A DNA stretch of 64,000 nt from a virus (taxonomy: Duplodnaviria; Caudoviricetes), in the IMG/VR virus record IMGVR_UViG_3300019124_000001, positions 99,788-163,787 of that record; one strand, written 5' to 3'. The position numbers and the translations under genes were made by a program. Under the pieces are notes generated by a model. The model had not been told where the DNA came from and made no database searches. It saw nothing but the letters and a program-made list of their open reading frames with translations. Of the stretch, positions 1 to 64,000 are shown in pieces. Numbering within the stretch: the first letter of the stretch is position 1; the number at the start of each line of letters is the position of its first letter.

Positions 1-41
1 TGTTTTCGAAGAACTTATGAAAAAGAAATTTCTTGTACCTA

Positions 42-70
42 TTGACGAAGCCGCCAATAGATGATAGAAT
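42..70 (+). promoter_or_regulatory. SigA-type promoter
   Basis: TTGACG-17 bp-TAGAAT with extended -10 TG; followed by repeat box at 80-96. Confidence 0.75.
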
Positions 71-111
71 AGGGACATAACAAACAACAACTATGTCTGA
101 GGTGACAGGTA

Positions 112-486
112 ATGACGAAAAGTTGGCTAGGAAGTTTGATTCATCAGCACTCACACTTAGACAATGATGCTCTACGAGCAATGATCGAATATGTCAAAAG
201 ACACGATGATCATTTGCCACAAGTAGACGTTGACTTTGAAATTGCTGATAGGGACGCGATATTATCGGTGACTGAAATGAATTTTCGCCCCATTCGCCTA
301 AGCGACTTCTCCTCCGAGCACGAACTGACGGATCAGGACATTGCTAGAATCAAACACTCTACGAAGATACATTGTGTTTTAGAGCAAATCAAAAACCAAA
401 AACGCATTGTGGCAAACGAAGAGAACATGCTTAAACAACTATACAATAAGCTAGACAAACTTAAGGAAGAGGGGCTACAGTTGTAG
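112..486 (+). CDS. Hypothetical phage protein
   Basis: 124-aa ORF with GAGGTG RBS downstream of the promoter. Confidence 0.7.
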   Translation: MTKSWLGSLIHQHSHLDNDALRAMIEYVKRHDDHLPQVDVDFEIADRDAILSVTEMNFRPIRLSDFSSEHELTDQDIARIKHSTKIHCVLEQIKNQKRIVANEENMLKQLYNKLDKLKEEGLQL

Positions 487-534
487 CCTTCTAATTCTCT
501 CTACAAACAACAACTATGTATGGTGGTGAATGAT

Positions 535-1266
535 TTGCGTATCGGTGGACGCGGAATGCGAGTAGTTAACGATATGCCCTTTAATGACATCTTAAAAATC
601 ACGCAGATGGCAGTTAATAGGTTTAAGCATTGCGGATTGCAACGTCTTGGCGGTGGAGAGTATGGCAACGTATACCTCTACATTGATACCAACGGCAAGA
701 AGTATGCGATTAAGGTGTGGAATGATAGGCATATCAATCATGACGCAGACATTGATTTTCTGCTGAAACTTCAGGGTAGCGAATATTTTCCAAAGGTCTA
801 CATGTATAAACGTAAGGGTTTTCTGGTCATGGAATTTTTCGAAGGAAGAACACTGAAAGAGATTTATGATCCCATTAGCAGAGAAATTGCAGATAATACT
901 GGTAAAACTCGAATCAAAAATATTCACAATGGAATCCAACACATCGAAAAGGCATTTCGATTTGCTATGTCGCGTGGACTCTTGCCATTCGACACTCACG
1001 GCAATAACATTGTTGCAACGCCAGATGGCAGACTGAGATTTATAGATGTTGGCTTGTTTGAAGAACTTAAAGTAAAATACAAAATTCTTCGCTGGAAAAA
1101 CTCTGTAAGGCTCAGAAGCAACAAAGACTTCATTCGTCAGGTTAGTCGCGATCTTAATTACTACAACGAATTCAACAAAGCTAAAAGTGCTTTTGAGGAA
1201 GCGAAGAAAGCTATTGTTGAGGAAGCAACGCAAGCTATCATTAAGGAACGACAGAGGATATGTTAA
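535..1266 (+). CDS. Ser/Thr protein kinase-like protein (paralogue 1)
   Basis: GGGEYG Gly-loop, YAIK, DTHGNN catalytic loop, IDVG; TTG start at 535 after GGTGGTG RBS. Confidence 0.85.
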   Translation: MRIGGRGMRVVNDMPFNDILKITQMAVNRFKHCGLQRLGGGEYGNVYLYIDTNGKKYAIKVWNDRHINHDADIDFLLKLQGSEYFPKVYMYKRKGFLVMEFFEGRTLKEIYDPISREIADNTGKTRIKNIHNGIQHIEKAFRFAMSRGLLPFDTHGNNIVATPDGRLRFIDVGLFEELKVKYKILRWKNSVRLRSNKDFIRQVSRDLNYYNEFNKAKSAFEEAKKAIVEEATQAIIKERQRIC

Positions 1267-1304
1267 CTTTCTACAAACAATAACTATGTATGGCGGTGAA
1301 CTTA

Positions 1305-2024
1305 ATGAGAATCGGTGGACGCGGAATGAAGGTAGTTAATCATATGCCATTTAAGGATATCTTGAAGATTACACAAATGGCAGTTAGTCGGTTTCGGGAT
1401 TGCGGTCTGACTAGAATTGGAGGTGGGAAGTTCGGAGATGTATATCTGTATATCGACAGCAATAGTCAGAAATATGCAATCAAAGTATGGAAAGTATACT
1501 ACGACAATGAAGATCACGACATCGAAAATTTGCTTCGTCTTCAAGGTAGTAAGTATTTTCCTAAGATTTACATGTACAAGAAGAGAAGTTTTCTCGTAAT
1601 GGAGTATTTTGATGGCAGAACTTTAGCGGAAATTTTCAGCAAACATGATAGAGAGAGGGCTGACAAAATCGGCAAACCTGCAATCAAATACATTCATGAT
1701 GGCAACAAGTCTATCGAAGAAGCATTTAAGTTTGCGGTTTCTCGTGGGCTTGCACCAAACGATACTCACGGCAATAACATTATAGTTACGAAAGAAGGAG
1801 AACTAAAATTTATAGACGTTGGCTTATTCGAGGAACTTAAAGTTAGATACCACAGATGGCACGACTATAATGGCAAGGTGGTTTATAATAACAATAAGGA
1901 TCTCGTTGAAAGCATAAAACGGGACATTACAAACTGCTTCGAGCTTGAATACGCAAAAGGCCAATATCAATCAGCGTTTAATGCATTAGTTGAACAACAA
2001 GCAAAAGAGCTAGCCTCTATTTAA
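1305..2024 (+). CDS. Ser/Thr protein kinase-like protein (paralogue 2)
   Basis: GGGKFG, YAIK, DTHGNN, IDVG; strongly similar to paralogue 1; ATG at 1305. Confidence 0.85.
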   Translation: MRIGGRGMKVVNHMPFKDILKITQMAVSRFRDCGLTRIGGGKFGDVYLYIDSNSQKYAIKVWKVYYDNEDHDIENLLRLQGSKYFPKIYMYKKRSFLVMEYFDGRTLAEIFSKHDRERADKIGKPAIKYIHDGNKSIEEAFKFAVSRGLAPNDTHGNNIIVTKEGELKFIDVGLFEELKVRYHRWHDYNGKVVYNNNKDLVESIKRDITNCFELEYAKGQYQSAFNALVEQQAKELASI

Positions 2025-2061
2025 CTATCAAACAACAACTATGTATGGTAGGTGATAGGCA

Positions 2062-2787
2062 TTGAAACAAGATAAAGGAATGCAGATACTTGGAGACATT
2101 GATCTGATAGATGCTACTATGATCATGAAAATGGCTATCAGTCGATTTTCAGATTGTGATCTTAAATGTATTGGAGAAGGTGTCTATGGTCGCGTTCTGC
2201 TTTATGTGGGACGAGAGGGTCGGAAGTATGCCATAAAGGTATTCAAGAGCAACTATTCGATGCTCGATATGGATGACATAGACAAACTCTTGGCTTTGCA
2301 AGGTTGTGAACACTACCCAAAAGTATTTATGTATCAACGCGGATCGTTTATGGTGACTGAATTTATTGATGGTCGCACTCTTTATGAAATTCACTGCATT
2401 CAAGAGCGCTCTTTTGCAAACAGACTTCGCAAACCAATCATAGACAAAATGGAAAATCCTATTGAACAATACAAAAATGCATACAAATATGCTTTATCTC
2501 GTGGATTCGCACCTTATGATACGCATGGTGATAACATTATGGTAACTCCGCATGGTAGACTTGTAATCGTTGATGTTGGCTGTTTTGCTAAGTTTCACCG
2601 TAAACTAATTATCCCAATGTGGGCTTCTGAAAACAAGAAGAAGTTTTCTCAATCGGAACTTCTTCAAGCTCTGAAAGCTGATAAAGGAAATTTTTGGGGA
2701 TACCACAATGGTGTGGAAGCCATCAAAGAGTGCGAGATTCATTTAAAAACACACAAAACAAATGGACAGGAGTTGCAACCAGCATGA
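2062..2787 (+). CDS. Ser/Thr protein kinase-like protein (paralogue 3)
   Basis: GEGVYG, YAIK, DTHGDN, VDVG. Confidence 0.85.
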   Translation: MKQDKGMQILGDIDLIDATMIMKMAISRFSDCDLKCIGEGVYGRVLLYVGREGRKYAIKVFKSNYSMLDMDDIDKLLALQGCEHYPKVFMYQRGSFMVTEFIDGRTLYEIHCIQERSFANRLRKPIIDKMENPIEQYKNAYKYALSRGFAPYDTHGDNIMVTPHGRLVIVDVGCFAKFHRKLIIPMWASENKKKFSQSELLQALKADKGNFWGYHNGVEAIKECEIHLKTHKTNGQELQPA

Positions 2788-3080
2788 TCGTAAACTTTGA
2801 AAACATCTCCGCAGAAAAGAAAAAGGTATACGCAGAAGATATCGTTCTCTTTGCAGAAGAAGTATTTGGAATGGATGGACGTGTCATGACCATCTCTGAA
2901 GGACATACCATTCAGCGAGTCAAACTACAGACATGGGAACGTGTTCGACTTCGTAATTACCAAGAGTACACAACCACCGCAACATCGTACCATGCGTATG
3001 TTCGACCAACAAATATCGAAAATGACTATCTCCGCGAAGTTTACGAAGCGCACCAAAGTCTGCTGAAAGAGGTGACTTAA
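2784..3080 (+). CDS. Hypothetical protein
   Basis: ATG at 2784 overlapping kinase 3 stop (ATGA), AGGAG RBS. Confidence 0.6.
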   Translation: MIVNFENISAEKKKVYAEDIVLFAEEVFGMDGRVMTISEGHTIQRVKLQTWERVRLRNYQEYTTTATSYHAYVRPTNIENDYLREVYEAHQSLLKEVT

Positions 3081-3226
3081 TGCAAAATAATAAGGAGTTG
3101 TTGGCTAATGCTATGGAAGCAATAGCAAAAATTGACCTTGATCAAGAAAGTTCTGCATTCGAATGTCATCTGAAACTTGCCCTAGAATAATTGGAAGATT
3201 GTTACAGATGGGCTAATGAAGGTTAG
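3080..3226 (+). pseudogene. Small ORF, possibly interrupted by a premature TAA at 3188
   Basis: GAGGTG RBS; 36 codons, TAA, then 11 more sense codons to an in-frame TAG (3224) inside a palindromic site. Confidence 0.35.
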
Positions 3227-3282
3227 ATGAAAATGCACTTGTTTAATAAAATATCGGTTTGATAGACAGAAGGGGGACAAGT

Positions 3283-3489
3283 ATGTATACCGATTGGGAG
3301 CTTGAAAACACCGTAAAAACGATGGAAAGTAACTTTATTGACAGAGGTTGTGTCAATATCGTCAATCTCGATGAAGCAAAGAAGTTTTCCACTTATCTCA
3401 AAATCAAAGGTTATCAAGTAGAGATCAAAGACAGCAACCTTTATTTTCCTGTTGCTAGAAGCTACGATGTAATCAAAGTAGACCGATAA
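3283..3489 (+). CDS. Small hypothetical protein (site-bounded)
   Basis: AGGGGG RBS, ATG 3283; stop TAA lies in the left arm of the 3483 site. Confidence 0.7.
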   Translation: MYTDWELENTVKTMESNFIDRGCVNIVNLDEAKKFSTYLKIKGYQVEIKDSNLYFPVARSYDVIKVDR

Positions 3490-3522
3490 AACGAAAATTT
3501 CATCTAAAGGAGGTGAGCTACA

Positions 3523-3606
3523 GTGAAAAAACGAAGAACCAATCCGCTTGCTTTGGGTCTTGGAGTTTTTGTTGGCTTTGTAGTTTATCACATCTTGACA
3601 AAATAG
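3523..3606 (+). CDS. 27-aa single-pass membrane peptide
   Basis: AAGGAGGTG RBS right after the site; MKKRRTNPLALGLGVFVGFVVYHILTK. Confidence 0.6.
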   Translation: MKKRRTNPLALGLGVFVGFVVYHILTK

Positions 3607-3618
3607 GGAGTGTTCGCA

Positions 3619-3957
3619 ATGTCCTTGCGAATTTTGGATGGCATTATTGCAGAAAAGGTACACGGATGGGAGTGGCACCAAGTCACTGAGAACCGAAAAA
3701 TCTTAGTGCCACCGATTAACGATCATCGTAGCACTTGGGCGGCAATGTGGGACGAGAATGGTTTTCCGCATTGGTTGCCAGAATATCGACATGAAGCAAT
3801 TGGGATTCGATTCGACTCGACATATGAATCTGGTCGGGTGACTGGATTTGACGAAGATGGAGACATTTTCGTTGAGATTTTCTTAAAATCGACTGGTCAG
3901 ACCTATACTGAGCTTTGGTTTAAGGAATCTTTGCTCAATAGAGAACTACTAAGGTAG
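3619..3957 (+). CDS. Hypothetical protein, N-terminus like phage ABA-sandwich domain
   Basis: LDGIIAEKVHGW...LPEY pattern; stop TAG in the left arm of the 3955 site. Confidence 0.55.
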   Translation: MSLRILDGIIAEKVHGWEWHQVTENRKILVPPINDHRSTWAAMWDENGFPHWLPEYRHEAIGIRFDSTYESGRVTGFDEDGDIFVEIFLKSTGQTYTELWFKESLLNRELLR

Positions 3958-3993
3958 ACAAAACTTAGTTTTCATCTAAAGGGGAGTACAAAA

Positions 3994-4293
3994 ATGTACA
4001 AAATTGGTGATGCAGTAATGATTTCGAGGAACTTGGCAGAACGTTATAATATCAATCATGAACATAGGAATGGAATTGTAACAAGTGTAGAGGGTTATAT
4101 GCTAAAGATTTCAAATCCATTATGGAAAAATCAAGAAGGTTGTTTGATTGGTAGTTTCAATGAATCAGATTTCGATGTCATTAACTCCCATAGTGTTATT
4201 ATAGGCAAAGATATACTTGATCATCTTCTTAATTTGCCTATTGTTGAAATTTCCGCTAAATTATCGAACGGAAAGCAGATTGAAATTCGATAA
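3994..4293 (+). CDS. Hypothetical protein (SH3/KOW-like MYKIGDAV start), site-bounded
   Basis: AAGGGGAG RBS after site; stop in the next site. Confidence 0.7.
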   Translation: MYKIGDAVMISRNLAERYNINHEHRNGIVTSVEGYMLKISNPLWKNQEGCLIGSFNESDFDVINSHSVIIGKDILDHLLNLPIVEISAKLSNGKQIEIR

Positions 4294-4324
4294 AACTACG
4301 ATTTCATCTAAGGAGGAACAACCA

Positions 4325-4504
4325 TTGGAGATGTTGACAGATGTAATGGGAATTGCAAATACTGCACTTGGTTTCTACGTGTTTGGCAAGCTGTCTGAGC
4401 GTAAAAGAACTAAGCATGTTAAATTGTACCCCTTGTTGGTGGTCTGTGTGATTGGTACTATTGTTCTTGATTTTCTGCATTTCGTTATTAAAGTAGATTT
4501 CTAA
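4325..4504 (+). CDS. Small two-helix membrane protein
   Basis: AAGGAGG RBS after the 4287 site; two hydrophobic segments; start at 4325 or 4331. Confidence 0.6.
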   Translation: MEMLTDVMGIANTALGFYVFGKLSERKRTKHVKLYPLLVVCVIGTIVLDFLHFVIKVDF

Positions 4505-4522
4505 ACCAAGGAGCATACAATA

Positions 4523-5584
4523 ATGTCAAATACCGCCAATTCCGTGCTGTTCGAAGATTATAATGCAAAACTCGAAAAGTTTGAAGTGTACAACTCGGAT
4601 GGAATCTCTGTACTTGGTTTCTATCCAATTAAAACGATTCTTGCAGAAGACCTTGGCAATGCGCTCCGCAAATACGTTATCGAGTCTGGTTTCAAGTATT
4701 GGAAATCGTATCGCAATGAGTTTGGGAAAAACATTCTCGTAGGGCTTCGAAAGGGCAATAGACGCCATCATAAGAACAATCAGGTGTTCGTTTACATATC
4801 GAAGGTAGACGATGCATTTGACTTTATTGTTGAAGACGCTCGTACACGTACACTGATGGCAGAAATTAGAGCAAGCAACATTCAAAGTGCGGCAATAGAA
4901 TTCGCAAAAATTGCCAAAAAGGATGTAGTAAAATTCCATTCCAAGAACACCTTGGCAACAATCTACGAGATTGGAGGAGAGCTTTACCTATTCCGCATTA
5001 AACCATTCATGAACGATGAAGGACAGAATAAACCGCAGAATCAAGCACCGATGGAGGAAATTTATTGGGGCGAAAGCCAAATTGATGGATCATGTTCAGA
5101 AATCATTGAAGGGATTATTGATGCGGCTGACAAGGCTGGTATTCTAGAAGACATTCCCGTTGAAGATGGAATGTTCAAACTTCATGCGACAGTAAATACC
5201 TCTATCTACCAAGAACTACAAGACGTTGTTCTTAAAGTTCAGTCAGGACAAAAGATTCGTTCTTCTCGAACCGAACGCGAACTTCTGCTTGGAGAAGATG
5301 GTGACTTCAGAGAGGTATTGCATTTCTCAAAATCGCAAATTCGACCGTACAATCTTTATACTAATCGAGTTAATTTCTCTGCATCGTTGTTTGAAGAAAA
5401 ATGGACAATCGTTTCTCAACCATGCAGTTTCGTAGATGCTATGCGTCATATGCAAGCTGGATGCACGATCTACTGTATCAATGATGGTTTGATGTATAAA
5501 GCCGAAACGTCAATCGGAATGTCTCTTAACGCATTTGCTTCCGCTAAGTGGTTCTATGAACCAGTAGAACTTCCGTTCGAATAA
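4523..5584 (+). CDS. Hypothetical multi-domain phage protein
   Basis: 353-aa ORF with AAGGAG RBS. Confidence 0.7.
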   Translation: MSNTANSVLFEDYNAKLEKFEVYNSDGISVLGFYPIKTILAEDLGNALRKYVIESGFKYWKSYRNEFGKNILVGLRKGNRRHHKNNQVFVYISKVDDAFDFIVEDARTRTLMAEIRASNIQSAAIEFAKIAKKDVVKFHSKNTLATIYEIGGELYLFRIKPFMNDEGQNKPQNQAPMEEIYWGESQIDGSCSEIIEGIIDAADKAGILEDIPVEDGMFKLHATVNTSIYQELQDVVLKVQSGQKIRSSRTERELLLGEDGDFREVLHFSKSQIRPYNLYTNRVNFSASLFEEKWTIVSQPCSFVDAMRHMQAGCTIYCINDGLMYKAETSIGMSLNAFASAKWFYEPVELPFE

Positions 5585-5608
5585 GATGGATCAAGAAAGG
5601 AAATTATC

Positions 5609-5794
5609 ATGAACAACCAAGATGATCCAATCTTTGACAAATTAAGTCGTATTCAGAAATATATTGTCGAGCGATTCAATGGTGTTCATGTAGACATATA
5701 TTATTCTGAAGGTCATCAAGGCGCATTGGTGGTTCAAGCAGGAAAGCCACTTATTTTGCAGAACGTAATTCATGTAGTCAAAGTGCGAATTTAG
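5609..5794 (+). CDS. Hypothetical protein
   Basis: 61-aa ORF, AAGGA RBS. Confidence 0.5.
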   Translation: MNNQDDPIFDKLSRIQKYIVERFNGVHVDIYYSEGHQGALVVQAGKPLILQNVIHVVKVRI

Positions 5795-5807
5795 GGAGGA
5801 TACCAAG

Positions 5808-5999
5808 ATGAAAATTCAAGTTGTTGGCTTGCGCTTTAATAGTGCTGATGAATGCGCTACTGCTCTTTTTGAGGCGCATTTGAAAATTGGATTTATTAAG
5901 GGCGAAATTGAACTGCCTTCCGAATTAAGGTATTGCGGAAATCAAACTGTGATATCCGAATATATTAAACGTGCCCTTAAATCAGAATTAATTTACTGA
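5808..5999 (+). CDS. Hypothetical protein
   Basis: 63-aa ORF, GGAGG RBS. Confidence 0.6.
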   Translation: MKIQVVGLRFNSADECATALFEAHLKIGFIKGEIELPSELRYCGNQTVISEYIKRALKSELIY

Positions 6000-6006
6000 A
6001 AGGTAG

Positions 6007-7704
6007 TTGAAAATTATGGCTTGGAAGAAACGTTCTCCGCAAATCGCATATTTAGAATCTGACCATGTTATCACAAAACTTGCCAAGATTAGAGGTATCA
6101 AGTCTACAGAGCTTGACAGATACATGAACCCAACATCGAAAGAACTTCATTCGCCATTCCTAATGAAGAATATTGAAATTGCTTCCGAAAGAATTGTAGA
6201 GGCTATTCGCAAAAATCAACGTATCGCAATCAGCAATGATTGTGATACGGATGGTGTTTGCGGAATGGCTCAGTTTGTCAGATACCTTCGTGATTGTGAA
6301 CATAAAAATTATTACGTAACACATAATGAACGTTCACGAGGTCACGGTGTGCATAATCAGCTTGACAAAATCGAAAATGGCACCGAACTTTTGGTCATTA
6401 TTGACTCATCATCGACAGAAGATTCTAAGGATGCTATTTTTTCGATAATTTCTCGTGGTATTGACGTAATCATTCTTGATCACCATGATGTTGAAGTAGA
6501 TTATCACGATTTGATTCCAAGAGTAATCATGGTTAACCCACAACAAATTGATTGCTTTTATCCAAACAAGCATATCTCCGGTTCTACCGTTGTCTACAAA
6601 ACATTACAAATGGTAGACGACATTATTGGTATGGGAACTGTTGACGATTACCTTGATCTTGTTGCGGTTGGCATGTATGCAGACGTTATGCGTGTAGATG
6701 TGCTTGAAAACCGATATTTGATCATGCAGGGAATGAAAAATATTCGAAATATTGGCTTAATGTCTATTCTGAAAGTGAATGACAAATTAAAGGAACCAGT
6801 CACGTCTCAAACCATTGGATTCACTTTGGCTCCTTCTATCAACGGAACCATGCGATTAGATAAGATCGAGTACGTAATAAAACTCCTCTTGGAAGATGAC
6901 GCATTAGTAGCGTACAATATTGCCAAAGACATTAAAAAATTCAACGATCAACGAAAGGCAGAGCAAAAGGAGATTGTCGAACGTTATCTGTCTCATTATG
7001 TTAACCCTGATAACAAGGTTGTCGTAGTCATTGACAAAGATGCTTCCAAAGGTTATAACGGCTTGGTGGCGACAACTTTGGCTGAAAAGTTTAAGCGTCC
7101 TGCTATCGTTATGCATGTCAATCAAGATGGCGAATGCGCTGGTTCTTTCCGTGCTTACGGAGACTTTAAAATGAAAAAGTTTCTCGTAAGTAATTTTAAA
7201 TTTGGGAAATATGCCAACACGATCAAATACGCTGTTGGTCACGAACAAGCTGGCGGTATTGGTGTACATGTATCCAATCTTAACGCACTCGTTAGTGGCA
7301 TGAATGCTGAACTTGCGAATGTTCATTTTGACACTGATTTAGAGTATGATCTTGAAATTGCGGCTGACGATCTTACTACGTCATTCATCCAACAAGTAGA
7401 AAAGTTTAACTTCTTGACAGGCAAGGGGTTTCCTACAGCCACATTCAAAGTGACAGGTTGTACCGTTTTGAAGCGTGACGTACTAGGCAAAGAACGGAAG
7501 GACACCGTAAAGATCACGTGCGATAACAATCTTGCTTTAATGAAGTTTCGAACTGACTCAGATTGGGGATTAGACATCATTGATGAAGATGCTTGGGTTA
7601 ATACTGTAGATGTAATCGGGCAGTTAAATGTTAATGTTTTTGTAACCCGATCTGGTCGGCGTGTAACCAATCAGGTTTTTGTTGAGGACTACAAAAAAGT
7701 TTGA
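6007..7704 (+). CDS. recJ: RecJ-like ssDNA exonuclease (DHH/DHHA1)
   Basis: DCDTDG, ILDHH, YADV, GSFR, GHEQAGG motifs. Confidence 0.9.
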   Translation: MKIMAWKKRSPQIAYLESDHVITKLAKIRGIKSTELDRYMNPTSKELHSPFLMKNIEIASERIVEAIRKNQRIAISNDCDTDGVCGMAQFVRYLRDCEHKNYYVTHNERSRGHGVHNQLDKIENGTELLVIIDSSSTEDSKDAIFSIISRGIDVIILDHHDVEVDYHDLIPRVIMVNPQQIDCFYPNKHISGSTVVYKTLQMVDDIIGMGTVDDYLDLVAVGMYADVMRVDVLENRYLIMQGMKNIRNIGLMSILKVNDKLKEPVTSQTIGFTLAPSINGTMRLDKIEYVIKLLLEDDALVAYNIAKDIKKFNDQRKAEQKEIVERYLSHYVNPDNKVVVVIDKDASKGYNGLVATTLAEKFKRPAIVMHVNQDGECAGSFRAYGDFKMKKFLVSNFKFGKYANTIKYAVGHEQAGGIGVHVSNLNALVSGMNAELANVHFDTDLEYDLEIAADDLTTSFIQQVEKFNFLTGKGFPTATFKVTGCTVLKRDVLGKERKDTVKITCDNNLALMKFRTDSDWGLDIIDEDAWVNTVDVIGQLNVNVFVTRSGRRVTNQVFVEDYKKV

Positions 7705-7712
7705 TAGAGTAG

Positions 7713-7742
7713 TTGACAAACAACAACTATGTATGGTACTAT
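7713..7742 (+). promoter_or_regulatory. SigA-type promoter whose spacer is the repeat box
   Basis: TTGACA-AACAACAACTATGTATGG(18)-TACTAT, extended -10. Confidence 0.8.
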
Positions 7743-7788
7743 AAAAATGTGAGTTACGACAAATACGAACGAGAGGGGAACATTTAAG

Positions 7789-8064
7789 ATGGACTCGAAA
7801 TTTTTGTTAAAAGGCGAAGAAACAACCATCACCCTGCAAGACGAAGATGGCAAAGATTTGGTATGTACGATGATTTGCACCTTTGAAAATGAAGGCAATA
7901 TCTATGCTGTTCTAGTTGTTAACGATGACAACTCTGACGATGGATATATGTTGCGTATTGACAATGACGGAGAACACGATTACCTTGTTGAAATTGAAGA
8001 CGAAGAAGAGTGGCAACGTGCGGTGGACGCATACAGCGTCATTGCAACGCTCGACGAAGCATAA
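7789..8064 (+). CDS. DUF1292-like acidic protein
   Basis: ITLQDEDG...YAVL...LVEIEDEEEW pattern. Confidence 0.7.
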   Translation: MDSKFLLKGEETTITLQDEDGKDLVCTMICTFENEGNIYAVLVVNDDNSDDGYMLRIDNDGEHDYLVEIEDEEEWQRAVDAYSVIATLDEA

Positions 8065-8078
8065 AGGAGGAAACAAAA

Positions 8079-8522
8079 ATGTATTTTGCAAAAATCGCAA
8101 TCCTTTCCCTATTCTGCGGAGGAGTTGCTTGGTACATGATTGCACGTTGGTTTAAACTGAAGCACAAGAAGAAAGTATCCGAAATTCATGCGAACCAATT
8201 AAAAGAACTTGACGAAGAAGTTCGGGACACGGTGCCTCAATGGGATGTTTCAACCAAGAAACAAGATCAGCCGAAGTCCACAGAAGTCTCTATTGTAGCT
8301 CTAAACACGAACATTCAACCAGTCCAACAATATGCTCGAAAACAAGCAAATCCCAAGGTAAAAACTTCTGTGTCGATTAACGACAACACATACTATGGCG
8401 AATCGCCATCGAAGCCTTCAAGTTACCGCAGTGGTTCGTCGTCGTGGTCTTCTGATTCTTCATCGTCTTCCGATTCGTGGTCTTCGTCTTCTGATTCTTC
8501 ATCGTCGAGTTCGTGCGACTAA
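8079..8522 (+). CDS. Membrane-anchored protein with Ser-rich C-terminal tail
   Basis: AAGGAGG RBS, N-terminal TM, SSSWSSDSSSSS repeats. Confidence 0.7.
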   Translation: MYFAKIAILSLFCGGVAWYMIARWFKLKHKKKVSEIHANQLKELDEEVRDTVPQWDVSTKKQDQPKSTEVSIVALNTNIQPVQQYARKQANPKVKTSVSINDNTYYGESPSKPSSYRSGSSSWSSDSSSSSDSWSSSSDSSSSSSCD

Positions 8523-8535
8523 CAACAACTATGCT

Positions 8536-8563
8536 AGAAGAGGGCTTTTGCCCTCTTCTTTCT
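8536..8563 (+). terminator. Intrinsic terminator
   Basis: AGAAGAGGGC-TTTT-GCCCTCTTCT followed by a short T run. Confidence 0.65.
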
Positions 8564-8580
8564 ATTGAGGAGGAAACATT

Positions 8581-9240
8581 TTGAACGAAATTACCGAACT
8601 TCAAGAGCTTGATCTTCCTGCTGAAATCTATTTCATGCGTGGCTTTGCTTTGGGCAGTGGGTACAATGAACTTTATAGGTCTATTAGTTGTGCGCTCATC
8701 GAACACCGCAAACAAGCTCGTAATGGTGGTCAACCGTATGCAACACACCCGATTCGATGTGCCCACATGTTGGTAACTCACGGTGTTCGCGATGAGCGTA
8801 TCCTGTCTACAGTTGTTCTGCATGATGTACCTGAAGATTGTGGCGCAAGCAAAGAAGACCTGATTCATATGTATGGAATCAGTGAAGATGTTGCTTACTT
8901 AGCAACAGTGCTCGACAAAAGACGGTACAAATCCACTGAGGATTACTACTTGTCTCTTCGACAGTACATTGAAACTATTCTTACAAAAATTGTAGACCGT
9001 TGTCATAATCTTGCTACAATGGTTAACGTTTTCTCTGAAAAAAGGATGAAGAAATATATCGAGGAGACAGAAGAGTATGTGATTCCCCTCTGTCAATATG
9101 CAGTTCTCCATCATCCCGAATATTCGAACGTAGTATTTGCATTAAAGCGTCATATCGTTGATATGCTCACCATTCTAAAAGCCCTTCTTCCAAAGGATCA
9201 TTTGGACGAAGAAATGATAGGAGCGACATGTTCATTATGA
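8581..9240 (+). CDS. HD-domain (p)ppGpp hydrolase-like protein (small alarmone hydrolase/Mesh1 type)
   Basis: HRKQAR..G.PYATHP, LHDVPED, KIVDRCHN motifs of the RelA/SpoT hydrolase domain; no synthetase domain. Confidence 0.85.
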   Translation: MNEITELQELDLPAEIYFMRGFALGSGYNELYRSISCALIEHRKQARNGGQPYATHPIRCAHMLVTHGVRDERILSTVVLHDVPEDCGASKEDLIHMYGISEDVAYLATVLDKRRYKSTEDYYLSLRQYIETILTKIVDRCHNLATMVNVFSEKRMKKYIEETEEYVIPLCQYAVLHHPEYSNVVFALKRHIVDMLTILKALLPKDHLDEEMIGATCSL

Positions 9241-9413
9241 TTTGGGTTTTATATCGAAACGGCGAACTGTTCGGAAATGGCTCAAACATTCGTGCCTATG
9301 CTTCCGAAAAGAGGGCAATGGCAAACGCATTGGCTATTGTTCGTAATGGAATTGGGACATATAAGATTGAAGAATTTAAGGCTGTACCCTATATGCCTAA
9401 AGAGGTGAAATAG
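9228..9413 (+). CDS. Hypothetical protein
   Basis: Short ORF with AGGAG RBS. Confidence 0.5.
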   Translation: MFIMIWVLYRNGELFGNGSNIRAYASEKRAMANALAIVRNGIGTYKIEEFKAVPYMPKEVK

Positions 9414-9416
9414 CAT

Positions 9417-9626
9417 ATGCCGCTAATCCTGCTGATTGTTTCAATTGGTTTGGCATTTGTGCCAATGTGGTTCTTTATTTTGGTTGCGTGTATAGCAACA
9501 GTCTACGTTGTTATTATTGCATCTCAACTGAACTGCATATTGGAAGCATTCATTGCAATGGTGTTCGTATGGATTATCCTTTATGGATTAAGATACCTAA
9601 TTCATCACTTGCAATGGGTGAACTAG
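9417..9626 (+). CDS. Small membrane protein
   Basis: Very hydrophobic 69 aa, GAGGTG RBS. Confidence 0.6.
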   Translation: MPLILLIVSIGLAFVPMWFFILVACIATVYVVIIASQLNCILEAFIAMVFVWIILYGLRYLIHHLQWVN

Positions 9627-9644
9627 AAGGAGCGAAAAACAAAC

Positions 9645-10388
9645 ATGGAACGAAAACCTGTAGCAAAAATGCTTGTTGGTTCACACAACTACAACTTGCA
9701 TAATGAGAATTCTGACCGTGATTATAAGCTATTCGTCCTACCAACGTATGACGACTTATATCATGGAACTACCGATCACTTTAAAACCAAGTCTTCGATT
9801 ACGAATACAGAGGATGTAGAAGTCCACGATGTTCGCAGATTGCCGCATTTGCTGGACAAGGCAAATGTGAACTTCATCGAAACTCTTTTCTCTGTATCTC
9901 GTACAACGTGGGACGAAACCACCTACTACACCGATCAATTGTTCGCAATGCGCGAAGAACTTGCGCGTATGAATCTGCCGTATTTGTACAATGCTTCTTT
10001 CGGCATGTTTATCGAACAGAAGAAAAAGTGGGAGAAAGGCGACTACACCGACCATAAGAAAGCGTATCAAGCCCTTCGAATTCTTGATTTTCTTGTTCGA
10101 TACGAGCGCAACAAGTTTGAATCTTTTGGTCAGGCCATCTATTACGAAGCAAGCGACCCAATGCGTAGCTATCTCTTGAAAGCAAAAGCAGGGGAAGTTT
10201 CAATGGGCGATATGAACGTATCTTTGGCTAATTACGAGAACCACGTCAAACTAATTCGTACATCCTACATGTCTCACGAGCGGAATGAAGAAACAAAAAA
10301 GCGTCTTGATAAACTTGTCTACGAAATGGTTGCAATCGAGATCGAGAACGAGTTTATGCGAAAAAAAGACGAAAGCATTTTGTTCTAA
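9645..10388 (+). CDS. Pol-beta superfamily nucleotidyltransferase (RlaP/PF10127-like)
   Basis: VGSHNYNL...SDRD (GS...DxD) motif, KAN.NF.E.L, KK.Y.ALR. Confidence 0.75.
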   Translation: MERKPVAKMLVGSHNYNLHNENSDRDYKLFVLPTYDDLYHGTTDHFKTKSSITNTEDVEVHDVRRLPHLLDKANVNFIETLFSVSRTTWDETTYYTDQLFAMREELARMNLPYLYNASFGMFIEQKKKWEKGDYTDHKKAYQALRILDFLVRYERNKFESFGQAIYYEASDPMRSYLLKAKAGEVSMGDMNVSLANYENHVKLIRTSYMSHERNEETKKRLDKLVYEMVAIEIENEFMRKKDESILF

Positions 10389-10471
10389 TACCACGCGTAA
10401 GACCTCTGTTTGGATGACATACATTTTGAAATAACTCTGTAAATTGTTGTAGCTCTCGTCAAAGATCGTTG

Positions 10472-10501
10472 TTGCGCAAGGTTGCCGCCAGATGGTATCA
10501 T
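10472..10501 (+). promoter_or_regulatory. Candidate SigA promoter of nrd operon
   Basis: TTGCGC-18-TATCAT with extended -10 TG. Confidence 0.5.
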
Positions 10502-10573
10502 AGTAGAGTATCAATTGTACAGAAGGTCTTCGTGTCTCTTTACAAACAACAACTATGTATGGTGGTGGACATC

Positions 10574-10948
10574 TTGATAGTGGCATATGATTCGAGGACG
10601 GGCAACGTAAAGAGGTTCGTTTCTAAGCTCGATATGGATTCTATTCAAATAACAGAAGATTCTGTCATTAATGAGCCGTTTGTGTTGATCACGTTTACAA
10701 CAGGCTTCGGTCAAGTCCCACCTAAAACTGCCAAGTTTTTAGAAAGAAACCATCGTAACCTTATTGCTGTTTCTGCGAGTGGGAACAAAAACTGGGGAGA
10801 CTCTTTCGCAAAGAGTGCAGATATTATTTCAGAATCGTTTGGCGTTCCAGTTATCCTGAAGTTTGAATTGTCTGGAACGCCAAACGATGTAGTTTTCTTC
10901 AAAGAGAGGGTGCAAGAAATTGGCAAGCAGACACATCGAACTAAATAA
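10574..10948 (+). CDS. nrdI: Class Ib RNR flavodoxin NrdI
   Basis: YDSRTGNVKRF, TTGFGQVP, SGNKNWG; TTG start after GGTGG RBS. Confidence 0.95.
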   Translation: MIVAYDSRTGNVKRFVSKLDMDSIQITEDSVINEPFVLITFTTGFGQVPPKTAKFLERNHRNLIAVSASGNKNWGDSFAKSADIISESFGVPVILKFELSGTPNDVVFFKERVQEIGKQTHRTK

Positions 10949-13004
10949 TGAAATCATGGTGAAGCTAAATGGCTTCTATCAAATCGAGAAAGACAAAGAA
11001 GCTGTAAGAGAATTCGAAAAAGAAGTTAAAGAAAAGATGGTTACGTTTAAGTCATTGCATGACAAACTTCGCTATCTAATTGAAAACGACTTCTATTATG
11101 ATGTCCTAGCTGACTACAGCATAAAAGACATTCAGGAAGTATGGGCGATTCCTTACTCTTACAATTTCAAGTTTCAATCTTATATGGCGATTTCAAAATT
11201 CTATAAAGATTACGCCATGAAGACGAATGACAAACAGAAATATCTTGAAACTTACGAAGACCGAATTGCAATAGTTGCTCTTTACTTGGCTCGTGGCGAA
11301 GTATGGAGGGCGAAATTCTATGCGACACAAATGATCAAACAGAATTATCAGCCAGCAACACCAACGTTTCTAAACGCAGGAAAAGCAAGACGGGGAGAGA
11401 TGGTTTCGTGTTTCTTGTTGGAAGTTGACGATTCATTGAACGCGATTACGTTCCATGAAGGAGTTGCACAGCAACTTTCAAAAATTGGCGGCGGTGTGGC
11501 GATCAATTTGTCTCTACTACGAGGAGAACGCGACCCAATCAAAGGAATCAAAAACGTTGCAAAAGGTGTCTTGCCGATTGCGAAGAAGCTCGAAATGGCA
11601 TTCGCATACGCTGATCAAATGGGACAGCGCAAAGGTTCTGGTGCGGCTTATCTAAATATCTTCCACATCGACTCTCCTGCATTCTTGGATACAAAGAAAA
11701 TCAATGCAGATGAGCGTATTCGCCTAAAAACTCTATCAATCGGTCTTATTATTCCGTCGAAGTTCATGGAGCTTGCAGAGCGTGGAGAAGATTTCTATAC
11801 GTTCTCGCCGTATGATGTTTTCAAAAAATACGGCATCCATTTGGATAATATGGACATGGACATTTGGTATGATCGTCTAGTAGAAGACGAAGATATTCGC
11901 AAGGAACAACTGAGTGCTCGTGACTTCATGACAAAAATTGCTCAAACGCAAATGGAATCTGGATATCCGTATATTATGTTCAAAGATAATGCAAACAAGT
12001 GGCATTCTTTGAAAGATATTGGCATGGTCAAAATGTCCAATTTGTGTACTGAAATCTTCCAATTGCAGGAGACTTCCATTATCAATGATTACGGAATTCC
12101 CGATGAAATCAAGCGCGATATCAATTGCAACCTTGGCTCCTTGAACATCGTTAACATAATGGAGAATAAAGAGATCAAGGAAGCAGTATTTGCTGGCATG
12201 GATATGTTAACGGCTGTGTCCGACATGACAAGCATTGCGAACGCTCCTTCTGTCAAGAAAGCCAATGATGAGCTACACTCCGTTGGACTTGGTTTGATGA
12301 ATTTACATGGTTTCTTTGCTAAAAATCGCATTTACTACGAGAGCAAAGAGGCAATCGACTTTGTTCGTGCGTTAGGTATGACCGTAAACTATTATTCAAT
12401 TTTACGTTCTATGACAATAGCTAAGGAACGTAAACAGAAATTTAAAGATTTTGAAAAATCTGCATATGCAGATGGGCGATACTTCAGGATGTATTTTGTC
12501 GAAGACTTCTCTCCAAAGACAGACAAGATCAAAAAGTTGTTCGAAGGCATTTATATTCCAACTATCGAAGATTGGAAACGACTTGCCAATGAAGTAGCAG
12601 TACATGGATTGTATCATGCCTATCGACTTGCCGTGGCACCTACGCAGTCGATTTCGTATATTCAGAATGCGACTTCCTCTGTTATGCCAGTAGTTGAAAT
12701 CATTGAAGAACGCAAATACGGTAACGCAACTACGTTTTACCCGATGCCGTTCCTGTCTCCTGAAACTGTATTCTTCTACAAATCAGCATACGATGTCAAC
12801 ATGTTCAAGCTGATTGATCTGATTGCTGAACTACAGCGCCACATCGACCAAGGAATCTCGACGATCTTGTACGTGAATAGCAACACCAGCACGTATGACT
12901 TGGCTCGTTACTACATCTATGCACATAAGCGCGGATTAAAGTCGCTATACTATACGCGTACACGCAATTTATCAGTAGAAGAATGTACATCTTGTGCGGT
13001 TTAA
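10920..13004 (+). CDS. nrdE: Class Ib ribonucleotide reductase alpha subunit
   Basis: QPATPTFLNAG, VSCFLL, SNLCTEI, KSLYY, C-terminal CTSC; no intein or intron seen. Confidence 0.97.
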   Translation: MASRHIELNNEIMVKLNGFYQIEKDKEAVREFEKEVKEKMVTFKSLHDKLRYLIENDFYYDVLADYSIKDIQEVWAIPYSYNFKFQSYMAISKFYKDYAMKTNDKQKYLETYEDRIAIVALYLARGEVWRAKFYATQMIKQNYQPATPTFLNAGKARRGEMVSCFLLEVDDSLNAITFHEGVAQQLSKIGGGVAINLSLLRGERDPIKGIKNVAKGVLPIAKKLEMAFAYADQMGQRKGSGAAYLNIFHIDSPAFLDTKKINADERIRLKTLSIGLIIPSKFMELAERGEDFYTFSPYDVFKKYGIHLDNMDMDIWYDRLVEDEDIRKEQLSARDFMTKIAQTQMESGYPYIMFKDNANKWHSLKDIGMVKMSNLCTEIFQLQETSIINDYGIPDEIKRDINCNLGSLNIVNIMENKEIKEAVFAGMDMLTAVSDMTSIANAPSVKKANDELHSVGLGLMNLHGFFAKNRIYYESKEAIDFVRALGMTVNYYSILRSMTIAKERKQKFKDFEKSAYADGRYFRMYFVEDFSPKTDKIKKLFEGIYIPTIEDWKRLANEVAVHGLYHAYRLAVAPTQSISYIQNATSSVMPVVEIIEERKYGNATTFYPMPFLSPETVFFYKSAYDVNMFKLIDLIAELQRHIDQGISTILYVNSNTSTYDLARYYIYAHKRGLKSLYYTRTRNLSVEECTSCAV

Positions 13005-13013
13005 GGAAGGTGA

Positions 13014-14021
13014 ATGAATATGGGAAACGTTAAAGCGGTTAATTGGAATATTCCTGACGATGATTTTACTTTAGATTTCTGGCAAATAAATATTCGCCAA
13101 TTTTGGGTAGACACAGAGATACCGATTTCTGATGATAAGCTATCTTGGAAAAATGATCTAACAGAACTAGAACGCATGACTTATATGCGCATTCTTGGTG
13201 GTCTGACAGGTCTTGATACCGAACAAGGTGGAGTGGGTATGCCTTTAATTGCGCAGTACACACAAGGTCTGCAACGCAAAGCTACTCTGATTTTCCAAGG
13301 AGCAATGGAACAGATTCACGCGAAATCCTATTCGACGATCTTCACGACTCTGGCTACTACAGAAGAGATCAACGAAACGTTCGAGTGGGTTGAGCAGAAC
13401 AAGTATATCCAAAAGAAGATTGAATTGATTTCAGAATACTACAACAATATTCGAAAGCCGCGTGACTATTACATGGCTATGGTTGCTTCAGTCTTCTTGG
13501 AGAGTTTCTTGTTTTATAGTGGATTCTTCTATCCGTTATATCTTGCTGGTCAGGGTAAAATGGTAGCTTCTGGCGAAATCATTAACCTGATTATTCGCGA
13601 CGAGAGCATTCATGGCACATACATTGGCACTCTTGCACAGGAAGAGTTTGCTAAGTTTAGCAAACGAACGCAGGAGAAATTGAAGTCAGAAGTTTACGAA
13701 TTGCTGGAAGAACTGTATGTAAACGAATGTGCGTACACGGATGAATTGTATACTCCGATTGGCTTGCAAGAGGAAGTAAAAAAGTTCATTCGATACAACG
13801 CCAACAAAGCGTTGATGAATCTTGGATACGAACCGTTTTTCCCTGAAGAAGCGGTTAACCAAATCGTTCTTAATGGTTTGCGCACAGAAACAAAAAACCA
13901 CGACTTCTTTTCTACCAAGGGTAACGGATACGTTAAAACTCTTAACGTAATTCCGCTGGACGATGAAGCATTCAAGTTCGAATGGCTTGAAGAACAACAA
14001 GCATTTCCAGTCTATTTCTAA
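13014..14021 (+). CDS. nrdF: Class Ib ribonucleotide reductase beta subunit
   Basis: LTGLDTEQ, EQIHAKSY, LESFLFYSGF, RDESIHG, HDFFS. Confidence 0.97.
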   Translation: MNMGNVKAVNWNIPDDDFTLDFWQINIRQFWVDTEIPISDDKLSWKNDLTELERMTYMRILGGLTGLDTEQGGVGMPLIAQYTQGLQRKATLIFQGAMEQIHAKSYSTIFTTLATTEEINETFEWVEQNKYIQKKIELISEYYNNIRKPRDYYMAMVASVFLESFLFYSGFFYPLYLAGQGKMVASGEIINLIIRDESIHGTYIGTLAQEEFAKFSKRTQEKLKSEVYELLEELYVNECAYTDELYTPIGLQEEVKKFIRYNANKALMNLGYEPFFPEEAVNQIVLNGLRTETKNHDFFSTKGNGYVKTLNVIPLDDEAFKFEWLEEQQAFPVYF

Positions 14022-14035
14022 GGAGGATAACTAAA

Positions 14036-14290
14036 ATGAAAATCGTCAAATTTGAAAAAGACCATTGCCCTTATTGCGTAATGGCAACAAATCACCTGAA
14101 GAATGCTGGCGTAGAAGCTGTTTCGAAACGTCCCTACGACAACGAAGATGACCTTAATGAATTTATCCCCTATGGCGTGATGGCGTTTCCTTTGATCGTT
14201 TTGCTTGATGACAACGGTCAGGCTATAAAACAGTCCGTTGGATACAACGTAAAAGAACTTGACGAAATGATCGACGCTGTGAAGTCCTAA
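14036..14290 (+). CDS. nrdH: NrdH/glutaredoxin-like redoxin
   Basis: CPYC active site; follows nrdF. Confidence 0.8.
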   Translation: MKIVKFEKDHCPYCVMATNHLKNAGVEAVSKRPYDNEDDLNEFIPYGVMAFPLIVLLDDNGQAIKQSVGYNVKELDEMIDAVKS

Positions 14291-14339
14291 TGGACTTCCA
14301 GCGTTATTAAAATTACCGAATAAACGGAGGATAAACAAA

Positions 14340-15071
14340 ATGGCAAAGCGTTACTATAAAGTTGGAGAGCGAGTTTGGCTTAAAGGTTTGAATGTAGAAG
14401 GAGTTATTAAAGGGTTGGACATTCCTAGCCTGACTGCCTTCGTTGATTTTGTATCTAAGACCACTGGTAAAACAAATCAGAATGTTCCGTTTAAATTTAT
14501 GGACATCGACAAACTTCGCAAGAAGAAACCAGCATCTAAAAAATCATCTTTTACTGTTGATTCTATTGGTAACACCATTACCAGTGGCACAATGAAAGCG
14601 AATAAACAGGCTCATGGTCTTGACTATGCTTTCGAACAAGTGAAGCAGTTCCATTCGACCTTCGGACATCCAGTAGCGACAGTTCCAACTTCCATGTCTT
14701 TTGCAGAAGCAATGAACCGCTACAAATTTATGAAGGAAGAAATTGACGAATTCTTGCTTGCATCAGAAGGAAGAGACAAACATGGAAATAAGCTAGATGA
14801 AATCCAGAAGATTGCCGCACAAGCAGATGCAATGATTGACAACATCTATTTTTCGCTTGGAGTTCTCGTCATGATCGGCGTTCTTCCGCAACCTCTAATG
14901 GATATTGTGCAACATGCCAATATGTCTAAATTGTGGGCTGATGGAAAGCCGCATTATGATCCTGTTACCAATAAGATTCTAAAACCTGAAGGTTGGAAAG
15001 ACCCTGCTCCGTTCTTAGAGGCAGAAGTTATGCGCCAGAAAGCGAACGCCGTGTTGTCCAATCGCAAATAG
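14340..15071 (+). CDS. MazG-superfamily dNTP pyrophosphohydrolase with N-terminal SH3-like domain
   Basis: VKQFH..FG, EEIDEF, DAMID, HANMSK, KILKPEGW. Confidence 0.8.
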   Translation: MAKRYYKVGERVWLKGLNVEGVIKGLDIPSLTAFVDFVSKTTGKTNQNVPFKFMDIDKLRKKKPASKKSSFTVDSIGNTITSGTMKANKQAHGLDYAFEQVKQFHSTFGHPVATVPTSMSFAEAMNRYKFMKEEIDEFLLASEGRDKHGNKLDEIQKIAAQADAMIDNIYFSLGVLVMIGVLPQPLMDIVQHANMSKLWADGKPHYDPVTNKILKPEGWKDPAPFLEAEVMRQKANAVLSNRK

Positions 15072-15123
15072 TAAAAACGGGTGGGTTTCGGCTCACCCAA
15101 AACTTCCAAAAGGAGCAACTAGT

Positions 15124-15357
15124 GTGAATATTGGACTAGCAAATTCAATCATTGTGGATATGCATGAGAGAACACGTGAAAGTAAAGACACAATTGTCTC
15201 ATCATTAGCGGCAATATCAATAAATTGGGAAAAACTTTCAAATCAAGAAAAATACTATATTTCGAAAAAGCTAGGTGGTCACTGCCACCAAGCAAGATTA
15301 TTGGTTTTGTTCGAAGCGATTTTTAATAATTTAAATTGGGAAAAAGGAGACAATTAA
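15124..15357 (+). CDS. Hypothetical protein
   Basis: 77-aa ORF, AAGGAG RBS. Confidence 0.55.
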   Translation: MNIGLANSIIVDMHERTRESKDTIVSSLAAISINWEKLSNQEKYYISKKLGGHCHQARLLVLFEAIFNNLNWEKGDN

Positions 15358-15360
15358 ACG

Positions 15361-15855
15361 ATGGCAACTTTGTACGAAATCACTGGCACTATGGCAGACC
15401 TGCAAGCCTTACTAGAAGATGAAACCGTAGATAACGAAATGATTCTTGATACCTTGGAATCAATGGAAGTTCTTCTGGAAGAAAAAATGGAGGGTATCGC
15501 AAAATATTTAAAAAACCTTACTGCCGAAGCTGAGATGTTTAAAGCAGAAGCGGATCGACTAGCTCAACGTTCTAAGGCTATCCAAAATCGTGTTGAAAGT
15601 TTGAAGACATACGCTCAAAATTGCTTGGAATCTGCTGGCATTGATAAAGTGAAAGCTGGCATGTTCACTGTACGCCTACAAAAGAATCCTCCGTCTATTA
15701 GAAAGACAGATGAACTCGCTGTTGTTCCTGCAAAATATCTTATTCCACAAGAACCGAAAGTAGATAACAAGCAAATGCTTGCAGACCTTAAAGCTGGCGT
15801 TGAAATCGAAGGTTTTGCACTCGAAACTGATAAGAAACACTTGCGCCTTGCGTAA
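15361..15855 (+). CDS. Siphovirus Gp157 family protein
   Basis: MATLYEI, coiled coil, QKNPPS, LKAGVEIEG pattern. Confidence 0.85.
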   Translation: MATLYEITGTMADLQALLEDETVDNEMILDTLESMEVLLEEKMEGIAKYLKNLTAEAEMFKAEADRLAQRSKAIQNRVESLKTYAQNCLESAGIDKVKAGMFTVRLQKNPPSIRKTDELAVVPAKYLIPQEPKVDNKQMLADLKAGVEIEGFALETDKKHLRLA

Positions 15856-15883
15856 GTGTTTCAATTTTTGGAGGTAAACTAAT

Positions 15884-16897
15884 ATGCAAGTAAAAATGAT
15901 CTATCATACACCTAACTACCACAAGCTCGTAGAGGCTCTTGCAAGAAACTGCTACCAATCTTACGAACGTTGCACTGAAACATCTCATAATATGCTTAAA
16001 GGAATTATGGCGAAAGGACATTTGAGTGTTGCTAGCGTAGGGAATATTGTTTTTAAGTTGCAAGCTGACAACTATGCTGAACTTGTAAGTTTGTATGGCG
16101 ACCTTATTGCATTTAAAGAGATTACACCTTTTATTCGTTGGACATTTCCAAACAAACAGAACCAAGTAGATCGCATTGTGGTATCTATGAACGTATTGAC
16201 GTTAATGGACATAAATAACAATTATGTTTCGTTTCATGACGACAACGATCATCCATCTGCCTTGTTGCCACAAATAATCGAACAGATTAAGGCTGTCCCG
16301 TATCTCCATTGGTTCCTAGATCATACAGTTGATGTGCCGTCAGCGCCAAATGAGTATCTTGTCACACCTGATTGGTCGAATCCAATCGTTTTGACTCAGG
16401 ATTATACGGCACTTAAAGAGCTTGGATTTACGGACTATGAACTTGACACACATGCTACTGTTACCGTAGACCTTGTTACAGATCGTGCGACAGGCTTACA
16501 AATGTGGAGACATGTAGCGTATCAAGGTGGAACGGAGCTATCGCAAAGATATGTTGACCGTTCAAATGCATCTTTCCGTGTACCTGTGGGTTTGGAACAA
16601 TTGAATACGGAAACCGAAGATTGGGTAGAATGGTTTAAAGACCTTATGAATTCACATTTGTCTAATTATAATATAGTCAAAGAGGAATTGGAAAATGCTG
16701 GAATTGGCAAAATGAGAGCTAAAGAAATGGCTCGAAACCTGCTCCCGAATATCCAGACCCGAATCATTCAATGTCGCCCATTAAAATATTGGAAACATTA
16801 TATCAATCTGCGGAATACTCCACACGCACAAGCAGAGATTCGGGAGGATACAAAAGCTCTTATCTCATCTTTCCAAAATGCAGGTATTGAAATTTAA
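15884..16897 (+). CDS. thyX: FAD-dependent thymidylate synthase
   Basis: RH...SQRY motif, EMAR.LLP, LR...HAQAEIR. Confidence 0.85.
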   Translation: MQVKMIYHTPNYHKLVEALARNCYQSYERCTETSHNMLKGIMAKGHLSVASVGNIVFKLQADNYAELVSLYGDLIAFKEITPFIRWTFPNKQNQVDRIVVSMNVLTLMDINNNYVSFHDDNDHPSALLPQIIEQIKAVPYLHWFLDHTVDVPSAPNEYLVTPDWSNPIVLTQDYTALKELGFTDYELDTHATVTVDLVTDRATGLQMWRHVAYQGGTELSQRYVDRSNASFRVPVGLEQLNTETEDWVEWFKDLMNSHLSNYNIVKEELENAGIGKMRAKEMARNLLPNIQTRIIQCRPLKYWKHYINLRNTPHAQAEIREDTKALISSFQNAGIEI

Positions 16898-16898
16898 A

Positions 16899-16940
16899 AT
16901 ACAAAAAGCGGCTATCAAAAATGATAGCCGCTTTTTGTAT
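16899..16940. terminator. Bidirectional intrinsic terminator between thyX and the tRNA-like RNA
   Basis: ATACAAAAAGCGGCTATCA-AAAA-TGATAGCCGCTTTTTGTAT perfect inverted repeat. Confidence 0.9.
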
Positions 16941-16943
16941 AAT

Positions 16944-17216
16944 TGGTGTGGGTGAGGGGATTCGAACCCCCAAGGATGTTTTTGCTGATCCGCAAATAGG
17001 GGCATAACCTCTTCGAAGCAACGAAACCTGATAATTCTCTGCATGGAGAGCGTATCGTGCACTCAATAGCATCGTGCCCGTTGGTACGATGCTTACCATC
17101 GGAGAATAAAAATCAAAGAAGTTATGTACTTTTACCGCAATTGCAGAATCGCTAGTCACAGAGCCTACGAATCGCACCCCTGCGTTTCGCCGTATGCCGT
17201 TTTCTGGTACACCCAC
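16944..17216 (-). ncRNA. 273-nt tRNA-like/tmRNA-like RNA with tRNA-Leu-type shell
   Basis: Acceptor stem GUGGGUG/CACCCAC, A73, encoded CCA, T-arm GGGG-UUCGAAU-CCCC, GG-containing D-loop, variable-arm hairpin GGAU/AUCC, about 190 extra nt where the anticodon arm should be; own promoter and terminator. Confidence 0.8.
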
Positions 17217-17228
17217 ATTGTCTTGTAT

Positions 17229-17278
17229 ATTATAGCTTATTCGATTATGATACTAATATTCTTAATATTATTCGACAA
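17229..17278 (-). promoter_or_regulatory. Promoter(s) for the tRNA-like RNA
   Basis: TTGTCG(17278-17273)-17-TAGTAT(17255-17250); also TATAAT at 17234-17229. Confidence 0.6.
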
Positions 17279-17320
17279 TAAACGACAATCATAATTCCTC
17301 GGTCATAATCTAGGAACTTG

Positions 17321-17350
17321 TTGACAAACAACAACTATGTATGATAGACT
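17321..17350 (+). promoter_or_regulatory. SigA-type promoter containing the repeat box
   Basis: TTGACA-AACAACAACTATGTATGA-TAGACT. Confidence 0.75.
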
Positions 17351-17407
17351 AACGGTAACAGGATAAATCCTGCAATTGATTTTGGTGTATAGGGAGAGTG
17401 CTAATCT

Positions 17408-18145
17408 ATGAAACTCGGCTTGGGGCTGGCAAGACTTCTAAAACCTAATCCGATTGAAGAATTGATCAAAAAGGTCAATCGGGGAGATGTGGTCGTAGAC
17501 GTTAATACTGGAAACCTAGTGGAAACGAAGCATCTAGAGAGCAAAGAGGATGTGGTTGATCCTGTTATTGACAATGAGCTTTCACAATCCACCGAACCTA
17601 ATGAACCCACTGAAATAGAACAAAATCACGAAACCCTTGGCATTGTTTTGTCGCAAGACGTAGCAATGATGGCTGAAGAATTGAATGCGGACGATGGTGC
17701 TAATCCTTACTCAACCGCACAAATGGATATGTCTGCGTATCGTCCCAATCGTGTTGCAGAACTTGTGCAATCCATCTGCGATACCATGAATGAACTATCT
17801 GTTGTTAAAACCCAAATTAACAAAAAAATGAGCAATGTCGATAAAGAACTGAGTAACATTTATCATAATGCAGAAGTGCATCTTATGACCGATGAACAAG
17901 CTATTTCTGCATGGAGATATTTGCAGGATGTAGTTCGTACTCGCCGCCAAGTGAAGCACGAAAATGAGCTAATTAGTCATCTAGAAAGCAAATTTAAGTT
18001 CGAAACGTTTCTTCCACAACTTACTAATGCTAATAGCGGCGTTCAGAAGCGATACCGAGATCAGCAGAATTTTTGGGATAAAATAGAAGATGAAACTCCT
18101 ACTATCAATGGTACCAAAAAATCGTGGAAGAAGATGTACAAATAG
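17408..18145 (+). CDS. Hypothetical coiled-coil phage protein
   Basis: 245 aa; VDKELSNIYH...RR.VK.E helical motif. Confidence 0.75.
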   Translation: MKLGLGLARLLKPNPIEELIKKVNRGDVVVDVNTGNLVETKHLESKEDVVDPVIDNELSQSTEPNEPTEIEQNHETLGIVLSQDVAMMAEELNADDGANPYSTAQMDMSAYRPNRVAELVQSICDTMNELSVVKTQINKKMSNVDKELSNIYHNAEVHLMTDEQAISAWRYLQDVVRTRRQVKHENELISHLESKFKFETFLPQLTNANSGVQKRYRDQQNFWDKIEDETPTINGTKKSWKKMYK

Positions 18146-18175
18146 TTGACAAACAACAACTATGTATGGTAAACT
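18146..18175 (+). promoter_or_regulatory. SigA-type promoter containing the repeat box
   Basis: TTGACA-AACAACAACTATGTATGG-TAAACT. Confidence 0.8.
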
Positions 18176-18195
18176 GAATTTACAGAGGTGGAGTT

Positions 18196-18297
18196 GTGAT
18201 CAAGTACGAAATTATCGAACGACTGCCTAATGATGAAATTCGAGTTAGAGCTACGGAAGGTTTGACAACGTGGATTTTTAAGAGGCTGGTGAAATAA
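18196..18297 (+). CDS. 33-aa hypothetical protein
   Basis: GAGGTGG RBS, GTG start; MIKYEIIERLPNDEIRVRATEGLTTWIFKRLVK. Confidence 0.55.
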   Translation: MIKYEIIERLPNDEIRVRATEGLTTWIFKRLVK

Positions 18298-18465
18298 TTG
18301 GCTGAGTCAAAAGCTAAACGTTTGCGTAAAAAAATGAGTCGCGAAGGAAAACTAGACCCGTCAATTAAGCGACATGGCTGGAACGGCGTAAATCCCGTAC
18401 AGCGTGTAAAACATCATTCAAAGCGGCGTCTGATTGAAGAAGCTCAAAAGAGAGATGAGTACTAA
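18298..18465 (+). CDS. 55-aa BrfA-like alternative ribosome rescue factor candidate
   Basis: MAESKAKRLRKKMSREGKLDPSIKRHGWNGVNPVQRVKHHSKRRLIEEAQKRDEY; basic N-terminus resembles Bacillus BrfA (YqkK) as recalled; TTG start after GGTGA. Confidence 0.6.
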   Translation: MAESKAKRLRKKMSREGKLDPSIKRHGWNGVNPVQRVKHHSKRRLIEEAQKRDEY

Positions 18466-18542
18466 GGTAACCGATGTGAATTTTTCAACATAGAACTAAC
18501 CGTTGTCGGAGTCTCCCAATATATTAGCAGAGGTGAACAATT

Positions 18543-18836
18543 GTGGAAGAAAAACTCGTTGACATTAACCTGCATCAAGATACCACTGGATTCACTCTTT
18601 CTTTATGGTTTGATGATGAATTTATGCCCAAGATAGATATAGCGGAAATTCTTGGCGTAAACATGCCTTTTGGTGATGAATATGTACATTTCATTGGCGA
18701 AGTGATCCGCAGAAATATGGTTGCTTGCGTTGATGGTGGCAAACCAAAAGTAATGGATGTTAAGTACGTCAACAGTCAACGCGCATTCACGATCAATGTT
18801 GATGGGAAAAAAGTTGGCGGCTATATTTTGAACTAA
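18543..18836 (+). CDS. Hypothetical protein
   Basis: 97 aa, GAGGTG RBS. Confidence 0.6.
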   Translation: MEEKLVDINLHQDTTGFTLSLWFDDEFMPKIDIAEILGVNMPFGDEYVHFIGEVIRRNMVACVDGGKPKVMDVKYVNSQRAFTINVDGKKVGGYILN

Positions 18837-18867
18837 TAAACAACAACTATGTATGGAGGTTTTGATC

Positions 18868-18930
18868 TTGGAGTTGAATTATGAAAAAGAAGCGGAAGCG
18901 CAATCCGAAATAGAGGAGTTTGAATACTAA
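18868..18930 (+). CDS. 20-aa acidic peptide
   Basis: GGAGGT RBS fused to repeat box; MELNYEKEAEAQSEIEEFEY; stop overlaps next ATG. Confidence 0.4.
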   Translation: MELNYEKEAEAQSEIEEFEY

Positions 18931-19262
18931 TGGCACGTTACCGAAAACTGTTGGGCAAGATTCTTAGAGCAGAGTTCGGCATGAATCAAAATGGAGAGAT
19001 GGGCTATTGTCTCTTTCTCCATTTTGGTAATCGTGGTTCGTTGGTATATGGGCTGTATGACGATAGCAGTACAATTGGATCAGAGATTCCGCAAATCTGG
19101 TACAATATGCAAAGATTTCTGACGGACGCAAAGGTTCAATACGTATCTCAACTGACTGGCATCCCCGTTGAAGTAGAACAATACGAAGATGGAACTGTCA
19201 GAAATATCAGAATCTTGACAGAAGTCATGGAGGAGAAACCAAGATGGCTAAACTCACGCTAA
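18930..19262 (+). CDS. Hypothetical phage protein
   Basis: 110 aa, GAGGAG RBS. Confidence 0.7.
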   Translation: MARYRKLLGKILRAEFGMNQNGEMGYCLFLHFGNRGSLVYGLYDDSSTIGSEIPQIWYNMQRFLTDAKVQYVSQLTGIPVEVEQYEDGTVRNIRILTEVMEEKPRWLNSR

Positions 19263-19639
19263 TTTGTGGCAAGGCGAGAAAAGCAGATTTCATGCAACAA
19301 CTATATCGTGGCGATAAAACAAAAGACAAATTACTTCTTGACCTTGTAGGTTATCACGCATTTGAAGTAGATCGCTATTTCGGTGGGAGATTTGAAACTC
19401 TTGAAGACGTTAAGGCAATTTTGGAAGAATTGTCTAAATATTCTTCAGTACATGGCAATAAGATCGAGACATTATACATCTATGGAAACTTCCCTGCTGA
19501 CTGGAAGCAAGAGTTGAGAGAAATTTTAAGCAAAACATATCATATTCGAAACTTCGTTGTTACTATTCAAGAAGACGTGACAAATGTCAACATGGATAGC
19601 GATTATGAGTTTCGGGTAGAAAATTACTATCATATCTAG
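19244..19639 (+). CDS. Hypothetical protein
   Basis: 131 aa, GGAGG RBS. Confidence 0.65.
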   Translation: MAKLTLICGKARKADFMQQLYRGDKTKDKLLLDLVGYHAFEVDRYFGGRFETLEDVKAILEELSKYSSVHGNKIETLYIYGNFPADWKQELREILSKTYHIRNFVVTIQEDVTNVNMDSDYEFRVENYYHI

Positions 19640-19647
19640 GAGAAACC

Positions 19648-19959
19648 ATGATGGCTAAAAAACAATTAGAGATTCCTTTCGATAGGAACGGAAATCCGCT
19701 TTCTTATGATGATCGACTTAAAGTGCATGACTACCGTGCGAACTACGAATTTGTAACTACTATGCGAGTCGTTGATATGAGTCGTGGTCGAAGTGCGGCA
19801 AACTTCACGCTTAAAGACGAAAAAGGAATTGAATACAATATGTTTATGAAAGACATGTTATATCTGATTCAAAATTGCATTATTGACAAGGGTGTAGTCT
19901 CTGGTAAGTGGACTTTTGTCAAGCGTGGCAATAATTATGGAATTATGCTTATTGAATAG
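19648..19959 (+). CDS. Hypothetical phage protein
   Basis: 103 aa, AGGAG RBS. Confidence 0.7.
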   Translation: MMAKKQLEIPFDRNGNPLSYDDRLKVHDYRANYEFVTTMRVVDMSRGRSAANFTLKDEKGIEYNMFMKDMLYLIQNCIIDKGVVSGKWTFVKRGNNYGIMLIE

Positions 19960-19970
19960 GGGCGGAAAAA

Positions 19971-20924
19971 ATGAAAGAAATTAAAATAGTCAGCCTATTC
20001 TCTGGTGTAGGAGGGTTGGACTACGGTTTTCATAAATATCCACAAGCAAAATTTGTTTTCGCAAATGATATAAACGAGTTTGCATGTTACACATATCACT
20101 CGTACTTCGGTTTCAAGCCTATGTGTGCTGATATTGAACACGTGGACATCAACATGATTCCAGAGTGCGATCTTGTGATTGCAGGAAGTCCAAACAATGG
20201 ATTTAGCGTCGAAAATCAGATTAACAACTCTGTCAATCATCCATCCAATAAGTTGGTTGCCAAATTTGTTGAGATAGTCAAAATCAAAAATCCAAATGTG
20301 TTCATATTTGAAAATGTACCAGAGATTATGACAGTTGGTGGCGGCAAATACGCTCGATTCATCACAGAATCACTGTCCGATTATCATATTGAAATATATG
20401 AGGTCAACGCTTTGAATTATAGTGTTCCACAAAAACGAACAAGCGTCTTATTTGTTGGAAGCAAGATTGGACGGATTGAACGTCCAGTTCAAGATACTGT
20501 GACGTATACTGTCAGAGATGCCTTCGAAGGAATTCATAGCGGCATTCCAAATCAATCTGACGTAAATCCACATCGGAAGATTACTCTTGAACGAATGTCT
20601 TATGTACCAGCAGGGGGAAACATTAACGACATTCCAGAGGAGTTGCGACCGAAAGGCAATCACAGCGACCGCTATCGTCGATTAGAGTATGATAAGCCAA
20701 GCATAACAATTGCCAATCCACGAAAAGCTGTTATATTGCATCCCTTGCATGACAGAATCTTAACTGTTAGAGAATGTGCGAGAATCCAATCTTTCCCTGA
20801 CGATTTCTTGTTCTACGGTAGCTTGGATGAAAGACAGCAATTTGTCGCGAATGCATTTCCTCCGCGTCTCAGTGTTAAAATTGCTGATGTAGTGATGAAA
20901 GCATTTAATGAGAAATTAGATTAA
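19971..20924 (+). CDS. DNA cytosine-5 methyltransferase homologue lacking the catalytic Cys
   Basis: Motif I LFSGVGG, VI FENV, IX-X RECARIQSFP...NAFPP; motif IV reads GSPNNGFS instead of GxPCxxFS. Confidence 0.85.
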   Translation: MKEIKIVSLFSGVGGLDYGFHKYPQAKFVFANDINEFACYTYHSYFGFKPMCADIEHVDINMIPECDLVIAGSPNNGFSVENQINNSVNHPSNKLVAKFVEIVKIKNPNVFIFENVPEIMTVGGGKYARFITESLSDYHIEIYEVNALNYSVPQKRTSVLFVGSKIGRIERPVQDTVTYTVRDAFEGIHSGIPNQSDVNPHRKITLERMSYVPAGGNINDIPEELRPKGNHSDRYRRLEYDKPSITIANPRKAVILHPLHDRILTVRECARIQSFPDDFLFYGSLDERQQFVANAFPPRLSVKIADVVMKAFNEKLD

Positions 20925-21317
20925 ACAAAAATTTTATCTAAGGAGAGATCAACTTGAAGGCTCACGAGGCTATTTTTCAAGTCAAATGCGTCAATCAAGG
21001 CAATAATTCCTCTATCTATGTCAACGGAATTTATGATGTTTTCAAAGAAGTCGGTGGATACTACTTAATTATCAATGCACGTGGCAATATGTGCGAGTAT
21101 CCAAAAGAGTTGTTCGAACGAATAAAAATTACGCCTAACGTTGACACGATTGGTCTACTGATCGAGCAAGCATTTCAGCAAAGCCGAAACGAACTTATTC
21201 GCATTCTGGAAAGCGAAACACTAGATGGTATCCAAAAAGCAACTGATGACTTTGTTTATCTCCACAAACTTCGCCAATCTGCGAAGAGATAGTTAGATGA
21301 AATCTCACTTTTATCAA
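20917..21317 (+). repeat. Two palindromic sites bracketing one gene
   Basis: TAGATTAAA-CAAAAA-TTTTATCTA (20917-20940) and TAGATGAAA-TCTCAC-TTTTATCAA (21294-21317). Confidence 0.8.
20954..21292 (+). CDS. Hypothetical protein (SH3-like N-terminus), site-bounded
   Basis: AAGGAG RBS directly after site. Confidence 0.65.
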   Translation: MKAHEAIFQVKCVNQGNNSSIYVNGIYDVFKEVGGYYLIINARGNMCEYPKELFERIKITPNVDTIGLLIEQAFQQSRNELIRILESETLDGIQKATDDFVYLHKLRQSAKR

Positions 21318-21353
21318 ATAGTAAAACTATAGAATACATCACAGGGGAGAATA

Positions 21354-22781
21354 ATGTTGGCAACCAAAAGTGAACTCGCGCATTTTTGCGTCACATTCAT
21401 CGACAAAAATAATATTGCGCATGTTATATGTTCTTGTGGAGCAGAGCAACCATGCGCCAATATCAAGACTTACCATATCTTTGATAAAAAGTCTAAATCA
21501 TTCGTTCATCTGCAACTAATTGAAAAATCTCGCTACCATTTTAAGATGTTGCGCGTTCGTGTAATGGTCAACGTAAATCGTATTAAGAACACGATTTCAT
21601 GGAAAACTGAGCGAGAATTTGTTTTGAATTACAACTTCTCTGATCGAAGTATGACTTTGTTTCTAGATAACGAAGAGATCGAATGTGACATTGACAACTT
21701 GAACAAGTTCTTCGTTGGTGTTGTCGAAAACGATTTCTACAGAGTGCTTGACGATCAGCGAATGGAAGAATTGATTCGATTCGCTTTTAACCATTTGGTT
21801 TCCAATGAATATGCTTATCGCAGAGATCGTTGGGGATACCAGCGGCGAGTTTTGGTACAGCGAGTTCCTACTGTAGCAAAAGCGTTGATAAAATTCATGA
21901 GCCAGCACAGAACGAAGGCAATCGAAATCTTACATGCTTGTGGATTTAATGCCAGAACTGTTGATCTTGTAAGTGGTGAACTTGACTTAAACGCAAGCAA
22001 GCCGCACGAAATCTTCAATACTCCGAAATATCTCGTTTCTCTTTTTAAAGATTTGGGTAGTCATCTGACTAAAAAGACCATCAATTCATTGCGTCAATTA
22101 GATAGTATTTTTGATGGCAACACCGTCAAACAATTGGTGCAAATTGCAAGCGAAGAAGCCAACGGGATTCCGACTCTGGTAGGCTTAACGCCTAATTTGC
22201 TAGAATTGCGCGATTTGGGATACAGGGATGTTCGTCGCCTGTTCTTGTATCTAGTGCGCGAAGTAAAGTTGTCTCAGGGGATTAGTGACCCAATACATGC
22301 GGCAAATCTTTTGCATGATTACGTTCGCATGATGCGTGATATGGAGCTAAATTATAGCAAATACAGTAAGAGCTTAAAATTACATCATGACGTAGCTATG
22401 ATGAACCACAATGTATTATTGGACGCTCAGACGATGCAAGCATTTTTGGATTCCGTAGAGAGTTACAAGCACCTTGAGTTCCATAAAAAGTCAGAAGACC
22501 TGTGCATTCTTGTTCCTAAGAGCGCGAAAGACATCATTGACGAAGGAAGTTCATTGAACCACTGTGTTGCATCGTATGTAAATGATGTCGTCAAAAACAA
22601 GTGTCAAATCCTCTTTTTGCGACATAAGAAGTTTCCGAAACAGTCTCTTGTGACAATCGAGGTTCGTGATCACAGTATTCGTCAAGTGCGTGGACAGCAA
22701 AACCGCAGAGCAACAAATTCCGAGATGAGTTTTGTTCGAATGTGGGCAGACGAACGAAATCTTGTTTTAGCTTGTCATTAA
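21354..22781 (+). CDS. PcfJ-domain protein
   Basis: C-terminal DYVRM...LKLHHD...EGSSLNHCVASY...ILFLR...TIEV...Q.RG..N. Confidence 0.85.
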   Translation: MLATKSELAHFCVTFIDKNNIAHVICSCGAEQPCANIKTYHIFDKKSKSFVHLQLIEKSRYHFKMLRVRVMVNVNRIKNTISWKTEREFVLNYNFSDRSMTLFLDNEEIECDIDNLNKFFVGVVENDFYRVLDDQRMEELIRFAFNHLVSNEYAYRRDRWGYQRRVLVQRVPTVAKALIKFMSQHRTKAIEILHACGFNARTVDLVSGELDLNASKPHEIFNTPKYLVSLFKDLGSHLTKKTINSLRQLDSIFDGNTVKQLVQIASEEANGIPTLVGLTPNLLELRDLGYRDVRRLFLYLVREVKLSQGISDPIHAANLLHDYVRMMRDMELNYSKYSKSLKLHHDVAMMNHNVLLDAQTMQAFLDSVESYKHLEFHKKSEDLCILVPKSAKDIIDEGSSLNHCVASYVNDVVKNKCQILFLRHKKFPKQSLVTIEVRDHSIRQVRGQQNRRATNSEMSFVRMWADERNLVLACH

Positions 22782-22805
22782 AATAAACAAAGGGGATAAC
22801 CAACA

Positions 22806-23066
22806 ATGAAAATCGAAATTCCTGACAACTCTTTCATTACTGAAATTGAATTCGGTGATATTGTCGAAATTTTGAATGGCGGTGTTTATATTGTCATGAA
22901 AGAACATGATGGAATGGCTTCCTTGCGTTCTTTCGACGGTGTACATTATTACTGCGAACCGCTTCCATTAGAACGACTCTTCTCCAAGTTGTCTCATCGT
23001 ACTCGTGGTATTAACATCCTGAAAGCGAACCAGTTCAAGCTCAAACTCGTTCCGATCAACGAATAG
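22806..23066 (+). CDS. Hypothetical protein
   Basis: 86 aa, AAGGGG RBS. Confidence 0.6.
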   Translation: MKIEIPDNSFITEIEFGDIVEILNGGVYIVMKEHDGMASLRSFDGVHYYCEPLPLERLFSKLSHRTRGINILKANQFKLKLVPINE

Positions 23067-23080
23067 AAAGTTGGTGCGCA

Positions 23081-23446
23081 ATGCACATCACAGTTGAACC
23101 AAATCTGAACAAAGGCGAAACGCGGTTGTCCATGTATCGTGTTACGGTATTGGACGACCAATCTAATATGACAACTTGCTTCGTGCCTATCTGTTACCTA
23201 AAAGAACAATATGCTAGTTATAAAAGTGGATACGCAGGAGCGACGATATTTGAAGCACCTCTGGAATGGGAAAACCCCGATGCAGTTCGAACGTGGTTGC
23301 TAGACGACCCTGTTGGCAAAGCATATCTCGAAGAAATTCTGCCAATTTTTGCTTGGAATGGCGAACCCGAAGAATTCGAAGATAGACTCAGACGTATCGA
23401 AAAATCTCTCGAAGAAGTCGAAAAATGGGAGGACTTAGAGTGGTAA
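23081..23446 (+). CDS. Hypothetical protein
   Basis: 121 aa ORF in operon. Confidence 0.6.
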   Translation: MHITVEPNLNKGETRLSMYRVTVLDDQSNMTTCFVPICYLKEQYASYKSGYAGATIFEAPLEWENPDAVRTWLLDDPVGKAYLEEILPIFAWNGEPEEFEDRLRRIEKSLEEVEKWEDLEW

Positions 23447-23880
23447 AAGCATTGAAACAATTTCGTATTGTGAATGCAGACGGAAAGGTACATGCCAAGG
23501 GTGTTGTACTTCCGTCTGGACGAACTTTGCACGAGACGCTTGGCGCTATGCCGCAACAGATTCGCACACAAAACCTCGAAGCAGTTCGAATCATCGAATC
23601 AGAATACGGAAGAACTGTTGAACTGATCGAGGACGAACAGGCTATCCGAGAATATTACTTCGAACGCATTAAGGATATTTCTGGTCAATCTGGAATCGGT
23701 GTCGTTGTACGAGGCGGTGTATTTCCGTCTGGCGTAGCAATGCACGAGTGGATTCCGTCTGGTGCACAGTCTGTCAATATTTACGATAATGCCAAGCAAG
23801 CACAAGAAACGCATGGACACAATGGAGCAACACTTATGAAATTTGTTGACAAAGATGGCTTGCCGCCAATCGAAGAATAG
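23440..23880 (+). CDS. Hypothetical phage protein
   Basis: GGAGG RBS, GTG start; D.SG.SG.G.V..G..F.SG...W and HGHNG motifs. Confidence 0.7.
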   Translation: MVKALKQFRIVNADGKVHAKGVVLPSGRTLHETLGAMPQQIRTQNLEAVRIIESEYGRTVELIEDEQAIREYYFERIKDISGQSGIGVVVRGGVFPSGVAMHEWIPSGAQSVNIYDNAKQAQETHGHNGATLMKFVDKDGLPPIEE

Positions 23881-23883
23881 GAG

Positions 23884-24117
23884 ATGCACAAAATGCGCAA
23901 TAAAATGATTGCAACCATAGTTGGCGCAGGGTTGATAGGTTCAATTGTATTTTTGTCGATGATTAAAGCAATGGGGGTAGCATTATTCTTTATTCTTGTT
24001 GCGATATTAGGCGTTCTAATCTCTTATTTGGTAGGTTTTTTAGCTTGCGTTATCCTTGTTTTGATCTTTGATGGAACGAGATTTGCACGTTGGATTACGG
24101 AAAATATTTTGGATTAA
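23884..24117 (+). CDS. Membrane protein
   Basis: Two long hydrophobic segments. Confidence 0.6.
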   Translation: MHKMRNKMIATIVGAGLIGSIVFLSMIKAMGVALFFILVAILGVLISYLVGFLACVILVLIFDGTRFARWITENILD

Positions 24118-24136
24118 AGGGAGGCTAGAAGCAAAT

Positions 24137-25447
24137 ATGAATGACGCACATGTAGAAATGGCTTTTGCTGTAATTGATCAGCTTTTATCTACGCGTTCTG
24201 GAAAACAGAAACAAGGTATTCTTGCGCAACATATCCCGAAAAACAGGGTACTTATGAGTCTGCTGTTTATGGGTTTTAATGAATTCTTGACTTACAATAT
24301 TAAACAGAAGCCAAAAGTTGCGCCACAGGGGACAGGATTGAGTATCGCTCGTTTCATAGAATTCATGCACTTACTTGCCGATCTTGACCAGCGTGTTATT
24401 ACTGGCAACGAAGCGAAGAAAGTGGTCGCAGAATACTTTTCAAAATGTTCCGAACAAGAGTTTAATGTCTATTGGGCAATCATGAAAAAAGACTGGAAGA
24501 TTGGTCTATCTGCTAAAACCGTTAATGAGGTATACGATTTCATTCCATTTTACGAGTGCATGTTGGCTCATCCGTTTGAAGAAAAACGTTTGAATAAGGG
24601 TAGGCAGTATATTCTAGACAAGAAGCTGGACGGCTTTCGGATTAACGCATACCACGATCTAGATGGAAAAATCTACCTATTATCCCGCAATGGTCACAAG
24701 ATTGAGGGCTTCGATGGAGTAGAAATGGCGCTCAGTCATCTCCCGAAAGGGTATATGTATGATGGAGAACTTATGGCTCCTTCTGGTAAATTTAACGACA
24801 TGCAGACTCTTGCGTTTAAGGATGAACGCAATAAAGAGGCTGTGTTTCACATCTTTGATGTATTGCCTATTGAAGAATTTAAAGCTGGAAAATCAAAACA
24901 TACATTGCGTCAACGAAAAGAATTTCTTGAAGACAAAGGAGTTACAGGTGCAATATTTCAATCTGCGATTAATACGCTTGCAAAGTATGACTTAGTATGT
25001 ATTGAATTGGTCGAATATCAAGTCATAACCTACGAAGGACAAGAAACACTTGACAAAATCATGGCTATCTATCATCAACATCTGTCCGAAGGACTAGAGG
25101 GGACAATGGTCAAGGATGCCGATAGCTATTACCAATGCAAACGAAGTCACTCAATTCTGAAAATAAAGCCAAGCGAATCAATCGACGTTATTGTAGTTGA
25201 TATGTATGAAGGCAAGCAGGATTCCAAGTATGAAGGTATGCTTGGAGGTCTGATTTGTGATTGGAATGGCGTTCGCGTCAAAGTTGGCGGTGGGTTTAGC
25301 GACAAACAACGTTCGGACTGGTGGAAAAATCCAAATCTAATAGTAGGTAAGACCATTGAGGTTCTAATTACCGAATATACTCAAAACAAGGAAGGCAACA
25401 ATAATTTGCGTTTCGGACGCTTCAAAAAGGTGCGTCTCGACAAATGA
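24137..25447 (+). CDS. ATP-dependent DNA ligase
   Basis: KLDGFR adenylation motif, YDGEL, IFDVL, EGTMVK, LKIK, LRFGRF. Confidence 0.93.
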   Translation: MNDAHVEMAFAVIDQLLSTRSGKQKQGILAQHIPKNRVLMSLLFMGFNEFLTYNIKQKPKVAPQGTGLSIARFIEFMHLLADLDQRVITGNEAKKVVAEYFSKCSEQEFNVYWAIMKKDWKIGLSAKTVNEVYDFIPFYECMLAHPFEEKRLNKGRQYILDKKLDGFRINAYHDLDGKIYLLSRNGHKIEGFDGVEMALSHLPKGYMYDGELMAPSGKFNDMQTLAFKDERNKEAVFHIFDVLPIEEFKAGKSKHTLRQRKEFLEDKGVTGAIFQSAINTLAKYDLVCIELVEYQVITYEGQETLDKIMAIYHQHLSEGLEGTMVKDADSYYQCKRSHSILKIKPSESIDVIVVDMYEGKQDSKYEGMLGGLICDWNGVRVKVGGGFSDKQRSDWWKNPNLIVGKTIEVLITEYTQNKEGNNNLRFGRFKKVRLDK

Positions 25448-25644
25448 GAGTCTTTGCAAACATCGTAGCTTTCGTACTCTTGCTAATTGTGGCTTTTCCG
25501 CTATTCATTGCGGCAATTTACAGCTATCGCGACCCTTTGCCGCAAATCATTTCGATAGGTATTGCAATCACAATCATCATGTTGTTGTATCTTTCATACG
25601 ATCTGACGATTGGAAAAGCGATTGACAGACGAATGAAAAGATGA
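25444..25644 (+). CDS. Small membrane protein
   Basis: Two TM segments. Confidence 0.55.
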   Translation: MRVFANIVAFVLLLIVAFPLFIAAIYSYRDPLPQIISIGIAITIIMLLYLSYDLTIGKAIDRRMKR

Positions 25645-25715
25645 TATACTGATAGTAGTGGGGGAGGTCTTTCGATCTTTCCCACAAACAATAACTATGT
25701 ATGGTGGTGAACAGG

Positions 25716-26288
25716 TTGGCGCAGTTATATTTCAGATATGGAGTTGTAGAAGCGGGGAAGTCTTTTGACACTCATAAAGTCCACTACAGCTATAGTAAGC
25801 GCGGCAAAAAGGTACTTCTGTTTGTTCCTGACGAAGCAGGAGAAGTAGTTTCCACTAGATTTATGGGACTTGAATTGGAAGCGAATATCATAAATCACGA
25901 CATTGTTAGCGTGGTATGGTCTGAACAGCCAGAATGTGTGATAGTAGACGAGGCTCAATTCTTGACCAAGGATGATGTACTTCGATTGACTCTAATTGCT
26001 GACGAATATAACATCCCCGTAATCTGTTATGGACTGTTGACAGACTTCAAGGCAGAATTATTTGACGGAGCCAAGGCTTTGATCGAGTATGCAGATAAGC
26101 TAGAAGAAATCAAGTCTGTTTGCGCATACTGCAACAAAAAGGCAAGATTCAACATGAGAACGTTAAATGGCAAGCCTGTATTCGAAGGTGAAGTGATTTC
26201 GAAAGATAAGAGTCAATATGTTCCTGTATGCAGGAAGTGTTATCGAAAAGCATGTCAACATGGAAGGGTGAAAAATTTTGAACAATAA
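25716..26288 (+). CDS. tdk: Thymidine kinase
   Basis: YG...AGKS P-loop, VDEAQF, CYGL.TDF, Zn-binding CAYC/CRKC. Confidence 0.93.
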   Translation: MAQLYFRYGVVEAGKSFDTHKVHYSYSKRGKKVLLFVPDEAGEVVSTRFMGLELEANIINHDIVSVVWSEQPECVIVDEAQFLTKDDVLRLTLIADEYNIPVICYGLLTDFKAELFDGAKALIEYADKLEEIKSVCAYCNKKARFNMRTLNGKPVFEGEVISKDKSQYVPVCRKCYRKACQHGRVKNFEQ

Positions 26289-26646
26289 AATGGAGTTTCG
26301 AATTAATGACTTGGTGATGTACGCTGGCAGAAGTGAGTTCTTCAAAGTAGTTGGTCAAGCCTACCACGAGCGCGTATCCAATCCGTCAGACGGAATCAGC
26401 GGTAAAAAAGAGCGAGTATACCATCTAATAGCGATTGGGAACGATTTGCCATTCGTCGGCAAACCAGAACACATGATCCTATTGCTGTCCAATGAAACAA
26501 ATTTTGAAAAGAACTATATGAAAGCCGTTGATCAGCTTTTAGACACCTACAATTTGTATTTGTCGATCTACGAACAGTTTCAAGATGAAAAGTATAAGCG
26601 AGGAGCGGAAGGAATCATGTGCTTACTTCGCTCCAATGTTAGGTAG
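26278..26646 (+). CDS. Hypothetical protein (IDEAL-like C-terminus)
   Basis: VDQLLD.YN.Y...YEQF.DEKY pattern. Confidence 0.6.
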   Translation: MNNKMEFRINDLVMYAGRSEFFKVVGQAYHERVSNPSDGISGKKERVYHLIAIGNDLPFVGKPEHMILLLSNETNFEKNYMKAVDQLLDTYNLYLSIYEQFQDEKYKRGAEGIMCLLRSNVR

Positions 26647-26808
26647 CACAATGTCATGTATAATAACAAGGAAAATATCCGAACAGTAGAAAAGGTTTAT
26701 GTGCCAATGTGGTCGTCTCTAAATGGAGCTACTATGATTTATTTGGATATTTGGCACGAAGACCTTTATTCTCATATTGACAAACAACAACTATGTATGG
26801 AGGACACC

Positions 26809-27462
26809 ATGCCCATTGTAAACTTACGAGTTAAGCGTTCTATCGAAGAACAAAAACAATTAGATGCAAAATTGATCGCAGAGAATAAGAAAAATGAGAC
26901 GAACGCCGTTTTCAAGGGAAAAAAGAAGATCGAACAGATTGCTCAAACATTTGAAAATGAACGCCTTTCGCATGAACGCAAATATACTCGTATCCAAATT
27001 TGGACTGACGGTGCTGTGTCTGGAAACGGCAAACAAAACGTTGGTGGTGGTGGATATGGCGCAGTTCTCTTATACGGTGGAATAGAGCAAGAATTGTATT
27101 ACTACGATACAAGCCATGACGCTACAAATCAGACAATGGAAATGTATGCAGTAATTATGGCTTTGTCCGAACTGAAGACAAAGAACATCCCTGTAGACAT
27201 TTATTCTGATTCTGGATACATTGTCGATTGTTTTAACGAAAAATGGTATGTATCTTGGCAACTGAACGGTTGGATGAACAGCCAAAATAAACCTGTTGCC
27301 AATCAAGAATTATGGGAATTAATGATAGCTCTCGTAAACGAACAGAAAGAGGTCACTTGGAATAAAGTGAATGGTCATATTGGGTGTGCACTCAACGAAC
27401 GTGCAGATAGATTGGCAGTAATGGGTAAAAAGATGGCTTTGGAGGTTGGCAATGATGTATAG
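26809..27462 (+). CDS. rnhA: Ribonuclease HI
   Basis: WTDG, TNQTME, YSDS.Y, N.ELW, V.GH, NERAD; ATG 26809 after repeat box plus GGAGG. Confidence 0.92.
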   Translation: MPIVNLRVKRSIEEQKQLDAKLIAENKKNETNAVFKGKKKIEQIAQTFENERLSHERKYTRIQIWTDGAVSGNGKQNVGGGGYGAVLLYGGIEQELYYYDTSHDATNQTMEMYAVIMALSELKTKNIPVDIYSDSGYIVDCFNEKWYVSWQLNGWMNSQNKPVANQELWELMIALVNEQKEVTWNKVNGHIGCALNERADRLAVMGKKMALEVGNDV

Positions 27463-27592
27463 AGCATGGTTGATTTTTGCATTAATTTTTAGCGTATGCG
27501 CCACGATTTTTACTTGGGGTACTTTATGGTGCTACGTCTGTATGCTATGTATTGTCTCTAATGCAAGTGCATTAGTATTCGATCAAGACTAA
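27455..27592 (+). CDS. 45-aa membrane peptide
   Basis: GGAGG RBS, hydrophobic Cys-rich ORF. Confidence 0.4.
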   Translation: MYRAWLIFALIFSVCATIFTWGTLWCYVCMLCIVSNASALVFDQD

Positions 27593-27689
27593 ACCCAGAA
27601 TAAAATAGAAATTCGGAATACAAGTGACAACGGGGCTGTCATGAGATAGCCCTTCTTTTGTCTGCCGATGAAAGGAAGATTTCAGAATT

Positions 27690-30600
27690 ATGTGTCAAAA
27701 TCATTCCCCTTTTGTAAACCTTCATGTCCACACAGCGTACTCCCTCTTGGATTCCATTTCCAAACCGCAAGATATTATGAACAAGGTTAAAGCTATGGGA
27801 CAGCCAGCAGTCGCAATTACGGAGCATGGGAACGTGTTTTCGGCTGTTAAAGCGACGAAATTGGCAAAAGCACTAGGAGTTAAGCACATCTACGGTTGTG
27901 AATTCTACACATGCGACAATCGTTTCGAGAAGAATAAAGATCGTGCATATTACCACATGACTATTCTTGCTAAGAACGAATCTGGTCGTATCAACATCAA
28001 CAAACTGGTATCCATTGCAAATATCGAAGGATTTTACCGCAAGCCCCGTATTGACTTCGAACTGCTTCAGCAGTACGGAGAAGGCTTGATCATCTTGTCA
28101 GGGTGTATGGCTTCCGAGCTTCAGCAAACGCTTGCAGGGGGCAAGATTGGAGATAGGGATGTAGTCGTAACACCAGAAAACTACAGACGAGCAAAGCAAG
28201 TTGCCGCTCGTTACAAGAAGCTCTTTGGCGACGATTACTATATCGAAGTTCAGTCTCACCGTGATCATCGTCAACAAACCCTTAACCGCTATCTCGTAAA
28301 CATTGCGAAAGAGCTTGGTATTAAATGGGTTGCTACTGCTGACTCGCACTTCGTAGAAGAGAGCGACATGGAGCTTCATGGTATCTTCGTGCAAATCGGT
28401 CAGTCTCGCGAAGTAGGGGAGACGTATCACGACACACAATTGCAATCCGAAGAAGAAGCTCGTGTTCGTCTGAAACCAGCATTGACGGACGAAGAGATCG
28501 ACGTGGCAATTTCAACTACGATGGAAATTATGGAAAAATGTAACGCTAAAATTCCATTGTCTGCACCGCTGATCCCGCACGTAGAGGTTCCCGAATACTA
28601 CAACGGTATAAAAATCGAAGACGAAGATGATTTTCTTCAAAAGCTGTGCAATGAGGGTTGGAAAAAACGTGGTATCCACTTGAAGCGCAATCAGAAAGTT
28701 TTGCGATACAAAGACGGTTCTTGGATTCATATTCAAGGTGCTAACGAATCTGGAAGAATTCTATTGGCAAAATATGAAATCGAACAAGGAAACGCCGAGC
28801 TAGTCCCATTGACAGACATCTATAAGGAACGTCTGCTTTACGAATATAATGCCGTATCTAAAATGGGCTTCACTGGCTACTACCTCATGGTTCGCTCCTA
28901 CGCCAACTCAGTGCGTAGACGTGGTATTGCGCGTGGCTCTGGTGGGGGTTCCCTTATTGCGTACCTCTTGAACATCGTCAACATCGACCCTGTGCGGTTC
29001 AACTTGAAATTTGAACGCTTTATTGATGTGGCGCAACTTGAACTTCTTCAGAATGGACAAATTACGCCAGAAGAATTGAAAATTCCAGACTTCGATCTCG
29101 ACTTTGGAACAGAGGAACGAGAGAAGGTTATCCAATATATTGTTGAAACCTACGGCAAGGATCGAGTGGCTTCCATCGGTACGTTTATGAACATGAAAGA
29201 CAAGTCTGCCGTCAAAGACGTTGGTCGCGTTCTAAATATTCCTTTTAACGTAACTAATGAAATTACCAAGATAATGGACGAAGATTCAATCGAAGAGTGC
29301 ATTAAGGATGGACGTTTAGCTGTCTTTGCTCAAAAATATCCTAAATTATTTGAGTATGCCCAAAAGCTCTCTGGTTTGCCGCGTTCATTCTCCATGCATC
29401 CATGCGGCAAGGTAATCACCATTGATGAACTGAATCACTATACTGGTCTTTCGGTCAACGAAGGTGAATTAGTGTTCCACTTGGACATGAAGGACTGCGA
29501 AGCATTGGGGCTTGTTAAGATCGACACCCTTGGTCTTCGAACAGTAGACGTGGAGTACGATACTATCGACATGATTTTGGATGATCAAAATCTTTTGCCC
29601 ATTCTTTTAGAATGGGGCGATGCGAAGGGCATCAACTATAATGTTAATGACCGTCAATCACTGGAACAGCTTGCAGAGAAATTACTTGATCCTGATTACA
29701 TGGATTTCGAAGACCCAAAAGTTCTCGAAGTATTCCAGAATGGTTTTACTGATGGCGTATTTCAATTCGAATCCGAAGGCATGAAGAAGACGCTGAAAGA
29801 AATGAAGCCAACAGGCATTGACGATCTTGCAGTTGCGAATGCTTTGTACAGACCCGGAAGTTTGAAGTATATTCCGAACTACATTGCTCGTAAGCATGGC
29901 TTAGAGAAATATAGTTATCTTCATCCAACTCTGAAACCGATCTTGGAGAAATCGTTCGGGATCATTGTTTTCCAAGAACAGTTGATTGACATTGGTCGAA
30001 TGGCTGGACTTCGGAATCCTGACAAACTTCGTATCGCAACAGGCAAAAAGATTCAGTCTGTCATGGACGAAGTTCGCCCTGAATTGCTAGAGGGTTTGTT
30101 AAAAATGGGATGGACTAAAGAGCAATTCGAGCAACTTTGGGCAGATATGTTGGAGTTTGCAAAATACTCCTTCAATGCTTCCCACAGTTACGCATACGCA
30201 ATCATTGCCTTTGCATGTGCATATCTGAAAACGTACTTCCCTGTGCAATTCATGACTGCCCTCTTTAACTCCTACGAGGGCAAGCACGACCGTATGGATG
30301 TGTGTTATCGTGAAGCTCGTCGTCTTGGCGTTGAAATCAAACCGTTGTCGATTGTGCATCCTTCTGCCACCTGTGAAGTAGTTAACGGTAAAATTAACTA
30401 CGGTTTGACGCTAATCAAACACTGTAACCGCCAGATTGCTAGAGAACTTAAAGAGATCGGTTGGGGCTACAAGGACTTCACAGAAATGCTTGTAGCAATC
30501 AAAGAGAAAACCTCTGTTAATGCAAGGCAATTGCAAATCTTAATCAAACTCGGTTTCTTCGACTTGTTCGGGAAGCGCGAACGTTTGATTAAGGTGTGGC

Positions 30601-31118
30601 AATTGTTTGACAAACGTTACAAAACAACCCATAAGGAAAAGACGAAGGTAGCACGTATTGCAGAAATTCGTGAGTTCGAACATTCGTTTGACAACGAAAT
30701 CGGAAAGGCATTGCACGAGCTTTCGGCCAAGGAAGCATATGATGCAATCAGTGAAACCATCAGAAATGAACGAGAATACTATGGTTATGCAATGACCAAC
30801 TACTGCAACATCAATGAAAATTTGTATATGGTCGTTGGCATCGACACCAAGTACACTCCGAAGATCACGCTTTTGAATTTGAAATATGGCGTTGAAGAAG
30901 AAGTGAAGATGAAGAAAGCATTTTTCTTCAAGAAAGAAATTGATGGTTCGATGGTTGAAACAATGTTTGTTAACGACATCATTGAAGTCAGCAAGTTTGC
31001 AACTCGCGCCAAGCAGACGATGGACGCAAGTGGCAACTGGGTTCCAACTGGCGAATTGGACAAGTATATCGAAGTTGCAAAACTAAAACACAGGATGGTG
31101 GATAAAGTTGATGAATAA
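27690..31118 (+). CDS. dnaE: DNA polymerase III alpha subunit (DnaE type)
   Basis: PHP HVHTAYSLLD, RGSGGGSL, PDFDLDF, KIDTLGL, GVFQFES, YSFNASH. Confidence 0.96.
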   Translation: MCQNHSPFVNLHVHTAYSLLDSISKPQDIMNKVKAMGQPAVAITEHGNVFSAVKATKLAKALGVKHIYGCEFYTCDNRFEKNKDRAYYHMTILAKNESGRININKLVSIANIEGFYRKPRIDFELLQQYGEGLIILSGCMASELQQTLAGGKIGDRDVVVTPENYRRAKQVAARYKKLFGDDYYIEVQSHRDHRQQTLNRYLVNIAKELGIKWVATADSHFVEESDMELHGIFVQIGQSREVGETYHDTQLQSEEEARVRLKPALTDEEIDVAISTTMEIMEKCNAKIPLSAPLIPHVEVPEYYNGIKIEDEDDFLQKLCNEGWKKRGIHLKRNQKVLRYKDGSWIHIQGANESGRILLAKYEIEQGNAELVPLTDIYKERLLYEYNAVSKMGFTGYYLMVRSYANSVRRRGIARGSGGGSLIAYLLNIVNIDPVRFNLKFERFIDVAQLELLQNGQITPEELKIPDFDLDFGTEEREKVIQYIVETYGKDRVASIGTFMNMKDKSAVKDVGRVLNIPFNVTNEITKIMDEDSIEECIKDGRLAVFAQKYPKLFEYAQKLSGLPRSFSMHPCGKVITIDELNHYTGLSVNEGELVFHLDMKDCEALGLVKIDTLGLRTVDVEYDTIDMILDDQNLLPILLEWGDAKGINYNVNDRQSLEQLAEKLLDPDYMDFEDPKVLEVFQNGFTDGVFQFESEGMKKTLKEMKPTGIDDLAVANALYRPGSLKYIPNYIARKHGLEKYSYLHPTLKPILEKSFGIIVFQEQLIDIGRMAGLRNPDKLRIATGKKIQSVMDEVRPELLEGLLKMGWTKEQFEQLWADMLEFAKYSFNASHSYAYAIIAFACAYLKTYFPVQFMTALFNSYEGKHDRMDVCYREARRLGVEIKPLSIVHPSATCEVVNGKINYGLTLIKHCNRQIARELKEIGWGYKDFTEMLVAIKEKTSVNARQLQILIKLGFFDLFGKRERLIKVWQLFDKRYKTTHKEKTKVARIAEIREFEHSFDNEIGKALHELSAKEAYDAISETIRNEREYYGYAMTNYCNINENLYMVVGIDTKYTPKITLLNLKYGVEEEVKMKKAFFFKKEIDGSMVETMFVNDIIEVSKFATRAKQTMDASGNWVPTGELDKYIEVAKLKHRMVDKVDE

Positions 31119-31431
31119 ACTTCTATTGCCTGAACATCTACTGCCACAACGCCCCAAATACGGGTGGTTTGGATTAACGGCAGAAAGCATCTTTGCTCCT
31201 TTGGTTGACATAATTAAAGAATCTGGCGTTCATTTGAAGTCATATCACCAAGAAGATACTTTATATCAGCATATTCCTTCAATGAGCCATAAGTACTATT
31301 TAATATATCCGCGACAAAATATGAAGATAGACCTTTTAAAAATTCTAAAAAGCATGAGTCCAGAAATGCGCATAGCGTACTTAGACAAATATGGTGTAAA
31401 ACATTTTGTGAGAGGAAATAACAAACAATGA
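31108..31431 (+). CDS. Hypothetical protein
   Basis: 107-aa ORF overlapping neighbours. Confidence 0.55.
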   Translation: MMNKLLLPEHLLPQRPKYGWFGLTAESIFAPLVDIIKESGVHLKSYHQEDTLYQHIPSMSHKYYLIYPRQNMKIDLLKILKSMSPEMRIAYLDKYGVKHFVRGNNKQ

Positions 31432-32039
31432 GTTACTTGTATGGGTTTGATTTATCCTTAAATTCTTCTGGCGTAGCGATCTTCGATATGAAGACGCTAC
31501 GACCAGTGTATGTGTCAATCATTCCAACTGATGATAAAATGTCAGACGGAAAAAGGCTTTATTGGATTGCGAAATATATTTCTGACCTTCGCCGTCAGTA
31601 CCCGCCAACAGCTATTGCCATAGAAGATACGTTCTTAGCTACAGGTGCACAAAAGAATGTACAGTCAAAAGCAAAGTTAGATAAGGTTCACGGTGTAATC
31701 AATTTTCTATTCCACGATGTAAACCAAAGGTATTATACAGCATCCGAATGGAAGGCTAAGGTTTTAGCTGGTAACGCAACGAAGAAGATGATTCGTGATG
31801 TGGTATCAGCAAAATATCCAGAAGTAATATTCAATTCTGAAGCAAAAGGCAAGGACGGATACGACGATAGTGACGCATTTGGGATTTGCCTAGCTTGGTT
31901 AATTGAAAATAAACTGATAGAATGGGAAAAAACTGTAAGACCACAAAAGTCTAAACCTATCAAGAAGCCTTTGCCAAAAAAATCTGCCAAAAAGAAACCA
32001 TCAAAGGAAGCAATGCAATCTTTGAAAGGGAAAAAATGA
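31428..32039 (+). CDS. RuvC-like Holliday junction resolvase
   Basis: GFDLSLNSSG, IAIED, GNATK, DDSDA. Confidence 0.85.
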   Translation: MSYLYGFDLSLNSSGVAIFDMKTLRPVYVSIIPTDDKMSDGKRLYWIAKYISDLRRQYPPTAIAIEDTFLATGAQKNVQSKAKLDKVHGVINFLFHDVNQRYYTASEWKAKVLAGNATKKMIRDVVSAKYPEVIFNSEAKGKDGYDDSDAFGICLAWLIENKLIEWEKTVRPQKSKPIKKPLPKKSAKKKPSKEAMQSLKGKK

Positions 32040-32053
32040 TATGCCTAGAACTT

Positions 32054-32095
32054 ACAAAGCAAGAGGGAACACTTGTTCCCTCTTGCTTTGTTTTG
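32054..32095 (+). terminator. Intrinsic terminator ending the replication operon
   Basis: CAAAGCAAGAGGGAAC-ACTT-GTTCCCTCTTGCTTTG then T tract. Confidence 0.9.
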
Positions 32096-32111
32096 ATTTT
32101 TGAAGTATAAT
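32083..32111 (+). promoter_or_regulatory. SigA-type promoter for sprT-like unit
   Basis: TTGCTT-17-TATAAT. Confidence 0.65.
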
Positions 32112-32152
32112 ATTCAATAAGGACGGACAACATAGTATTGGGGGTGTAAATA

Positions 32153-32821
32153 GTGGCAACAGCCGAGATTTTAAGAAGTGATATGGAACGTGCGATTGTC
32201 GAGTTACATAAGATTTTTCGCTATCTGAATAAGACCTATTTCAATAATGTTCTGATCGAACCAGTTATCTTAATTCAGCATCAAGGCAATCGCAGAGCGA
32301 ACGTATTAGGTTGGTGTACTGTCGGTAAGATATGGAGAGACAAGGAGAATAAAATATCGAACTACGAAATCACAATCACGGCAGAGTATGCCAACCGCCC
32401 TTACGAAGAGATTGCGGAAACGATGCTTCATGAGATGGTACACCTGTATTGCGCCATGAGGGAAATAAAAGACACCAGCAGAGGAAACACATATCACAAC
32501 AAACGATTCAAGGAGCAAGCAGAGCGCGTTGACTTGAAAGTCGAGCACAACGATAAATACGGATGGGCATTTACGTCTCCTACCGAGAAGCTATTGAACA
32601 CTCTATTGCGTATGCCTGACCGCAACCTTGAAGCCTTCACAATGGCTAGAACATTCGGTGGTAGGGGGTACAGAAGCGGAGAAGATCAAAGTGAAAACGA
32701 GGGAAAGCGCAAAACATCTTGGAAGTATCAGTGTCCAAATTGTGAAATGAGCATCAGAGCATCGAAGGTCGTCAATGTAAAATGTGGCGATTGTGACAAA
32801 ACAATGGAGGAGGTGATATGA
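32153..32821 (+). CDS. SprT-like zinc metalloprotease
   Basis: HEMVH...YHNKRFK; C-terminal CPNC/CGDC Zn ribbon. Confidence 0.88.
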   Translation: MATAEILRSDMERAIVELHKIFRYLNKTYFNNVLIEPVILIQHQGNRRANVLGWCTVGKIWRDKENKISNYEITITAEYANRPYEEIAETMLHEMVHLYCAMREIKDTSRGNTYHNKRFKEQAERVDLKVEHNDKYGWAFTSPTEKLLNTLLRMPDRNLEAFTMARTFGGRGYRSGEDQSENEGKRKTSWKYQCPNCEMSIRASKVVNVKCGDCDKTMEEVI

Positions 32822-33115
32822 TTGACCGTCAAGAAGTGGTGCCTTGATATACAAAATTGGATTCGCTATCTACAAGGTCAATGGGTTACTTCTTATCGAA
32901 ACGAAGAGTTTGATTCAGACGATAAGATTATTGGCGCATTAAACTTATTAAATTCTATGCTATGGAATAAAAAGATGGAACCAAGAGTAAGAGCAGAATC
33001 TTTTGTAATGTACGAAAAACTTGAAAAACAAATAGCCATAATGAAAGAGCATAACGGACACGTAAACAAGGAGGAATTGTGGTCTATTTGGAATTCAATA
33101 CAAATAGAAGAATAA
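32822..33115 (+). CDS. Hypothetical protein
   Basis: 97 aa, GGAGGTG RBS. Confidence 0.6.
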   Translation: MTVKKWCLDIQNWIRYLQGQWVTSYRNEEFDSDDKIIGALNLLNSMLWNKKMEPRVRAESFVMYEKLEKQIAIMKEHNGHVNKEELWSIWNSIQIEE

Positions 33116-33153
33116 AAAAGAAACCACTACCTTAATTGGTAGTGGTTTCTTTT
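33116..33153. terminator. Bidirectional terminator at the convergence of the two arms
   Basis: AAAAGAAACCACTACC-TTAATT-GGTAGTGGTTTCTTTT. Confidence 0.85.
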
Positions 33154-33458
33154 CGTGTTTCTGGCAACAGATTGACCGCAGATTCAATTGCGATCTCAAT
33201 TGCACGTTTTGTCGTTTCGTTGACATTAATTTTCATATCTCTCAATATTTGCACTACTGCATCGACAGCAAAACGCTTCTTGTGTTCGTTAGACTCTAGC
33301 TTATATACCTGTTCAACGTATCGAACAGCGTGTTCAGCTATTGTCGCCACGACACCGAAATCAACTTTCCCCTTTCGGAAGTGTCCGACAATCATATATA
33401 TGCCAATTGCTAATACCGCAAGGCATGTAATGATGCTGAGAACCGTGTAGTCCATCAT
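33132..33458 (-). CDS. Phage holin (LL-H family-like)
   Basis: N-terminal TM, AV.YVEQ...K...A...IE.AV. Confidence 0.8.
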   Translation of the reverse strand: MMDYTVLSIITCLAVLAIGIYMIVGHFRKGKVDFGVVATIAEHAVRYVEQVYKLESNEHKKRFAVDAVVQILRDMKINVNETTKRAIEIAIESAVNLLPETRKETTTN

Positions 33459-33481
33459 CTTTCCCCTTCTCCCCTATCATA

Positions 33482-34417
33482 TTAGGTAGTTGGTAATCCA
33501 GCCTTAGTGCGCAGAAAGTTAGCTGACTGGTGTAGAACTTCTTGAACGTTTTGATCATTTGTAGCACTGTAAATACTTCCAAGAATCGCAATTACCTTTT
33601 GGATTGCATCTTTATCCATTTGAACTTCATCCTTCTTGACTTGCTTGTAGTTGTCCCAAATCCACTCATTATCAGAGATGCGAACAACGGAAGCATTTTC
33701 CCACTGTTTTGCGTAACTTACTGCATCTGCTTGATTTACAAATGATCTAAGGAATTTGTCATTCTGATAAACATTGAATTGAGGTTTTAGCGACTGACGT
33801 ATAGCGTCCAGAGAACGTGCATAGTTCATATCCACTCCACCATTTACGCCAACTACAGCCCCCTTATCTGTAAATTGCCAAATTGTCCAATCTGTCCAGC
33901 CACCGAAATTGGGCAATTGTACAGTTGCGAGGTTCCCACTTGTATAGTTAGCATACCACAATGGCATATCCGCAAGAGCATTATTGAAGCCATTTTTCAT
34001 GTCTGCAAACCATTTTCCCGTATATAATATTACGCGCATTTGAAGTTCATTTTCAACAATTTCACGGAATCGCTTAATCCACCCGACTAATGCATTTGCT
34101 CCAATTGTTCCAACTTCAATATCAAGTACTGGACAAAGGTCTAATTTTAAGCCCTTAATTACAGACAAATACCATTGAGCCTCCTTGTCAGCACTGTTAT
34201 TGTCGGGACGAGCGAAGTGATACGCTCCCACTGGAATACCAGCCGCATTCGCTTTTGTCACGTTGTTAACAAGATATGGGTCTTTGAACGTTGAACCTTC
34301 GGACGCTTTAACGTAGACAAACTGAATGCCTTGTGCTTTGAACTTAGAGAAATCAACATTTCCTTGATGATTACTTATGTCAACACCCATAATATTATGA
34401 GCTTGAAGTGCTTGCAT
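33482..34417 (-). CDS. Endolysin, GH25 muramidase
   Basis: GVDISNHQG, KASEG, GAYHF, LDIE, WQFT, VDMN. Confidence 0.95.
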   Translation of the reverse strand: MQALQAHNIMGVDISNHQGNVDFSKFKAQGIQFVYVKASEGSTFKDPYLVNNVTKANAAGIPVGAYHFARPDNNSADKEAQWYLSVIKGLKLDLCPVLDIEVGTIGANALVGWIKRFREIVENELQMRVILYTGKWFADMKNGFNNALADMPLWYANYTSGNLATVQLPNFGGWTDWTIWQFTDKGAVVGVNGGVDMNYARSLDAIRQSLKPQFNVYQNDKFLRSFVNQADAVSYAKQWENASVVRISDNEWIWDNYKQVKKDEVQMDKDAIQKVIAILGSIYSATNDQNVQEVLHQSANFLRTKAGLPTT

Positions 34418-34419
34418 TT

Positions 34420-34713
34420 CTAAAATCCTCCTTTTTGCGTATGATCATATTGAATTGGTTCGCCAGAGGTAGGTGAAAATGGGCTATTTGAAATGTCACC
34501 CCTATTACTGCGAATAACACTGGAAATACTGCCGACAACATTAACGCCAGCAATAGACATGATTATGGTTTCTAGTAGAGTCAACCAATTGTTCGTGATG
34601 TCTCCGTACTTAAAGTAAGCGTAGCATCCAAACCCCGTTATTACAAATAGACAGATCACTAGAGAAGACACCTTCATTTCATCTATAGAAAAACCATCTT
34701 TCAAAAACTTCAT
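34420..34713 (-). CDS. Holin-like membrane protein
   Basis: Two TMs, upstream of endolysin. Confidence 0.65.
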   Translation of the reverse strand: MKFLKDGFSIDEMKVSSLVICLFVITGFGCYAYFKYGDITNNWLTLLETIIMSIAGVNVVGSISSVIRSNRGDISNSPFSPTSGEPIQYDHTQKGGF

Positions 34714-34747
34714 TGAAATTCACCTCCCCTAGCTCCAATTCTATACT

Positions 34748-35134
34748 TTAATTTGCTTGGAAATACATCGTACCAATACCAATGCAAATTGTGACAAGAC
34801 CGCCAATAATCCATTGAAAGACTCTGTTTCTGTCGTCAATAAATTGCCTAAAGTCTTTGAGTTGGTTCTGGAAATCCAATTTGGCAACTTCCAAGTCTTT
34901 TTCATTATCTTTGCATTGCAACAGAGCTTCGCTTGCTTTGCGTTCAGCCTCATAAGCGACCTGCTCAGTCTTTTCTGCTCGTTTTATCTGATCCTCCTGT
35001 CGTGTTTCCATCCTCACGACACGCTCCTTAATTTCGTTCATTGTATCTGCTAGTTTGTCCAACTTGTCAGACAAATTTGAATCAATGACACGTCTATCTT
35101 GACCTTCCCAAGACATTTGACTACACCTCCCCAT
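34748..35134 (-). CDS. XhlA-like lysis protein
   Basis: Coiled coil plus C-terminal TM; start possibly 35116. Confidence 0.7.
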   Translation of the reverse strand: MGRCSQMSWEGQDRRVIDSNLSDKLDKLADTMNEIKERVVRMETRQEDQIKRAEKTEQVAYEAERKASEALLQCKDNEKDLEVAKLDFQNQLKDFRQFIDDRNRVFQWIIGGLVTICIGIGTMYFQAN

Positions 35135-35313
35135 TGTTTTACCAAATAATATAAGCCTACATAGAAATTACCTCCTTTGATAAATATTTATCTTATTTTA
35201 ACTTATTGGTGCTAATAAATATATCCATTATTACATGCTTAGTTTAATGCAAAGAATATAAATATATAGTGGGATTTTCTGCCTATTTTATTTTCATAAA
35301 ATGCCAATTTCAT

Positions 35314-35568
35314 CTATGCAATTACAATACCTTGCGTGTAGTCAAACAGTCGAAGATCGTATTCAACACCTTGAAAATGAATATGATCGCCACGGTCAAG
35401 CGTGATATACAGTTCTCCAATCGTCTCACTCAGCAAGCCCTCGATTACATCTTGCAATCTAGTTATATCATTAACTAGTATAACGGTAGCATAATGAGCA
35501 TTTCCCATTTCGCCCATTAACATAAGATATTGGCCTTCATAAAATCTTTTTAACATTTCGTTCAACAT
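35314..35568 (-). CDS. Hypothetical protein
   Basis: 84 aa, GGAGGTG RBS. Confidence 0.6.
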   Translation of the reverse strand: MLNEMLKRFYEGQYLMLMGEMGNAHYATVILVNDITRLQDVIEGLLSETIGELYITLDRGDHIHFQGVEYDLRLFDYTQGIVIA

Positions 35569-35612
35569 AGTTACACCTCCAATGTGAGTGAGGGTACAAA
35601 TGTACCCTCAGA

Positions 35613-35876
35613 TTAATCCGCGCTGTCTGTTGGCGTAGTCTCTGGCATGTCTGGATTATAAGCAAGTGTTTGATCGTATTCTTCTTGTGTAATCCATGTT
35701 TTTACAAGTGCATTGTCGATAACACTCTTATAAAAGTTGTTTGCCGCATATTGTTTTACTGGCTCATGATATTCAAGAGGAATACCAGAGTATCCGTCTC
35801 TTGCCGTAAAACGCTGTGTTCCTTGACAATAAATTGTATTCGCATAGTTTGATGTTTTAAAAGTGTAAATTGGCAT
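35613..35876 (-). CDS. XkdX-like small tail-associated protein
   Basis: WITQEEY motif; position after fibre chaperone. Confidence 0.6.
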   Translation of the reverse strand: MPIYTFKTSNYANTIYCQGTQRFTARDGYSGIPLEYHEPVKQYAANNFYKSVIDNALVKTWITQEEYDQTLAYNPDMPETTPTDSAD

Positions 35877-35892
35877 GGCTTGCCCCTCCTGA

Positions 35893-36324
35893 TTATAAAA
35901 TTCCAGCTTCCGTCATATAGGCAATCAAACCGTCTACAGTGTCGGACAACGCTTTATTGGAAGATTCTAAATTTCTATTTCTTTCAGACAATTCAGAAAT
36001 TTTTGCTTCCGAAGTAGCCTTGTCAAATTCCAATTTTGAAATTCTTTCTTTGTTAGTCAGAGGTTTTTGACCTACCTCATACCACAACTTTACCTCTGAA
36101 TAGATGGTATTAGCGTCTGGCTCTTGCGGCAGGGTCGCAGGATCAACAAATAAGCCAACTAAAGATTCATTGGCACTAACCACTGGTTCCTGCGGCAGAG
36201 AATCAACAAGAATTCCGTCCGCTTTGTCTTCTTCAGATAGTATTGAAGGGTCAAAACATTGATAGTTCACCAAATATTTCCCACTAGGTACTTCGATCCA
36301 TCTAATGAAAATCGCCATTATCAA
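35893..36324 (-). CDS. Tail fibre chaperone-like protein
   Basis: GILVDSLP, WYE, C-terminal coiled coil; follows fibre gene. Confidence 0.6.
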   Translation of the reverse strand: MIMAIFIRWIEVPSGKYLVNYQCFDPSILSEEDKADGILVDSLPQEPVVSANESLVGLFVDPATLPQEPDANTIYSEVKLWYEVGQKPLTNKERISKLEFDKATSEAKISELSERNRNLESSNKALSDTVDGLIAYMTEAGIL

Positions 36325-36341
36325 TTACTCCTTCACTTTTG

Positions 36342-37805
36342 TTATTTTAACGTCACTCTTACCTTACACTTTATTATTGCACTGTTGCCATTCCAAAGAT
36401 AGAGGTTTCCATTGTAAAATCCTTGGGTAGTTCCATTAAAGCCGTCACTTTGAGATATCCTCGTAACCGTCGAATCCATCGCTCCACTTGACGGATTTAC
36501 TTTCTTTAATCCATCATTTCTTCCAATTGCGTAGATATACCCATCCGTAGAGTCAATTCCAGCCATAAATTGACTATTGCTTGAAGATGAGTCTGAATTT
36601 AGGTTTACGCTCCAAAAAACATTTCCTGAGTCTGGAAAAAGCCTATAAAGTATGCTTCCTCCATTTTGCAAGGCATATAGTTCACCGTTGGCACTAACTC
36701 TCAATACAGTGTTTCCTAATGTAGAATTCTTCCAAACGAACCCACCGTTTGGACCTAATTTTACGATATTACCTGCTAAATCGCTATAATAAATTCCACC
36801 AAAATTATCTACAACAATGGAATTTATTTGCGAATTTAGTCCAGAAGATATATACTGCCAGATTGCAGAAAGTGCCGAATCTCGCTTATAAATATAGCCA
36901 TTAGTATTACCATATATTACAGTATTATCGTAGGAACTATAAGCCAATGCTGTTAAATCCCAACTAGTGCCACCTATAGTAGCGCTCGCCACGTGACCGC
37001 CAGTTGCATTTAACGCTTTTGCAAAACCACTAGTCATTCCAAGATATGCTGTACCATTAGCACCCAAACACATTTTAACGCTACTGTAGGTCGTCCCTGG
37101 CTCCCATGTCCAAGCAACGCTGGTAACGTCATTTGCGGATATGGTATATCTGGAAGTATAATATCCGCTACATGTTCTCCAATCTGTTTCAGTTACCATG
37201 TATGTGTTTGCACCACGCGCTGGATAGGTTTTTTCCACAACGGCAACAACACCGATCTTCGTAGCAGAGATGGTTTCACCAATCGAATAATCTCCTACTG
37301 GAATAGAATTGACTCCATCTGCTAGCTGTTGAAAGGTATGAGGGGCAGTTCCAGATACCGTGCCCCCTTTTCCAGTAATGGCGGTAGCTACTTGTGCCTT
37401 CCCATTACTTACAGAGTTGAAAAGCGTATCGTAATCACGTTGGTCAAGAATCTTCCTCCAAGGACTCCACGTTCCTCCGCTTCCATTGCCAATTTTTTGT
37501 CGTTCATACTTAGCTCCGCCAGCAAAATCCCACATCGTTTGAGTAACCCAATTAGTCCCATTCGCGCTATGATTATGGACTACGCAATAACGCCAAGTAT
37601 GATTCGTTTCACTAGGACATGCATTTGCCATATTTTGACCGTCATAAAGCCCATTGGTTATAACATTGTTCCAATCTCCTATGCTTGTAGCGTTTTGCGT
37701 CCCCTTAACTGCATAATAAGACGGTAGCTGACCTCCTAGTTTATCTGCATTAGTGGCATCAATTTCAATCCAAACTCCATTGTTTAAAATTTTTCCCTTT
37801 GCCAC
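36342..37805 (-). CDS. Tail fibre/receptor-binding protein
   Basis: GTG start after GGAGG; knob-like WSPW motif, VSNGK...AI..KG, C-terminal beta-propeller-like repeats. Confidence 0.8.
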   Translation of the reverse strand: MAKGKILNNGVWIEIDATNADKLGGQLPSYYAVKGTQNATSIGDWNNVITNGLYDGQNMANACPSETNHTWRYCVVHNHSANGTNWVTQTMWDFAGGAKYERQKIGNGSGGTWSPWRKILDQRDYDTLFNSVSNGKAQVATAITGKGGTVSGTAPHTFQQLADGVNSIPVGDYSIGETISATKIGVVAVVEKTYPARGANTYMVTETDWRTCSGYYTSRYTISANDVTSVAWTWEPGTTYSSVKMCLGANGTAYLGMTSGFAKALNATGGHVASATIGGTSWDLTALAYSSYDNTVIYGNTNGYIYKRDSALSAIWQYISSGLNSQINSIVVDNFGGIYYSDLAGNIVKLGPNGGFVWKNSTLGNTVLRVSANGELYALQNGGSILYRLFPDSGNVFWSVNLNSDSSSSNSQFMAGIDSTDGYIYAIGRNDGLKKVNPSSGAMDSTVTRISQSDGFNGTTQGFYNGNLYLWNGNSAIIKCKVRVTLK

Positions 37806-37824
37806 GCTTCTTTCCTCCATTCTG

Positions 37825-40029
37825 CTAATTAGTGTCAAACCAAATGTCGCCTTCGCTTGGTGAAGCAGGTGCAACTTTTCCCACAGTAATTTTAACACCA
37901 TTTACTCGCTCTGAGTTTAGATTTGCTACCAACGTTTTTGATAAAACGCTAAATGGAGCAGTACCGTCAGCGACTTTCGATGAAATTTTACCAAATTGAT
38001 CTATCAAAAGAACGTCTGTTCCATTTTCATTCTGCACAACCAGATTTCCAGTTTCATCGACAAACAATTTTGTTGTTTTCAATACTGCATTTGAGCCATC
38101 CCAAATAGAGCGATAATATGATAAACTTGGAGAACCGACACTTAATATTTCAGAAGTCGCCATGCCAATTGGCTTTAGGTAAACTCCTGCTGAACTTGTA
38201 ATTGTTTCACCTCGCAAATCGAAGAACTCTGCTATTCCAGTTACATTCAAATCGCCACTAATAGTTTGACCACCAGCAGTTGTAATAACGTCCGTCAGCC
38301 AACCAGAAGCGACCGTAGGCTTGTCGGCAATGCTAGCCCAAGGAATAGAACCTATAAAGTTGGTAGCTGTAACTGAACCGCCAAATACGGCGTTACCACT
38401 TTTGTCTAATGTTAACATAGTATTACTTTCGGTTTCATTAACATCCTGAATCTTGAAAGTTCCAGTGGGATCAGTATAAATAAATGTGTTAATTATTTCC
38501 TCAGTAGAATTTTGTGAATTCCAATTCGAACGCTTCAATATCAAATTATATGAGCCATAATTTGTAGATGAAGTAGCTGTTCCCGAATTCTTTATAATAA
38601 TACCGTAAGCATGAACCTTCCCAGAAAGATTGATATCTCCTCTGCTATCTGTTTTCAAAATTTTATTTGCGCCAGATGTTGCAGAATTAAGAGTCAATAC
38701 TGGATTAGTGGTAGAATTGCTGACAATAATGTCTCCGTTTGCGGAAGTAACGCTAGTAACTGTGCCAGTGCCAGTGCCATCTACCCCGTCAAGAGCAAGG
38801 ATAGCCCAAACAGCTTGATTTATGTCTGGTTGCATGTTAGTGTTGTCCGACAAAGCAATATAGGTTGCCGTTCCATATCGAACAATATTTCTCTGACTAT
38901 ATGATACGGAAGATGACCAATTCCCAACTTGTGTTAAGTTATTGATTGCATTTTGTCTTGCAATCTCATTAGCTTGACGTACATCTTCGTTAAATTGTCT
39001 TGTTTCTTCATTGGTCACACGAATAGATTCGGCATCGACGCGCAAGATTTCAGACATTTCTCTTGACAATTCAGAGTTAATGCGATCGTTTTCAGATTCT
39101 ACGCGATCTTGTTCTGCTTGCACCCGTGCAATTTCAGATTGAATACGTAACAATTCTGCATTCGCACGTTCGCTCTCCGTTGATATGCGTTCGCTCTCTG
39201 CCAATACACGCGATTCTTCGGCGCTTACACGTCCAGTTTCAGCGGTCGAACGAGCGGATTCAGCAGTCACACGTTCAGCTTCGGCTATTGACCTATTTGT
39301 TTCGGCTGTTTCTCTGCTAGCTTCTGAAGCTACACGATTATTTTCTGCCAGTATACGATTCGATTCAGCAGAAACACGATTATTTTCTGCTGTAACACGT
39401 TCCTGTTCAGCATTCGAAATATTCGTGTTTGTCGTATTAGCGTTTGTAGCGGCATCATTCGCGGATTGTGCCGCAGTATTTGCATTTGCAGTTGCTTCAT
39501 TTGCCTGATCTATAGCTACATTCGTGTTTTCAGTAGCAGTAATTGCGTTTGTCGTCGCTGTTTGTGCTTCAATAGTAGCCTGTCGCGCATTTGCTATCGC
39601 CTCATCTGCTTCAGCCTTGATTTCGGATAAAGTTTGTTCTGTCTCAATAACATCTGCGTGATTATTGATTATATCCTGTAATGACAAATAAACCGTATTA
39701 TTATTTGGGTCTTGCACAATAATACGGCTGGCTGGATACTTAATAACACCTCTACCCTTATATTCGAACACTGGGGTTTTATTATTTTCTGATGTGTTAA
39801 ATTGTACAATGCCATTCTGATAGTTGACGCAAAATTCATTCGACTTCGGGGTTGTTGATTCAGTTTCAAAATAACCATTTACCGTAACACGAGTTACATG
39901 ATCTGGAATCTCTGATAGCGTAGCAATACCATTGATAATCGCCACAGGTTCCGAAATATCGACATACGGGTCTTGAATGGTTCCTTGTCGCCAAATAACA
40001 TAAATTCTATCTTGTTGTGGAGATGACAT
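37825..40029 (-). CDS. Long tail fibre/baseplate protein with coiled coil and CBM-like module
   Basis: Ala-rich and AExxRxx heptads, W...SY...IV.Y...Y...P...W module, C-terminal GDIWFD. Confidence 0.8.
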   Translation of the reverse strand: MSSPQQDRIYVIWRQGTIQDPYVDISEPVAIINGIATLSEIPDHVTRVTVNGYFETESTTPKSNEFCVNYQNGIVQFNTSENNKTPVFEYKGRGVIKYPASRIIVQDPNNNTVYLSLQDIINNHADVIETEQTLSEIKAEADEAIANARQATIEAQTATTNAITATENTNVAIDQANEATANANTAAQSANDAATNANTTNTNISNAEQERVTAENNRVSAESNRILAENNRVASEASRETAETNRSIAEAERVTAESARSTAETGRVSAEESRVLAESERISTESERANAELLRIQSEIARVQAEQDRVESENDRINSELSREMSEILRVDAESIRVTNEETRQFNEDVRQANEIARQNAINNLTQVGNWSSSVSYSQRNIVRYGTATYIALSDNTNMQPDINQAVWAILALDGVDGTGTGTVTSVTSANGDIIVSNSTTNPVLTLNSATSGANKILKTDSRGDINLSGKVHAYGIIIKNSGTATSSTNYGSYNLILKRSNWNSQNSTEEIINTFIYTDPTGTFKIQDVNETESNTMLTLDKSGNAVFGGSVTATNFIGSIPWASIADKPTVASGWLTDVITTAGGQTISGDLNVTGIAEFFDLRGETITSSAGVYLKPIGMATSEILSVGSPSLSYYRSIWDGSNAVLKTTKLFVDETGNLVVQNENGTDVLLIDQFGKISSKVADGTAPFSVLSKTLVANLNSERVNGVKITVGKVAPASPSEGDIWFDTN
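38950..39411 (-). repeat. 22 tandem 21-bp (heptad) coding repeats
   Basis: AEQERVT AENNRVS ... NEIARQN; 462 nt = 22 x 21. Confidence 0.85.
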
Positions 40030-40133
40030 GAATTATCCTCCTAACATTCTAAATATTCTAAATATTCTAATAAATACCCATATTCCCGAACTGAAATAGA
40101 CGTGAAACAGTAGTCTCACGTCCTCTTAATTCT

Positions 40134-40163
40134 ATAATACAACATAAATGTATGCCGTGTCAA
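40134..40163 (-). promoter_or_regulatory. Internal SigA-type promoter for fibre genes
   Basis: TTGACA-18-TATTAT in AT-rich gap. Confidence 0.6.
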
Positions 40164-40245
40164 CAATGAATTTAATACATTATTATTTATATTTATTTAT
40201 ATGCTTTTATTCCTGCTGTGATCTTAATTAAGTTTAGCGCAATAA

Positions 40246-41349
40246 TCAGGTTATAGAGTTCATTTTGTTGACAAGAGTGTTTAAGTCGTTTGCATTTACG
40301 GGATCATTTCTGCTCTTGTTTGAAATACCAGTGGAAATCATAGCATTGATCGCATTGTTTGCTTCATTAAACATAAAAGCATCAAATTTTCCTCCTGAAA
40401 TTGCGGTAGTAAAATTGACACTAGTTAATGACTTCATCTTCCTCCATTCATTAATTCGTGAAGTAAACTTATTCCAATCGCTGGCAAGCAGATTAAAGGT
40501 TGATCGACTTGACACATTAGTAGACCAACTAAATTGTGCTGGTTTCGCGTTCGTAATCGTAATCCTAGATTCATTGTAACTCCAAATCGTCGTTCCGCTT
40601 ATATCAAAATAAGATTGAACGCCAAGTATATAGGTTGTTCCAGCATTAACGTTAAATCCGCAAACTGAAGAGGTTTGTGTGCTAGAATTTAAGTATCCTC
40701 CCCATTGATCATAAAGAATAAACTTAAATCCAGTATAGTTTCCAGACATGCCAGATGCATATACTTCTATATATCCAGCTTCGTTCTTATTTTGATTAAT
40801 AAATGGGGTCTTTGGTGCTGTCGTTAAGGTCGATTCGCTCGAATAGCTGGAACTTCCGTAATTATTAATTGCTTGAACAGAAAGAAAGTAAGAAACACCG
40901 TACTCTAATCCACCAACATATCTTGATGTACTGGACGTTGTATAGTAAGAACTTCCAGCGTAGTTTCTTACTCTAAGTTGGTATGATGTAGCATCTGGAA
41001 CAGAATTCCATTGTACATAAATCTCACCTTCCCCCGTTCTCGAACCCAATGGGGGGCTTGGCGTTGACGGGGCTGGTGGGGACAATGTAGTCGCAGATGC
41101 AGAACCAGTTGAATAGTTAGTTCCTTCGTAATTGGCAAACGTTGAGAAACTATATGTCGTATTTGGACTCAATCCTGTCAAGGTAATAGAAGTTGAAGTC
41201 GATGTTGAGCTATCAGTCCAAGTATGAACAGTTCCAAGTGTGTTGTTGTTAACCTGAAACTGCACGTAGGCATTTGCGGGATTAGATAAGCCTGAAATAG
41301 TTACCCTAATTGAACTTGAACTAAGGGCTGTTGCTGATGTTGATGCCAT
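40246..41349 (-). CDS. Fibronectin type III domain virion protein
   Basis: LTGLSPNTTY, W..VP.A.SY, GLEYG.SY...VQA.N. Confidence 0.8.
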   Translation of the reverse strand: MASTSATALSSSSIRVTISGLSNPANAYVQFQVNNNTLGTVHTWTDSSTSTSTSITLTGLSPNTTYSFSTFANYEGTNYSTGSASATTLSPPAPSTPSPPLGSRTGEGEIYVQWNSVPDATSYQLRVRNYAGSSYYTTSSTSRYVGGLEYGVSYFLSVQAINNYGSSSYSSESTLTTAPKTPFINQNKNEAGYIEVYASGMSGNYTGFKFILYDQWGGYLNSSTQTSSVCGFNVNAGTTYILGVQSYFDISGTTIWSYNESRITITNAKPAQFSWSTNVSSRSTFNLLASDWNKFTSRINEWRKMKSLTSVNFTTAISGGKFDAFMFNEANNAINAMISTGISNKSRNDPVNANDLNTLVNKMNSIT

Positions 41350-41419
41350 TTACGTCTTCACCTCGCTTGAAATCACAATATTCTAAAAAATCATCTAACA
41401 AACAAATGGGGTAGACTGA

Positions 41420-41731
41420 TCAACAATCTACCGCATCTGCAAGTTCTGATTGAGTTTTCAGGAAATTGTACGCCTGACCTATTGGATTTACACCTTCGGC
41501 AGAAATAACATTTATGCCGAAAAATCTGTCAAAATCTTCATCCTTGACGAATTTGAATTCATTATAGATTATCGGTTCATTGTCGTTATTTCGGGCATCT
41601 TGGCTAACATAAGTAACATATGCAATTCTTGCAATTTTTAAATTATAATCACATGATACTTCCAAAATGCGAATATACGCCTGATCGCAGACAATTCCAC
41701 GATATTCAATTGATAGTTGAATTGCCATCAT
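41420..41731 (-). CDS. Hypothetical tail protein
   Basis: QAYNFLKT...ADAVDC C-terminus. Confidence 0.65.
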   Translation of the reverse strand: MMAIQLSIEYRGIVCDQAYIRILEVSCDYNLKIARIAYVTYVSQDARNNDNEPIIYNEFKFVKDEDFDRFFGINVISAEGVNPIGQAYNFLKTQSELADAVDC

Positions 41732-41740
41732 AATTCCTCC

Positions 41741-44680
41741 TTATCCAAATACTGCCACTGGTTGTTGATCGAGTCTAAACGTTCCACCTGAACCAACAGC
41801 GTATACCCCTCCACCTTGATTATTCTGAATAAACATTGCCTTAGAGATTTGGTCAATAGTAATGTTGGCTAGATTGTTGCTTCCCCACTGGATTCCAGAA
41901 CTGAATGTGCTCGGATTTAAATATATCATATTGCCAACATTAACGTTTGTCGCAACATTTACTGTTACGCCAGACAAGACTCCACCGTTAATGTAGTTTG
42001 CAGAAATTGTACCAGCGCGAATATAGTCTGCACTCAAATACAATGTACCATTAACATTGACGAATCCCCTGATTCCAGAATTGTACAACAACTCACTATA
42101 CGTGTTGTTGGCATCTGTTGGAGGTTTAGTTCCTGTAATTTGACTATAACTTGGTGCCGCAACGTTACCCCAAGTAATAGAACCACTTGTCATATTAATA
42201 TTTCCACTGATAGATGCATTTCCAGCAATTGTTACGTTTCCGTTCACATCTACAGAGAACGTTGTTACACCATTCGCATCTTTAACGACTACACCCTTTA
42301 AAGCTGAATCTTTGCCATTGATTACTGTAAACTTCGAGAAATCAATGGTCTTGGTGCTTGCATCAATCAATGTGACGGTTCCAGTGCCATCTTTAATAAT
42401 CAAATTGTTTGTCGTTAGATTATTCGCGACCAGATTTCCATTAGCATCAACATAGAACGATTTTACCCAAGTTGGATTTGAAGATGTTCCAGTGTTTTGT
42501 TCAATCTTTAAACCAGAGAATCCATCAGGCGAAGTGCCAGCGAGAGTGATTTTCGCCTTCATGTCCGATCTTGTAACAACAAGTCCGTTCGCAGAGTCAA
42601 TGACGATACCATTGTATGCTGTGCCAAGATTTACTAAACCATTTGCAAAACTTGGGTCAAGCTGACTTGGCGGCAAACCACCTGTGATTGTTAATTTGGT
42701 TCCTGAAATCGTCACACCGTTTCCGTCAACTGTGAACAGCTTTGTGCCTTGTGCATCGGAAGCATCTATTACCAAATTTACGCCAGCCAATAGTTTACCA
42801 TAAATACGTTCACCAACTATTCCATTTTTGGTAATAGCATGATTCCATGTATTACCGCCATCTGGCGTAATTGCAAGAACTCCGTGTTGCATTACAAGGT
42901 ACGTGTTTGGGTCGGTCGAGTCTCGAACGATAATACCTCTTCTGCTAATGTCAACTGATTCATTTGCTCCTGCAAGGATCGTTTGCTTTGTTGCATCGAG
43001 CGTACCGTTGATATAGTTATTGACCGTACTCCTCAAATCACCGATTGCATTCCATCCGTATTTCGAGATATTCACAGTAGCAGACGTTGATGCAGAGTTA
43101 TTTAAAATTTTAATCAACTTCTGACCATCGTCGGAAATATCTTTGGTGTTAGCAATAGTTATATCAATTCGTCCGTCTTCAAAGCTGATCTTCACTTCAA
43201 TAATCTTGGCTTGCACATCAATGCCAAATCTTTCATGTTGGATCGTTACATAATCTCCAAGATTTAGTTTTCCCCAATCTCTTTGCGCTTCAACCAATTC
43301 TAAAAAGTTGACCACTTCAATATCAATCTTCATGGCTGGTTGTTTCATTTCGGCAAAACGCTTTAAGGCTTCGTCATACAAATCCTGAGCATGGGTAAGA
43401 TTAGAATCTGACCACTCACGCTCAATGATATAGTACGAAAGTTCGTTAATAAGTTCACTTGAGAAATGATTTTCCATTTTAAGGTCATTTCTAAGTTGCG
43501 CTATACTCGCAACAACGGCATCAATTTGAAGATCAATACCATCTACGATAGCCTTCTGTGAATTGAATTGTTGTTGCAATGTTGCTTGTTGTTGTCGCAA
43601 TGTAGTTGTATCATTATTTGTAGATAACGCGATATCAATCTGAGCTTGGATTGTATCGAGCTTCCCCTGTAATTCTTGCAATTTAGCGTCTTCCGTGTCA
43701 AATTGTGCTGTAAGCAATGTTTTTTGCTCCAACAAGCTCTTAAATTCGCCAGATCGGGAATTCACATACTGTTGATAGTCAAGTATCGCATGGCACAAAT
43801 CATCATCCATATAATTACTATGCTGAATAACCACTCTGTTTTCGTCTCTCTCGAACGGAAACATAAAGAAGGAGAAGTCTTCGATGTAATTTTGACCAGT
43901 TATATTGACTTCGTTAAATGTTAACTCGTCCTTACCATATGCCTTCAGTCTCGTTACCATTTCATCAGCATTCGATTCTTTAGAAATAGAAGATAGATAT
44001 TTTCCATAACTAAAACGTAATCCGCGATCAATCCCATATTTTAAAGGATCGTAGAAATTAATCTTACGATTGTGCGTGTCCCATACAATCAGCGCATTGA
44101 ATGAATTTGCAACTTCAAAAACATATTCAAGCAAGGTGGATGAAGAAACCTCGAAAGCACGAAACGTAGTATCAAAAATAGCGTCTACATATCCGACTGA
44201 CCAAAGAGAAGATCCAAGTGCGCTATCAATAATAATTGGATTTTGGCCATTCCTATCAAGAGCAATGCCACCCATCAACGCTGTCGTTAGTTTAACGGAT
44301 GTCGCCTTGAACTTGCGCAACGTTTTATCCTTCAATTCATATGAAAGCAAAAACGCATGTACCTCTATGGAATCCGCTCCTTCTTCCCCCTTTTCGGTAA
44401 GAGCGGAAATTACGTACCAGTCAGAAATGTTTCCACACACGAGCTTAACAAGAAACTTTTCTTTGATCATGTCTACAACAGGATTTTTAACCAATTCATG
44501 CTTTACATCAATATACAGCGGCAACTCAAAAGTCAATTCAAAAATATTTCCTAATTTCATATTTAAGTTCACGTTGTATGCAGATTTAAGTTTAGCAATC
44601 GTTGACTTATTTGGCTTTGCAAGAAACATATCTACGCCAGAAGGAATCTTTCGTAAATCCAAATCAATAAATGACGACAT
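41741..44680 (-). CDS. Tail spike/prophage endopeptidase-like (Tal) protein
   Basis: TRL.AYG, LGD.V.I, Gly-rich beta-helix C-terminus; follows Dit. Confidence 0.85.
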   Translation of the reverse strand: MSSFIDLDLRKIPSGVDMFLAKPNKSTIAKLKSAYNVNLNMKLGNIFELTFELPLYIDVKHELVKNPVVDMIKEKFLVKLVCGNISDWYVISALTEKGEEGADSIEVHAFLLSYELKDKTLRKFKATSVKLTTALMGGIALDRNGQNPIIIDSALGSSLWSVGYVDAIFDTTFRAFEVSSSTLLEYVFEVANSFNALIVWDTHNRKINFYDPLKYGIDRGLRFSYGKYLSSISKESNADEMVTRLKAYGKDELTFNEVNITGQNYIEDFSFFMFPFERDENRVVIQHSNYMDDDLCHAILDYQQYVNSRSGEFKSLLEQKTLLTAQFDTEDAKLQELQGKLDTIQAQIDIALSTNNDTTTLRQQQATLQQQFNSQKAIVDGIDLQIDAVVASIAQLRNDLKMENHFSSELINELSYYIIEREWSDSNLTHAQDLYDEALKRFAEMKQPAMKIDIEVVNFLELVEAQRDWGKLNLGDYVTIQHERFGIDVQAKIIEVKISFEDGRIDITIANTKDISDDGQKLIKILNNSASTSATVNISKYGWNAIGDLRSTVNNYINGTLDATKQTILAGANESVDISRRGIIVRDSTDPNTYLVMQHGVLAITPDGGNTWNHAITKNGIVGERIYGKLLAGVNLVIDASDAQGTKLFTVDGNGVTISGTKLTITGGLPPSQLDPSFANGLVNLGTAYNGIVIDSANGLVVTRSDMKAKITLAGTSPDGFSGLKIEQNTGTSSNPTWVKSFYVDANGNLVANNLTTNNLIIKDGTGTVTLIDASTKTIDFSKFTVINGKDSALKGVVVKDANGVTTFSVDVNGNVTIAGNASISGNINMTSGSITWGNVAAPSYSQITGTKPPTDANNTYSELLYNSGIRGFVNVNGTLYLSADYIRAGTISANYINGGVLSGVTVNVATNVNVGNMIYLNPSTFSSGIQWGSNNLANITIDQISKAMFIQNNQGGGVYAVGSGGTFRLDQQPVAVFG

Positions 44681-44694
44681 ATTTTCACCTCCTA

Positions 44695-45465
44695 TTAAAT
44701 AAACATAAATTGATATCGAACCATAATTTTCGCGCCACCCGTTACATTAAATACGTTTCTGCCAGTAACCAATTCCAACCAATTGTTGTTGAAATTTGTG
44801 TACCTGAAGATGTTCACAAGGTTTGTTTCAATATGTTCCCAATGATTATCAACATAAATGACTTCATCATTTTTCAAGGAAACAAATTTGAATTCCTTCC
44901 CTGAGTTAGTTGTATTGATAATGCTTATGTCGCCGTCACCAATCTTAGTAATCCCAATCTCAGGTCGAATTGGCAAGTCACCAAGATTGTCAATTACAAA
45001 TGATGATTGCTCTGTAGTGTCAATCTCGTCAGTTGTATAATACGGAGAGTAAGCGTAAGAACCATCGCAACGCATCTTTAATTTAATGTAACCTTGCTTT
45101 AATCCATTGTGAATGAATCTAATGTCTTCTACTGGCATACAATAGTAGATTCGATCAGGATTATTCAAGAAATACAATGGTTTGTAGTATGATGGTGTAA
45201 GCCAACGTGCCACCTCTCGCAATTTGTTGTCATCGTAAGCTCCCAAAAATGCAAATTCAAGTTCAAATTCAAGAGGCTCAGTATCGACGAATTGAAAGTG
45301 TGGTTTATGCCAACCTCGAACCTTTACTTCTTGAATTGTTCTCGTGCTTCCGAAAGGCTCGTCATACATGCCATCTTCCACCCTTACATTAATAAGTCCC
45401 AGATCATAGCTGAAACGACCATCGTAACAAAAATCCAATGACTCATAGATCGCCATAACAGTCAC
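44695..45465 (-). CDS. Distal tail protein (Dit)
   Basis: C...YAYS, N.GD....P.I, L..G.N; position after TMP. Confidence 0.8.
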   Translation of the reverse strand: MTVMAIYESLDFCYDGRFSYDLGLINVRVEDGMYDEPFGSTRTIQEVKVRGWHKPHFQFVDTEPLEFELEFAFLGAYDDNKLREVARWLTPSYYKPLYFLNNPDRIYYCMPVEDIRFIHNGLKQGYIKLKMRCDGSYAYSPYYTTDEIDTTEQSSFVIDNLGDLPIRPEIGITKIGDGDISIINTTNSGKEFKFVSLKNDEVIYVDNHWEHIETNLVNIFRYTNFNNNWLELVTGRNVFNVTGGAKIMVRYQFMFI

Positions 45466-45476
45466 CTCTTGTCTGA

Positions 45477-45923
45477 TTAATCTTTATACACAATCTGTTC
45501 TACAAGTTCGCACCAACGATCATAAACCAGCGCTTCTTGTGCGCTAAACAAACGATCACACTTATTCAATACGATGTCTCGCAAAGCAACAAGCATTTCT
45601 TTGTTGGGTTCGTTAAGTTCAATAATATAGTCCTCATTGAACAACTCTTCCATGTCACGATGAAATGCGTTAACGTCATTTACTTTGATCATTTCATTTC
45701 CACGCTCATCAATGTCCACCATGATCGAACCGTCTTCATTGAACTCTGCATAACGACGAATAATATCGACGCGCTCTTGATTAAATTCTGCAATCTGTGT
45801 CTTCAGATGTCTATTTACAAAACGTCCAAGCATCCTCGACTCCTTCGCTTGTAGATTTGTGAATGTCATAAGAAAATTACAAAAAGGCTCCATTTCATAT
45901 CGCTTAATCTTCATAAATAACAT
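45477..45923 (-). CDS. Hypothetical protein (DUF1617-like)
   Basis: K.SR...RF pattern; start moved to 45923 behind promoter and RBS. Confidence 0.6.
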   Translation of the reverse strand: MLFMKIKRYEMEPFCNFLMTFTNLQAKESRMLGRFVNRHLKTQIAEFNQERVDIIRRYAEFNEDGSIMVDIDERGNEMIKVNDVNAFHRDMEELFNEDYIIELNEPNKEMLVALRDIVLNKCDRLFSAQEALVYDRWCELVEQIVYKD

Positions 45924-45960
45924 TTGTTGCCAACCCTTTCCTAAATATTCTGATACTTCA

Positions 45961-45990
45961 ATCATACCACGGACATTAAATGATATGCAA
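45961..45990 (-). promoter_or_regulatory. Internal SigA-type promoter
   Basis: TTGCAT-18-TATGAT with extended -10 TG; downstream of hairpin 46011-46033. Confidence 0.6.
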
Positions 45991-46034
45991 CAACGATTAA
46001 ATTAAGTAGGAGTGGGGAATTTAGATTCCCCACT

Positions 46035-49000
46035 TTAAATGTTAAGACCAAGTTTTTTAGTACCTTTGACAATTTCCCCTAATAGGTAGTCGGCATCTTT
46101 CTTTGTTCCATTCAAATTGTCAATATGGATAGTTAGATGGAACGTCTTATTGGCTTCAACGGCTACGGCGTTTGAGGACGATTTCAGCATGTTTTTAATG
46201 TTAGGAATAAAGTTTTTGGTTACATTTTCTTCTGGTGCAAAAAGCTCTCCCTTTAGGGCTTTCACGATCCTTTCGTTCGGCTTAACGTTGAACAAGCTGT
46301 TGACAGCCCTCATAATGCTAGAGCCTGAACCGTTGCTACCCCCATCAACCAAGCCCCCAGTGTGATAGCTTTCAAGCCGTCTCAGATACGCTTCTTGCTC
46401 TGAAATGTCCATCTTGTTCTTCTTTCGATATTCAATTACAGACTTTACACGCTGAATCTCTTTGTCTCGTGCCGCTTTGTCTCGTTTATACAATTCTTGG
46501 CTCGATTTCCAATTTGGATTGTAGCCAGTACCTACACCATCAGTCCAAGAAGGAGGGAGTTCTTTGCCATTCGAATCCTTCTTATCTGATTTGTTAATTT
46601 CCTCCATAAGTTTTTTTGCATTGTTTAGTTTATCTATCAAGTTGTTTGATAACGAAGTTCCGATAATGCCAGATAGGTCTTTAAGTGTTTGAGTCATCGT
46701 GCCAAAGTTTTCTTGGATGTCTTTAAAATTTTGATCAAGAATTTGTTTTCGAACTTCTGACCAATGACGATCATCATTGATTAGTTCTTCGTATTTCTTC
46801 TTGGACGCTTCTAATTGTTTTCTAATGGAATCTTCTTCGTTTTTATTGCGTCTATCTTCTTCTTCTTTGGCCTTATCCGTTCGTTTTTTCATTGAATCGA
46901 GATCATCTTCCAATTGTCGTTTTGTTTGTTCGCGGTTATGTTTTGTAATATTTTTCTGAATTTCCTCGCGCTTTTCTGCAAGTTGTCGTTCTAATTCTTC
47001 GCGTTTTGCTTTTGCTTCGAAGCTGTTATCGAGCGCCAAAACGTCAATCTGACGTTGCAACTCCTGAGCTTCTTTTTGGTCTTTCTTTAATTGATCTTGG
47101 AAGTCTTCCTCGTTTGCTTTATCTTCTAACAATCTGATTTTCTTGTTTGTCGCATCTTCAAAAGCCTTATATTCGTCATCAATACGTTTCAACTCTTTTT
47201 CGTGACGATCTCTTTCGTCTTGTTCGCGCTTCTTAAAGGCTTCTTCTTCGACTTTTTGCAAGTCTTGATAATATTCCTTCCAAGCTGAAATTACGTCATC
47301 GGCTAAGGTATTCAAGACTCCCTTTAATTCATCCTGTGTTTTCTTAATACTGCCAGCATAATCCCACCATGCAATCTGAAGTTCGTTTAGACGTTTTTTC
47401 ATTTGGTCTGTCTGTTCTTGCGACAAAGTACCAGAATTCATGAGAGCGCGTATAGCATTTGCTTCTTCATGAACTGCTCGTTGCTGTGTTTGATACATAG
47501 CAATCGCTTCTTGCAATCCGACTCGGTAATCTTGTGAAGTTTTGTCCATCGTAGCAACACGTTTTTGCAGAAGTTGCAGACTAGATTCGACCGAAGTCAC
47601 ATTTAAATGCAATTCATCGAGATAACTGATTTGCTTGTCCCAATCTAGTTGTTCAATCTTTCTGGCAGTATCCATATAACTATTGCCAAGTTGAGCAATC
47701 TTATTATTATTTTCCTCGATTTTCTTTGCAAGTTCATTCGCTCGTCTGATTGTTTCATTGTCCTGCTTGTAAAGCGTTCGCAAATTATAGAGGGTATCGT
47801 TATACGTTTTGTTTTGAGCGCGATAATGATTCGCTTCTGCATGAAAGTTTTGCTGTTGTTGTTTCATTACTGCTATTTCTTGATCAATAACGCCTCTATA
47901 TTCTTTGGATGTATTGACCATTTCTTGCTTCCGATCATCCAAACGCTTTAGTTGACCTTCTAATTCGGTAGCTTTTGCCTTATAGACATCCATCTGGTAA
48001 ACATCCACAGGTTCTATGCTTGCACCGCTTGCTGATTTACCTTTCGATTCTTTCGGATTAAGGTCGCTCGAACTTAGTCCTGATTGTTTTAACGAAACTC
48101 CTGCCATACCTTTAAGACTTTCAATCTGCTGGTAATAGCTCATTACATCAAGGACTTCGCTCTTTGTTTTCAGATAATCCATGTCGATATAGTCAAAATT
48201 GTAACCGTCTTGCCCTGCTTTGGCTTTAGCCAAATCGCTTGCATGACGTGCGTCCATTTGTGCCAATGCTGTTTTAGCATCTGCAACAGATTGGATTGCT
48301 TGGATTTCTACACCATACATTTTTAACTTTTGCATCAAAGCAGAAGAAGAGTTGGCTAGGTCTGCATTCTGTGCCGCAATTGAATCTTGGAATGCTTTAA
48401 TTTTAGCATTTCTCCAAACTTCAATTGCCTGTTGATTAATCTTTACTTGACCACTCTCAATTGTGAAAGCATTGGCAAGTTCTTTCTCTTTCATAATCAA
48501 CTTCATGGCTTCGTCTGCACTAATTTGTTTGCCTTGCGCAGAATCATTTAGCAGTTTGTTCACAGTGCCCAAAGAATCCGTTAATTCATCGTAACGACTT
48601 GCAAGATCAGCAATACGAGATTCGTTAGCTCCGAGTTGCGAAGCGTTCTCGTTTGACACATCGCCTTGCTCCATCAATGCGGCATTCGCACCTCTTATTA
48701 CTGGTTCTGCCTGACTATTGGCATTGGTCAAATCGTTTATTGCCTGAAGTTGCTTTCTTGTTAAATCAACAGCACCTTGCGCTTCTTGATACTTTTGTTG
48801 TTTTTCTCCGAATTTACTATTAAAGTCAGTAAAACTTGACTCAATTTCTCGAATCCAGCGCTTTCTTTCTTCAACGGCTCTGATCTCCTGAGAGCTAACT
48901 TTGATTCCTTGAATCATTTTTCCGCTAAGTTCTTTTAGTTCTGCGTCTACTTTTTGTTTAATTTCTTGGATGTCTTCTGTGTTATATGCCTTTTGAAGTT

Positions 49001-51845
49001 CTCGCACACGATTCAGGTATCTTGAATCCATTTCGGATGAAGTGCTATCCAATTCATCTTTCGCTTCTTTTGCTTCTTGTTCTTGTTTGCTTAGTTGAAT
49101 TTGTAATATAGTTCTAGCTCTTTCTTTTTCTGCATCACTAGCACTACGCATTGATTCTGCATAAGCCTTAGCTTTTTGGCTTGCTTCGTCTAAATTGTCG
49201 GCATTTTTCTTAAAAGCATCAGCAACAGTTGGGGCGATTCTTTCCAATTCTTGCATAACACTTTTTAACTCTTGCTGTTCTTGTGTTGTTTTTCCAACTT
49301 TTTCTGAAAGTTCTACATAACGGTCTGACAATTTTGTTACTTGATTCGCAACAGTTTCGTGTTCTTTCGCGCTATCAATCAATTTTTGCGCATCATCACT
49401 AACTGCCTGAGAACTTCCTATTAGAGCTGACGTGAGCAAAGAAACGCCAGTAGCGATTACGCCAATCCATCCAAACGACAATTGCAATCCTTTTGCCGCA
49501 ATACCCATAGCTCCCATAGAAGCGGTTACGCTATTAAATACTGCGCGAAGACCAATGAAAGTTCCAGCAAGAACAGGAACCCATACGTTCAATCCGTAGG
49601 TTGCTTCTGTCAATTTGGTAAAACCGTTCGCCATAACGGTTAAAGTTTTAACGATAGCACCAAATGCTTGCCCTAGTCCGTTTTCGCCAATGGTTACAGA
49701 CAATGCTTCCCATGCAGTCTTTAACTTACTAATCTCTGCTTCTAGCGACTTTTGATAACGAGCATTTTCCTGCATAGCAGAACCAGTCGAATGTAAAGCA
49801 GTATTAGTTGCCTCTGCTCCCATTTGCCAGTTCGTCATTAGTGCCAAGAATCTAGTCAATTGATATCTGCCAGCTAGAACTACGCCAAGCTGTTGTTGTT
49901 GGGTATTCGAAAGGTTATCCCATTTCGTAGCAAGTTCGCCCAATACGTCAGAAACTGACCTTGCTTCTCCGTTCAGTTTGTAGTATTCAATACCTACAGA
50001 TCGCAATGCAGAAACTTGATCGTCACCGCCAAGTCGGGAGTAGATTGTTTTTAAGCCGTTACCAACCACATTGCCACTCTCACGAGTCGCGGCAGAAATC
50101 GCCGTGATGTGTCCAATCAATTCGTCTAGCGTAACGCCATAAGTCTTTGCTGATGAACCAGCTTTATGGATACCTTCTGCCAAAGTTTTCGTTGTAACAG
50201 CAAAATTGTTGTCAACTTCATTTAATTTATCGACAATGGTGATCGAGTCTTTTGCCGCAATGTTAAATTGTATCATTGCAGACGTTAGATCACTCGCCGC
50301 TTGTTGTGCCGTCAAATCAGAAACGTTGGCGGCAACAATAGCTGTCCGTGTTACATCTCCCAATTGATACTGATTGAAACCTTGTTGAGCAAAGTCTGCC
50401 ATAGTCTTTTGAACATCCGACAGATCGCGTCCAAGTTGTCCTGCTAGGTCAATTGACTTTTCTAGCATTGCATCAAAGTCAGTTTCTTCGTCCATTACAC
50501 GCTTTAATTGCGTCATGTTCGCGTCTACTTCTATGATTGTTTGAATCATTTGTTCGAGAGCGTGTTTTGTACCATAAATCGCAGTAGTAGCAATTGCCCA
50601 TGTCGGAACCCTTTCAAGAGCAATTTTTAATTCTTCTAACATGCCAAGTTTTCCGCGTGGAGCATCTTTCATGTTTTGGTCAAATTCATACAAAGACCTA
50701 GTTGCTTTGTCGATACTGCCCGAAAGGACTACCATCTTTCCGTTTCCTTCGGCAACTCTTGTAGACCATTTATAAATTTCGTTTCCGTTTGCATCAATGA
50801 CGCGAGTCAAATTGATCATGTCTGCACTGATGCCCTTTAGTCGAGATTGATACTGACTTGCAATCAAGTCTTGCATTGCAGACTTATTATTGAAGATGCC
50901 TAGCGGAAGATCAGATTGAAGAACAGTCCCCATTCTGGACACTCGAAGATTTTCATTTTGGCGACTCATTTCGAGCTGATATTGCTGTTGCTCAGTCAAA
51001 CGCTTAATTCTTTCTGCTTCGCGTTGAGCGGCGCGTTCTTGTTCAATTTGTTGCTGACGGAATAATCGTTCCAACATCTCTTGATAACGTTGATGTTCGC
51101 GGGCTGTTTGTGCACGTTCGCGCTCGACAGCCAACAATTGACGCTGAAGTTCAATAATTTCCTTATAGTATGTTTTTGCGTATTTTAATTCTTCAAGATT
51201 TGTACTTCCGCGAACTACGCTTTCCAGATTATCAATTGTTTTTTGCGGAACCACACCGTTTGCACGTAGCTGTTGCACCTGTTGCAACATCTTATATTGT
51301 TCAAGGTTTACTCGATGCAACATCTTCTCTGCCTTATCGAGTTCACCAACATTTACGATTTGAAATGATCTACGAAGATCGCCTTGTGCATCTCTAATAT
51401 GGATCAATTCACCACGGAACTTGCGCATGTAACCGTTGGCTTCTTCTATTTTTATCGTAAATCCTTGTAGTTCGTTAGTTAGTGGATGCAGAGAAGTAGA
51501 AGAAGATACTCGTCCATCACCAAATTGCTTACGAAGTTGAGCTACCGCATGTCCAAGACTTTCGGCAGTACGAATTTGACCTTTAATATCTGCTTCGTCA
51601 AATACACGAATCCTATTAGAGACATTGCGACCAAATCCATTTTGCACGATTCGTTGTGCTTGCTGAATTTGTTTTAATACCTCGTTTAATTGCTTGCTAT
51701 CGAATTCGGCACGAATACGCAAGGGCTGGATTCTTTGTGCAATTAGACTAACTTGTGCGTTTAGATCGGTGATAGCATCTCTCGAAGTATCCAAACTGGC
51801 ACGAATTACAATATTAAGATCACGATTACCTCTACCAGTACCCAT
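46035..51845 (-). CDS. Tape measure protein (TP901-like core)
   Basis: 1936 aa helical; TRESG..VGNGLKTI..R core, C-terminal YHTGG. Confidence 0.93.
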   Translation of the reverse strand: MGTGRGNRDLNIVIRASLDTSRDAITDLNAQVSLIAQRIQPLRIRAEFDSKQLNEVLKQIQQAQRIVQNGFGRNVSNRIRVFDEADIKGQIRTAESLGHAVAQLRKQFGDGRVSSSTSLHPLTNELQGFTIKIEEANGYMRKFRGELIHIRDAQGDLRRSFQIVNVGELDKAEKMLHRVNLEQYKMLQQVQQLRANGVVPQKTIDNLESVVRGSTNLEELKYAKTYYKEIIELQRQLLAVERERAQTAREHQRYQEMLERLFRQQQIEQERAAQREAERIKRLTEQQQYQLEMSRQNENLRVSRMGTVLQSDLPLGIFNNKSAMQDLIASQYQSRLKGISADMINLTRVIDANGNEIYKWSTRVAEGNGKMVVLSGSIDKATRSLYEFDQNMKDAPRGKLGMLEELKIALERVPTWAIATTAIYGTKHALEQMIQTIIEVDANMTQLKRVMDEETDFDAMLEKSIDLAGQLGRDLSDVQKTMADFAQQGFNQYQLGDVTRTAIVAANVSDLTAQQAASDLTSAMIQFNIAAKDSITIVDKLNEVDNNFAVTTKTLAEGIHKAGSSAKTYGVTLDELIGHITAISAATRESGNVVGNGLKTIYSRLGGDDQVSALRSVGIEYYKLNGEARSVSDVLGELATKWDNLSNTQQQQLGVVLAGRYQLTRFLALMTNWQMGAEATNTALHSTGSAMQENARYQKSLEAEISKLKTAWEALSVTIGENGLGQAFGAIVKTLTVMANGFTKLTEATYGLNVWVPVLAGTFIGLRAVFNSVTASMGAMGIAAKGLQLSFGWIGVIATGVSLLTSALIGSSQAVSDDAQKLIDSAKEHETVANQVTKLSDRYVELSEKVGKTTQEQQELKSVMQELERIAPTVADAFKKNADNLDEASQKAKAYAESMRSASDAEKERARTILQIQLSKQEQEAKEAKDELDSTSSEMDSRYLNRVRELQKAYNTEDIQEIKQKVDAELKELSGKMIQGIKVSSQEIRAVEERKRWIREIESSFTDFNSKFGEKQQKYQEAQGAVDLTRKQLQAINDLTNANSQAEPVIRGANAALMEQGDVSNENASQLGANESRIADLASRYDELTDSLGTVNKLLNDSAQGKQISADEAMKLIMKEKELANAFTIESGQVKINQQAIEVWRNAKIKAFQDSIAAQNADLANSSSALMQKLKMYGVEIQAIQSVADAKTALAQMDARHASDLAKAKAGQDGYNFDYIDMDYLKTKSEVLDVMSYYQQIESLKGMAGVSLKQSGLSSSDLNPKESKGKSASGASIEPVDVYQMDVYKAKATELEGQLKRLDDRKQEMVNTSKEYRGVIDQEIAVMKQQQQNFHAEANHYRAQNKTYNDTLYNLRTLYKQDNETIRRANELAKKIEENNNKIAQLGNSYMDTARKIEQLDWDKQISYLDELHLNVTSVESSLQLLQKRVATMDKTSQDYRVGLQEAIAMYQTQQRAVHEEANAIRALMNSGTLSQEQTDQMKKRLNELQIAWWDYAGSIKKTQDELKGVLNTLADDVISAWKEYYQDLQKVEEEAFKKREQDERDRHEKELKRIDDEYKAFEDATNKKIRLLEDKANEEDFQDQLKKDQKEAQELQRQIDVLALDNSFEAKAKREELERQLAEKREEIQKNITKHNREQTKRQLEDDLDSMKKRTDKAKEEEDRRNKNEEDSIRKQLEASKKKYEELINDDRHWSEVRKQILDQNFKDIQENFGTMTQTLKDLSGIIGTSLSNNLIDKLNNAKKLMEEINKSDKKDSNGKELPPSWTDGVGTGYNPNWKSSQELYKRDKAARDKEIQRVKSVIEYRKKNKMDISEQEAYLRRLESYHTGGLVDGGSNGSGSSIMRAVNSLFNVKPNERIVKALKGELFAPEENVTKNFIPNIKNMLKSSSNAVAVEANKTFHLTIHIDNLNGTKKDADYLLGEIVKGTKKLGLNI

Positions 51846-51901
51846 AGTTAATTCACCCCTTTTAAAGATGCAAAGATCGCAGGGATGAGTTCCCTACGAT
51901 C

Positions 51902-52879
51902 TTAAATTTCAAACTTCTTATTCGATTCTTTTAACTTTTTGTTGTTACGCTTAATATAATGGTCTTGTGTAACTTGTGTGCCACTGTGATTCAGCAGAGC
52001 CGAAACCTCTTCCAAAGGCATACCCATTTGATATTTCAAATTACTTCCAGAATGTCGCAAATCGTGACAATGCAATTCTGGAATATTGATCATTGCACCA
52101 ATTTTCTTAATCCAACTACCCTGCAAAGTGCCTTTTTCGACCTTTTTCCATTCACCCTTGTACTTGGTGATAAAAAGATATTCCGATTCAATCTTTTCCT
52201 TTTTTCGATATGCAAGCCACTTTTTAATAAGTTCAAACGTATATTCAGAAGGGAATAGATCAACAGTTTTGCCTTCTTTTTCAAGTACCCCGTTAACTTC
52301 TTTCTCTTCAAAGTTGATTTGTTCAATGCGAATATTCGAAATTGCATTTGCACGCGCCATCGTAGATAGACCAAATTCGAAGAACAATTCTAGTTGTAAA
52401 TTTCCTTCCTTCTTCAAGCCACTACGAATCATTGCGATTTGTTCTTCTGTCAAATAAGTCTGTTTCACTTGCAATTTCTCGTCTTTTCGTACTTTAGGGC
52501 GTTCAATGTATTCCATTGGGTCTTCGGTCATTTTTCTCTTCTTACGTAGAAGTTTGAAGAAAGAAGATATACAACTTAAACGTCTTTGTATGCGTCTTTC
52601 GTTATTGCCCAAAGTATCTCGACAGAATGCTACAAACGCTTCGAGCATTTCAGAAATTTCTTCTGCATCAAATGACATTAAATCTTGATTGTCATACTCT
52701 TCCAATATGAATACTAACCACTGATTAAAATCTGATTCATATGAGTACTTCGTAGAGTCCGAAAGTGTCATCGCCTTTGAGTTAAAGTAATTTTTTATAT
52801 GACGTTTATTTTTAGGATTTACTTGATCCAGCTTTTCAGGAGTAGCGTAATGTACGTACTTTCGTTTATTTCCCGACAT
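51902..52879 (-). CDS. Tyrosine recombinase (XerC/D-like)
   Basis: R (TMAR), K (EKEGK), HDLRH, LNHS, QDHY catalytic residues all present. Confidence 0.92.
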   Translation of the reverse strand: MSGNKRKYVHYATPEKLDQVNPKNKRHIKNYFNSKAMTLSDSTKYSYESDFNQWLVFILEEYDNQDLMSFDAEEISEMLEAFVAFCRDTLGNNERRIQRRLSCISSFFKLLRKKRKMTEDPMEYIERPKVRKDEKLQVKQTYLTEEQIAMIRSGLKKEGNLQLELFFEFGLSTMARANAISNIRIEQINFEEKEVNGVLEKEGKTVDLFPSEYTFELIKKWLAYRKKEKIESEYLFITKYKGEWKKVEKGTLQGSWIKKIGAMINIPELHCHDLRHSGSNLKYQMGMPLEEVSALLNHSGTQVTQDHYIKRNNKKLKESNKKFEI

Positions 52880-52880
52880 C

Positions 52881-53381
52881 TTATGTCACCTCAACCTTAT
52901 AGCCCTGTGAACGAAGATAGTTTGCCAAGGACTTCACGTGTCGCCCACTACTTTGTAGTTCTTTGAAAGCGTTATCCATATATGGACGGGGTTTCGTCCA
53001 AAAGCCCTGACCGAAAATATGACCACTTGTACCGTCATTTACAGTCTGTGCAACATATTGACTATAGTCTTGCGGAGTATAGCTCTTAACTGCGCTGTGG
53101 TGTTGGTAATACGGTCTTCCAACCGCATGTATCATATCAGTATTATGGTCAATGACTACAACAGCTTCCTTACCTTCGATACTAGGTTCAAAATCTACAC
53201 TTTCGCGTAATTCTCTTGTACGTTGGTAAACACTTGGGTCGAATGAATAGACATCCTTATCCAAGCGTTCCTGCACCACTTTCTTTGCAACCTGACCGAC
53301 ACCCATCATGCCACGCTCCAAGTCGTTCAATAAATGTCTAGCCAGATCATCAAGATTATTAAATGTCGGCATTTTTATCAC
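52881..53381 (-). CDS. HK97 gp10-like neck/tail protein
   Basis: YQRT.ELR.S, PRPYM. Confidence 0.7.
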   Translation of the reverse strand: MIKMPTFNNLDDLARHLLNDLERGMMGVGQVAKKVVQERLDKDVYSFDPSVYQRTRELRESVDFEPSIEGKEAVVVIDHNTDMIHAVGRPYYQHHSAVKSYTPQDYSQYVAQTVNDGTSGHIFGQGFWTKPRPYMDNAFKELQSSGRHVKSLANYLRSQGYKVEVT

Positions 53382-53862
53382 CCTTATTCAAAAGTAACCT
53401 AGCCACTTCTTCGTTTTCGATGTCCAGTTTTGCCGCTTCGCGTTCAAATTCGTCGAGAGTGTCCAATGCCGACTGACCAAGATCAACTATGCGCTGACCG
53501 ATCTTATACATTTCATCTTCAGGCATTTCGTTGACGATCTTGTCAAATAACTTCAAGTCAAGCAACAAATTCATTACTTCCATTTGACCATCCAAATCAT
53601 TGGGAATATCTAGAGATGTAAAATACTTCATTGTCAAAAGTATTGCATATGGCGACAAGATTGTTTCCAGTTTTGCGCCATTTTTTCGAAATTTATCACC
53701 AGCATTGATCAGTTCGTATACCATTTGTTCAATTTTTGTATCACGGAAAATCGAATCAATTTCCAGTGTGAAACCATCAATGACTACCTTTCTCGTGCCC
53801 CCGAACAGCTTTTTGTCTTCTTTGCGAAGATTAGCAACTGTAAGTTTTGATTGTTTTGCCAT
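53359..53862 (-). CDS. Tail assembly chaperone-like protein
   Basis: AAGGAGG RBS, ATG 53862; between major tail and TMP. Confidence 0.6.
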   Translation of the reverse strand: MAKQSKLTVANLRKEDKKLFGGTRKVVIDGFTLEIDSIFRDTKIEQMVYELINAGDKFRKNGAKLETILSPYAILLTMKYFTSLDIPNDLDGQMEVMNLLLDLKLFDKIVNEMPEDEMYKIGQRIVDLGQSALDTLDEFEREAAKLDIENEEVARLLLNKGDKNADI

Positions 53863-53863
53863 T

Positions 53864-54025
53864 TTAGCTTTCCTCCTTTTGTACTTCGTAAACATAATCC
53901 CGTTGCAAACCACACTTATTGCAGGCCATTATTATTACTCTTAATCCGTCTTTTGTGGTGTGGTCATATACCTTGTCGCAGAAACAATGAACGTGACCAT
54001 CATTTCTAAATAAAAACTTGAACAA
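53864..54025 (-). CDS. 53-aa putative Zn-binding protein
   Basis: MFKFLFRNDGHVHCFCDKVYDHTTKDGLRVIIMACNKCGLQRDYVYEVQKEES; TTG start after palindromic site and purine-rich RBS. Confidence 0.6.
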   Translation of the reverse strand: MFKFLFRNDGHVHCFCDKVYDHTTKDGLRVIIMACNKCGLQRDYVYEVQKEES

Positions 54026-54041
54026 ATGAAGCCCTTCTTTC

Positions 54042-54065
54042 TAGATGAAAGTCACATTTTATCTA
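54042..54065 (-). repeat. Palindromic site (best consensus copy)
   Basis: - strand TAGATAAAA-TGTGAC-TTTCATCTA. Confidence 0.85.
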
Positions 54066-54082
54066 AGGTATAAATATAAAAA

Positions 54083-54120
54083 GAAAAAGGGGAAGAGATG
54101 CTGAATCTCTTCCCCTTTTT
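54083..54120 (-). terminator. Terminator after major tail gene
   Basis: AAAAAGGGGAAGAGAT-GCTGA-ATCTCTTCCCCTTTTT with long U tract on - strand. Confidence 0.85.
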
Positions 54121-54127
54121 CACCCCA

Positions 54128-54925
54128 TTACGCTTCAGGGTAGTGGATGAATTGAAGCAACTTCGAATTACCGTCTTTGAATAGCTCCAAGTTGAAGTCG
54201 AATACAGTTGGGTCGCCAGATGGGTTCAATTCTAGACTGAATTCTGGCATTAGCTTCGCCTTCGGAATGAAAACTTGGAACGGCTCGTCTTGACCTGTAC
54301 GTTCGTTTCGAATTACAGTGTCTCCGATCACTCGATAGTAGCCAGGGAAGTTTGTGGCATCCAAAGTAATTACCGAAGCTGTGTTCTGGCTCATGAATTG
54401 ATAGTAAACAATTGCTTTATGACCAGCATTAATTGCGTCAGTCGTCAACTTCGTTACTCCTCCTGAAGTAGACACCGTATACTCTGTTGCCGAAGCTACA
54501 CCACCACCGCCAGCGGCATTCGCATCAGTAATTTCGTCGTCATGCGATCTTCCGTTAGTTGTGCTATATACAGTAATAGTACCTGCAATAGCTTGCTTGG
54601 TAAGCGTCAAAACCCCTGCGTTGTCGAATGTCAACACTTCGCGCTTATAAATCGGAACCGCCACGCCAGTCTGAAGCGGATTTCCAGTTTGCATAGCAAG
54701 CGCTGTCGGATCAAGCAATGCGTTCTGAATAGTCAATTGAGCGGTTTTGTTGCTATCCCAAGCAAGAATTCGACCTGCACCTTCGCCACCAGTCGCATAC
54801 TTTACATCGGCTGTAGACTCAAAGTTGGTCATTTTTAGCGTGTCCAAATAAAGAACGGGCTTATTGGTAATAAGGTCAAAAAAGGTAAGGTTTGCCACCT
54901 CAAATACACCAAAACGTTCTGCCAT
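54128..54925 (-). CDS. Major tail protein
   Basis: FG..EVA, FPGYY...GDT..R...G.D, GDP.VF.F. Confidence 0.85.
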   Translation of the reverse strand: MAERFGVFEVANLTFFDLITNKPVLYLDTLKMTNFESTADVKYATGGEGAGRILAWDSNKTAQLTIQNALLDPTALAMQTGNPLQTGVAVPIYKREVLTFDNAGVLTLTKQAIAGTITVYSTTNGRSHDDEITDANAAGGGGVASATEYTVSTSGGVTKLTTDAINAGHKAIVYYQFMSQNTASVITLDATNFPGYYRVIGDTVIRNERTGQDEPFQVFIPKAKLMPEFSLELNPSGDPTVFDFNLELFKDGNSKLLQFIHYPEA

Positions 54926-54992
54926 GTTATAAACCTCCTAAATGGATAGTGATATATCAAAATGACCTTTCGGTCAATTTTGAGCAATACTT

Positions 54993-55754
54993 TTAAATTT
55001 GTGAAGACCAATGTTTTAGGTCAACTTTTGCACCATTGACGCTTGCGAGAATCCCAACTTCGTAACTCGAAATTTTCTCTAGTCTTTTGTACGCGTTATA
55101 AAATTGTGGAAGAGTTAGTGTCCATATGTCTAGCAACGTATAACTATTACTCTTTGCCGCAACAGCGCTAATGATATCTACAAATCGAATTTCGTCTGTG
55201 GACTTCTTCGTGTGTTTGTCAACAATCTCTCTGCCTTTATTGATTTTTTCAATGATCTCCTGTGCTTTGGCATTCGATGCCTTGTAAGTCGTATTTTTAA
55301 GGGAGCCATTCATACCACATTGCAGTTTGATTATTTCGACAATTTCAGCGAAATTCTTTTTGTCTATCAGTCTAACTTGGTCTATACTTTCTTCGATTCC
55401 ACCATAAACTAGACCGAAATCTGGTACATACGACAGATCGTTTGGGTCTTCACCAAGAAACCATGACAGGCCATTAACAAACAATTCCAATAATTCCTCA
55501 TTGTTCGAATGAACATAAATATCGTAAAGCGCGTACTCCTTTACGATTTCGGGGTCAACAGAAGAATCCAGTATATCCTTGATTTCTGCCGTAACAACCC
55601 CAAGATAAGAACTGAAATTTCGATACCCAATGTCTACAATACGGTTTAACGTTACAGGATGAACGACGAACTTGCCAACTTGGAACGCATCACCACGCAA
55701 TAGCTTTAAGTCAATATCTTCTTGCGATAGGTTTAGAAGAGACACTATTATCAC
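54993..55754 (-). CDS. Hypothetical tail/neck protein
   Basis: 253 aa in structural operon. Confidence 0.65.
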   Translation of the reverse strand: MIIVSLLNLSQEDIDLKLLRGDAFQVGKFVVHPVTLNRIVDIGYRNFSSYLGVVTAEIKDILDSSVDPEIVKEYALYDIYVHSNNEELLELFVNGLSWFLGEDPNDLSYVPDFGLVYGGIEESIDQVRLIDKKNFAEIVEIIKLQCGMNGSLKNTTYKASNAKAQEIIEKINKGREIVDKHTKKSTDEIRFVDIISAVAAKSNSYTLLDIWTLTLPQFYNAYKRLEKISSYEVGILASVNGAKVDLKHWSSQI

Positions 55755-56251
55755 CTACCGATTGTAAACATCTCTGCCTCAAGACGAATCAAATCAAACT
55801 GGTCATTAACATATAGATGTGTTGCTCTTTCGAATTTTAGCTTACCTACCGTACCAATCGTTTTTCCACGAAAGGTTCTAATAATCTCTTTCATTATCTC
55901 AATTGGTCGAATTACTGAAGAACCAGTATTTGCTAGCCACAATGTCCGTTTCGCGCACACTATGTCAAAATTTACCGTCACTCCTGCGATTGTTTCGTCT
56001 TCTGAGAAGTAGATAAGTGGAGTATATACGCGCAATTGTGTAGCATCTTCTGTTTGCAATTGAGCGTCAAAAGGATATGGAAAAACTCTGTCGAACATTA
56101 GAGAAATAGAATTTGTCACGTCAGGCTGTGCCAATGGGTTTAGATCGTCGTATTGGAGCCACTTTACCAAAATCTGATTATCCAATATTTCTTTTAAGAT
56201 AATCGTCAGATTTGGAGAAATGTAATTTACATTCATAGGATTCATCACCAC
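55751..56251 (-). CDS. Tail terminator-like protein
   Basis: Size and position in neck cluster. Confidence 0.55.
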   Translation of the reverse strand: MVMNPMNVNYISPNLTIILKEILDNQILVKWLQYDDLNPLAQPDVTNSISLMFDRVFPYPFDAQLQTEDATQLRVYTPLIYFSEDETIAGVTVNFDIVCAKRTLWLANTGSSVIRPIEIMKEIIRTFRGKTIGTVGKLKFERATHLYVNDQFDLIRLEAEMFTIGR

Positions 56252-56979
56252 AGATCGCCACCCCCGTTCGACATTTCGACATTACCCGTATGTGGTTGTG
56301 CCTTCTTATAAATCGCTGAATTATCAGCAATTTTACCTGCTAAATCATCTTTTTCGGTTTTTAAGGAATTACGGAGTATAATCTGAATTACACCATTGAA
56401 TGTGCTTTCATCTAAACCAGACACTTCGAATACTTGATTTCCAAAGATAAATCTTTGACTCGCTACAATCGAGAGAGTATAGGGATTCATTGACACAAAC
56501 ACAAACAAACCGTTGTCTAGAGAGTCGATTCCGTACTTATTATTATCAATGCGATAACGAATAAGATTTAAACTGCTTGCAACACAAGGGAATGACCTAA
56601 TAGTCCCATCTTTTTCTGCCCATTGAAGATTGTCGTTGCAAAGTTGGGCAGATGCCCTAGGCGCTAGTTGATCTTTGAAAACGTCAAATAACAGCCATTT
56701 TTGATCGTCAAACTCTAAAATGGAACCAGAAGACACATTCGTATTTGGTCTGAATAAGACATTTCTTTTTCGAGAACCCAAGCTATCTTTTGTCGCTTGA
56801 CTATCAAAAGTTACTCGAATATCGAGATCGACACCATTTAACTTTGCCTTTCTGTATGATGGCGCATTGGAGAACTGCTCGTTAATAAAGTCGCTTGTTG
56901 CCTGATTGTACGCATCAATCTCGTCAATACCACTAGCTTCTAAACGTTTTCTGTATTTGTCCAAGTATCCCACAAACAT
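56245..56979 (-). CDS. Head closure/neck protein
   Basis: Position; ATG 56979 with GGGG RBS. Confidence 0.6.
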   Translation of the reverse strand: MFVGYLDKYRKRLEASGIDEIDAYNQATSDFINEQFSNAPSYRKAKLNGVDLDIRVTFDSQATKDSLGSRKRNVLFRPNTNVSSGSILEFDDQKWLLFDVFKDQLAPRASAQLCNDNLQWAEKDGTIRSFPCVASSLNLIRYRIDNNKYGIDSLDNGLFVFVSMNPYTLSIVASQRFIFGNQVFEVSGLDESTFNGVIQIILRNSLKTEKDDLAGKIADNSAIYKKAQPHTGNVEMSNGGGDLW

Positions 56980-57311
56980 CACAACCCCTTTTGTTTGGTG
57001 GTTGTTTCGAGAATGCGTTTTGTTACGGTAATACACTTGAACACTTCGCGCTTAACAACTTCATTGCTTGCGTCAAAATTAAAACATTCATCCGACAATG
57101 CTTCAAAAGTTGCCAAAAGTGTAATATAGTCTGCATTTGCGTCCAACATTTCGAACACTTTGCCAAGACCTTTAAGTTCAAGAAGTAAGGAGTCTACATA
57201 TTTAGAGACTCCTTTATTCTTTTCTTCATACAAAGGGAGAATCTTATAGATTTTCTTGTTGGCTAGTACCGAAATGTAGTCGCGGAATGCTTTTTCGTCC
57301 ATCGACATCAT
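56979..57311 (-). CDS. Hypothetical protein
   Basis: KILPL.EE...VKREVFKCI. Confidence 0.65.
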   Translation of the reverse strand: MMSMDEKAFRDYISVLANKKIYKILPLYEEKNKGVSKYVDSLLLELKGLGKVFEMLDANADYITLLATFEALSDECFNFDASNEVVKREVFKCITVTKRILETTTKQKGL

Positions 57312-57736
57312 TTCAGATCACCTAAATTCCCTTTCGCATATGAATAGTCTACAATTAACTTACTTGCTTCCGACTTCATCTTGTCGTATAGATCGGAAAT
57401 CGCACTTAGATGGTTAGCTTGGGAATAAATTTTAAAATCCGCATCCGTCAACTGTTGGCGAATCAATTGCATCTTAACAATTTCTGGTTTCAAATATTCA
57501 ACGACCATCAAAGTCGCGATTACTTCCACCTCGAAATCTGTTAGAGTCTTATTGAACTGCTTTAAGGTGTCATCTCTATCACTAAGATCAATTTTAGACT
57601 TATAAAATTTCACAATTGATGATTTCATGAAACCTAACAGTTCTTCTTCGAGGTCTTCTTGCGACAACTTCAGAAAATTATAGTCGGTTACTTTCATAAG
57701 AAAGGAGTCGAATACCGCACTGTACGGCGTTGCCAT
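57308..57736 (-). CDS. Head-tail adaptor-like protein
   Basis: MATPYS.VFD.FL, DFK.YSQAN; GGAGG RBS. Confidence 0.65.
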   Translation of the reverse strand: MATPYSAVFDSFLMKVTDYNFLKLSQEDLEEELLGFMKSSIVKFYKSKIDLSDRDDTLKQFNKTLTDFEVEVIATLMVVEYLKPEIVKMQLIRQQLTDADFKIYSQANHLSAISDLYDKMKSEASKLIVDYSYAKGNLGDLK

Positions 57737-57758
57737 CGTTAGCAACCTCCTTTTCAAA

Positions 57759-58334
57759 TTACAATTCTAGCAAATCAAGAAGATCAATTGACAATTCGCG
57801 CTCTAGGGTTTTGATGGTCAAAACGTTTACAAGTTGGCGATTACGGACAAGCTCTGCCGCCTTGTCACCGATTAGCTTACGCGTTCCTTGCGGAGCTACG
57901 CGCAAGAATTGCTCAATTTCTTTGGGAGCCTTCATAAAGAATTGATCAAGCTCATCAGCAGGAACTAGCTTTTCGTAAACCGATTTCAGCCCAAGATTTT
58001 CAACTGCATCCTCATCCATGATTTCTACCCAAGGCTCATTGGTAAAGCGTGGTTGAGAAGACTTCATATTCATAACTTCTTGCCATTCCATGTATTGCAC
58101 GTCACCAAGTTTCTCCCATTCGGTGATCAAACCTGTACGCTTGGATACATAAATTAGTGATCCGCTAGTCAAATTCTTCAACGGAATCATTTCATTTAAA
58201 TCAATCTTTTTCTTTTCCTTCCGTTGTGGAGCTTGGTGAGATGCTTCCAATTCCGTTTCGGCAGTTGCCGCTTTTACTTCCTTCATTTCCGTTGCTACAA
58301 CTTCTTCTGTTGCTTTCGATTTTGATGTTGCCAT
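57759..58334 (-). CDS. Hypothetical protein downstream of capsid
   Basis: 191 aa, GGAGG RBS. Confidence 0.65.
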   Translation of the reverse strand: MATSKSKATEEVVATEMKEVKAATAETELEASHQAPQRKEKKKIDLNEMIPLKNLTSGSLIYVSKRTGLITEWEKLGDVQYMEWQEVMNMKSSQPRFTNEPWVEIMDEDAVENLGLKSVYEKLVPADELDQFFMKAPKEIEQFLRVAPQGTRKLIGDKAAELVRNRQLVNVLTIKTLERELSIDLLDLLEL

Positions 58335-58403
58335 TTATGTGACCTCCATTTATCCCTTATGATGTAATAAGATTAGGGGATAGAAAACTATCCCCGCAAT
58401 CAA

Positions 58404-59417
58404 TTATGAAACAGTGTAGACACCGTATGCGTTGTTAAACACAGTCGCAACACCATACTGAGTTAAGAACATGTGTTCAATGCTCATATCCAAGTTTTCA
58501 GTACCACTAGATACTTCCTTAATCATGGATTGACCTTCGCGAACAACCTTGACAGGCTTGTTGTCAGTAGCTAGTACCATCAGAACGTTATCATCCAACT
58601 TGAAGTCAAAAGTGTTACGCTTGAACACTTGTGGAATTTCAAGCAAAGGAACGCCGTCGAATACGTTCAAGTAGCCTTGCTGGTTCAGAATGTCAAGCAT
58701 GTTCTGAGAAGCCATGAACGGTGTGCCCGTATAAGAACCAGTAATTTTCTTCAACGCATTACGTGTACCAGCAATAACTAAAGGCTTGTAGTTATTAGCT
58801 ACAGATACGTGTTGGATCAAGTCGCTCATAGCGTTTGCGTCGAATGAGCCAGTTTTCTTGAACTGCGTTGGCAAGTATTGCGTTGCGCCCAAGAAACCAG
58901 TGTAAATATCTTCTGCCAACTTCAATTGAACTGCTTCTTGCAGTTTGTTTACAAGACCTGCCCAATCCAAACGTCCAGTTACAAAACGAAGGAAGTCGCC
59001 ATATACAGCCGCACCATAGACCTTAGTGTCTACGTGGAAGGACTGACCTACGTTCAACTTCTGACGACGCAGATTCCAGTGTCCATGTGCCACTTCGGAA
59101 ATGAATAGAGTTGTACGGTCTTCTACGTAAAACTCATTACGATCACCCAGATTTAGATCACGATATTCAACAAACTGATCGAAAAATCGAGTCTGCGTGA
59201 TGCCTTTGGTGATCAAGTCATCCAGAACTTCTTCCAGAATTGCATAGATTTGCGGAGCATGTGCGCGAAACTCTCGTGGATTTGGCTTGTCTGTTCCCAT
59301 CAATTCAATAAACTCTTTGCGAATAACTTCGGAAACTTCGCCAACCGAATACTGCGTTACGTTTCCTTTATAGCCATCGACGCAAAGTTTAACCAATGCT
59401 TCTTTTTCGAATGCCAT
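58404..59417 (-). CDS. Major capsid protein
   Basis: 337 aa, HK97-like size and position, followed by hairpin 58376-58395. Confidence 0.85.
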   Translation of the reverse strand: MAFEKEALVKLCVDGYKGNVTQYSVGEVSEVIRKEFIELMGTDKPNPREFRAHAPQIYAILEEVLDDLITKGITQTRFFDQFVEYRDLNLGDRNEFYVEDRTTLFISEVAHGHWNLRRQKLNVGQSFHVDTKVYGAAVYGDFLRFVTGRLDWAGLVNKLQEAVQLKLAEDIYTGFLGATQYLPTQFKKTGSFDANAMSDLIQHVSVANNYKPLVIAGTRNALKKITGSYTGTPFMASQNMLDILNQQGYLNVFDGVPLLEIPQVFKRNTFDFKLDDNVLMVLATDNKPVKVVREGQSMIKEVSSGTENLDMSIEHMFLTQYGVATVFNNAYGVYTVS

Positions 59418-59468
59418 TGTTGTGTACCTCCTAGTCGGAAAATTCCGTAAATTATTGACGTACCAGAA

Positions 59469-60008
59469 TTAGTTCTGGATAACGTCAACTACAACAAACT
59501 TGTTAATACGTGCAATAGTTCCATTGGAACCAATCACAGTCGAAGTGCCCCATTGTTCGAGATCAGCGATCTTACCAACAAATCCTTCTGTACCATCCAA
59601 CGTAGTTACTTCCTTCAACTTGAAAGAACCAGCTTGTGTTACAAGGTAGTTATTTTTCGTTGGTGTAGCACCGATCAAATCAACTACATCGTAAGTGATA
59701 GAGAACATATCTCCACGAGCCAAACGATAAGCACGTGCCGCTTTGCCAGCCTTAATGAAGAAGTTCTCCAACGCATAATCTGTGCGTAGGTACTCCGAGT
59801 AGTTAATTTCAGGGTTTGCGATCAAAACGATCTTTGCAGTTCTGTCGGTTGGTTGTGTCAAAACGCGAAGTTCGCGTTCGCCAGCTTTTAGGTCGCCTGC
59901 CACCCCAACGAAACCGTTCTGCAAGTCTCCTGCTTCGTAAACAACAGATTCGATTTCACCAGTACGCACTGCACGTACTTTATCAAGACGAACGATACCG
60001 TATGCCAT
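59469..60008 (-). CDS. Capsid decoration/structural protein
   Basis: Position between scaffold and MCP; G...RAY.L..GD.F. Confidence 0.7.
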   Translation of the reverse strand: MAYGIVRLDKVRAVRTGEIESVVYEAGDLQNGFVGVAGDLKAGERELRVLTQPTDRTAKIVLIANPEINYSEYLRTDYALENFFIKAGKAARAYRLARGDMFSITYDVVDLIGATPTKNNYLVTQAGSFKLKEVTTLDGTEGFVGKIADLEQWGTSTVIGSNGTIARINKFVVVDVIQN

Positions 60009-60049
60009 TACTTGTTACCTCCAATTGGTATTTATATTTTCTGAAAACA

Positions 60050-61717
60050 TTATAAGCGTTTGCCTAAATGTTTTTCTAGAATATGAGAGTATGGTTTATC
60101 GGCGTTGATGGTTACTGATACACCCATTACGCCACTCTTAGCAAAGGTTGTTTCTGGCTTCTGTGCTGTGAAATTGCCATTTCCAGCAATTGCCTTCGCT
60201 CCAAAGATAGCCAAAAGTTCCTTTCGGACATCATCAGCAGACATTTCTGCGCTCGATTCACGAACTTGCGCGATTTCTTCTTCAGATAGTCGAGTTGCAA
60301 ATTCTGTGAACACTGCCTCGCGCTCTTGTTCTATAATTTTAGCTTTAAACGAACGAAGTTCATTTAATTCTGCTTCCAAATTAGAAACAGATTCTCGCAA
60401 AACAGTAATTTCATTGTCTGCTGTAAAACTGGAACGCACTTCATTTTCGCGTCGAGCCAACATGTATTCCATGTGTTCTCTCGTCACAAAATCTGTTCCA
60501 ACAGGCGCTTCTTCCGAATTCTGCATTGGAACCCATTCTGCTTTATAGCGTTGCACTGCATCAAAATTGATAGCAACAGCATCACCATTTACTGAAAAGT
60601 CGATTCCAACATAATAATCGTTGTCAACGTCATAGCAAATAACCTTATTTGACTCTGGCAAACTATCAACATACCAAAAAGCCTGATATGTGATATTTAC
60701 ATCGTCTTGATATGCTTTGCGGAAGTCACGCAAAACACGACGAAGTTCTTCCGTCATCTGCGAAGAAGATAGTGAGAACTCCGTTTGAACTTCCTCTTCG
60801 CCTTCGGCTATTACTGTTTTATCTTCTTCATCATCAGCAGTAAATTCAACGTTGTCTTCCATTGAAGCCTCTTCATCCTGAATTGCAACTTCGGAATTGT
60901 CCTTAAATTCTTTTAATTTTGCTTCCAGTTCTTCGACAGAAATGGCTTCAAGGTCAATCCCCTTTTCGGCAATCATTTCTTCTGTGAAGGAGAACTTTTG
61001 CAATAGTTCTAATTTTTCTGGCATTTGTCCAACCTCCTCTTTTGTATTAGTCATGGAAGAAAACAGCACTTCTTTCAACTCGCGCATTTGCTCTTGTACG
61101 AATTCCATAAAGCGACTCATTGTAAAATAGATTTCACCAGTAGACGAATTCATTGCTGGCAAAACACCAGTTCCAAGCAAACATGCCCCATCAAATTCAA
61201 AGCGCGAGAAGTGGAACAAGCCATCGTTTTTATATTCACCCGAGAACACGTCTGAAAGTTCCATACTATGATTTTTAACTTTGTCGCGCTCAATAATATC
61301 AACTGCGTCTGAAAATTTCTTCCAAACAAGCCCTTCAACGGTTAAATACTCTCGTTCGATACCATCGTCTCCGATTCTCATTTCCCACTTCGGGTTACAA
61401 GATTCAGGTATAATCCCAAACGCCTGACCGATGTACTTGATTTTGTACTGCCCATCTTCTTTCACTACTATGCTTCGATGATCGGTGAAATCTTTGTTAC
61501 CATATTTGTCTTCTTCAATAAATCCCAAAATAGGAGTGTTGTAAAGTGTTGGCAACGCTTGTTCCACGACTTCTTTCGTGAAATAGCTTTTGTTTCGATT
61601 TTTCCCAGTATGCATCAACCAAAACTTCATTCGAATAAAACGAGAGTCTTGATGACTAACACCTTGGGACTCGAAATATACAGGAATCGACCTACATACC
61701 GCATTCATCACTTTCAC
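60050..61717 (-). CDS. Prohead protease fused to scaffold
   Basis: N-terminal G.N.N.S, HSMEL, CLLG..V.PAM; acidic coiled-coil C-terminus. Confidence 0.8.
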   Translation of the reverse strand: MKVMNAVCRSIPVYFESQGVSHQDSRFIRMKFWLMHTGKNRNKSYFTKEVVEQALPTLYNTPILGFIEEDKYGNKDFTDHRSIVVKEDGQYKIKYIGQAFGIIPESCNPKWEMRIGDDGIEREYLTVEGLVWKKFSDAVDIIERDKVKNHSMELSDVFSGEYKNDGLFHFSRFEFDGACLLGTGVLPAMNSSTGEIYFTMSRFMEFVQEQMRELKEVLFSSMTNTKEEVGQMPEKLELLQKFSFTEEMIAEKGIDLEAISVEELEAKLKEFKDNSEVAIQDEEASMEDNVEFTADDEEDKTVIAEGEEEVQTEFSLSSSQMTEELRRVLRDFRKAYQDDVNITYQAFWYVDSLPESNKVICYDVDNDYYVGIDFSVNGDAVAINFDAVQRYKAEWVPMQNSEEAPVGTDFVTREHMEYMLARRENEVRSSFTADNEITVLRESVSNLEAELNELRSFKAKIIEQEREAVFTEFATRLSEEEIAQVRESSAEMSADDVRKELLAIFGAKAIAGNGNFTAQKPETTFAKSGVMGVSVTINADKPYSHILEKHLGKRL

Positions 61718-61729
61718 CTCCCTTTGCCG

Positions 61730-63202
61730 TTATGACTGTTGCTTATTGCGACTCTTAATACCTTCGGTGCTCAATTTGTCATCTGGTTTCTTCGGTGCAC
61801 CACCATCTTTTCCATTTTGAGTGTGGCTAGATTGAAGTGGAACTAAAGTCTCATGAAGGTTAAGGACATCGTTTTCAAGGAAAGTCATATTCAGCATTGC
61901 GGATGGAGAAAGACCTAAAACTGCCACTGCCATCATTTTAACAGGCAATCCAACGGTTGCACCTTCCAGAATCATTTCAAATGTTTCTTTCTGATTGTGG
62001 TGTGTCACGTTAAGCAGTTGAGTCTTGAATGGCGCGTTTTTTAATGAATTTTCCTTCTTAGCGCGTCGATTCAACCAACGTTCGACTTGAGTCAACCATG
62101 CAAATACAAGTGCTTCGTCTGTAATTAGAGAAGCCCCAACTCCCACTGCTGTAGATGAGTCTGTATTGAACAAAATTTGACTTACGCCAATCTTCGTATA
62201 TAAGTCTCGTTCTGCGGCGGCAACGTTATCCACATCAATCTTATCTTTACTGAAAGAAAAACTCTGGATTTTCATTGGAGAAGTAATAAGTCCAACATGT
62301 TCTGGTAACGCTTCAGTTGCCTTGTTGTGGAATTGCATTGCTGTATCCAAGTCGATCTTAAAGTCGTTGGCGTTCTGCGACTTTTCATCCATTGGAATTT
62401 GTTGAGCCAAAACAGCATAGTTACTAATTTCTTCCTTAATTTTACGCAAGTTTTTAAAGTCTTCAATTTCAAAAAGTTCTTCAAAAATACCCACAAATGG
62501 CGGAAGACCATAAATTCTATCTTCATTGACTTTAAGTACAATTTGACGATCTGTACTTAGCTCTTGCCAGCGATAATTTATCGGGTCTTGCGCGAACAAT
62601 TGGTAGCGAGCCTGAAACTCTTCGGGAAACATGTGTAGCTTCATCTCATATGGACGAGAACCAAAATAGTTGAAGTCGAATGCGAAGTTAAAAACTCCAT
62701 CTTCCATGCTACTAATAGCACAGTAATCAGGGTCTAGCATCATGAATTGCATCGAATCTCCATTACGAACTTCGTAACCATAGAATACATCATCTCTCCA
62801 TGCAACAAGCGATGCCTTTTTAAACTCATGCTTCAAATTGAATGTTTCGATGAAATCAGCAAAACGTTGGAATTGGGTTTTCATGGTCTTCGGCTTGACC
62901 TTGGATGTATCGACACCAGTAGGAACAACTATATAAGACCACGTAGGCATTAGTGCAAAGTGTTCAACCAAGCGCATATAGTGTGTACTACGCGCATACA
63001 AGAATTGACTTAACTGTCGAAGCTGACGTTCATATGAATGCGGATTCTTCAGCATTCTTCGAACATCTTCACGCGTATAGTTCGCAACGAAGTTATTATA
63101 AACTTTGCTACGTTTCAAGTCTTTAACTACCATTCTGGCAATCGCTTTGTAATCCAATGGAACCGTACTGTAAATATTGTTCTTTGCTTTCTTGCCCCTC
63201 AA
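61730..63202 (-). CDS. Portal protein
   Basis: 490 aa after terminase; PL.SSHTQ.G..GG.P C-terminus. Confidence 0.85.
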   Translation of the reverse strand: MRGKKAKNNIYSTVPLDYKAIARMVVKDLKRSKVYNNFVANYTREDVRRMLKNPHSYERQLRQLSQFLYARSTHYMRLVEHFALMPTWSYIVVPTGVDTSKVKPKTMKTQFQRFADFIETFNLKHEFKKASLVAWRDDVFYGYEVRNGDSMQFMMLDPDYCAISSMEDGVFNFAFDFNYFGSRPYEMKLHMFPEEFQARYQLFAQDPINYRWQELSTDRQIVLKVNEDRIYGLPPFVGIFEELFEIEDFKNLRKIKEEISNYAVLAQQIPMDEKSQNANDFKIDLDTAMQFHNKATEALPEHVGLITSPMKIQSFSFSKDKIDVDNVAAAERDLYTKIGVSQILFNTDSSTAVGVGASLITDEALVFAWLTQVERWLNRRAKKENSLKNAPFKTQLLNVTHHNQKETFEMILEGATVGLPVKMMAVAVLGLSPSAMLNMTFLENDVLNLHETLVPLQSSHTQNGKDGGAPKKPDDKLSTEGIKSRNKQQS

Positions 63203-63215
63203 TTCAACTCACCTC

Positions 63216-64000
63216 CTACCTGTCGAAAATAGACCTTGGCTTACGGACAGCGAAATATTTCCAAGCATCTCCACGCTCTTGTCGTCTAATCTGATTTTCC
63301 CGTTCTAATGTGTAGATGTACCACAGGCAATACTCGAATGCAGAGAATTTGTCTTTTTGAATCTTCTTGGAAATCTGCTCTACTATGATCTGATTATTGT
63401 TCTGTTTGTGTTCAAGGTTCATAATCTCTTCGCATAGAAGATCGACCATGCGGAATCCTTGAACTTCTTTAACCATCAATTCTGCATCCTTTTTCACGCT
63501 GTTCGGTAATGCCGCTATTGCTTGCGACTCACTGTATGGCATCTTGATTCGTTGTTGCGATATAGCCTGAATAAACACGCTATGAATGTCAGAAGCCTTC
63601 ATTTCACGTTTATTGGTGGACATTGCATAAATCAGAGGTAAGCTATTCTCCAACTTCCATCTATCCCAAGTTTCATCATTTACAACGCTGTAGGGAGGGT
63701 TTTCGTCAATTTCAAGAACCAAGTAGTCAACTAAGCCTTTACCGACACCGTTGGCATCGACTACAAGCATACGAGCTTTGAAGTCATTGACTTTTCGCTT
63801 CAAGAATAATGCTTGCTCACGGAAGTGCGAACCCTTGAAACTGTAAATATTAACTAAGTGTTGTACATAAGTGCCATCTCCACGTGGTTTGATTTTGATT
63901 ACACATAAAGCACAACTTGCCGCTTGTGCGCCTTCAGCACGAGCAACGTCATATGATAAGATGTAATCGACATCTTTTTCTCCACTATGCTTGTTTTCAG
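63216..64000 (-). CDS. Terminase large subunit, C-terminal nuclease part (truncated by window edge)
   Basis: SYDVAR, VDANGVG, KDKFSAFEY motifs; frame open to the window end. Confidence 0.85.
   Translation of the reverse strand, partial: ENKHSGEKDVDYILSYDVARAEGAQAASCALCVIKIKPRGDGTYVQHLVNIYSFKGSHFREQALFLKRKVNDFKARMLVVDANGVGKGLVDYLVLEIDENPPYSVVNDETWDRWKLENSLPLIYAMSTNKREMKASDIHSVFIQAISQQRIKMPYSESQAIAALPNSVKKDAELMVKEVQGFRMVDLLCEEIMNLEHKQNNNQIIVEQISKKIQKDKFSAFEYCLWYIYTLERENQIRRQERGDAWKYFAVRKPRSIFDR

Follow-up and report, generated by a model that had tools for sequence, protein, structure and literature searches.

The DNA analysed here, referred to below as the window, is a stretch of 64,000 nt that corresponds to positions 99,788 to 163,787 of the record IMGVR_UViG_3300019124_000001, a phage genome of 163,787 bp. 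Near the left end of the window, small open reading frames (ORFs) that lie on the same strand are parted by copies of a 24-bp palindrome with the consensus TAGATRAAA-N6-TTTYATCTA, and further copies lie beside larger genes (Table 1). In total, the phage carries about 15 copies of the palindrome between its genes.

Table 1. Palindrome copies, adjoining ORFs and the candidate recombinase gene in the window
Feature	Position	Strand	Description
Lone left arm (half-site)	3224..3232		TAGATGAAA; no proper right arm at spacer 6
68-aa ORF	3283..3489	+	Ends in site 3483; no family found
Junction site	3483..3506		CCGATAAAA-CGAAAA-TTTCATCTA; TAA of upstream ORF in left arm; RBS AAGGAGG begins 2 nt past right arm
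Segment between sites 3483 and 3955	3523..3957	+	27-aa hydrophobic ORF (3523-3606) and 112-aa ORF (3619-3957)
Junction site	3955..3978		TAGACAAAA-CTTAGT-TTTCATCTA; TAG stop in left arm, then RBS AAGGGGAG
99-aa ORF (MYKIGD...)	3994..4293	+	Between sites 3955 and 4287
Junction site	4287..4310		TCGATAAAA-CTACGA-TTTCATCTA; TAA stop in left arm; RBS AAGGAGG abuts right arm
59-aa hydrophobic ORF	4325..4504	+	After site 4287; no site 3' of the ORF
Junction site	20917..20940		TAGATTAAA-CAAAAA-TTTTATCTA; immediately 3' of C5 cytosine methyltransferase gene (19971-20924)
Junction site	21294..21317		TAGATGAAA-TCTCAC-TTTTATCAA; between 112-aa ORF and PcfJ-like gene
Weaker copy	35293..35316		TTCATAAAA-TGCCAA-TTTCATCTA; 2 mismatches, core intact; region of gene-orientation switch
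325-aa Xer-like tyrosine recombinase, tail module	51902..52879	-	Candidate cognate protein; R, K, HxxR, H, Y present
Perfect site	54042..54065		TAGATGAAA-GTCACA-TTTTATCTA; after gp030-like virion gene, 1163 bp upstream of tail-module recombinase start

A search with TAGATRAAANNNNNNTTTYATCTA at up to two mismatches yields seven matches in the window, the seven sites of Table 1, against an expectation of 0.04 from 100 shuffles, none of which reached seven. All six full sites named in a preliminary description of this DNA are among them, and the copy at 35293 is an additional, weaker one. That description had also listed two degenerate copies. The one at 3224 is not a full site, as its left arm is intact and a right arm appears only at spacer 9 with three mismatches; the one at 3243 gave no match in the scan at up to three mismatches. 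The whole-genome motif scan proposed there returned 11 sites at up to two mismatches (0.07 expected) and 14 at up to three mismatches (0.9 expected). The inner core ATRAAA-N6-TTTYAT occurs 13 times in the genome at spacer 6 and at most once at each other spacer from 2 to 11. Inverted 9-bp arms around a core of constant length (6 bp), found in 13 of 13 core matches, are the layout of tyrosine-recombinase sites, as had been recognised at the outset, and the 6-bp cores in the window are all distinct from one another. The 24-bp palindrome is confirmed as a real, non-random element.

The placement of the sites relative to genes follows a common pattern. For nine of the 13 core sites, the stop of an ORF (25 codons or more) falls within the left arm or just ahead of it, and the next start codon, with its ribosome-binding site (RBS), comes within about 30 nt, which agrees with the initial reading that the left arm supplies stop codons and the right arm leads into the next RBS. 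The enclosed genes had been called unrelated, and this is only partly right: the exception is the 112- to 115-aa ORF between 3483 and 3955, which has a 39%-identical paralogue at genome positions 70523-70870 that is likewise flanked by two sites. ORFs that start with MYKxGD also lie between two sites in the related genomes G004 and G007; BLASTP of these ORFs against the 99-aa window ORF gave no match at E up to 0.01. Sigma-70-type promoter and terminator-like signals around the sites were at chance level, and none was located at a site.

The two arms differ at one position. Across the whole genome, 12 of the 13 core sites carry G in one arm and A in the other, one is G/G and none is A/A, with a mixed orientation relative to the direction of transcription. 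The model favoured below does not account for this asymmetry.

Copies and cores in related phages

A group-wide form of the element, ATAAAA-N6-TTTTAT, is present in 10-18 copies in relatives of the phage and in SPbeta, phi3T, SPR and the Goe phages. SPbeta contains 14 copies, compared with 0.4 in simulated sequence, and the counts are 12 in G004, 10 in G007, 17 in G009, 14 in G010, 13 in G012, 16 in phi3Ts and 13-18 in SPR, Goe11, Goe13, L1 and L5. The spacer of 6 is also fixed in SPbeta and the other relatives counted. Three relatives that carry the recombinase discussed below (Sundance, G006 and G008) have only one to three sites. An array of small same-strand genes split by sites recurs in G012 (sites at 35599, 35859, 36034 and 36211).

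Neither megablast against phages nor scans of viral contigs seeded with three of its proteins turned up a close relative of the phage itself. The exact G-form of the motif gave 29 single matches in viral contigs, with single copies only in the three large contigs searched; among the matches listed for genome contigs, there were single matches in unrelated bacteria and no close relative. As no close relative was found, we infer exchange at the window's own sites from the phage family. A literature search conducted without most subscription journals, the 1999 SPbeta genome paper among them, found no description of the element, and a literal search of papers for the arm sequences gave unrelated matches only.

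The cores behave differently within and between genomes. Among the Spbetavirus genomes, a given map position has the same core again and again, with identity in many pairs drawn from SPbeta, phi3Ts and the Goe phages. G004 and G007, which share about 75% nucleotide identity, have 10 sites at the same positions, at which the arms are identical at 180 of 180 bases and the cores at 57 of 60, in flanks that are about 50% identical. Arms and the site's own 6-bp core are kept at same-position sites even where the flanking DNA is unrelated. A resemblance between cores of G009 and G012 was rejected as chance because these genomes are unrelated at the DNA level.

Sites of the Xer/Cre class, such as dif and loxP, consist of two inverted arms around a 6-8-bp core; recombination requires identical cores in the two partners, and sites with different cores do not cross-react. 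In the present element, core identity between partners holds for same-position sites across genomes and not among the sites of one genome. The objection raised in the preliminary description, that the cores all differ, is answered otherwise than by the tolerance of mismatch suggested there: each position in a genome has a core of its own, and genomes share the core of a given position. Since cores are conserved by position, the compatible partners would be same-position sites in two genomes rather than neighbouring sites in one.

Homology breaks and a candidate recombinase

Positions at which homology between related phages ends were compared with the positions of the sites and, as a reference, with copies of SPBRE, another repeated intergenic element of this phage group. 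Exact blocks of 1 kb or more shared by phi3Ts and SPbeta have 18 ends, six of which fall in a site or no more than 1 bp from one; of the eight ends that abut real divergence, five are at sites and none is at SPBRE. At the breaks, the outer arm bases follow their own flank and identity begins in the core. In eight Spbetavirus genomes taken together, homology ends sharply at 1465 points, 83 of them within 5 bp of a site, compared with 5.8 expected under uniform placement and 16.8 for placement in intergenic DNA only, and 71 of 118 sites have a sharp end nearby; the breaks counted across genomes are non-independent events. When scored by gap, on crude longest-ORF gene calls, an end is held by 79 of 98 site-bearing gaps (81%) vs 498 of 1159 others (43%), an excess of only about two-fold, and by 27 of 52 SPBRE gaps vs 471 of 1107 others, which is not significant (p=0.12). 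The remaining 1382 of the 1465 ends (94%) lie away from sites.

Replacement of DNA between sites was also evident. Slots that have the same core at either end in different genomes number 27, and for six of them at least one pair of genomes differs to the point of unrelated content. The four short ones among these six were analysed in detail: besides the unrelated content, three show a pair with 100% identity in one outer flank, and in the remaining one all three segments are near the unrelated baseline. No slot among those compared had both outer flanks homologous and its content alone replaced. In the G004/G007 pair, an indel or replacement lies no more than 37 bp from each of the 10 sites. 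One 231-bp insert in this pair has a direct repeat of the left arm at its flanks, and at four clean insertions beside sites, the end away from the site bears neither a second site nor an arm. Because inserted genes lack a far-end site, at least one crossover per event is not site-specific. In three laboratory hybrids of phi3Ts and SPbeta, the crossovers lie inside long identical blocks, as in ordinary homologous recombination, and are located only to within these blocks. A preprint on the phi3Ts/SPbeta hybrids reports one non-homologous junction "following yosA"; a site of SPbeta, at 116411, is located 87 bp from the 3' end of yosA. In the relatives, the edges of gained, lost or replaced DNA do fall on sites with base-pair precision, as expected from the original suggestion that the sites are boundaries of exchange. 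The comparisons indicate that the palindrome marks precise points at which related phages have swapped neighbouring segments, and that it may well be a recombinase site.

The most likely candidate for the recombinase is the tail-module product encoded at 51902-52879, a link that draws on site geometry and one conserved neighbourhood. The protein matches the Pfam family Phage_integrase (PF00589, 72.5 bits), its best NCBIfam models are Xer-type, and its catalytic R, K, HxxR, H and Y align with those of a solved XerA-type recombinase chain, so that the catalytic set is complete. A site lies 1.0-1.5 kb upstream of the recombinase gene in G000, G004, G007, G005, G006 and Sundance, so that the position is kept in six of seven Sundance-like genomes (G008 is without one), and in G006 it is the sole core site in 141 kb. 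All genomes compared encode two further integrase-fold genes, and genomes rich and poor in the motif are alike in their complement of the three; as the other two genes are found throughout, presence and absence cannot tell the candidates apart.

These features suggest a model in which the 24-bp elements serve as double-stranded DNA junction, or linker, sites between genes or groups of genes. The shared arms (TAGATRAAA and TTTYATCTA, or ATAAAA...TTTTAT group-wide) would be bound by a phage protein, most likely the catalytically intact Xer-like recombinase in the tail-gene module of every such phage, whose operon would have a "home" site of its own some 1 kb upstream. Different cores within one genome would make its sites mutually incompatible and so prevent deletions and inversions. 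Same-position sites of two co-resident genomes (two phages, or a phage and a prophage) would match, which would allow either side to be exchanged in register. Modules and small accessory genes would thereby be reshuffled while gene order stayed intact, a process akin to recombinase-mediated cassette exchange with heterospecific lox sites. That the sites are position-specific core sites of the conserved tail-module recombinase and permit in-register exchange between related phages is the explanation we tentatively favour, although we would place it just short of an even chance. We infer that a protein binds the sites, that the recombinase is this protein, and that exchange is site-specific and does not proceed by short homology. 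The broader proposal, in which SPbeta-like phages possess built-in modular exchange through a late-expressed Xer-like recombinase and 10-18 heterospecific core sites, one per module junction and with cores compatible genus-wide, is possible, but we lean slightly against it.

Why the joints of mosaic phage genomes lie so cleanly between genes has been debated for decades, the two main views being random illegitimate joining followed by selection and special linker sequences. The strictly conserved palindrome with its position-specific core sits at mosaic joints and outlasts replacement of both flanks. If the model is correct, co-resident phages and prophages could swap modules and small accessory genes in register; the system would amount to recombinase-mediated cassette exchange as it occurs in nature and would give the "linker" of the modular theory of phage evolution a molecular identity. 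Action of the tail-module recombinase on the sites would explain both an orphan enzyme (at the YomM position in SPbeta, a gene with no assigned function) and an orphan motif, and would provide a set of naturally orthogonal recombination sites. Both SPbeta and phi3T contain the element, can be grown on Bacillus subtilis 168 and have already been hybridised in the laboratory, which makes the question accessible to standard genetics.

Alternative roles for the palindrome

A serious rival, though in our estimate an unlikely one, holds that the sites are operators or roadblocks, similar to stoperators, at which a DNA-binding protein without catalytic activity insulates genes within operons or keeps them silent; the protein could be an HTH regulator or a YopP-like integrase-fold protein, and the breaks would be a by-product, the 18-24-bp identical island being a convenient crossover place for the phage's own homologous-recombination proteins. 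The sites are found in short intra-operon gaps at which sigma-70-type promoters are not above chance, and directly before ribosome-binding sites, a position that suits regulation. The geometry of the 18-bp ATAAAA-N6-TTTTAT would plausibly suit an operator bound by an HTH dimer. Sak4-like annealing proteins, RecJ and an exonuclease V homologue are among the products of these phages, and both the large majority of homology ends away from sites and the insertions that adjoin sites without a second site are compatible with such a by-product. The YopP-like protein appears by eye to have HxxK in place of the expected HxxR; a solved-structure search with this protein gave no match. A regulator that reads the arms, however, leaves unexplained the 95-100% conservation of cores at each position amid unrelated flanks, and in the comparisons above, breaks are not significantly enriched at SPBRE, which is likewise conserved and about as long but regulatory. 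Insertions can moreover part a site from either neighbouring gene, and the site is thus not tied to one gene. Were the sites operators nonetheless, SPbeta-like phages would have, in addition to MrpR and SPBRE, another regulatory network that has not been described.

The label initially given to the locus was that of an integron-like array, in which the recombinase, tolerant of core mismatch, would cut out a small gene together with its site as a circular cassette and put it back elsewhere in the same genome. The arrays of small same-strand genes parted by sites in the window (3483, 3955 and 4287) and in G012, and the paralogous small genes between two sites at two places in the genome, would suit this description, for which we nevertheless see very little probability. 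The integrase at 51902-52879 scores 22.3 bits against the integron-integrase model TIGR02249, for which the cut-off is 265; the 24-bp sites have no attC-like structure; and the inserted genes bring no site of their own, the 231-bp insert repeating the left arm only. Cores are conserved by position, not by cassette. The window stretch is present in four DNA sequencing runs of one study and in no listed RNA run, and the contigs of the four, to which rare forms are invisible, contain no joint at any site; the joints listed in those contigs trace to a 28-bp promoter-like repeat. The locus is not an integron.

A hairpin in the polycistronic mRNA, acting in mRNA processing, in 5' stabilisation or as a translational operator before the RBS, is similarly improbable. 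The location between stop codon and RBS, the perfect 9-bp stems in relatives and the annotation of two SPbeta copies as stem-loops in the record all speak for it, but the seven window sites fold at only -0.6 to -4.6 kcal/mol (z of -0.5 to +1.3 relative to shuffles), and for four of the seven the predicted structure does not contain the hairpin of the two arms. Transcripts of about half of the genome's sites would have an A-C mismatch in the middle of the stem, and the sites face either way with respect to transcription. Arm sequence does not vary and shows no compensatory changes, and hence provides no covariation of the kind expected for a structured RNA.

The least probable of these readings, offered as the alternative in the preliminary description, is that the sites are operators of an MrpR-type master repressor. 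The phage does encode an MrpR-family protein at genome positions 64220-65197 (PF22822, 67 bits; phrog_5830, E=1e-66), and MrpR has an integrase fold (PMC10516654). The ten targets published there for MrpR in SPbeta by ChAP-seq coincide with SPBRE copies that we located in SPbeta, whereas 10 of the 14 SPbeta palindromes, those with no SPBRE nearby, are absent from the targets. The phage also has its own SPBRE-like promoter element, TTGACAAACAACAACTATGTATGGTAA, in 23 copies. The palindrome is neither an MrpR operator nor an RNA hairpin. Sites for host factors (Fur, ComK, DnaA, dif) were also dropped, as we take their spacing not to fit. A promoter for a phage RNA polymerase was dismissed because the element is palindromic and mixed in orientation and because late transcription in SPbeta is started by YonO at one place only.

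Relation to described elements

The palindrome resembles dif and loxP in having inverted arms around a 6-bp core and in the presence nearby of a gene for an Xer-like recombinase with all catalytic residues. It differs from them in its 10-18 natural sites per genome with position-specific cores, compared with a single resolution or integration site, and in its arm length of 9 bp. With attC and IntI it shares arrays of small promoterless genes parted by imperfect palindromes together with a tyrosine recombinase, but its sites are much shorter, the integrase lacks the integron signature, and the inserted genes lack a site of their own. The stoperators of mycobacteriophage L5 are likewise numerous, being repressor sites in short intra-operon intergenic gaps, but they are 13 bp long, asymmetric and orientation-dependent, in contrast to an element that is palindromic and has position-specific cores.

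Stoperators are mentioned in a study of Cluster K mycobacteriophages, which describes the extended start-associated sequences (ESAS) as having 17-bp arms and a spacer of 4-13 bp, being tied to a 13-bp start-associated sequence and having almost without exception one orientation; its function is given there as unknown (PMC3203893). ESAS and the palindrome are both imperfect inverted repeats around a variable spacer, lie just upstream of many translation starts and, in the case of ESAS, are conserved across subclusters; the palindrome differs in its 9-bp arms, fixed 6-bp spacer and lack of a second motif. PeSL cassettes of T4-type phages are short repeated intergenic elements that flank small non-essential genes; they combine a promoter with a terminator stem-loop, do not differ from copy to copy, and undergo homologous recombination, which inside a single genome gives mini-circles (PMC2839356). 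Insertions, deletions and replacements between related phages at the element are common to both, whereas the palindrome has 24 bp, a position-specific core and promoter and terminator signals not above chance. SPBRE is often near an RBS and is bound by a protein with an integrase fold (PMC10516654); like the palindrome, it is a repeated intergenic element of the same phage group, but its sequence is different and includes -35 and -10 hexamers. SPBRE and the palindrome co-exist in each genome.

Palindromic sites and integrase-fold genes of the phage

The 24-bp palindrome TAGATRAAA-N6-TTTYATCTA matches the window at seven positions where 0.04 would be expected, and eight further sites lie elsewhere in the genome (see table). 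The pattern search recovered all six full sites of the preliminary description and added the one at 35293; of the two degenerate copies that it had listed, 3224 amounts to an isolated left arm rather than a full site, and 3243 gave no match even with three mismatches allowed. The spacer is 6 bp at every site. The proposed gene layout is borne out at nine of 13 sites, where the left arm contains or directly follows the stop codon of an ORF and the right arm is followed by an RBS. GATGAAA in one arm is paired with GATAAAA in the other at 12 of the 13 core sites (G/G at one, A/A at none), and the order of the G and A arms is independent of the direction of transcription.

G/A arms also occur at all three sites of Brevibacillus phage Sundance and at the single site of the related viral genome G006, and at the tail-integrase upstream site the A arm is operon-distal and the G arm operon-proximal in 3/3 G/A phages. 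In six other related genomes (G004, G005, G007, G009, G010 and G012) nearly all sites are A/A, and one or two A/G exceptions are seen in SPbeta and phi3Ts. Small genes bracketed by two sites belong to recurring families, such as a 112/115-aa pair (39% identical) and ORFs starting with MYKxGD, which are also found between two sites in G004 and G007. Both this phage and SPbeta have a C5 cytosine methyltransferase gene adjoining a site.

The virus record is 163,787 bp long, with the window as its bases 99788-163787, and carries terminal repeats. In its replication and virion genes the genome is collinear with that of Sundance (50.7% identity for DNA polymerase III alpha, 56% for the tail-module integrase) and, more distantly, with that of Bacillus phage SPbeta. 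The protein best conserved relative to Sundance (66% identity) is a 689-aa protein that matches phrog_1735 (E=2e-188) and no Pfam family. Three integrase-fold proteins are encoded, of which only the Xer-like enzyme of the tail module, the recombinase that the preliminary description pointed to, has the complete catalytic set. Its position is that of yomM in SPbeta; tblastn detected no sequence similarity to YomM. Eight viral contigs keep it, with 55-61% identity.

Coordinates of palindromic sites, genes and promoter-like elements
Feature	Coordinate frame	Position	Remarks
Palindromic sites	window	3483, 3955, 4287, 20917, 21294, 35293, 54042	
Further palindromic sites	genome	38193, 48717, 48902, 55934, 70489, 70868, 84264, 84748	outside the window
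Xer-like tyrosine recombinase	window	51902-52879	catalytically intact by sequence; flanked by tail-completion genes and tape-measure gene; neighbours 52881-54025
MrpR-family protein	genome	64220-65197	PF22822, 67 bits; catalytic domain degenerate
YopP-like protein, integrase fold	genome	19637-20680	
689-aa protein	genome	73057-75126	
Protein-kinase-like gene	window	2062-2787	just upstream of small-gene array; phrog_18305, E=5e-15; Pfam Pkinase under cut-off
Small genes of one family	window; genome	3619-3957; 70523-70870	112/115-aa pair
MYKxGD-start ORF	window	3994-4293	
C5 cytosine methyltransferase gene	window	19971-20924	upstream of site 20917
Site with C5 cytosine methyltransferase gene (mtbP)	SPbeta	113660-115046	gene lies downstream of site 113660
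TTGACAAACAACAACTATGTATGGTAA copies	window	499, 2024, 7712, 10538, 17320, 18145, 26776	

Conservation of the sites among relatives

Relatives were located via the tail-module integrase and via the motif itself, and copies of the core ATAAAA-N6-TTTTAT were counted at a spacer of 6 only. The related viral genomes G004, G007, G005, G009, G010 and G012 hold 12, 10, 5, 17, 14 and 13 copies, respectively, SPbeta 14 (0.4 in simulations), phi3Ts 16, and SPR, Goe11, Goe13, SPbetaL1 (L1) and SPbetaL5 (L5) 13-18; Sundance holds three, and G006 and G008 one each. This phage, G004, G005, G007, Sundance and G006 each keep a site 1.0-1.5 kb upstream of the gene for the tail-module integrase, and in G006 it is the genome's only core site; the corresponding site is 3.1 kb upstream in SPbeta and G010, and none lies upstream of this gene in G008.

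G004 and G007 are ~75% identical in DNA. At ten same-position sites their arms agree in 180/180 bases and their cores in 57/60, with ungapped flanks at ~50%. Among the Spbetavirus genomes, identical cores reappear at matching map positions even between flanks that are unrelated on both sides, as at a TATTCC site (phi3Ts, SPbeta) and a GATCAA site (G010, Goe13). One same-position site (SPbeta 99494, phi3Ts 89341, SPbetaL5 110422) reads TGATAA in SPbeta, G010, Goe11, Goe13 and L1, and the reverse complement TTATCA in phi3Ts and L5, with unrelated flanks; it looks like a flipped core. Two sites at the far left contig end of G009 (8-31 and 176-199) have reverse-complementary cores, with 21 identical bases in inverted orientation, and may bound an invertible 144-bp segment or reflect a contig-end assembly artefact.

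Homology breaks at the sites

At 10/10 sites of G004 and G007, one flank is homologous, and on the opposite side an indel or unrelated DNA follows within 37 bp; in a junction-level test based on crude gene calls, 7/7 site junctions lay near a gap edge vs 77/242 others (p=4e-4). Between phi3Ts and SPbeta, exact blocks of 1 kb or more have 18 ends, six of which are inside a site or within 1 bp of one. Eight ends abut real divergence, with five at sites and none at SPBRE, the separate SPbeta promoter element targeted by the repressor MrpR. The alignments switch within the 18-bp core, and the outer arm bases go with their own flank.

All ordered pairs of the eight Spbetavirus genomes were surveyed, with ends clustered, one historical event counted in several genomes and genes called as the longest ORF. 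Of 1465 clustered homology ends, 83 are no more than 5 bp from a site, vs 5.8 expected under a uniform distribution and 16.8 if intergenic ends are spread over intergenic bases; 71/118 sites are used at least once, and 94% of ends lie away from sites. Ends occur in 79/98 site-bearing intergenic gaps vs 498/1159 others, a roughly two-fold excess, and in 40/57 vs 287/688 gaps of 15-120 bp. There are 27 slots delimited by an identical pair of cores in two or more genomes; for six of them, at least one genome pair shows unrelated content. This holds for the four short slots, in which one outer flank then has 100% identity, except for one slot whose three segments all lie close to the baseline for unrelated DNA. 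Among these slots, none was found in which both outer flanks are homologous and only the content is replaced. In laboratory hybrids the crossovers lie inside identical blocks that start or end at sites, so that their exact points cannot be placed. No close relative of this phage was found in the collections searched, and we therefore infer exchange at its own sites from the family.

The sites are likely to be protein-bound DNA junctions preferentially used as joints for module exchange, by whichever mechanism. As to mechanism, our preferred though more tentative reading, which we put slightly below even, is that each is a core site, specific to its position, for a tyrosine recombinase. The 9-bp arms and fixed 6-bp core suit such a site, and cores that differ within a genome and match between genomes are what would be expected if strand exchange requires identical overlap regions. 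The candidate enzyme is the Xer-like tail-module recombinase, beside whose operon a site is kept across the group. Partners would be same-position sites of two co-resident genomes; everything to one side would be swapped, or a segment if two sites were used, and gene order would be undisturbed. By analogy, the palindromic sites would work like heterospecific lox or dif-type sites.

Alternative readings and known systems

The main rival, less likely but worth weighing, is that the palindrome serves a non-catalytic protein as an operator or roadblock, its identical core doing no more than supplying short homology. The modest site-associated excess of breaks would suit such an element, as would the one-sided insertions beside sites (four clean insertions have no site at their far end). 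However, the cores are position-specific, and SPBRE shows no comparable excess of breaks, with ends in 27/52 SPBRE gaps vs 471/1107 (not significant).

The preliminary description had offered an MrpR-type operator as an alternative, and the MrpR data argue against this. In the published ChAP-seq (PMC10516654), all ten MrpR peaks are at SPBRE-carrying promoters, and the SPBRE copies that we derived from the SPbeta record coincide exactly with the ten target genes published there. Ten of the 14 SPbeta palindromes have no SPBRE nearby, and none of these is among those targets. This phage carries 23 copies of a 28-bp SPBRE-like element, TTGACAAACAACAACTATGTATGGTAA, seven of them in the window; its -35 hexamer, conserved spacer and extended -10 resemble the SPBRE promoter/operator of SPbeta. 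This element, and not the palindrome, is likely to be the target of the MrpR homologue.

An RNA-element or promoter reading was rejected: the seven window sites fold at -0.6 to -4.6 kcal/mol (z-scores -0.5 to +1.3), with the arm-arm hairpin missing from 4/7 predicted folds, promoter-like and terminator-like matches near the sites do not exceed chance, and the arms are kept as sequence with no compensatory changes. A double-stranded DNA site is thus the best reading of the palindrome.

The integron comparison of the preliminary description fails, as the palindrome lacks defining features of integrons; defining features of SPBRE and of PeSL cassettes were likewise looked for and are absent. Like the PeSL cassettes of T4-type phages it marks joints, and its layout and position recall the ESAS repeats of Cluster K mycobacteriophages. 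The literature searched gave no description of the element, a scope that excludes the 1999 SPbeta genome paper, which may mention it; the SPbeta record annotates two copies simply as stem-loops.

In contigs mapped onto the window, the sole apparent joints were caused by the SPBRE-like element. In X4, one of four sequencing runs with this phage, all from a single study, summed contig depth over window positions 2000-21900 is ~10,000 and the assembly is fragmented into pieces of a few hundred bases, which points to a very abundant population containing fine-scale variants. Another palindrome, TCAACA-N3-TGTTGA, is present 11 times between genome positions 24000 and 56637, outside the window. It probably marks an early promoter-operator set; in the one copy whose context was read, at genome position 55967, it overlaps a TTGACA hexamer.

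What the first reader, a model, noticed from the sequence alone, without database searches (positions are those of the whole stretch)
16944..17216. Non-alanyl tmRNA-like RNA: tRNA-Leu-type shell around a tag-reading-frame interior
Seen: a 273-nt minus-strand RNA with its own promoter and terminator, inserted against the direction of the operon. It has a 7-bp acceptor stem GUGGGUG/CACCCAC-A-CCA, a normal T-arm, a D-arm (CCAGAAAACGGCAUACGG) and a class-II-like variable hairpin (GGAU...AUCC). The anticodon arm is replaced by about 190 nt closed by a long irregular helix (CGCA/UGCG, GGGGUG/UGCCCC, UUCG/CGAA), like tmRNA P2. Inside, AUAACU (17125-17120) is followed by UCU UUG AUU UUU AUU CUC CGA UGG UAA = SLIFILRW* (17119-17093), then a strong hairpin (AGCAUCGU/ACGAUGCU). 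Known: tmRNAs carry G3.U70 for AlaRS and lack a D-stem and long variable arm; AUAACU precedes the resume codon in B. subtilis tmRNA (recalled); bacterial LeuRS reads A73 and tertiary shape more than the anticodon, and the shell resembles Bacillus tRNA-Leu (GCGGGUG...CACCCGCACCA, recalled). Here position 3:70 is G-C. Inference: a phage trans-translation RNA charged with Leu that adds a hydrophobic tag not ending in Ala-Ala, or a tRNA decoy. An alternative short frame (GKST*) and an alternative pairing (CGAAAC/GUUUCG) also exist.
Basis: partly seen in the sequence, partly recalled or inferred. Interest (0 to 1): 0.92.

Follow-up and report, generated by a model that had tools for sequence, protein, structure and literature searches.

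The report
Orphan tRNA-like phage RNA, not tmRNA
A large soil phage carries what looks like a gene for a 273-base RNA built from the outer shell of a leucine-type transfer RNA, with a long folded insert where the anticodon arm should be; it does not pass the tests for a tmRNA, and no relative was found anywhere.

Summary
The sequence features are at the stated coordinates. They include a perfect 7-bp acceptor stem, a canonical T-arm, A73-CCA, a class-II D-arm, a -10 box and a strong terminator, all on the minus strand between plus-strand genes.

The shell is tRNA-derived. Its D-loop nearly matches the phage's own tRNA-Leu D-loops, and it carries every E. coli LeuRS identity element listed in a review.

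The tmRNA reading fails.
- Position 3:70 is G-C.
- Rfam matches only the T-arm (12 bits against a 47-bit cut-off).
- ARAGORN finds no tmRNA even at 80% thresholds.
- The proposed AUAACU and the start of the tag lie in the most probable helix, 14 bp with P 0.78-1.0.
- The phage has no SmpB.

No single excision gives a consistent spliced tRNA, and there is no group I intron match.

No homologue turned up in GenBank phages, IMG/VR, genome or metagenome scans, or 17 kin records, so covariation cannot be tested.

Best reading: a non-decoding, possibly leucylatable tRNA mimic that acts as a scaffold or decoy. Its function is inferred, not shown.

The parts
16944..17216 (-). Whole candidate RNA, 273 nt, from G1 of the acceptor stem to the encoded CCA
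   Evidence: Single copy in the genome.
17229..17256 (-). Promoter-like site: TTAGTA, 16-nt spacer, TATAAT; the -10 box ends 12 nt before G1
   Evidence: One search gives the coordinates. One search did not flag it because the -35 matches only 3 of 6. Function is inferred.
17210..17216 (-). Acceptor stem, 5' strand GUGGGUG
   Evidence: Pairing probability 0.96-1.0.
17190..17207 (-). D-arm-like element CCA-GAAAACGGCAUA-CGG, preceded by U8 A9, with A14, A15, G18G19, A20a and A21
   Evidence: The loop is close to that of the phage's tRNA-Leu(UAA/UAG), and the arm is also like that of tRNA-Ser(UGA). The stem has 2 Watson-Crick pairs plus A.C.
16991..17184 (-). Insert of about 190 nt that takes the place of the anticodon arm; predicted as a branched rod
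   Evidence: No Rfam family matches it at E<=10.
17113..17126 (-).
   Evidence: P 0.78-1.0. 5 of 300 shuffles have a helix this long.
17003..17016 (-). 3' strand of the 14-bp helix, UCGAAGAGGUUAUG; 12 Watson-Crick and 2 G.U pairs
17068..17093 (-). Hairpin AGCAUCGU...ACGAUGCU at the tip of the rod
   Evidence: P 0.80-0.89.
17048..17064 (-). Hairpin GAGUG-CACGAUA-CGCUC: a 5-bp stem with a 7-nt loop
   Evidence: P 0.77-0.78.
17093..17125 (-).
   Evidence: Largely base-paired in the predicted structure.
16974..16991 (-). GGAU...AUCC, the proposed variable-arm hairpin; it competes with UUGC/GCAA
   Evidence: P 0.02 against 0.51-0.55 for the competing pairing.
16955..16971 (-). T-arm GGGGG-UUCGAAU-CCCCU
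   Evidence: It is the only part that Rfam models match.
16944..16954 (-). Acceptor 3' strand CACCCAC, discriminator A73, encoded CCA
   Evidence: The 3' 28-32 nt are 87-89% identical to annotated tRNA-Leu genes of phages, at E 0.3-3.
16899..16940 (.). Terminator with a 19-pair stem and A/T runs on both sides. It serves the RNA on the minus strand and probably thyX on the plus strand.

Best explanation
This is a stand-alone gene for a non-decoding RNA derived from a tRNA.

The outer shell of a class-II, leucine-type tRNA is kept: the acceptor stem, the D-arm with its tertiary-contact bases, the T-arm, A73 and an encoded CCA. The anticodon arm is replaced by a branched, rod-like insert of about 190 nt.

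Shown:
- the anatomy;
- the kinship of the shell to the phage's own tRNAs;
- the absence of tmRNA, group I intron or protein signatures.

Inferred:
- It is transcribed from its own -10 promoter and ended by the hairpin terminator.
- The shell makes it a substrate of the tRNA maturation machinery: RNase P at the 5' end, and CCA upkeep, for which the phage has its own CCA-adding enzyme.
- It may also be a substrate of LeuRS.
- Having no anticodon loop, it cannot read codons. It would therefore work as a stable tRNA mimic. Either it is a decoy or sponge for a factor that recognises the acceptor/elbow part of tRNA (LeuRS, or a tRNA-directed host defence), or the shell is a natural 'tRNA scaffold' that stabilises the insert as the working part.
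For: Shell:
- 7 Watson-Crick acceptor pairs, then U8 A9, a canonical T-loop, A73 and CCA.
- It is one of 2 long tRNA-like candidates outside the tRNA array in 163,787 bp; the other is non-canonical.
- The D-loop is close to those of the phage's tRNA-Leu(UAA/UAG), and the D-arm and T-arm are close to those of tRNA-Ser(UGA).
- All E. coli LeuRS elements named in the review are present, and the anticodon and variable arms are dispensable for charging.

Gene-like setting:
- It sits in a 510-nt gap between plus-strand genes in a tightly packed genome.
- The TATAAT ends 12 nt upstream of G1, and the terminator stem starts 3 nt after the CCA.
- On the plus strand the stretch lies between the thyX terminator and the next promoter-like element.

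Structure:
- z = -2.8 for the whole RNA and -3.7 for the 124-nt core of the insert.

Not a protein:
- The 118-codon ORF has no Pfam or PHROG family.
- It has no relative in the protein search: 5 candidates, none scored.
- It runs through the terminator.

Context:
- The phage invests in tRNA biology, with 29 tRNA genes and a CCA-adding enzyme (113 bits).
- Phage tRNAs are reported to counter tRNA-cleaving defences (abstract starts in the listing: PMC11555353, PMC13096335, PMC10802454).
Against: - There is one sequence only. No homologue was found, so there is no covariation and no evidence of selection.
- There are no expression data.
- The promoter has a poor -35 and was not flagged by the scan.
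- The D-stem has an A.C mismatch, and 5 extra nucleotides lie between the D-arm and the first helix of the insert, so the core may fold imperfectly.
- The base of the insert is uncertain (P 0.06-0.51).
- The plus strand folds about as well: -84.5 against -89.2 kcal/mol for the whole RNA, and z = -5.0 against -3.7 for the 124-nt core. Predicted structure therefore does not fix the strand; only the tRNA shell does.
- A decaying tRNA pseudogene would look similar.
- The LeuRS rules come from E. coli, and the host is unknown, though probably a Bacillota species.
Confidence: 0.5

Rival explanations
1. A decaying tRNA pseudogene. A class-II tRNA gene copy was disrupted by an inserted or expanded palindromic segment, and the product, if any is made, has no function.
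For: - It is an orphan: no relative in any collection searched.
- The D-stem has a mismatch and there are extra linker bases.
- No anticodon arm can be rebuilt.
- The insert folds equally well on both strands, as a DNA palindrome would.
Against: - All 7 acceptor pairs, the T-arm, the tertiary-contact bases, A73 and CCA are intact.
- There is a perfect -10 box and a terminator at the right distances.
- Both mismatches of the 14-bp helix are G.U on the minus strand.
- A packed phage genome rarely keeps 270 nt of junk.
- There is no second copy of the insert in the genome.
Confidence: 0.2
2. An intron-bearing tRNA of the kind reported as 'enigmatic introns' in large phages. The insert would be removed by an unknown route to give a working decoder.
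For: - The Lak megaphage preprint reports phage tRNAs with introns of unknown type (10.1101/356790, passages).
- At thresholds lowered to 80%, ARAGORN calls the exact 273-nt span a tRNA-Ile(UAU) with a 181-nt intron at position 29.
Against: - ARAGORN at default thresholds with introns allowed finds nothing here.
- Of 1,551 single-deletion constructs, 119 gave a call, scattered over 11 anticodon labels (75 His-AUG, 12 Ile-UAU, 9 Asn-AUU and others). The excision points were mostly inside the D-arm, and none gave a canonical anticodon loop.
- There is no group I intron match at E<=10.
- The phage has no RtcB and no RNA ligase.
- The 2014 review states that all phage group I introns seen by then were in protein genes.
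Confidence: 0.12
3. One reading: a leucine-charged, tmRNA-like RNA that enters stalled ribosomes and adds (L)SLIFILRW.
For: - It has a tRNA-like domain without an anticodon, with A73 and the Leu elements.
- A short frame followed by a hairpin exists at the stated place.
Against: - Position 3:70 is G3-C70.
- The Rfam tmRNA families reach 12.0 and 12.4 bits against a 47-bit cut-off, over the T-arm and 3' part only.
- ARAGORN finds no tmRNA at 100, 95 or 80% thresholds. The only call, at 60%, is on the other strand.
- AUAACU and the first 7 nt of the frame lie in a 14-bp helix with P 0.78-1.0, and the helix the model needs has P 0.00-0.51.
- The frame is a 12-codon stop-to-stop window, which is unremarkable.
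- There is no SmpB in the phage.
- There is no homologue with which to test the tag.
Confidence: 0.04
4. Mainly a DNA-level element, such as a palindromic protein-binding site or a replication-related site in the replication and nucleotide-metabolism module, that happens to adjoin a tRNA fragment.
For: - The interior folds as well or better on the plus strand (z = -5.0).
- It lies among replication and nucleotide-metabolism genes.
Against: - The 5' acceptor strand, U8 A9 and the D-arm lie about 220 nt away from the T-arm and match it perfectly, which a stray 3' fragment would not explain.
- The G.U pairs are strand-specific.
Confidence: 0.07
5. A protein-coding gene: the 118-codon ORF at 16860-17216 on the minus strand.
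For: Frame 1 has no stop over the whole RNA.
Against: - It has a GTG start with no ribosome-binding site.
- It reads through the 19-pair terminator and overlaps thyX.
- It has no Pfam or PHROG family.
- It has no relative in the protein search: 5 candidates, none scored.
Confidence: 0.02

Closest known systems
tmRNA (SsrA)
   Same: A tRNA-like domain formed by the two ends, with acceptor stem, T-arm and CCA. There is no anticodon, and a large structured interior takes the place of the anticodon arm.
   Different: - G3-C70 replaces the alanine signal G3.U70.
- It keeps a class-II D-arm.
- There is no match to the tmRNA models beyond the T-arm and no ARAGORN tmRNA call.
- The proposed resume region is paired.
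- No pseudoknot series is evident.
tRNA genes with 'enigmatic introns' in Lak megaphages and other huge phages (10.1101/356790, passages seen)
   Same: A phage-encoded tRNA-like gene, much longer than a tRNA, with an insert of no known intron class.
   Different: - Those genes give a normal tRNA once the insert is removed at or near the anticodon loop. Here no excision restores an anticodon arm.
- Their sequences are in a supplementary table that I could not open, so no direct comparison was made.
Minimal tRNA-Leu substrates of E. coli LeuRS (Larkin et al. 2002, as summarised in PMC9976931)
   Same: Acceptor, D and T core with A73 and intact D/T-loop contacts, but without a working anticodon arm. 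Such RNAs are still leucylated in vitro.
   Different: Those are engineered deletions. Here the arm is replaced by about 190 nt in a natural phage gene, and charging is untested.
Engineered tRNA scaffolds and tRNA-aptamer fusions (PMC5397188, start of the abstract seen in the listing; the tRNA-scaffold method itself is recalled)
   Same: A foreign RNA is carried inside a tRNA shell, which gives tRNA-like processing and stability.
   Different: Those are laboratory constructs. A natural phage counterpart has not, to my knowledge, been described; searches found none.
T4 RNA C and RNA D (PMC3014915, passage seen)
   Same: Small stable phage RNAs of unknown role that are linked to tRNA genes.
   Different: [quoted passage not shown] This gene lies about 106 kb from the phage's tRNA array. 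That they have tRNA-like ends is only recalled.
Bacterial Y RNA (YrlA) (PMC4201824, start of the abstract seen)
   Same: A modular non-coding RNA with a tRNA-mimicking domain joined to a long helix; some are encoded by phages.
   Different: - In YrlA the RNA ends are in the long stem, not in the acceptor stem (recalled).
- There is no Ro/TROVE gene in this phage.
- There is no Rfam match.

Membership tests
tmRNA | tRNA-like domain: acceptor stem, T-arm, 3' CCA | tested here: met
   The T-arm is matched by RF00023.
tmRNA | G3.U70 alanine identity pair | tested here: not met
   G3 pairs with C70.
tmRNA | Score at or above the cut-off of the Rfam tmRNA models | tested here: not met
   RF00023 reaches 12.0 bits and RF04321 12.4 bits against 47, over the T-arm and 3' part only. 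There is nothing at gathering level.
tmRNA | Detected by ARAGORN's tmRNA search | tested here: not met
   None at default, 95% or 80% thresholds. At 60% the only call is on the opposite strand.
tmRNA | Accessible resume codon and a conserved tag frame | tested here: not met
   The proposed upstream box and first codons lie in a helix with P 0.78-1.0. Conservation cannot be tested, because there is no homologue.
tmRNA | Works with SmpB | tested here: inconclusive
   There is no SmpB in the phage. The host is unknown and would normally supply it.
Canonical tRNA | Cloverleaf with anticodon arm, found by ARAGORN or the Rfam tRNA model | tested here: not met
   tRNAscan-SE was not on hand.
tRNA with an intron in the anticodon loop (group I or other) | Removal of one segment restores a canonical tRNA | tested here: not met
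   1,551 deletions gave 119 scattered, inconsistent calls. There is only one call at the 80% threshold, with the intron in the D/anticodon-stem region.
tRNA with an intron in the anticodon loop (group I or other) | Group I intron core | tested here: not met
   No RF00028 match at E<=10 in 601 nt or 283 nt. The model can miss atypical introns.
Leucine-type (class II) tRNA shell | A73, A15-U48, G18G19, A20a, and the T-loop contacts U54:A58, G18:U55 and G19:C56 | tested here: met
   All are present in the sequence. The element list comes from PMC9976931. The D-loop is like that of the phage's tRNA-Leu.
Leucine-type (class II) tRNA shell | Charged by LeuRS | not testable with these tools
   Needs an aminoacylation assay.
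Y RNA / YrlA | Ro (TROVE) partner gene and an Rfam match | tested here: not met

The most novel reading that the evidence does not exclude
The phage makes a leucine-chargeable tRNA mimic that has no anticodon. It would be a natural 'tRNA scaffold' whose shell feeds it into RNase P, CCA-adding and LeuRS pathways. Its 190-nt rod would either give it a new job on the ribosome or make it a decoy that soaks up LeuRS or a host defence enzyme aimed at the acceptor/elbow part of tRNAs. This would be a class of phage RNA not described so far.
Probability: 0.15. Interest if true: 0.85.

Novelty: new variant of a known kind. Interest (0 to 1): 0.45.

Why it matters
Phage tRNAs are now known to counter tRNA-cleaving host defences. 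A tRNA shell with no decoding part would extend that theme from spare parts to mimics, and it would be a natural counterpart of the engineered tRNA scaffold. If it is charged with leucine, it would be the second kind of aminoacylated non-decoding RNA in bacteria after tmRNA. As it stands it is a single orphan sequence with no expression data, so its value is as a well-defined candidate for a simple bench test.

Tried and rejected
Homologue hunt, all negative:
- blastn against 50,697 phage records gave no match at 1e-5. At E<=10, 58 records matched, 0 of them covering 80% or more; the top-ranked rows were mostly 3'-end matches to tRNA genes, with some short interior matches.
- Exact or IUPAC patterns in IMG/VR gave 0 hits four times. 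A 16-mer gave 8 hits with no tRNA context and no extended likeness.
- Patterns in genome contigs gave 0 hits and 7 hits, none in a tRNA context.
- Single-protein locus searches with ThyX and RNR found no relative.
- Synteny. Jenst and SecTim467 have only 81 nt after thyX. 8 of 8 metagenome ThyX loci have no tRNA-like neighbour, though some loci end close to thyX.
- Kin. In 3 GenBank phages only chance 12-17-nt matches were found. In 17 DnaE-kin IMG/VR records, 6 had short matches at E<=1, half of them to T-loops.
- A scan for long tRNA-like genes gave no credible candidate in 37 loci covering 6 kin genomes, and 0 candidates in 99 loci totalling 1.30 Mb. One kin genome was fetched only to 115 kb of its 134 kb.
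- nhmmer against the same 99 loci gave a best E of 0.27.
- The ORF translation, used as a probe, found no relative.

Sequencing runs: 4 DNA runs of one study hold the stretch, with no variant at the locus, and no RNA holder is listed.

Other negatives:
- Antisense targets in the phage genome: only chance matches of 13 nt or less outside the T-loop.
- An ARAGORN 'tRNA-Lys with a 752-nt intron' in a kin phage has no Rfam match and is probably a false call.
- Absent from the phage: SmpB, RtcB, RNA ligase, TROVE, reverse transcriptase and class Ia synthetase.
- Forcing CGAAAC/GUUUCG costs about 4 kcal/mol and gives an odd fold. It could only coexist with the 14-bp helix as a pseudoknot. By my own rough estimate, about 0.4 such 6-mers would pair between unpaired stretches by chance.

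Full report
**Setting**

The window is bases 99,788-163,787 of a 163,787-bp IMG/VR virus record with direct terminal repeats, and the RNA stretch occurs once in it. Near-identical DNA is held by four DNA runs of one biocrust-metagenome study.

The phage is only distantly related to described phages.
- Its DnaE-type polymerase is 51% identical to that of Brevibacillus phage Sundance.
- Its ThyX is 42-45% identical to those of Bacillus phage EZ-2018a and the Brevibacillus Jenst-type phages.
- A tail protein has the YomG N-terminal domain.

A host in the Bacillota is therefore likely, but it is not shown.

The finding lies in a 510-nt gap between thyX (15884-16897, +) and an unknown 245-codon gene (17408-18145, +). 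This gap is inside a plus-strand block of nucleotide-metabolism and replication genes: RecJ-like, RNR large and small subunits, thioredoxin, MazG-like, Gp157, ThyX, C5-methylase, PcfJ-like, DNA ligase and DnaE.

**The observation**

Read on the minus strand, the 273 nt from 17216 to 16944 contain the following.
- A 7-bp, all Watson-Crick acceptor stem, GUGGGUG/CACCCAC.
- U8 A9.
- A D-arm-like CCA-GAAAACGGCAUA-CGG.
- A canonical T-arm, GGGGG-UUCGAAU-CCCCU.
- Discriminator A and an encoded CCA.

A 19-pair terminator hairpin starts 3 nt after the CCA. A perfect TATAAT ends 12 nt before G1. Its -35 (TTAGTA, 16-nt spacer) is poor, and the consensus scan did not list the site.

A scan of the whole genome looked for a canonical T-arm plus NCCA with a paired 5' strand up to 700 nt upstream. 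Outside the tRNA array it found this locus and one non-canonical 719-nt chance hit.

The RNA folds better than shuffles. For the whole RNA z = -2.8, with 2 of 200 shuffles as good. For the 124-nt core of the insert z = -3.7, with 0 of 200.

So the object is real and is more than chance would give.

**What the shell is**

The phage has 29 tRNA genes at genome positions 5,072-10,648, all with encoded CCA except the UCA-anticodon gene.
- The D-loop of the candidate (GAAAACGGCAUA) is close to that of the phage's tRNA-Leu(UAA) and tRNA-Leu(UAG) (GAAUUGGCAUA).
- The D-arm as a whole and the T-arm are also close to the phage's tRNA-Ser(UGA).
- The 3' 28-32 nt give weak matches (87-89% identity, E 0.3-3) to annotated tRNA-Leu genes of unrelated phages.

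The identity review PMC9976931 (passages read) says several things about E. coli tRNA-Leu.
- Identity rests on A73, the A15-U48 pair, G18G19 and A20a, and the D/T-loop contacts.
- Neither the anticodon nor the long variable arm is needed.
- Variants lacking both arms are still charged.
- G73 of tRNA-Ser blocks LeuRS and TyrRS.

All the positive elements are present here, with A73. 'Class-II, Leu-type shell' is therefore supported at the level of sequence. Actual charging is untested, and the rules come from E. coli.

No bacterial genome among 185,579 species carries the 22-mer of the 3' end. None carries the D-arm 20-mer in a tRNA context either; there were 7 hits, all without tRNA context. 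The shell is thus not a copy of a known host tRNA.

**What the inside is**

Position 26 is followed by 5 unpaired bases and then by an insert of about 190 nt.

The thermodynamic ensemble is dominated by a 14-bp helix, raw 91-104 with 201-214. It has 12 Watson-Crick and 2 G.U pairs and P 0.78-1.0. A helix that long occurs in 5 of 300 dinucleotide shuffles.

The helix continues outward into GGGG/CCCC (P 0.51). It continues inward into AUUCUC/GAGAAU and a junction with two hairpins (P 0.77-0.89).

The result is a branched rod with a side hairpin at raw 42-82.

- CGCA/UGCG has P 0.06-0.11.
- The last two pairs of GGGGUG/UGCCCC, and UUCG/CGAA, compete with the 14-bp helix.
- The 'variable hairpin' GGAU/AUCC has P 0.02 and loses to UUGC/GCAA.
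- CGAAAC/GUUUCG has P 0.00 and could only form as a pseudoknot.

There are caveats. This is single-sequence prediction. The plus strand folds about as well. The strand is therefore fixed by the tRNA shell, by the two G.U pairs and by the transcription signals, not by folding energy.

**Tests of the tmRNA-like reading**

1. Position 3:70 is G-C.
2. Rfam 15 gives nothing at gathering level in the whole window. At E<=10 the tmRNA and permuted-tmRNA models reach 12.0 and 12.4 bits against a 47-bit cut-off, covering only the T-arm and 3' part.
3. ARAGORN finds no tmRNA at default, 95% or 80% thresholds. The single call at 60% is on the other strand.
4. AUAACU and the first 7 nt of the 'tag' lie in the most probable helix. 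The frame itself is a 12-codon stop-to-stop window in one of three frames.
5. The phage has no SmpB, though a host would supply one.

I put this model at about 4%.

**Tests of the intron reading**

- ARAGORN with introns allowed finds nothing here at default thresholds.
- I made all 1,551 single deletions that leave 68-100 nt and gave them to ARAGORN. It made 119 calls spread over 11 anticodon labels (75 His-AUG, 12 Ile-UAU, 9 Asn-AUU, 7 Gly-GCC and others). Most excision points fell inside the D-arm, and none gave a canonical anticodon loop.
- At 80% thresholds ARAGORN does call the exact 273-nt span, as a tRNA-Ile(UAU) with a 181-nt intron at position 29. That is a weak solution of the same kind.
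- No group I intron model matches at E<=10.
- The phage has no RtcB or RNA ligase.

The 2014 review states that all phage group I introns known then were in protein genes. The Lak-megaphage preprint does report phage tRNAs with introns of unknown type. Its sequences are in a supplementary table that I could not open. I put splicing to a decoder at about 12%.

**Protein reading**

Frame 1 is open for 118 codons. However:
- it starts at GTG with no ribosome-binding site;
- it runs through the terminator and overlaps thyX;
- it has no Pfam or PHROG family;
- it has no relative in the protein search, where 5 candidates shared words and none scored.

**Search for relatives**

Nothing was found.
- GenBank phages by blastn.
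- Six pattern scans of IMG/VR (with 81 and 82 as follow-up on the 16-mer). Four patterns gave 0 hits, and the 16-mer gave 8 chance hits.
- Two scans of genome contigs.
- Next to ThyX in Jenst and SecTim467, which have only an 81-nt gap, and in 8 of 8 metagenome loci.
- 3 GenBank and 17 IMG/VR kin records by BLAST.
- 99 fetched loci (1.30 Mb) by nhmmer, best E 0.27, and by a dedicated scan for long tRNA-like genes, 0 candidates.

The contigs of the four runs show no variant at the locus. The RNA is therefore an orphan at the sensitivity available. Neither covariation nor conservation can be assessed.

**Most likely mechanism**

Shown: a tRNA-derived shell with intact maturation and identity features, a structured insert in place of the anticodon arm, and tidy transcription signals.

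Inferred: the transcript is cut by RNase P at G1. It keeps its CCA end, for which the phage carries its own CCA-adding enzyme (113 bits). It may be leucylated. It cannot decode.

I therefore read it as a non-decoding tRNA mimic. One option is a decoy for a factor that reads the acceptor/elbow part of tRNAs. Phage tRNAs are reported to counter tRNA-cleaving defences such as retron effectors, PARIS and Septu (starts of the abstracts in the listing). The other option is a natural tRNA scaffold that stabilises the insert.

Confidence that it is a real non-decoding tRNA-derived RNA is about 0.5. Which of the two roles holds is open. The main rival is a decaying tRNA pseudogene, at about 0.2.

**Novelty**

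Searches of the paper library turned up no phage RNA with a Leu-type shell and a replaced anticodon arm.

The nearest things are tmRNA, the Lak-phage intron-bearing tRNAs, minimal tRNA-Leu substrates, engineered tRNA scaffolds, T4 RNA C and D (role unknown) and YrlA.

I rate it a new variant of a known kind, the tRNA-derived non-coding RNA. It is interesting but rests on one sequence.

Noticed in passing
window 17320-17350 (+); also 76, 499, 7712, 10538, 18145 and 26776; 17 copies in the genome: A 16-base core, ACAAACAACAACTATG, usually preceded by TTG and followed by TATGGTAAGAT-like bases, occurs 17 times in the phage. Sixteen copies are on the plus strand between genome positions 68 and 127 kb, and one is on the minus strand at 16.4 kb. 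Of the 7 copies in the window, 4 lie in gaps before plus-strand genes. It looks like a phage-specific promoter with a conserved spacer, perhaps an operator. In the window there are 7 matches against 0.05 expected.
   Followed up: partly
genome 5,072-10,648 (outside the window): There is an array of 29 tRNA genes on the minus strand covering every amino acid except Phe. It includes one gene with anticodon CUA and one with UCA, which would read the amber and opal stops (ARAGORN labels them Pyl and SeC). The long ORFs listed under table 11 run up to 1,936 codons, so no recoding is evident.
   Followed up: partly
genome 80,651-82,153 (+), outside the window: A 500-codon ORF matches the CCA-adding enzyme / poly(A) polymerase head domain (113 bits), so the phage encodes its own CCA-adding enzyme.
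   Followed up: no
window 29566-29646 (-): ARAGORN's only call in the window, a tRNA-Phe with anticodon AAA, lies inside the 1,142-codon DnaE-type polymerase gene and is probably a false positive.
   Followed up: partly
window 15884-16897 (+): The ThyX-like protein has the Thy1 domain only in residues 190-330. It also has a conserved N-terminal part of about 190 residues shared with the Jenst-type phages and with 8 metagenome contigs (43-51% identity). That part has no Pfam family.
   Followed up: partly
L096 (IMG/VR contig), 1756-1777: There is a 22-nt exact match to the loop and inner stem of the hairpin at raw 127-148. There is no tRNA-like signal nearby and no extended likeness, so I judge it chance.
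   Followed up: partly

Follow-up and report, generated by a model that had tools for sequence, protein, structure and literature searches.

The window analyzed in this study is the last 64 kb (64,000 nucleotides) of a 163,787-bp IMG/VR virus record that carries direct terminal repeats. Four DNA runs of one biocrust metagenome study contain this stretch, and no RNA run is listed among the sequencing runs that contain it. On the plus strand at 18298..18465 (118,085 in phage genome coordinates) lies a small brfA-like gene with a TTG start, 55 codons and a TAA stop, the translation of which is exactly as given in the initial annotation. As described there, the product is strongly basic (17 Lys + Arg against 7 Asp + Glu, with 3 His) and its ORF is the second behind a promoter at 18146. 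This sigma-70-like promoter (18146..18175, plus strand; TTGACA, 18 nt, TAAACT, with a TG before the -10; 10/12 matches) is the consensus copy among 23 occurrences of a 30-nt element across the phage genome. It is followed by a 33-aa ORF of no known family (18196..18297, plus strand, GTG start), the first of the operon, and since the TAA of this ORF abuts the TTG of the 55-aa ORF, the latter is the second gene behind the promoter. A Shine-Dalgarno-like purine-rich stretch (AAGAGG ... GGTGA), read from the sequence, lies at 18280..18292 on the same strand, 5-12 nt upstream of the TTG.

The next gene of the operon is a 97-aa ORF of no family (18543..18836, plus strand, GTG start); no terminator is seen between it and the brfA-like gene, a plus-strand terminator scan from 17372 to 18654 listed nothing, and more small ORFs follow downstream on the plus strand without an intervening terminator. 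The surrounding plus-strand block is devoted to nucleotide and DNA metabolism (NrdI/E/F, ThyX, a cytosine methyltransferase-like ORF, DNA ligase, thymidine kinase, RNase H and the Pol III alpha subunit). Among named phages, those with the nearest ThyX (42-45% identity) have Bacillus pumilus and Brevibacillus laterosporus as hosts. An identical copy of the 55-aa product (P0022) is encoded on another ENA contig, of 928 bp, and the cluster representative (P0001) is recorded on 4 contigs.

A phmmer search against 1.84 billion representatives returned 21 matches at E <= 1e-3, namely the phage protein itself, 17 small relatives and three long repetitive proteins (P0003, P0016, P0018) that were set aside. 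The small relatives are 50-168 aa long, their alignments begin at residue 1-6, and they have in common the motif M-A-K-S-K-A-K-K-x-R ... R-E-G-K-x-D-P ... R-G-x-W-N-G-V-N-P-V-x-R; those with names are "hypothetical proteins" of Bacillus sp. HMF5848, Paenibacillus and Peribacillus. Judged by these matches, the ORF is more than a chance reading frame and represents a real gene. The initial annotation had pointed to a resemblance to BrfA (YqkK), the ribosome rescue factor of Bacillus subtilis, and profile searches bear this out. When a profile of 18 sequences (A1) was searched against 177,635 distinct PDB sequences at E <= 10, the single match was 6szs_y ("Uncharacterized protein YqkK"; E 3.9e-4, 1-64 to 1-62), which is the BrfA chain of the BrfA-RF2-ribosome structure. 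With a profile of 65 sequences (A5), the same chain was matched at E 1.5e-6, the second-best match being at 0.25. The BrfA N-terminus given in the initial annotation agrees with that of the 6szs_y chain.

The phage protein by itself also leads to BrfA. Aligned with hhalign to a classical BrfA set of 12 sequences, which holds no W-N-G-V-N-P members and includes a Bacillus velezensis/amyloliquefaciens protein (P0056) named yqkK in some records, it gave a probability of 96.1 (E 3.5e-9) over columns 1-42 without a gap, and an alignment of 19 stop-terminated relatives (A7) gave a probability of 95.1 (E 3.2e-8) against the same set. BLASTP of the phage protein against P0056 found 36% identity over 45 aa from residue 1 (E 1e-5). 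In a composition control, an HMM of the classical set scored the phage protein at 28.8 bits, a score reached by 0 of 20,001 decoys (the reversed phage protein and 20,000 shuffles); the best decoy scored 26.6 and the next 15.9. Since one decoy comes near the real score, the link from the single sequence depends in part on co-linearity and on a chain of intermediates, and we regard the link from that sequence alone as sound, yet not overwhelming.

These intermediates form a sequence continuum among the loci, which runs from the B. subtilis type (L132, identical to the B. velezensis/amyloliquefaciens protein that is yqkK in some records) through an "R-S-P-F-A-F" type and a Laceyella/Thermoactinomyces intermediate to the W-N-G-V-N-P type of the phage. 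Two chromosomal members reached via the Paenibacillus subgroup, from Paenibacillus sanfengchensis (L008) and Nanhaiella sioensis (L009), bridge both sequence types and each match 6szs_y singly (E 2.6e-5 and 8.1e-4). Among 401 genomes of the class that were scanned, 60 had a match at E <= 0.01 and 44 at E < 1e-4 (table count), mostly one per genome. On this sequence evidence, the phage protein very probably belongs to the BrfA/YqkK family.

Several other searches returned little. The ORF and its neighbors gave nothing relevant when scanned against Pfam, NCBIfam and PHROGs. Bacillus YqkK (P0056) itself matches nothing in Pfam or NCBIfam, indicating that there is no BrfA model in either; this renders the null scans there uninformative and is the reason that the gene is unannotated. 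The single phage protein found no match in the PDB with phmmer, found its own cluster only in a word-indexed protein search and found no relative in an IMG/VR scan. In the phage collection, megablast and blastn with the region gave no match, tblastn with the ORF gave spurious terminase matches only (E 5-8) and tblastn with one of the small relatives (P0012) gave no match; tblastn with the protein of one further locus (L030) hit two unannotated "Bacteriophage sp." records.

Residues 1-37 of the phage protein correspond to the conserved N-terminal helices of BrfA together with Arg25 and Arg36. Arg25 is the sole invariant column across the 65-sequence alignment (65/65), and Arg36 is invariant in an alignment of ten sequences (A8). 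In the BrfA structure, Arg25, described as conserved in all BrfA sequences, stacks on U1915 of the 23S rRNA and Arg36 stacks on A1492 (PMC6881298). The structure also assigns BrfA a charged helix alpha-1 (4-17), a short alpha-2 (21-25) and a further helix at 40-47 (PMC6881298). An AlphaFold2 model of the phage protein (mean pLDDT 77.3; block mean of 87 for residues 1-20) places helices at 5-16, 21-24 and 41-54, and these predicted helices match those of BrfA; alpha-1 carries the charges K5, K7, R8, R10, K11, K12 and R15. When the model was compared with the PDB using Foldseek at E <= 10, the only row was again 6szs_y, as a weak match (E 1.5, TM 0.49). The segment of BrfA that contacts RF2 (30-40, with Phe31, His34 and Arg36; PMC6881298) is altered in the phage protein, which has Val31 and Val34 in place of Phe31 and His34 of B. 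subtilis BrfA and keeps Arg36. The W-N-G-V-N-P subfamily as a whole differs from classical BrfA in this RF2-contacting stretch, and W28, G30 and P33 are kept in at least 90% of the 65 sequences. Cross-species compatibility between BrfA and RF2 is described as low (PMC6881298). A complex prediction of the phage protein with B. subtilis RF2, run without controls, scored 0.00 and was counted neither way.

The remainder of the protein, residues 38-55, is a tail that is diverged, shorter and less basic than that of BrfA. In B. subtilis BrfA, a Lys-His pair (K49-H50) contacts U534 of the 16S rRNA, and the basic residues 48-55 enter the mRNA channel, where they would clash with a full-length mRNA (PMC6881298). 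A counterpart of the Lys-His pair and of the basic residues 48-55 is absent from the aligned positions of the phage protein, which has A49-Q50 there in an ungapped comparison with B. subtilis BrfA. In a comparison with the Brevibacillus relatives, it has three extra residues after Arg36 and places E54-Y55 opposite Lys-His, and then the protein ends. It thus goes without the basic residues that its relatives have past Lys-His and without their terminator-encoded end. The tail (38-55) has a net charge of just +2 and includes a basic patch at positions 38-44 (K38 H39 H40, K42 R43 R44). Short-tailed, stop-terminated forms are also found among other relatives.

The way in which the gene ends sets it apart from most of its bacterial homologues. 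The brfA gene of B. subtilis is a 71-codon ORF with an intrinsic terminator inside it, which yields a non-stop mRNA with a product of ~62 aa, and BrfA is removed by SsrA tagging (PMC6881298). A hairpin followed by a T-run within the ORF is present in 7/8 bacterial loci from named genomes and, at codons 59-65, in 18/19 parsed ORFs of a class sample; this sample comprised 32 loci, of which the pattern parsed 19 and left out the other 13, and three of the 19 repeat loci of the named-genome set. Many relatives from metagenomes are built alike, and their hairpins reach -24 kcal/mol. The phage ORF has no run of at least four T and no hairpin, and ends in TAA. The only T-run nearby, at 18481 and 3′ of the stop, is not preceded by a hairpin (-3.5 kcal/mol). 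That this T-run might be a leftover of an ancestral terminator was considered and dropped, as a DNA alignment with the Brevibacillus genes contains no hairpin remnant. The proposal in the initial annotation that a proper stop codon and the lack of an internal terminator would free the gene from tmRNA control is thus supported: with its TAA stop and no internal terminator, the phage gene is without the bacterial tmRNA brake and would escape control by trans-translation.

The closest relatives are chromosomal genes of three Brevibacillus species (P0044, P0046, P0047; 57-59% identity). BrfA-like family members occur in Brevibacillus, Paenibacillus, Laceyella/Thermoactinomyces and Jeotgalibacillus, with further records from Eubacteriales, Oscillospiraceae, Acetatifactor, Flavonifractor (F. 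plautii) and Ruminiclostridium, the latter five all being "hypothetical". In IMG/VR, stop-terminated relatives lie on four other contigs (157.8, 109.6, 112.9 and 16.8 kb), flanked by endolysin or tail genes in three and by a replication-initiation gene in the fourth (L010); no synteny was found between the phage and other viral loci with relatives. Metagenome contigs contributed 80 further loci with 68 distinct ORFs. In a sample of 12 short-form loci, the neighbors include ParA/ParB with DUF6075, a large serine recombinase, a zeta-toxin-like protein and a YqaJ recombinase.

Genes of RNA metabolism are also found beside some relatives. At one locus (L079), RtcB lies directly upstream and ends 3 nt before the brfA-like gene. 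ARAGORN identified tRNA genes in the fetched flanks of 12/84 relatives' loci, which fall into four sequence groups, 10 of them within ~1.1 kb, and at two loci (L022, L023) the brfA-like gene lies inside a tRNA array. The association of the relatives with tRNA genes is suggestive only, since there is no matched null with which to compare it. The phage has 29 tRNA genes of its own, with an array at genome positions 5,072-10,648, ~107 kb from the brfA-like gene, and they include CUA and UCA anticodons. Stop-codon recoding was considered as a reason for these two tRNAs and rejected, because a stop-to-stop frame scan gave no clear sign that TAG or TGA is read as an amino acid, and each of the three stop codons is in use.

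An RNA-like element of ~272 nt (16944..17215, minus strand) lies 1083 nt upstream of the brfA-like ORF on the opposite strand. It has a TATAAT-like box before the stem, a 7-bp acceptor stem, a T-arm with a 5-bp T-stem and a TTCGAAT loop, a long insert and an encoded CCA end (ACCA), and it is followed on the same strand by a strong 19-bp terminator hairpin (16899-16940). The initial annotation had read it as tmRNA-like and had joined it with the brfA-like gene into a ribosome-rescue module. An RNA with tRNA-like ends does lie ~1.1 kb away, but a recognizable tmRNA that would form such a module does not emerge. ARAGORN found 0 tmRNA genes in the phage and, at default settings, called the element neither a tRNA nor a tmRNA; a "tRNA-Ile with 181-nt intron" returned at relaxed settings was a forced call that we do not trust. 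The Rfam tmRNA model RF00023 aligned to a 15-nt T-loop only (model 348-362; 12 bits against a cut-off of 47), and it matches the ordinary tRNAs of the phage in the same T-loop-only manner. A G:U at acceptor pair 3:70, an alanine identity element, marks tmRNA for alanylation, and the pair in the element is G:C. Neither an SmpB nor an RF-1-domain gene was found in the phage. Rfam, blastn against phages and an exact IMG/VR scan of the 3′ end revealed neither a family nor relatives of the element, the fold z-score of which is -2.2. Because it lies on the other strand, behind another gene and promoter, the rescue module is unsupported, and the element has no link with the brfA-like gene other than the 1.1-kb distance.

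What the analysis shows for this gene is that it belongs to the family, ends in a stop codon, contains no terminator and lies within an operon; on the sequence comparisons above, it is a virus-borne, stop-terminated, short-tailed BrfA homologue. By homology, it has a slightly better than even chance of working as an RF2-dependent, BrfA-type ribosome rescue factor; we hold this functional claim near the midpoint mainly because the phage tail, which lacks the Lys-His segment, may no longer sense an empty channel. A Brevibacillus-like host is the most likely source of the gene. Through its N-terminal helices, the protein would bind the decoding centre and H69/H71, with Arg25 as the key contact, and the central WNGVNPVQR segment would dock release factor 2, leading to peptidyl-tRNA hydrolysis on ribosomes stalled without a stop codon. 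In bacteria, the non-stop brfA mRNA yields a tmRNA-tagged product that is kept low. With a real stop codon, a place in the middle of an operon and a sigma-70-like promoter, the phage product would be made whatever the state of trans-translation, and the infected cell would thereby gain an extra, unregulated rescue capacity. Ribosome binding, partnership with RF2, rescue activity and a benefit to the phage are what we infer.

The same features can be read in other ways. The protein could be a BrfA derivative of altered specificity that has lost its channel-probing tail and binds A-site-vacant ribosomes whether or not mRNA fills the channel. Such a factor might free ribosomes that stall when tRNAs are depleted or cleaved, or might stop host translation via premature RF2-dependent release. 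It ends where its homologues have Lys-His, with a net charge of only +2 over residues 38-55, and the missing tail is the part of BrfA that clashes with a full-length mRNA (PMC6881298). The N-terminal helices are fully kept, their contacts with h44, H69 and H71 would be independent of the channel, and relatives accompany tRNA arrays and RtcB. The basic patch K38 H39 H40, K42 R43 R44 could nevertheless still enter the channel, a similar short tail in many stop-terminated relatives suggests a working design rather than a loss, and indiscriminate release would probably impair translation of the phage itself; we consider this reading unlikely, if worth keeping in mind. The conserved ribosome-binding N-terminus and diverged tail would also fit a decoy or inhibitor that occupies the BrfA/SmpB site in the decoding centre or titrates RF2 without productive release, and that would block host trans-translation or BrfA rescue or lower RF2 activity in favor of read-through by the UCA tRNA, in line with the CUA and UCA anticodons of the phage tRNAs. 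The central segment, which docks RF2 in BrfA, is however the most conserved part of the subfamily, which argues for a kept partner contact, and the frame scan gave no sign of TAG or TGA as sense, so we give a decoy little credence.

Decay has to be weighed as well, in the form of a passenger gene acquired from a host, truncated and functionless in the phage. The protein is shorter than its bacterial homologues and without their tail, and no close relative was found in other phages in the phage collection and IMG/VR searches. Yet the frame is intact, with the conserved start M-A-x-S-K-A-K and every family-invariant residue retained, the gene has an SD-like site and translational coupling, and several unrelated viral and mobile contigs carry stop-terminated forms close to it in length, all of which makes a decaying passenger quite improbable. 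Chance resemblance of a small basic ORF unrelated to BrfA is a further alternative: the protein is short, basic and compositionally biased, one shuffle reached 26.6 bits and there is no Pfam, NCBIfam or PHROGs match. However, a BrfA model is altogether missing from Pfam and NCBIfam, and the alignment is co-linear from residue 1, with Arg25 and Arg36 invariant, the L008 and L009 intermediates in between and an in-ORF terminator common to the bacterial homologues. Mere chance is therefore very hard to credit, and a BrfA-type rescue factor is the reading that we prefer.

RF-dependent rescue adaptors such as ArfA, ArfT and BrfA are described as narrowly distributed bacterial back-ups that are restrained by trans-translation. 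A virus-borne BrfA homologue without the tmRNA brake points to ribosome rescue as a process that phages manipulate, beside tRNAs. The BrfA-like family is also much wider than described and unannotated, with the in-ORF terminator kept in many of its members. A broader and more tentative proposal, which we would not expect to hold, is that stop-terminated, short-tailed BrfA-like genes make up an unrecognized translation-maintenance class of phages and mobile elements, free of tmRNA control and often found with tRNA arrays or RtcB. Such genes might keep ribosomes cycling when host RNA- or tRNA-cleaving defenses, or the phage's own attack on host mRNA, stall them, and through the shortened tail ribosomes with an occupied channel may also become substrates. 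If this were true, the phage protein would be the first rescue factor of the release-factor-dependent type to be encoded by a virus, and a counter-defense of a new kind.

In comparison with what has been described, BrfA has been placed in "a subset of Bacillaceae", "mainly Bacillus" (PMC6881298). Full-text literature searches found no paper with both "BrfA" and "Paenibacillus", and the supplementary alignment of PMC6881298 may list wider homologues. No phage-encoded BrfA, ArfA or ArfT came up in full-text literature searches or in passages of PMC11633108 and PMC8012679. With tmRNA-SmpB, the RNA-like element shares a 7-bp acceptor stem, a T-arm, an ACCA end and a long insert, and it differs by the G:C at 3:70. 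ArfA of E. coli is a small basic adaptor that does the same job as proposed here, the recruitment of RF2 to non-stop ribosomes, and bacterial ArfA likewise comes from a non-stop mRNA; it is without the N-terminal helices of BrfA (PMC6881298). No ArfA chain in the PDB was matched at E <= 10, either by the single sequence or by the A1 and A5 profiles. The genes of Brevibacillus (P0044, P0046, P0047), Paenibacillus and Thermoactinomycetaceae have the core REGK.DP....RGSWNGVNPV.R in common with the phage gene. The bacterial genes continue through K-H-R-G-R-L into the hairpin and T-run at codons 59-66, whereas the phage gene stops at the K-H position without a hairpin. BrfA of B. subtilis (6SZS chain y) departs from the phage protein in its 71-codon non-stop design, as against 55 aa and a TAA in a phage-encoded gene with no Lys-His or basic stretch at 49-55, and in residues 28-34, which read TPSFSTH in 6szs_y and WNGVNPV in the phage. 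The two N-termini are co-linear (M-A-x-S-x-A-K ... R10 ... R15. G17 .. D20 .... R25 ... R36), and the two proteins are alike in being small and basic and in having the same predicted helix pattern.

Some relatives of the 55-aa BrfA-like gene lie beside RNA-repair or tRNA genes. One of the loci that carry such relatives (L079) has an RtcB RNA ligase gene (2631-3956) no more than 3 nt ahead of its stop-terminated BrfA-like gene (3959-4126), an arrangement that suggests an operon for RNA repair plus rescue. On two compost metagenome contigs, a stop-terminated BrfA-like gene is enclosed in a tRNA array (L022, 3878-4416; L023, 677-1555), with tRNA-Ser on one side and tRNA-His/Asp on the other. Two further viral or metagenome contigs (L012, 446-1909; L074, 518-1981) encode a 488-aa protein, some 3 kb ahead of the BrfA-like gene and with an endolysin in between, that matches PHROG 850 "RNA-binding protein" and the Pfam domains DUF2828 and DUF7788; in L012 a tRNA array lies downstream.

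The phage itself carries an array of 29 tRNA genes detected by ARAGORN on the minus strand of the whole record (G000:C1:5072-10648), outside the window. Two of the 29, labelled Pyl and SeC by ARAGORN, carry anticodons that would read stop codons (CUA and UCA). A rough scan of reading frames showed no evidence that the phage reassigns stop codons. Near the brfA-like gene, the minus strand holds a roughly 272-nt RNA-like element (16944-17215) that combines a tRNA-like acceptor stem, in which pair 3:70 is G:C, with a T-arm and an encoded CCA; a TATAAT-like box of its own precedes it and a strong terminator (16899-16940, minus strand) follows. ARAGORN at default settings and Rfam recognised it as neither tRNA nor tmRNA, and neither blastn against phages nor an exact IMG/VR scan with its 3′ end found relatives. 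Elsewhere in the window, two ORFs within 8581-10385 on the plus strand hint that this phage has more functions related to RNA or translation stress: one has an HD_4 (RelA/SpoT-type HD) domain, and the other matches RlaP (E 1.8e-7), the "RNA repair pathway DNA polymerase beta family". Three tandem paralogous ORFs of 241-248 aa (520-2784, plus strand) have weak protein-kinase/ABC1-like domain matches.

The whole phage genome contains 23 copies, with up to 7 mismatches allowed, of a 30-nt element whose core is ACAAACAACAACTATGTATGG; 21 of them are on the plus strand, at genome positions 24.7-126.6 kb; those in the window lie at 500, 2025, 7713, 10539, 17321, 18146 and 26777. Many copies make TTGACA-18-TAnnnT promoters with a nearly invariant spacer, and other copies lack the hexamers and lead into SD-like GGAGG or GGTGG. 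The element may represent a phage-specific promoter or operator family.

The relatives collected here (loci L002-L009, L022-L101 and L102-L133; proteins P0002-P0212) form a large unannotated family whose members share R-G-S-W-N-G-V-N-P-V-T/S-R, and many have an in-ORF terminator at codons 55-66. The family spans Brevibacillus, Paenibacillus and Thermoactinomycetaceae, and appears in records labelled Eubacteriales, Oscillospiraceae, Acetatifactor, Flavonifractor and Ruminiclostridium, with certain clusters recorded on at least 1000 contigs. It is far broader than the published "subset of Bacillaceae".
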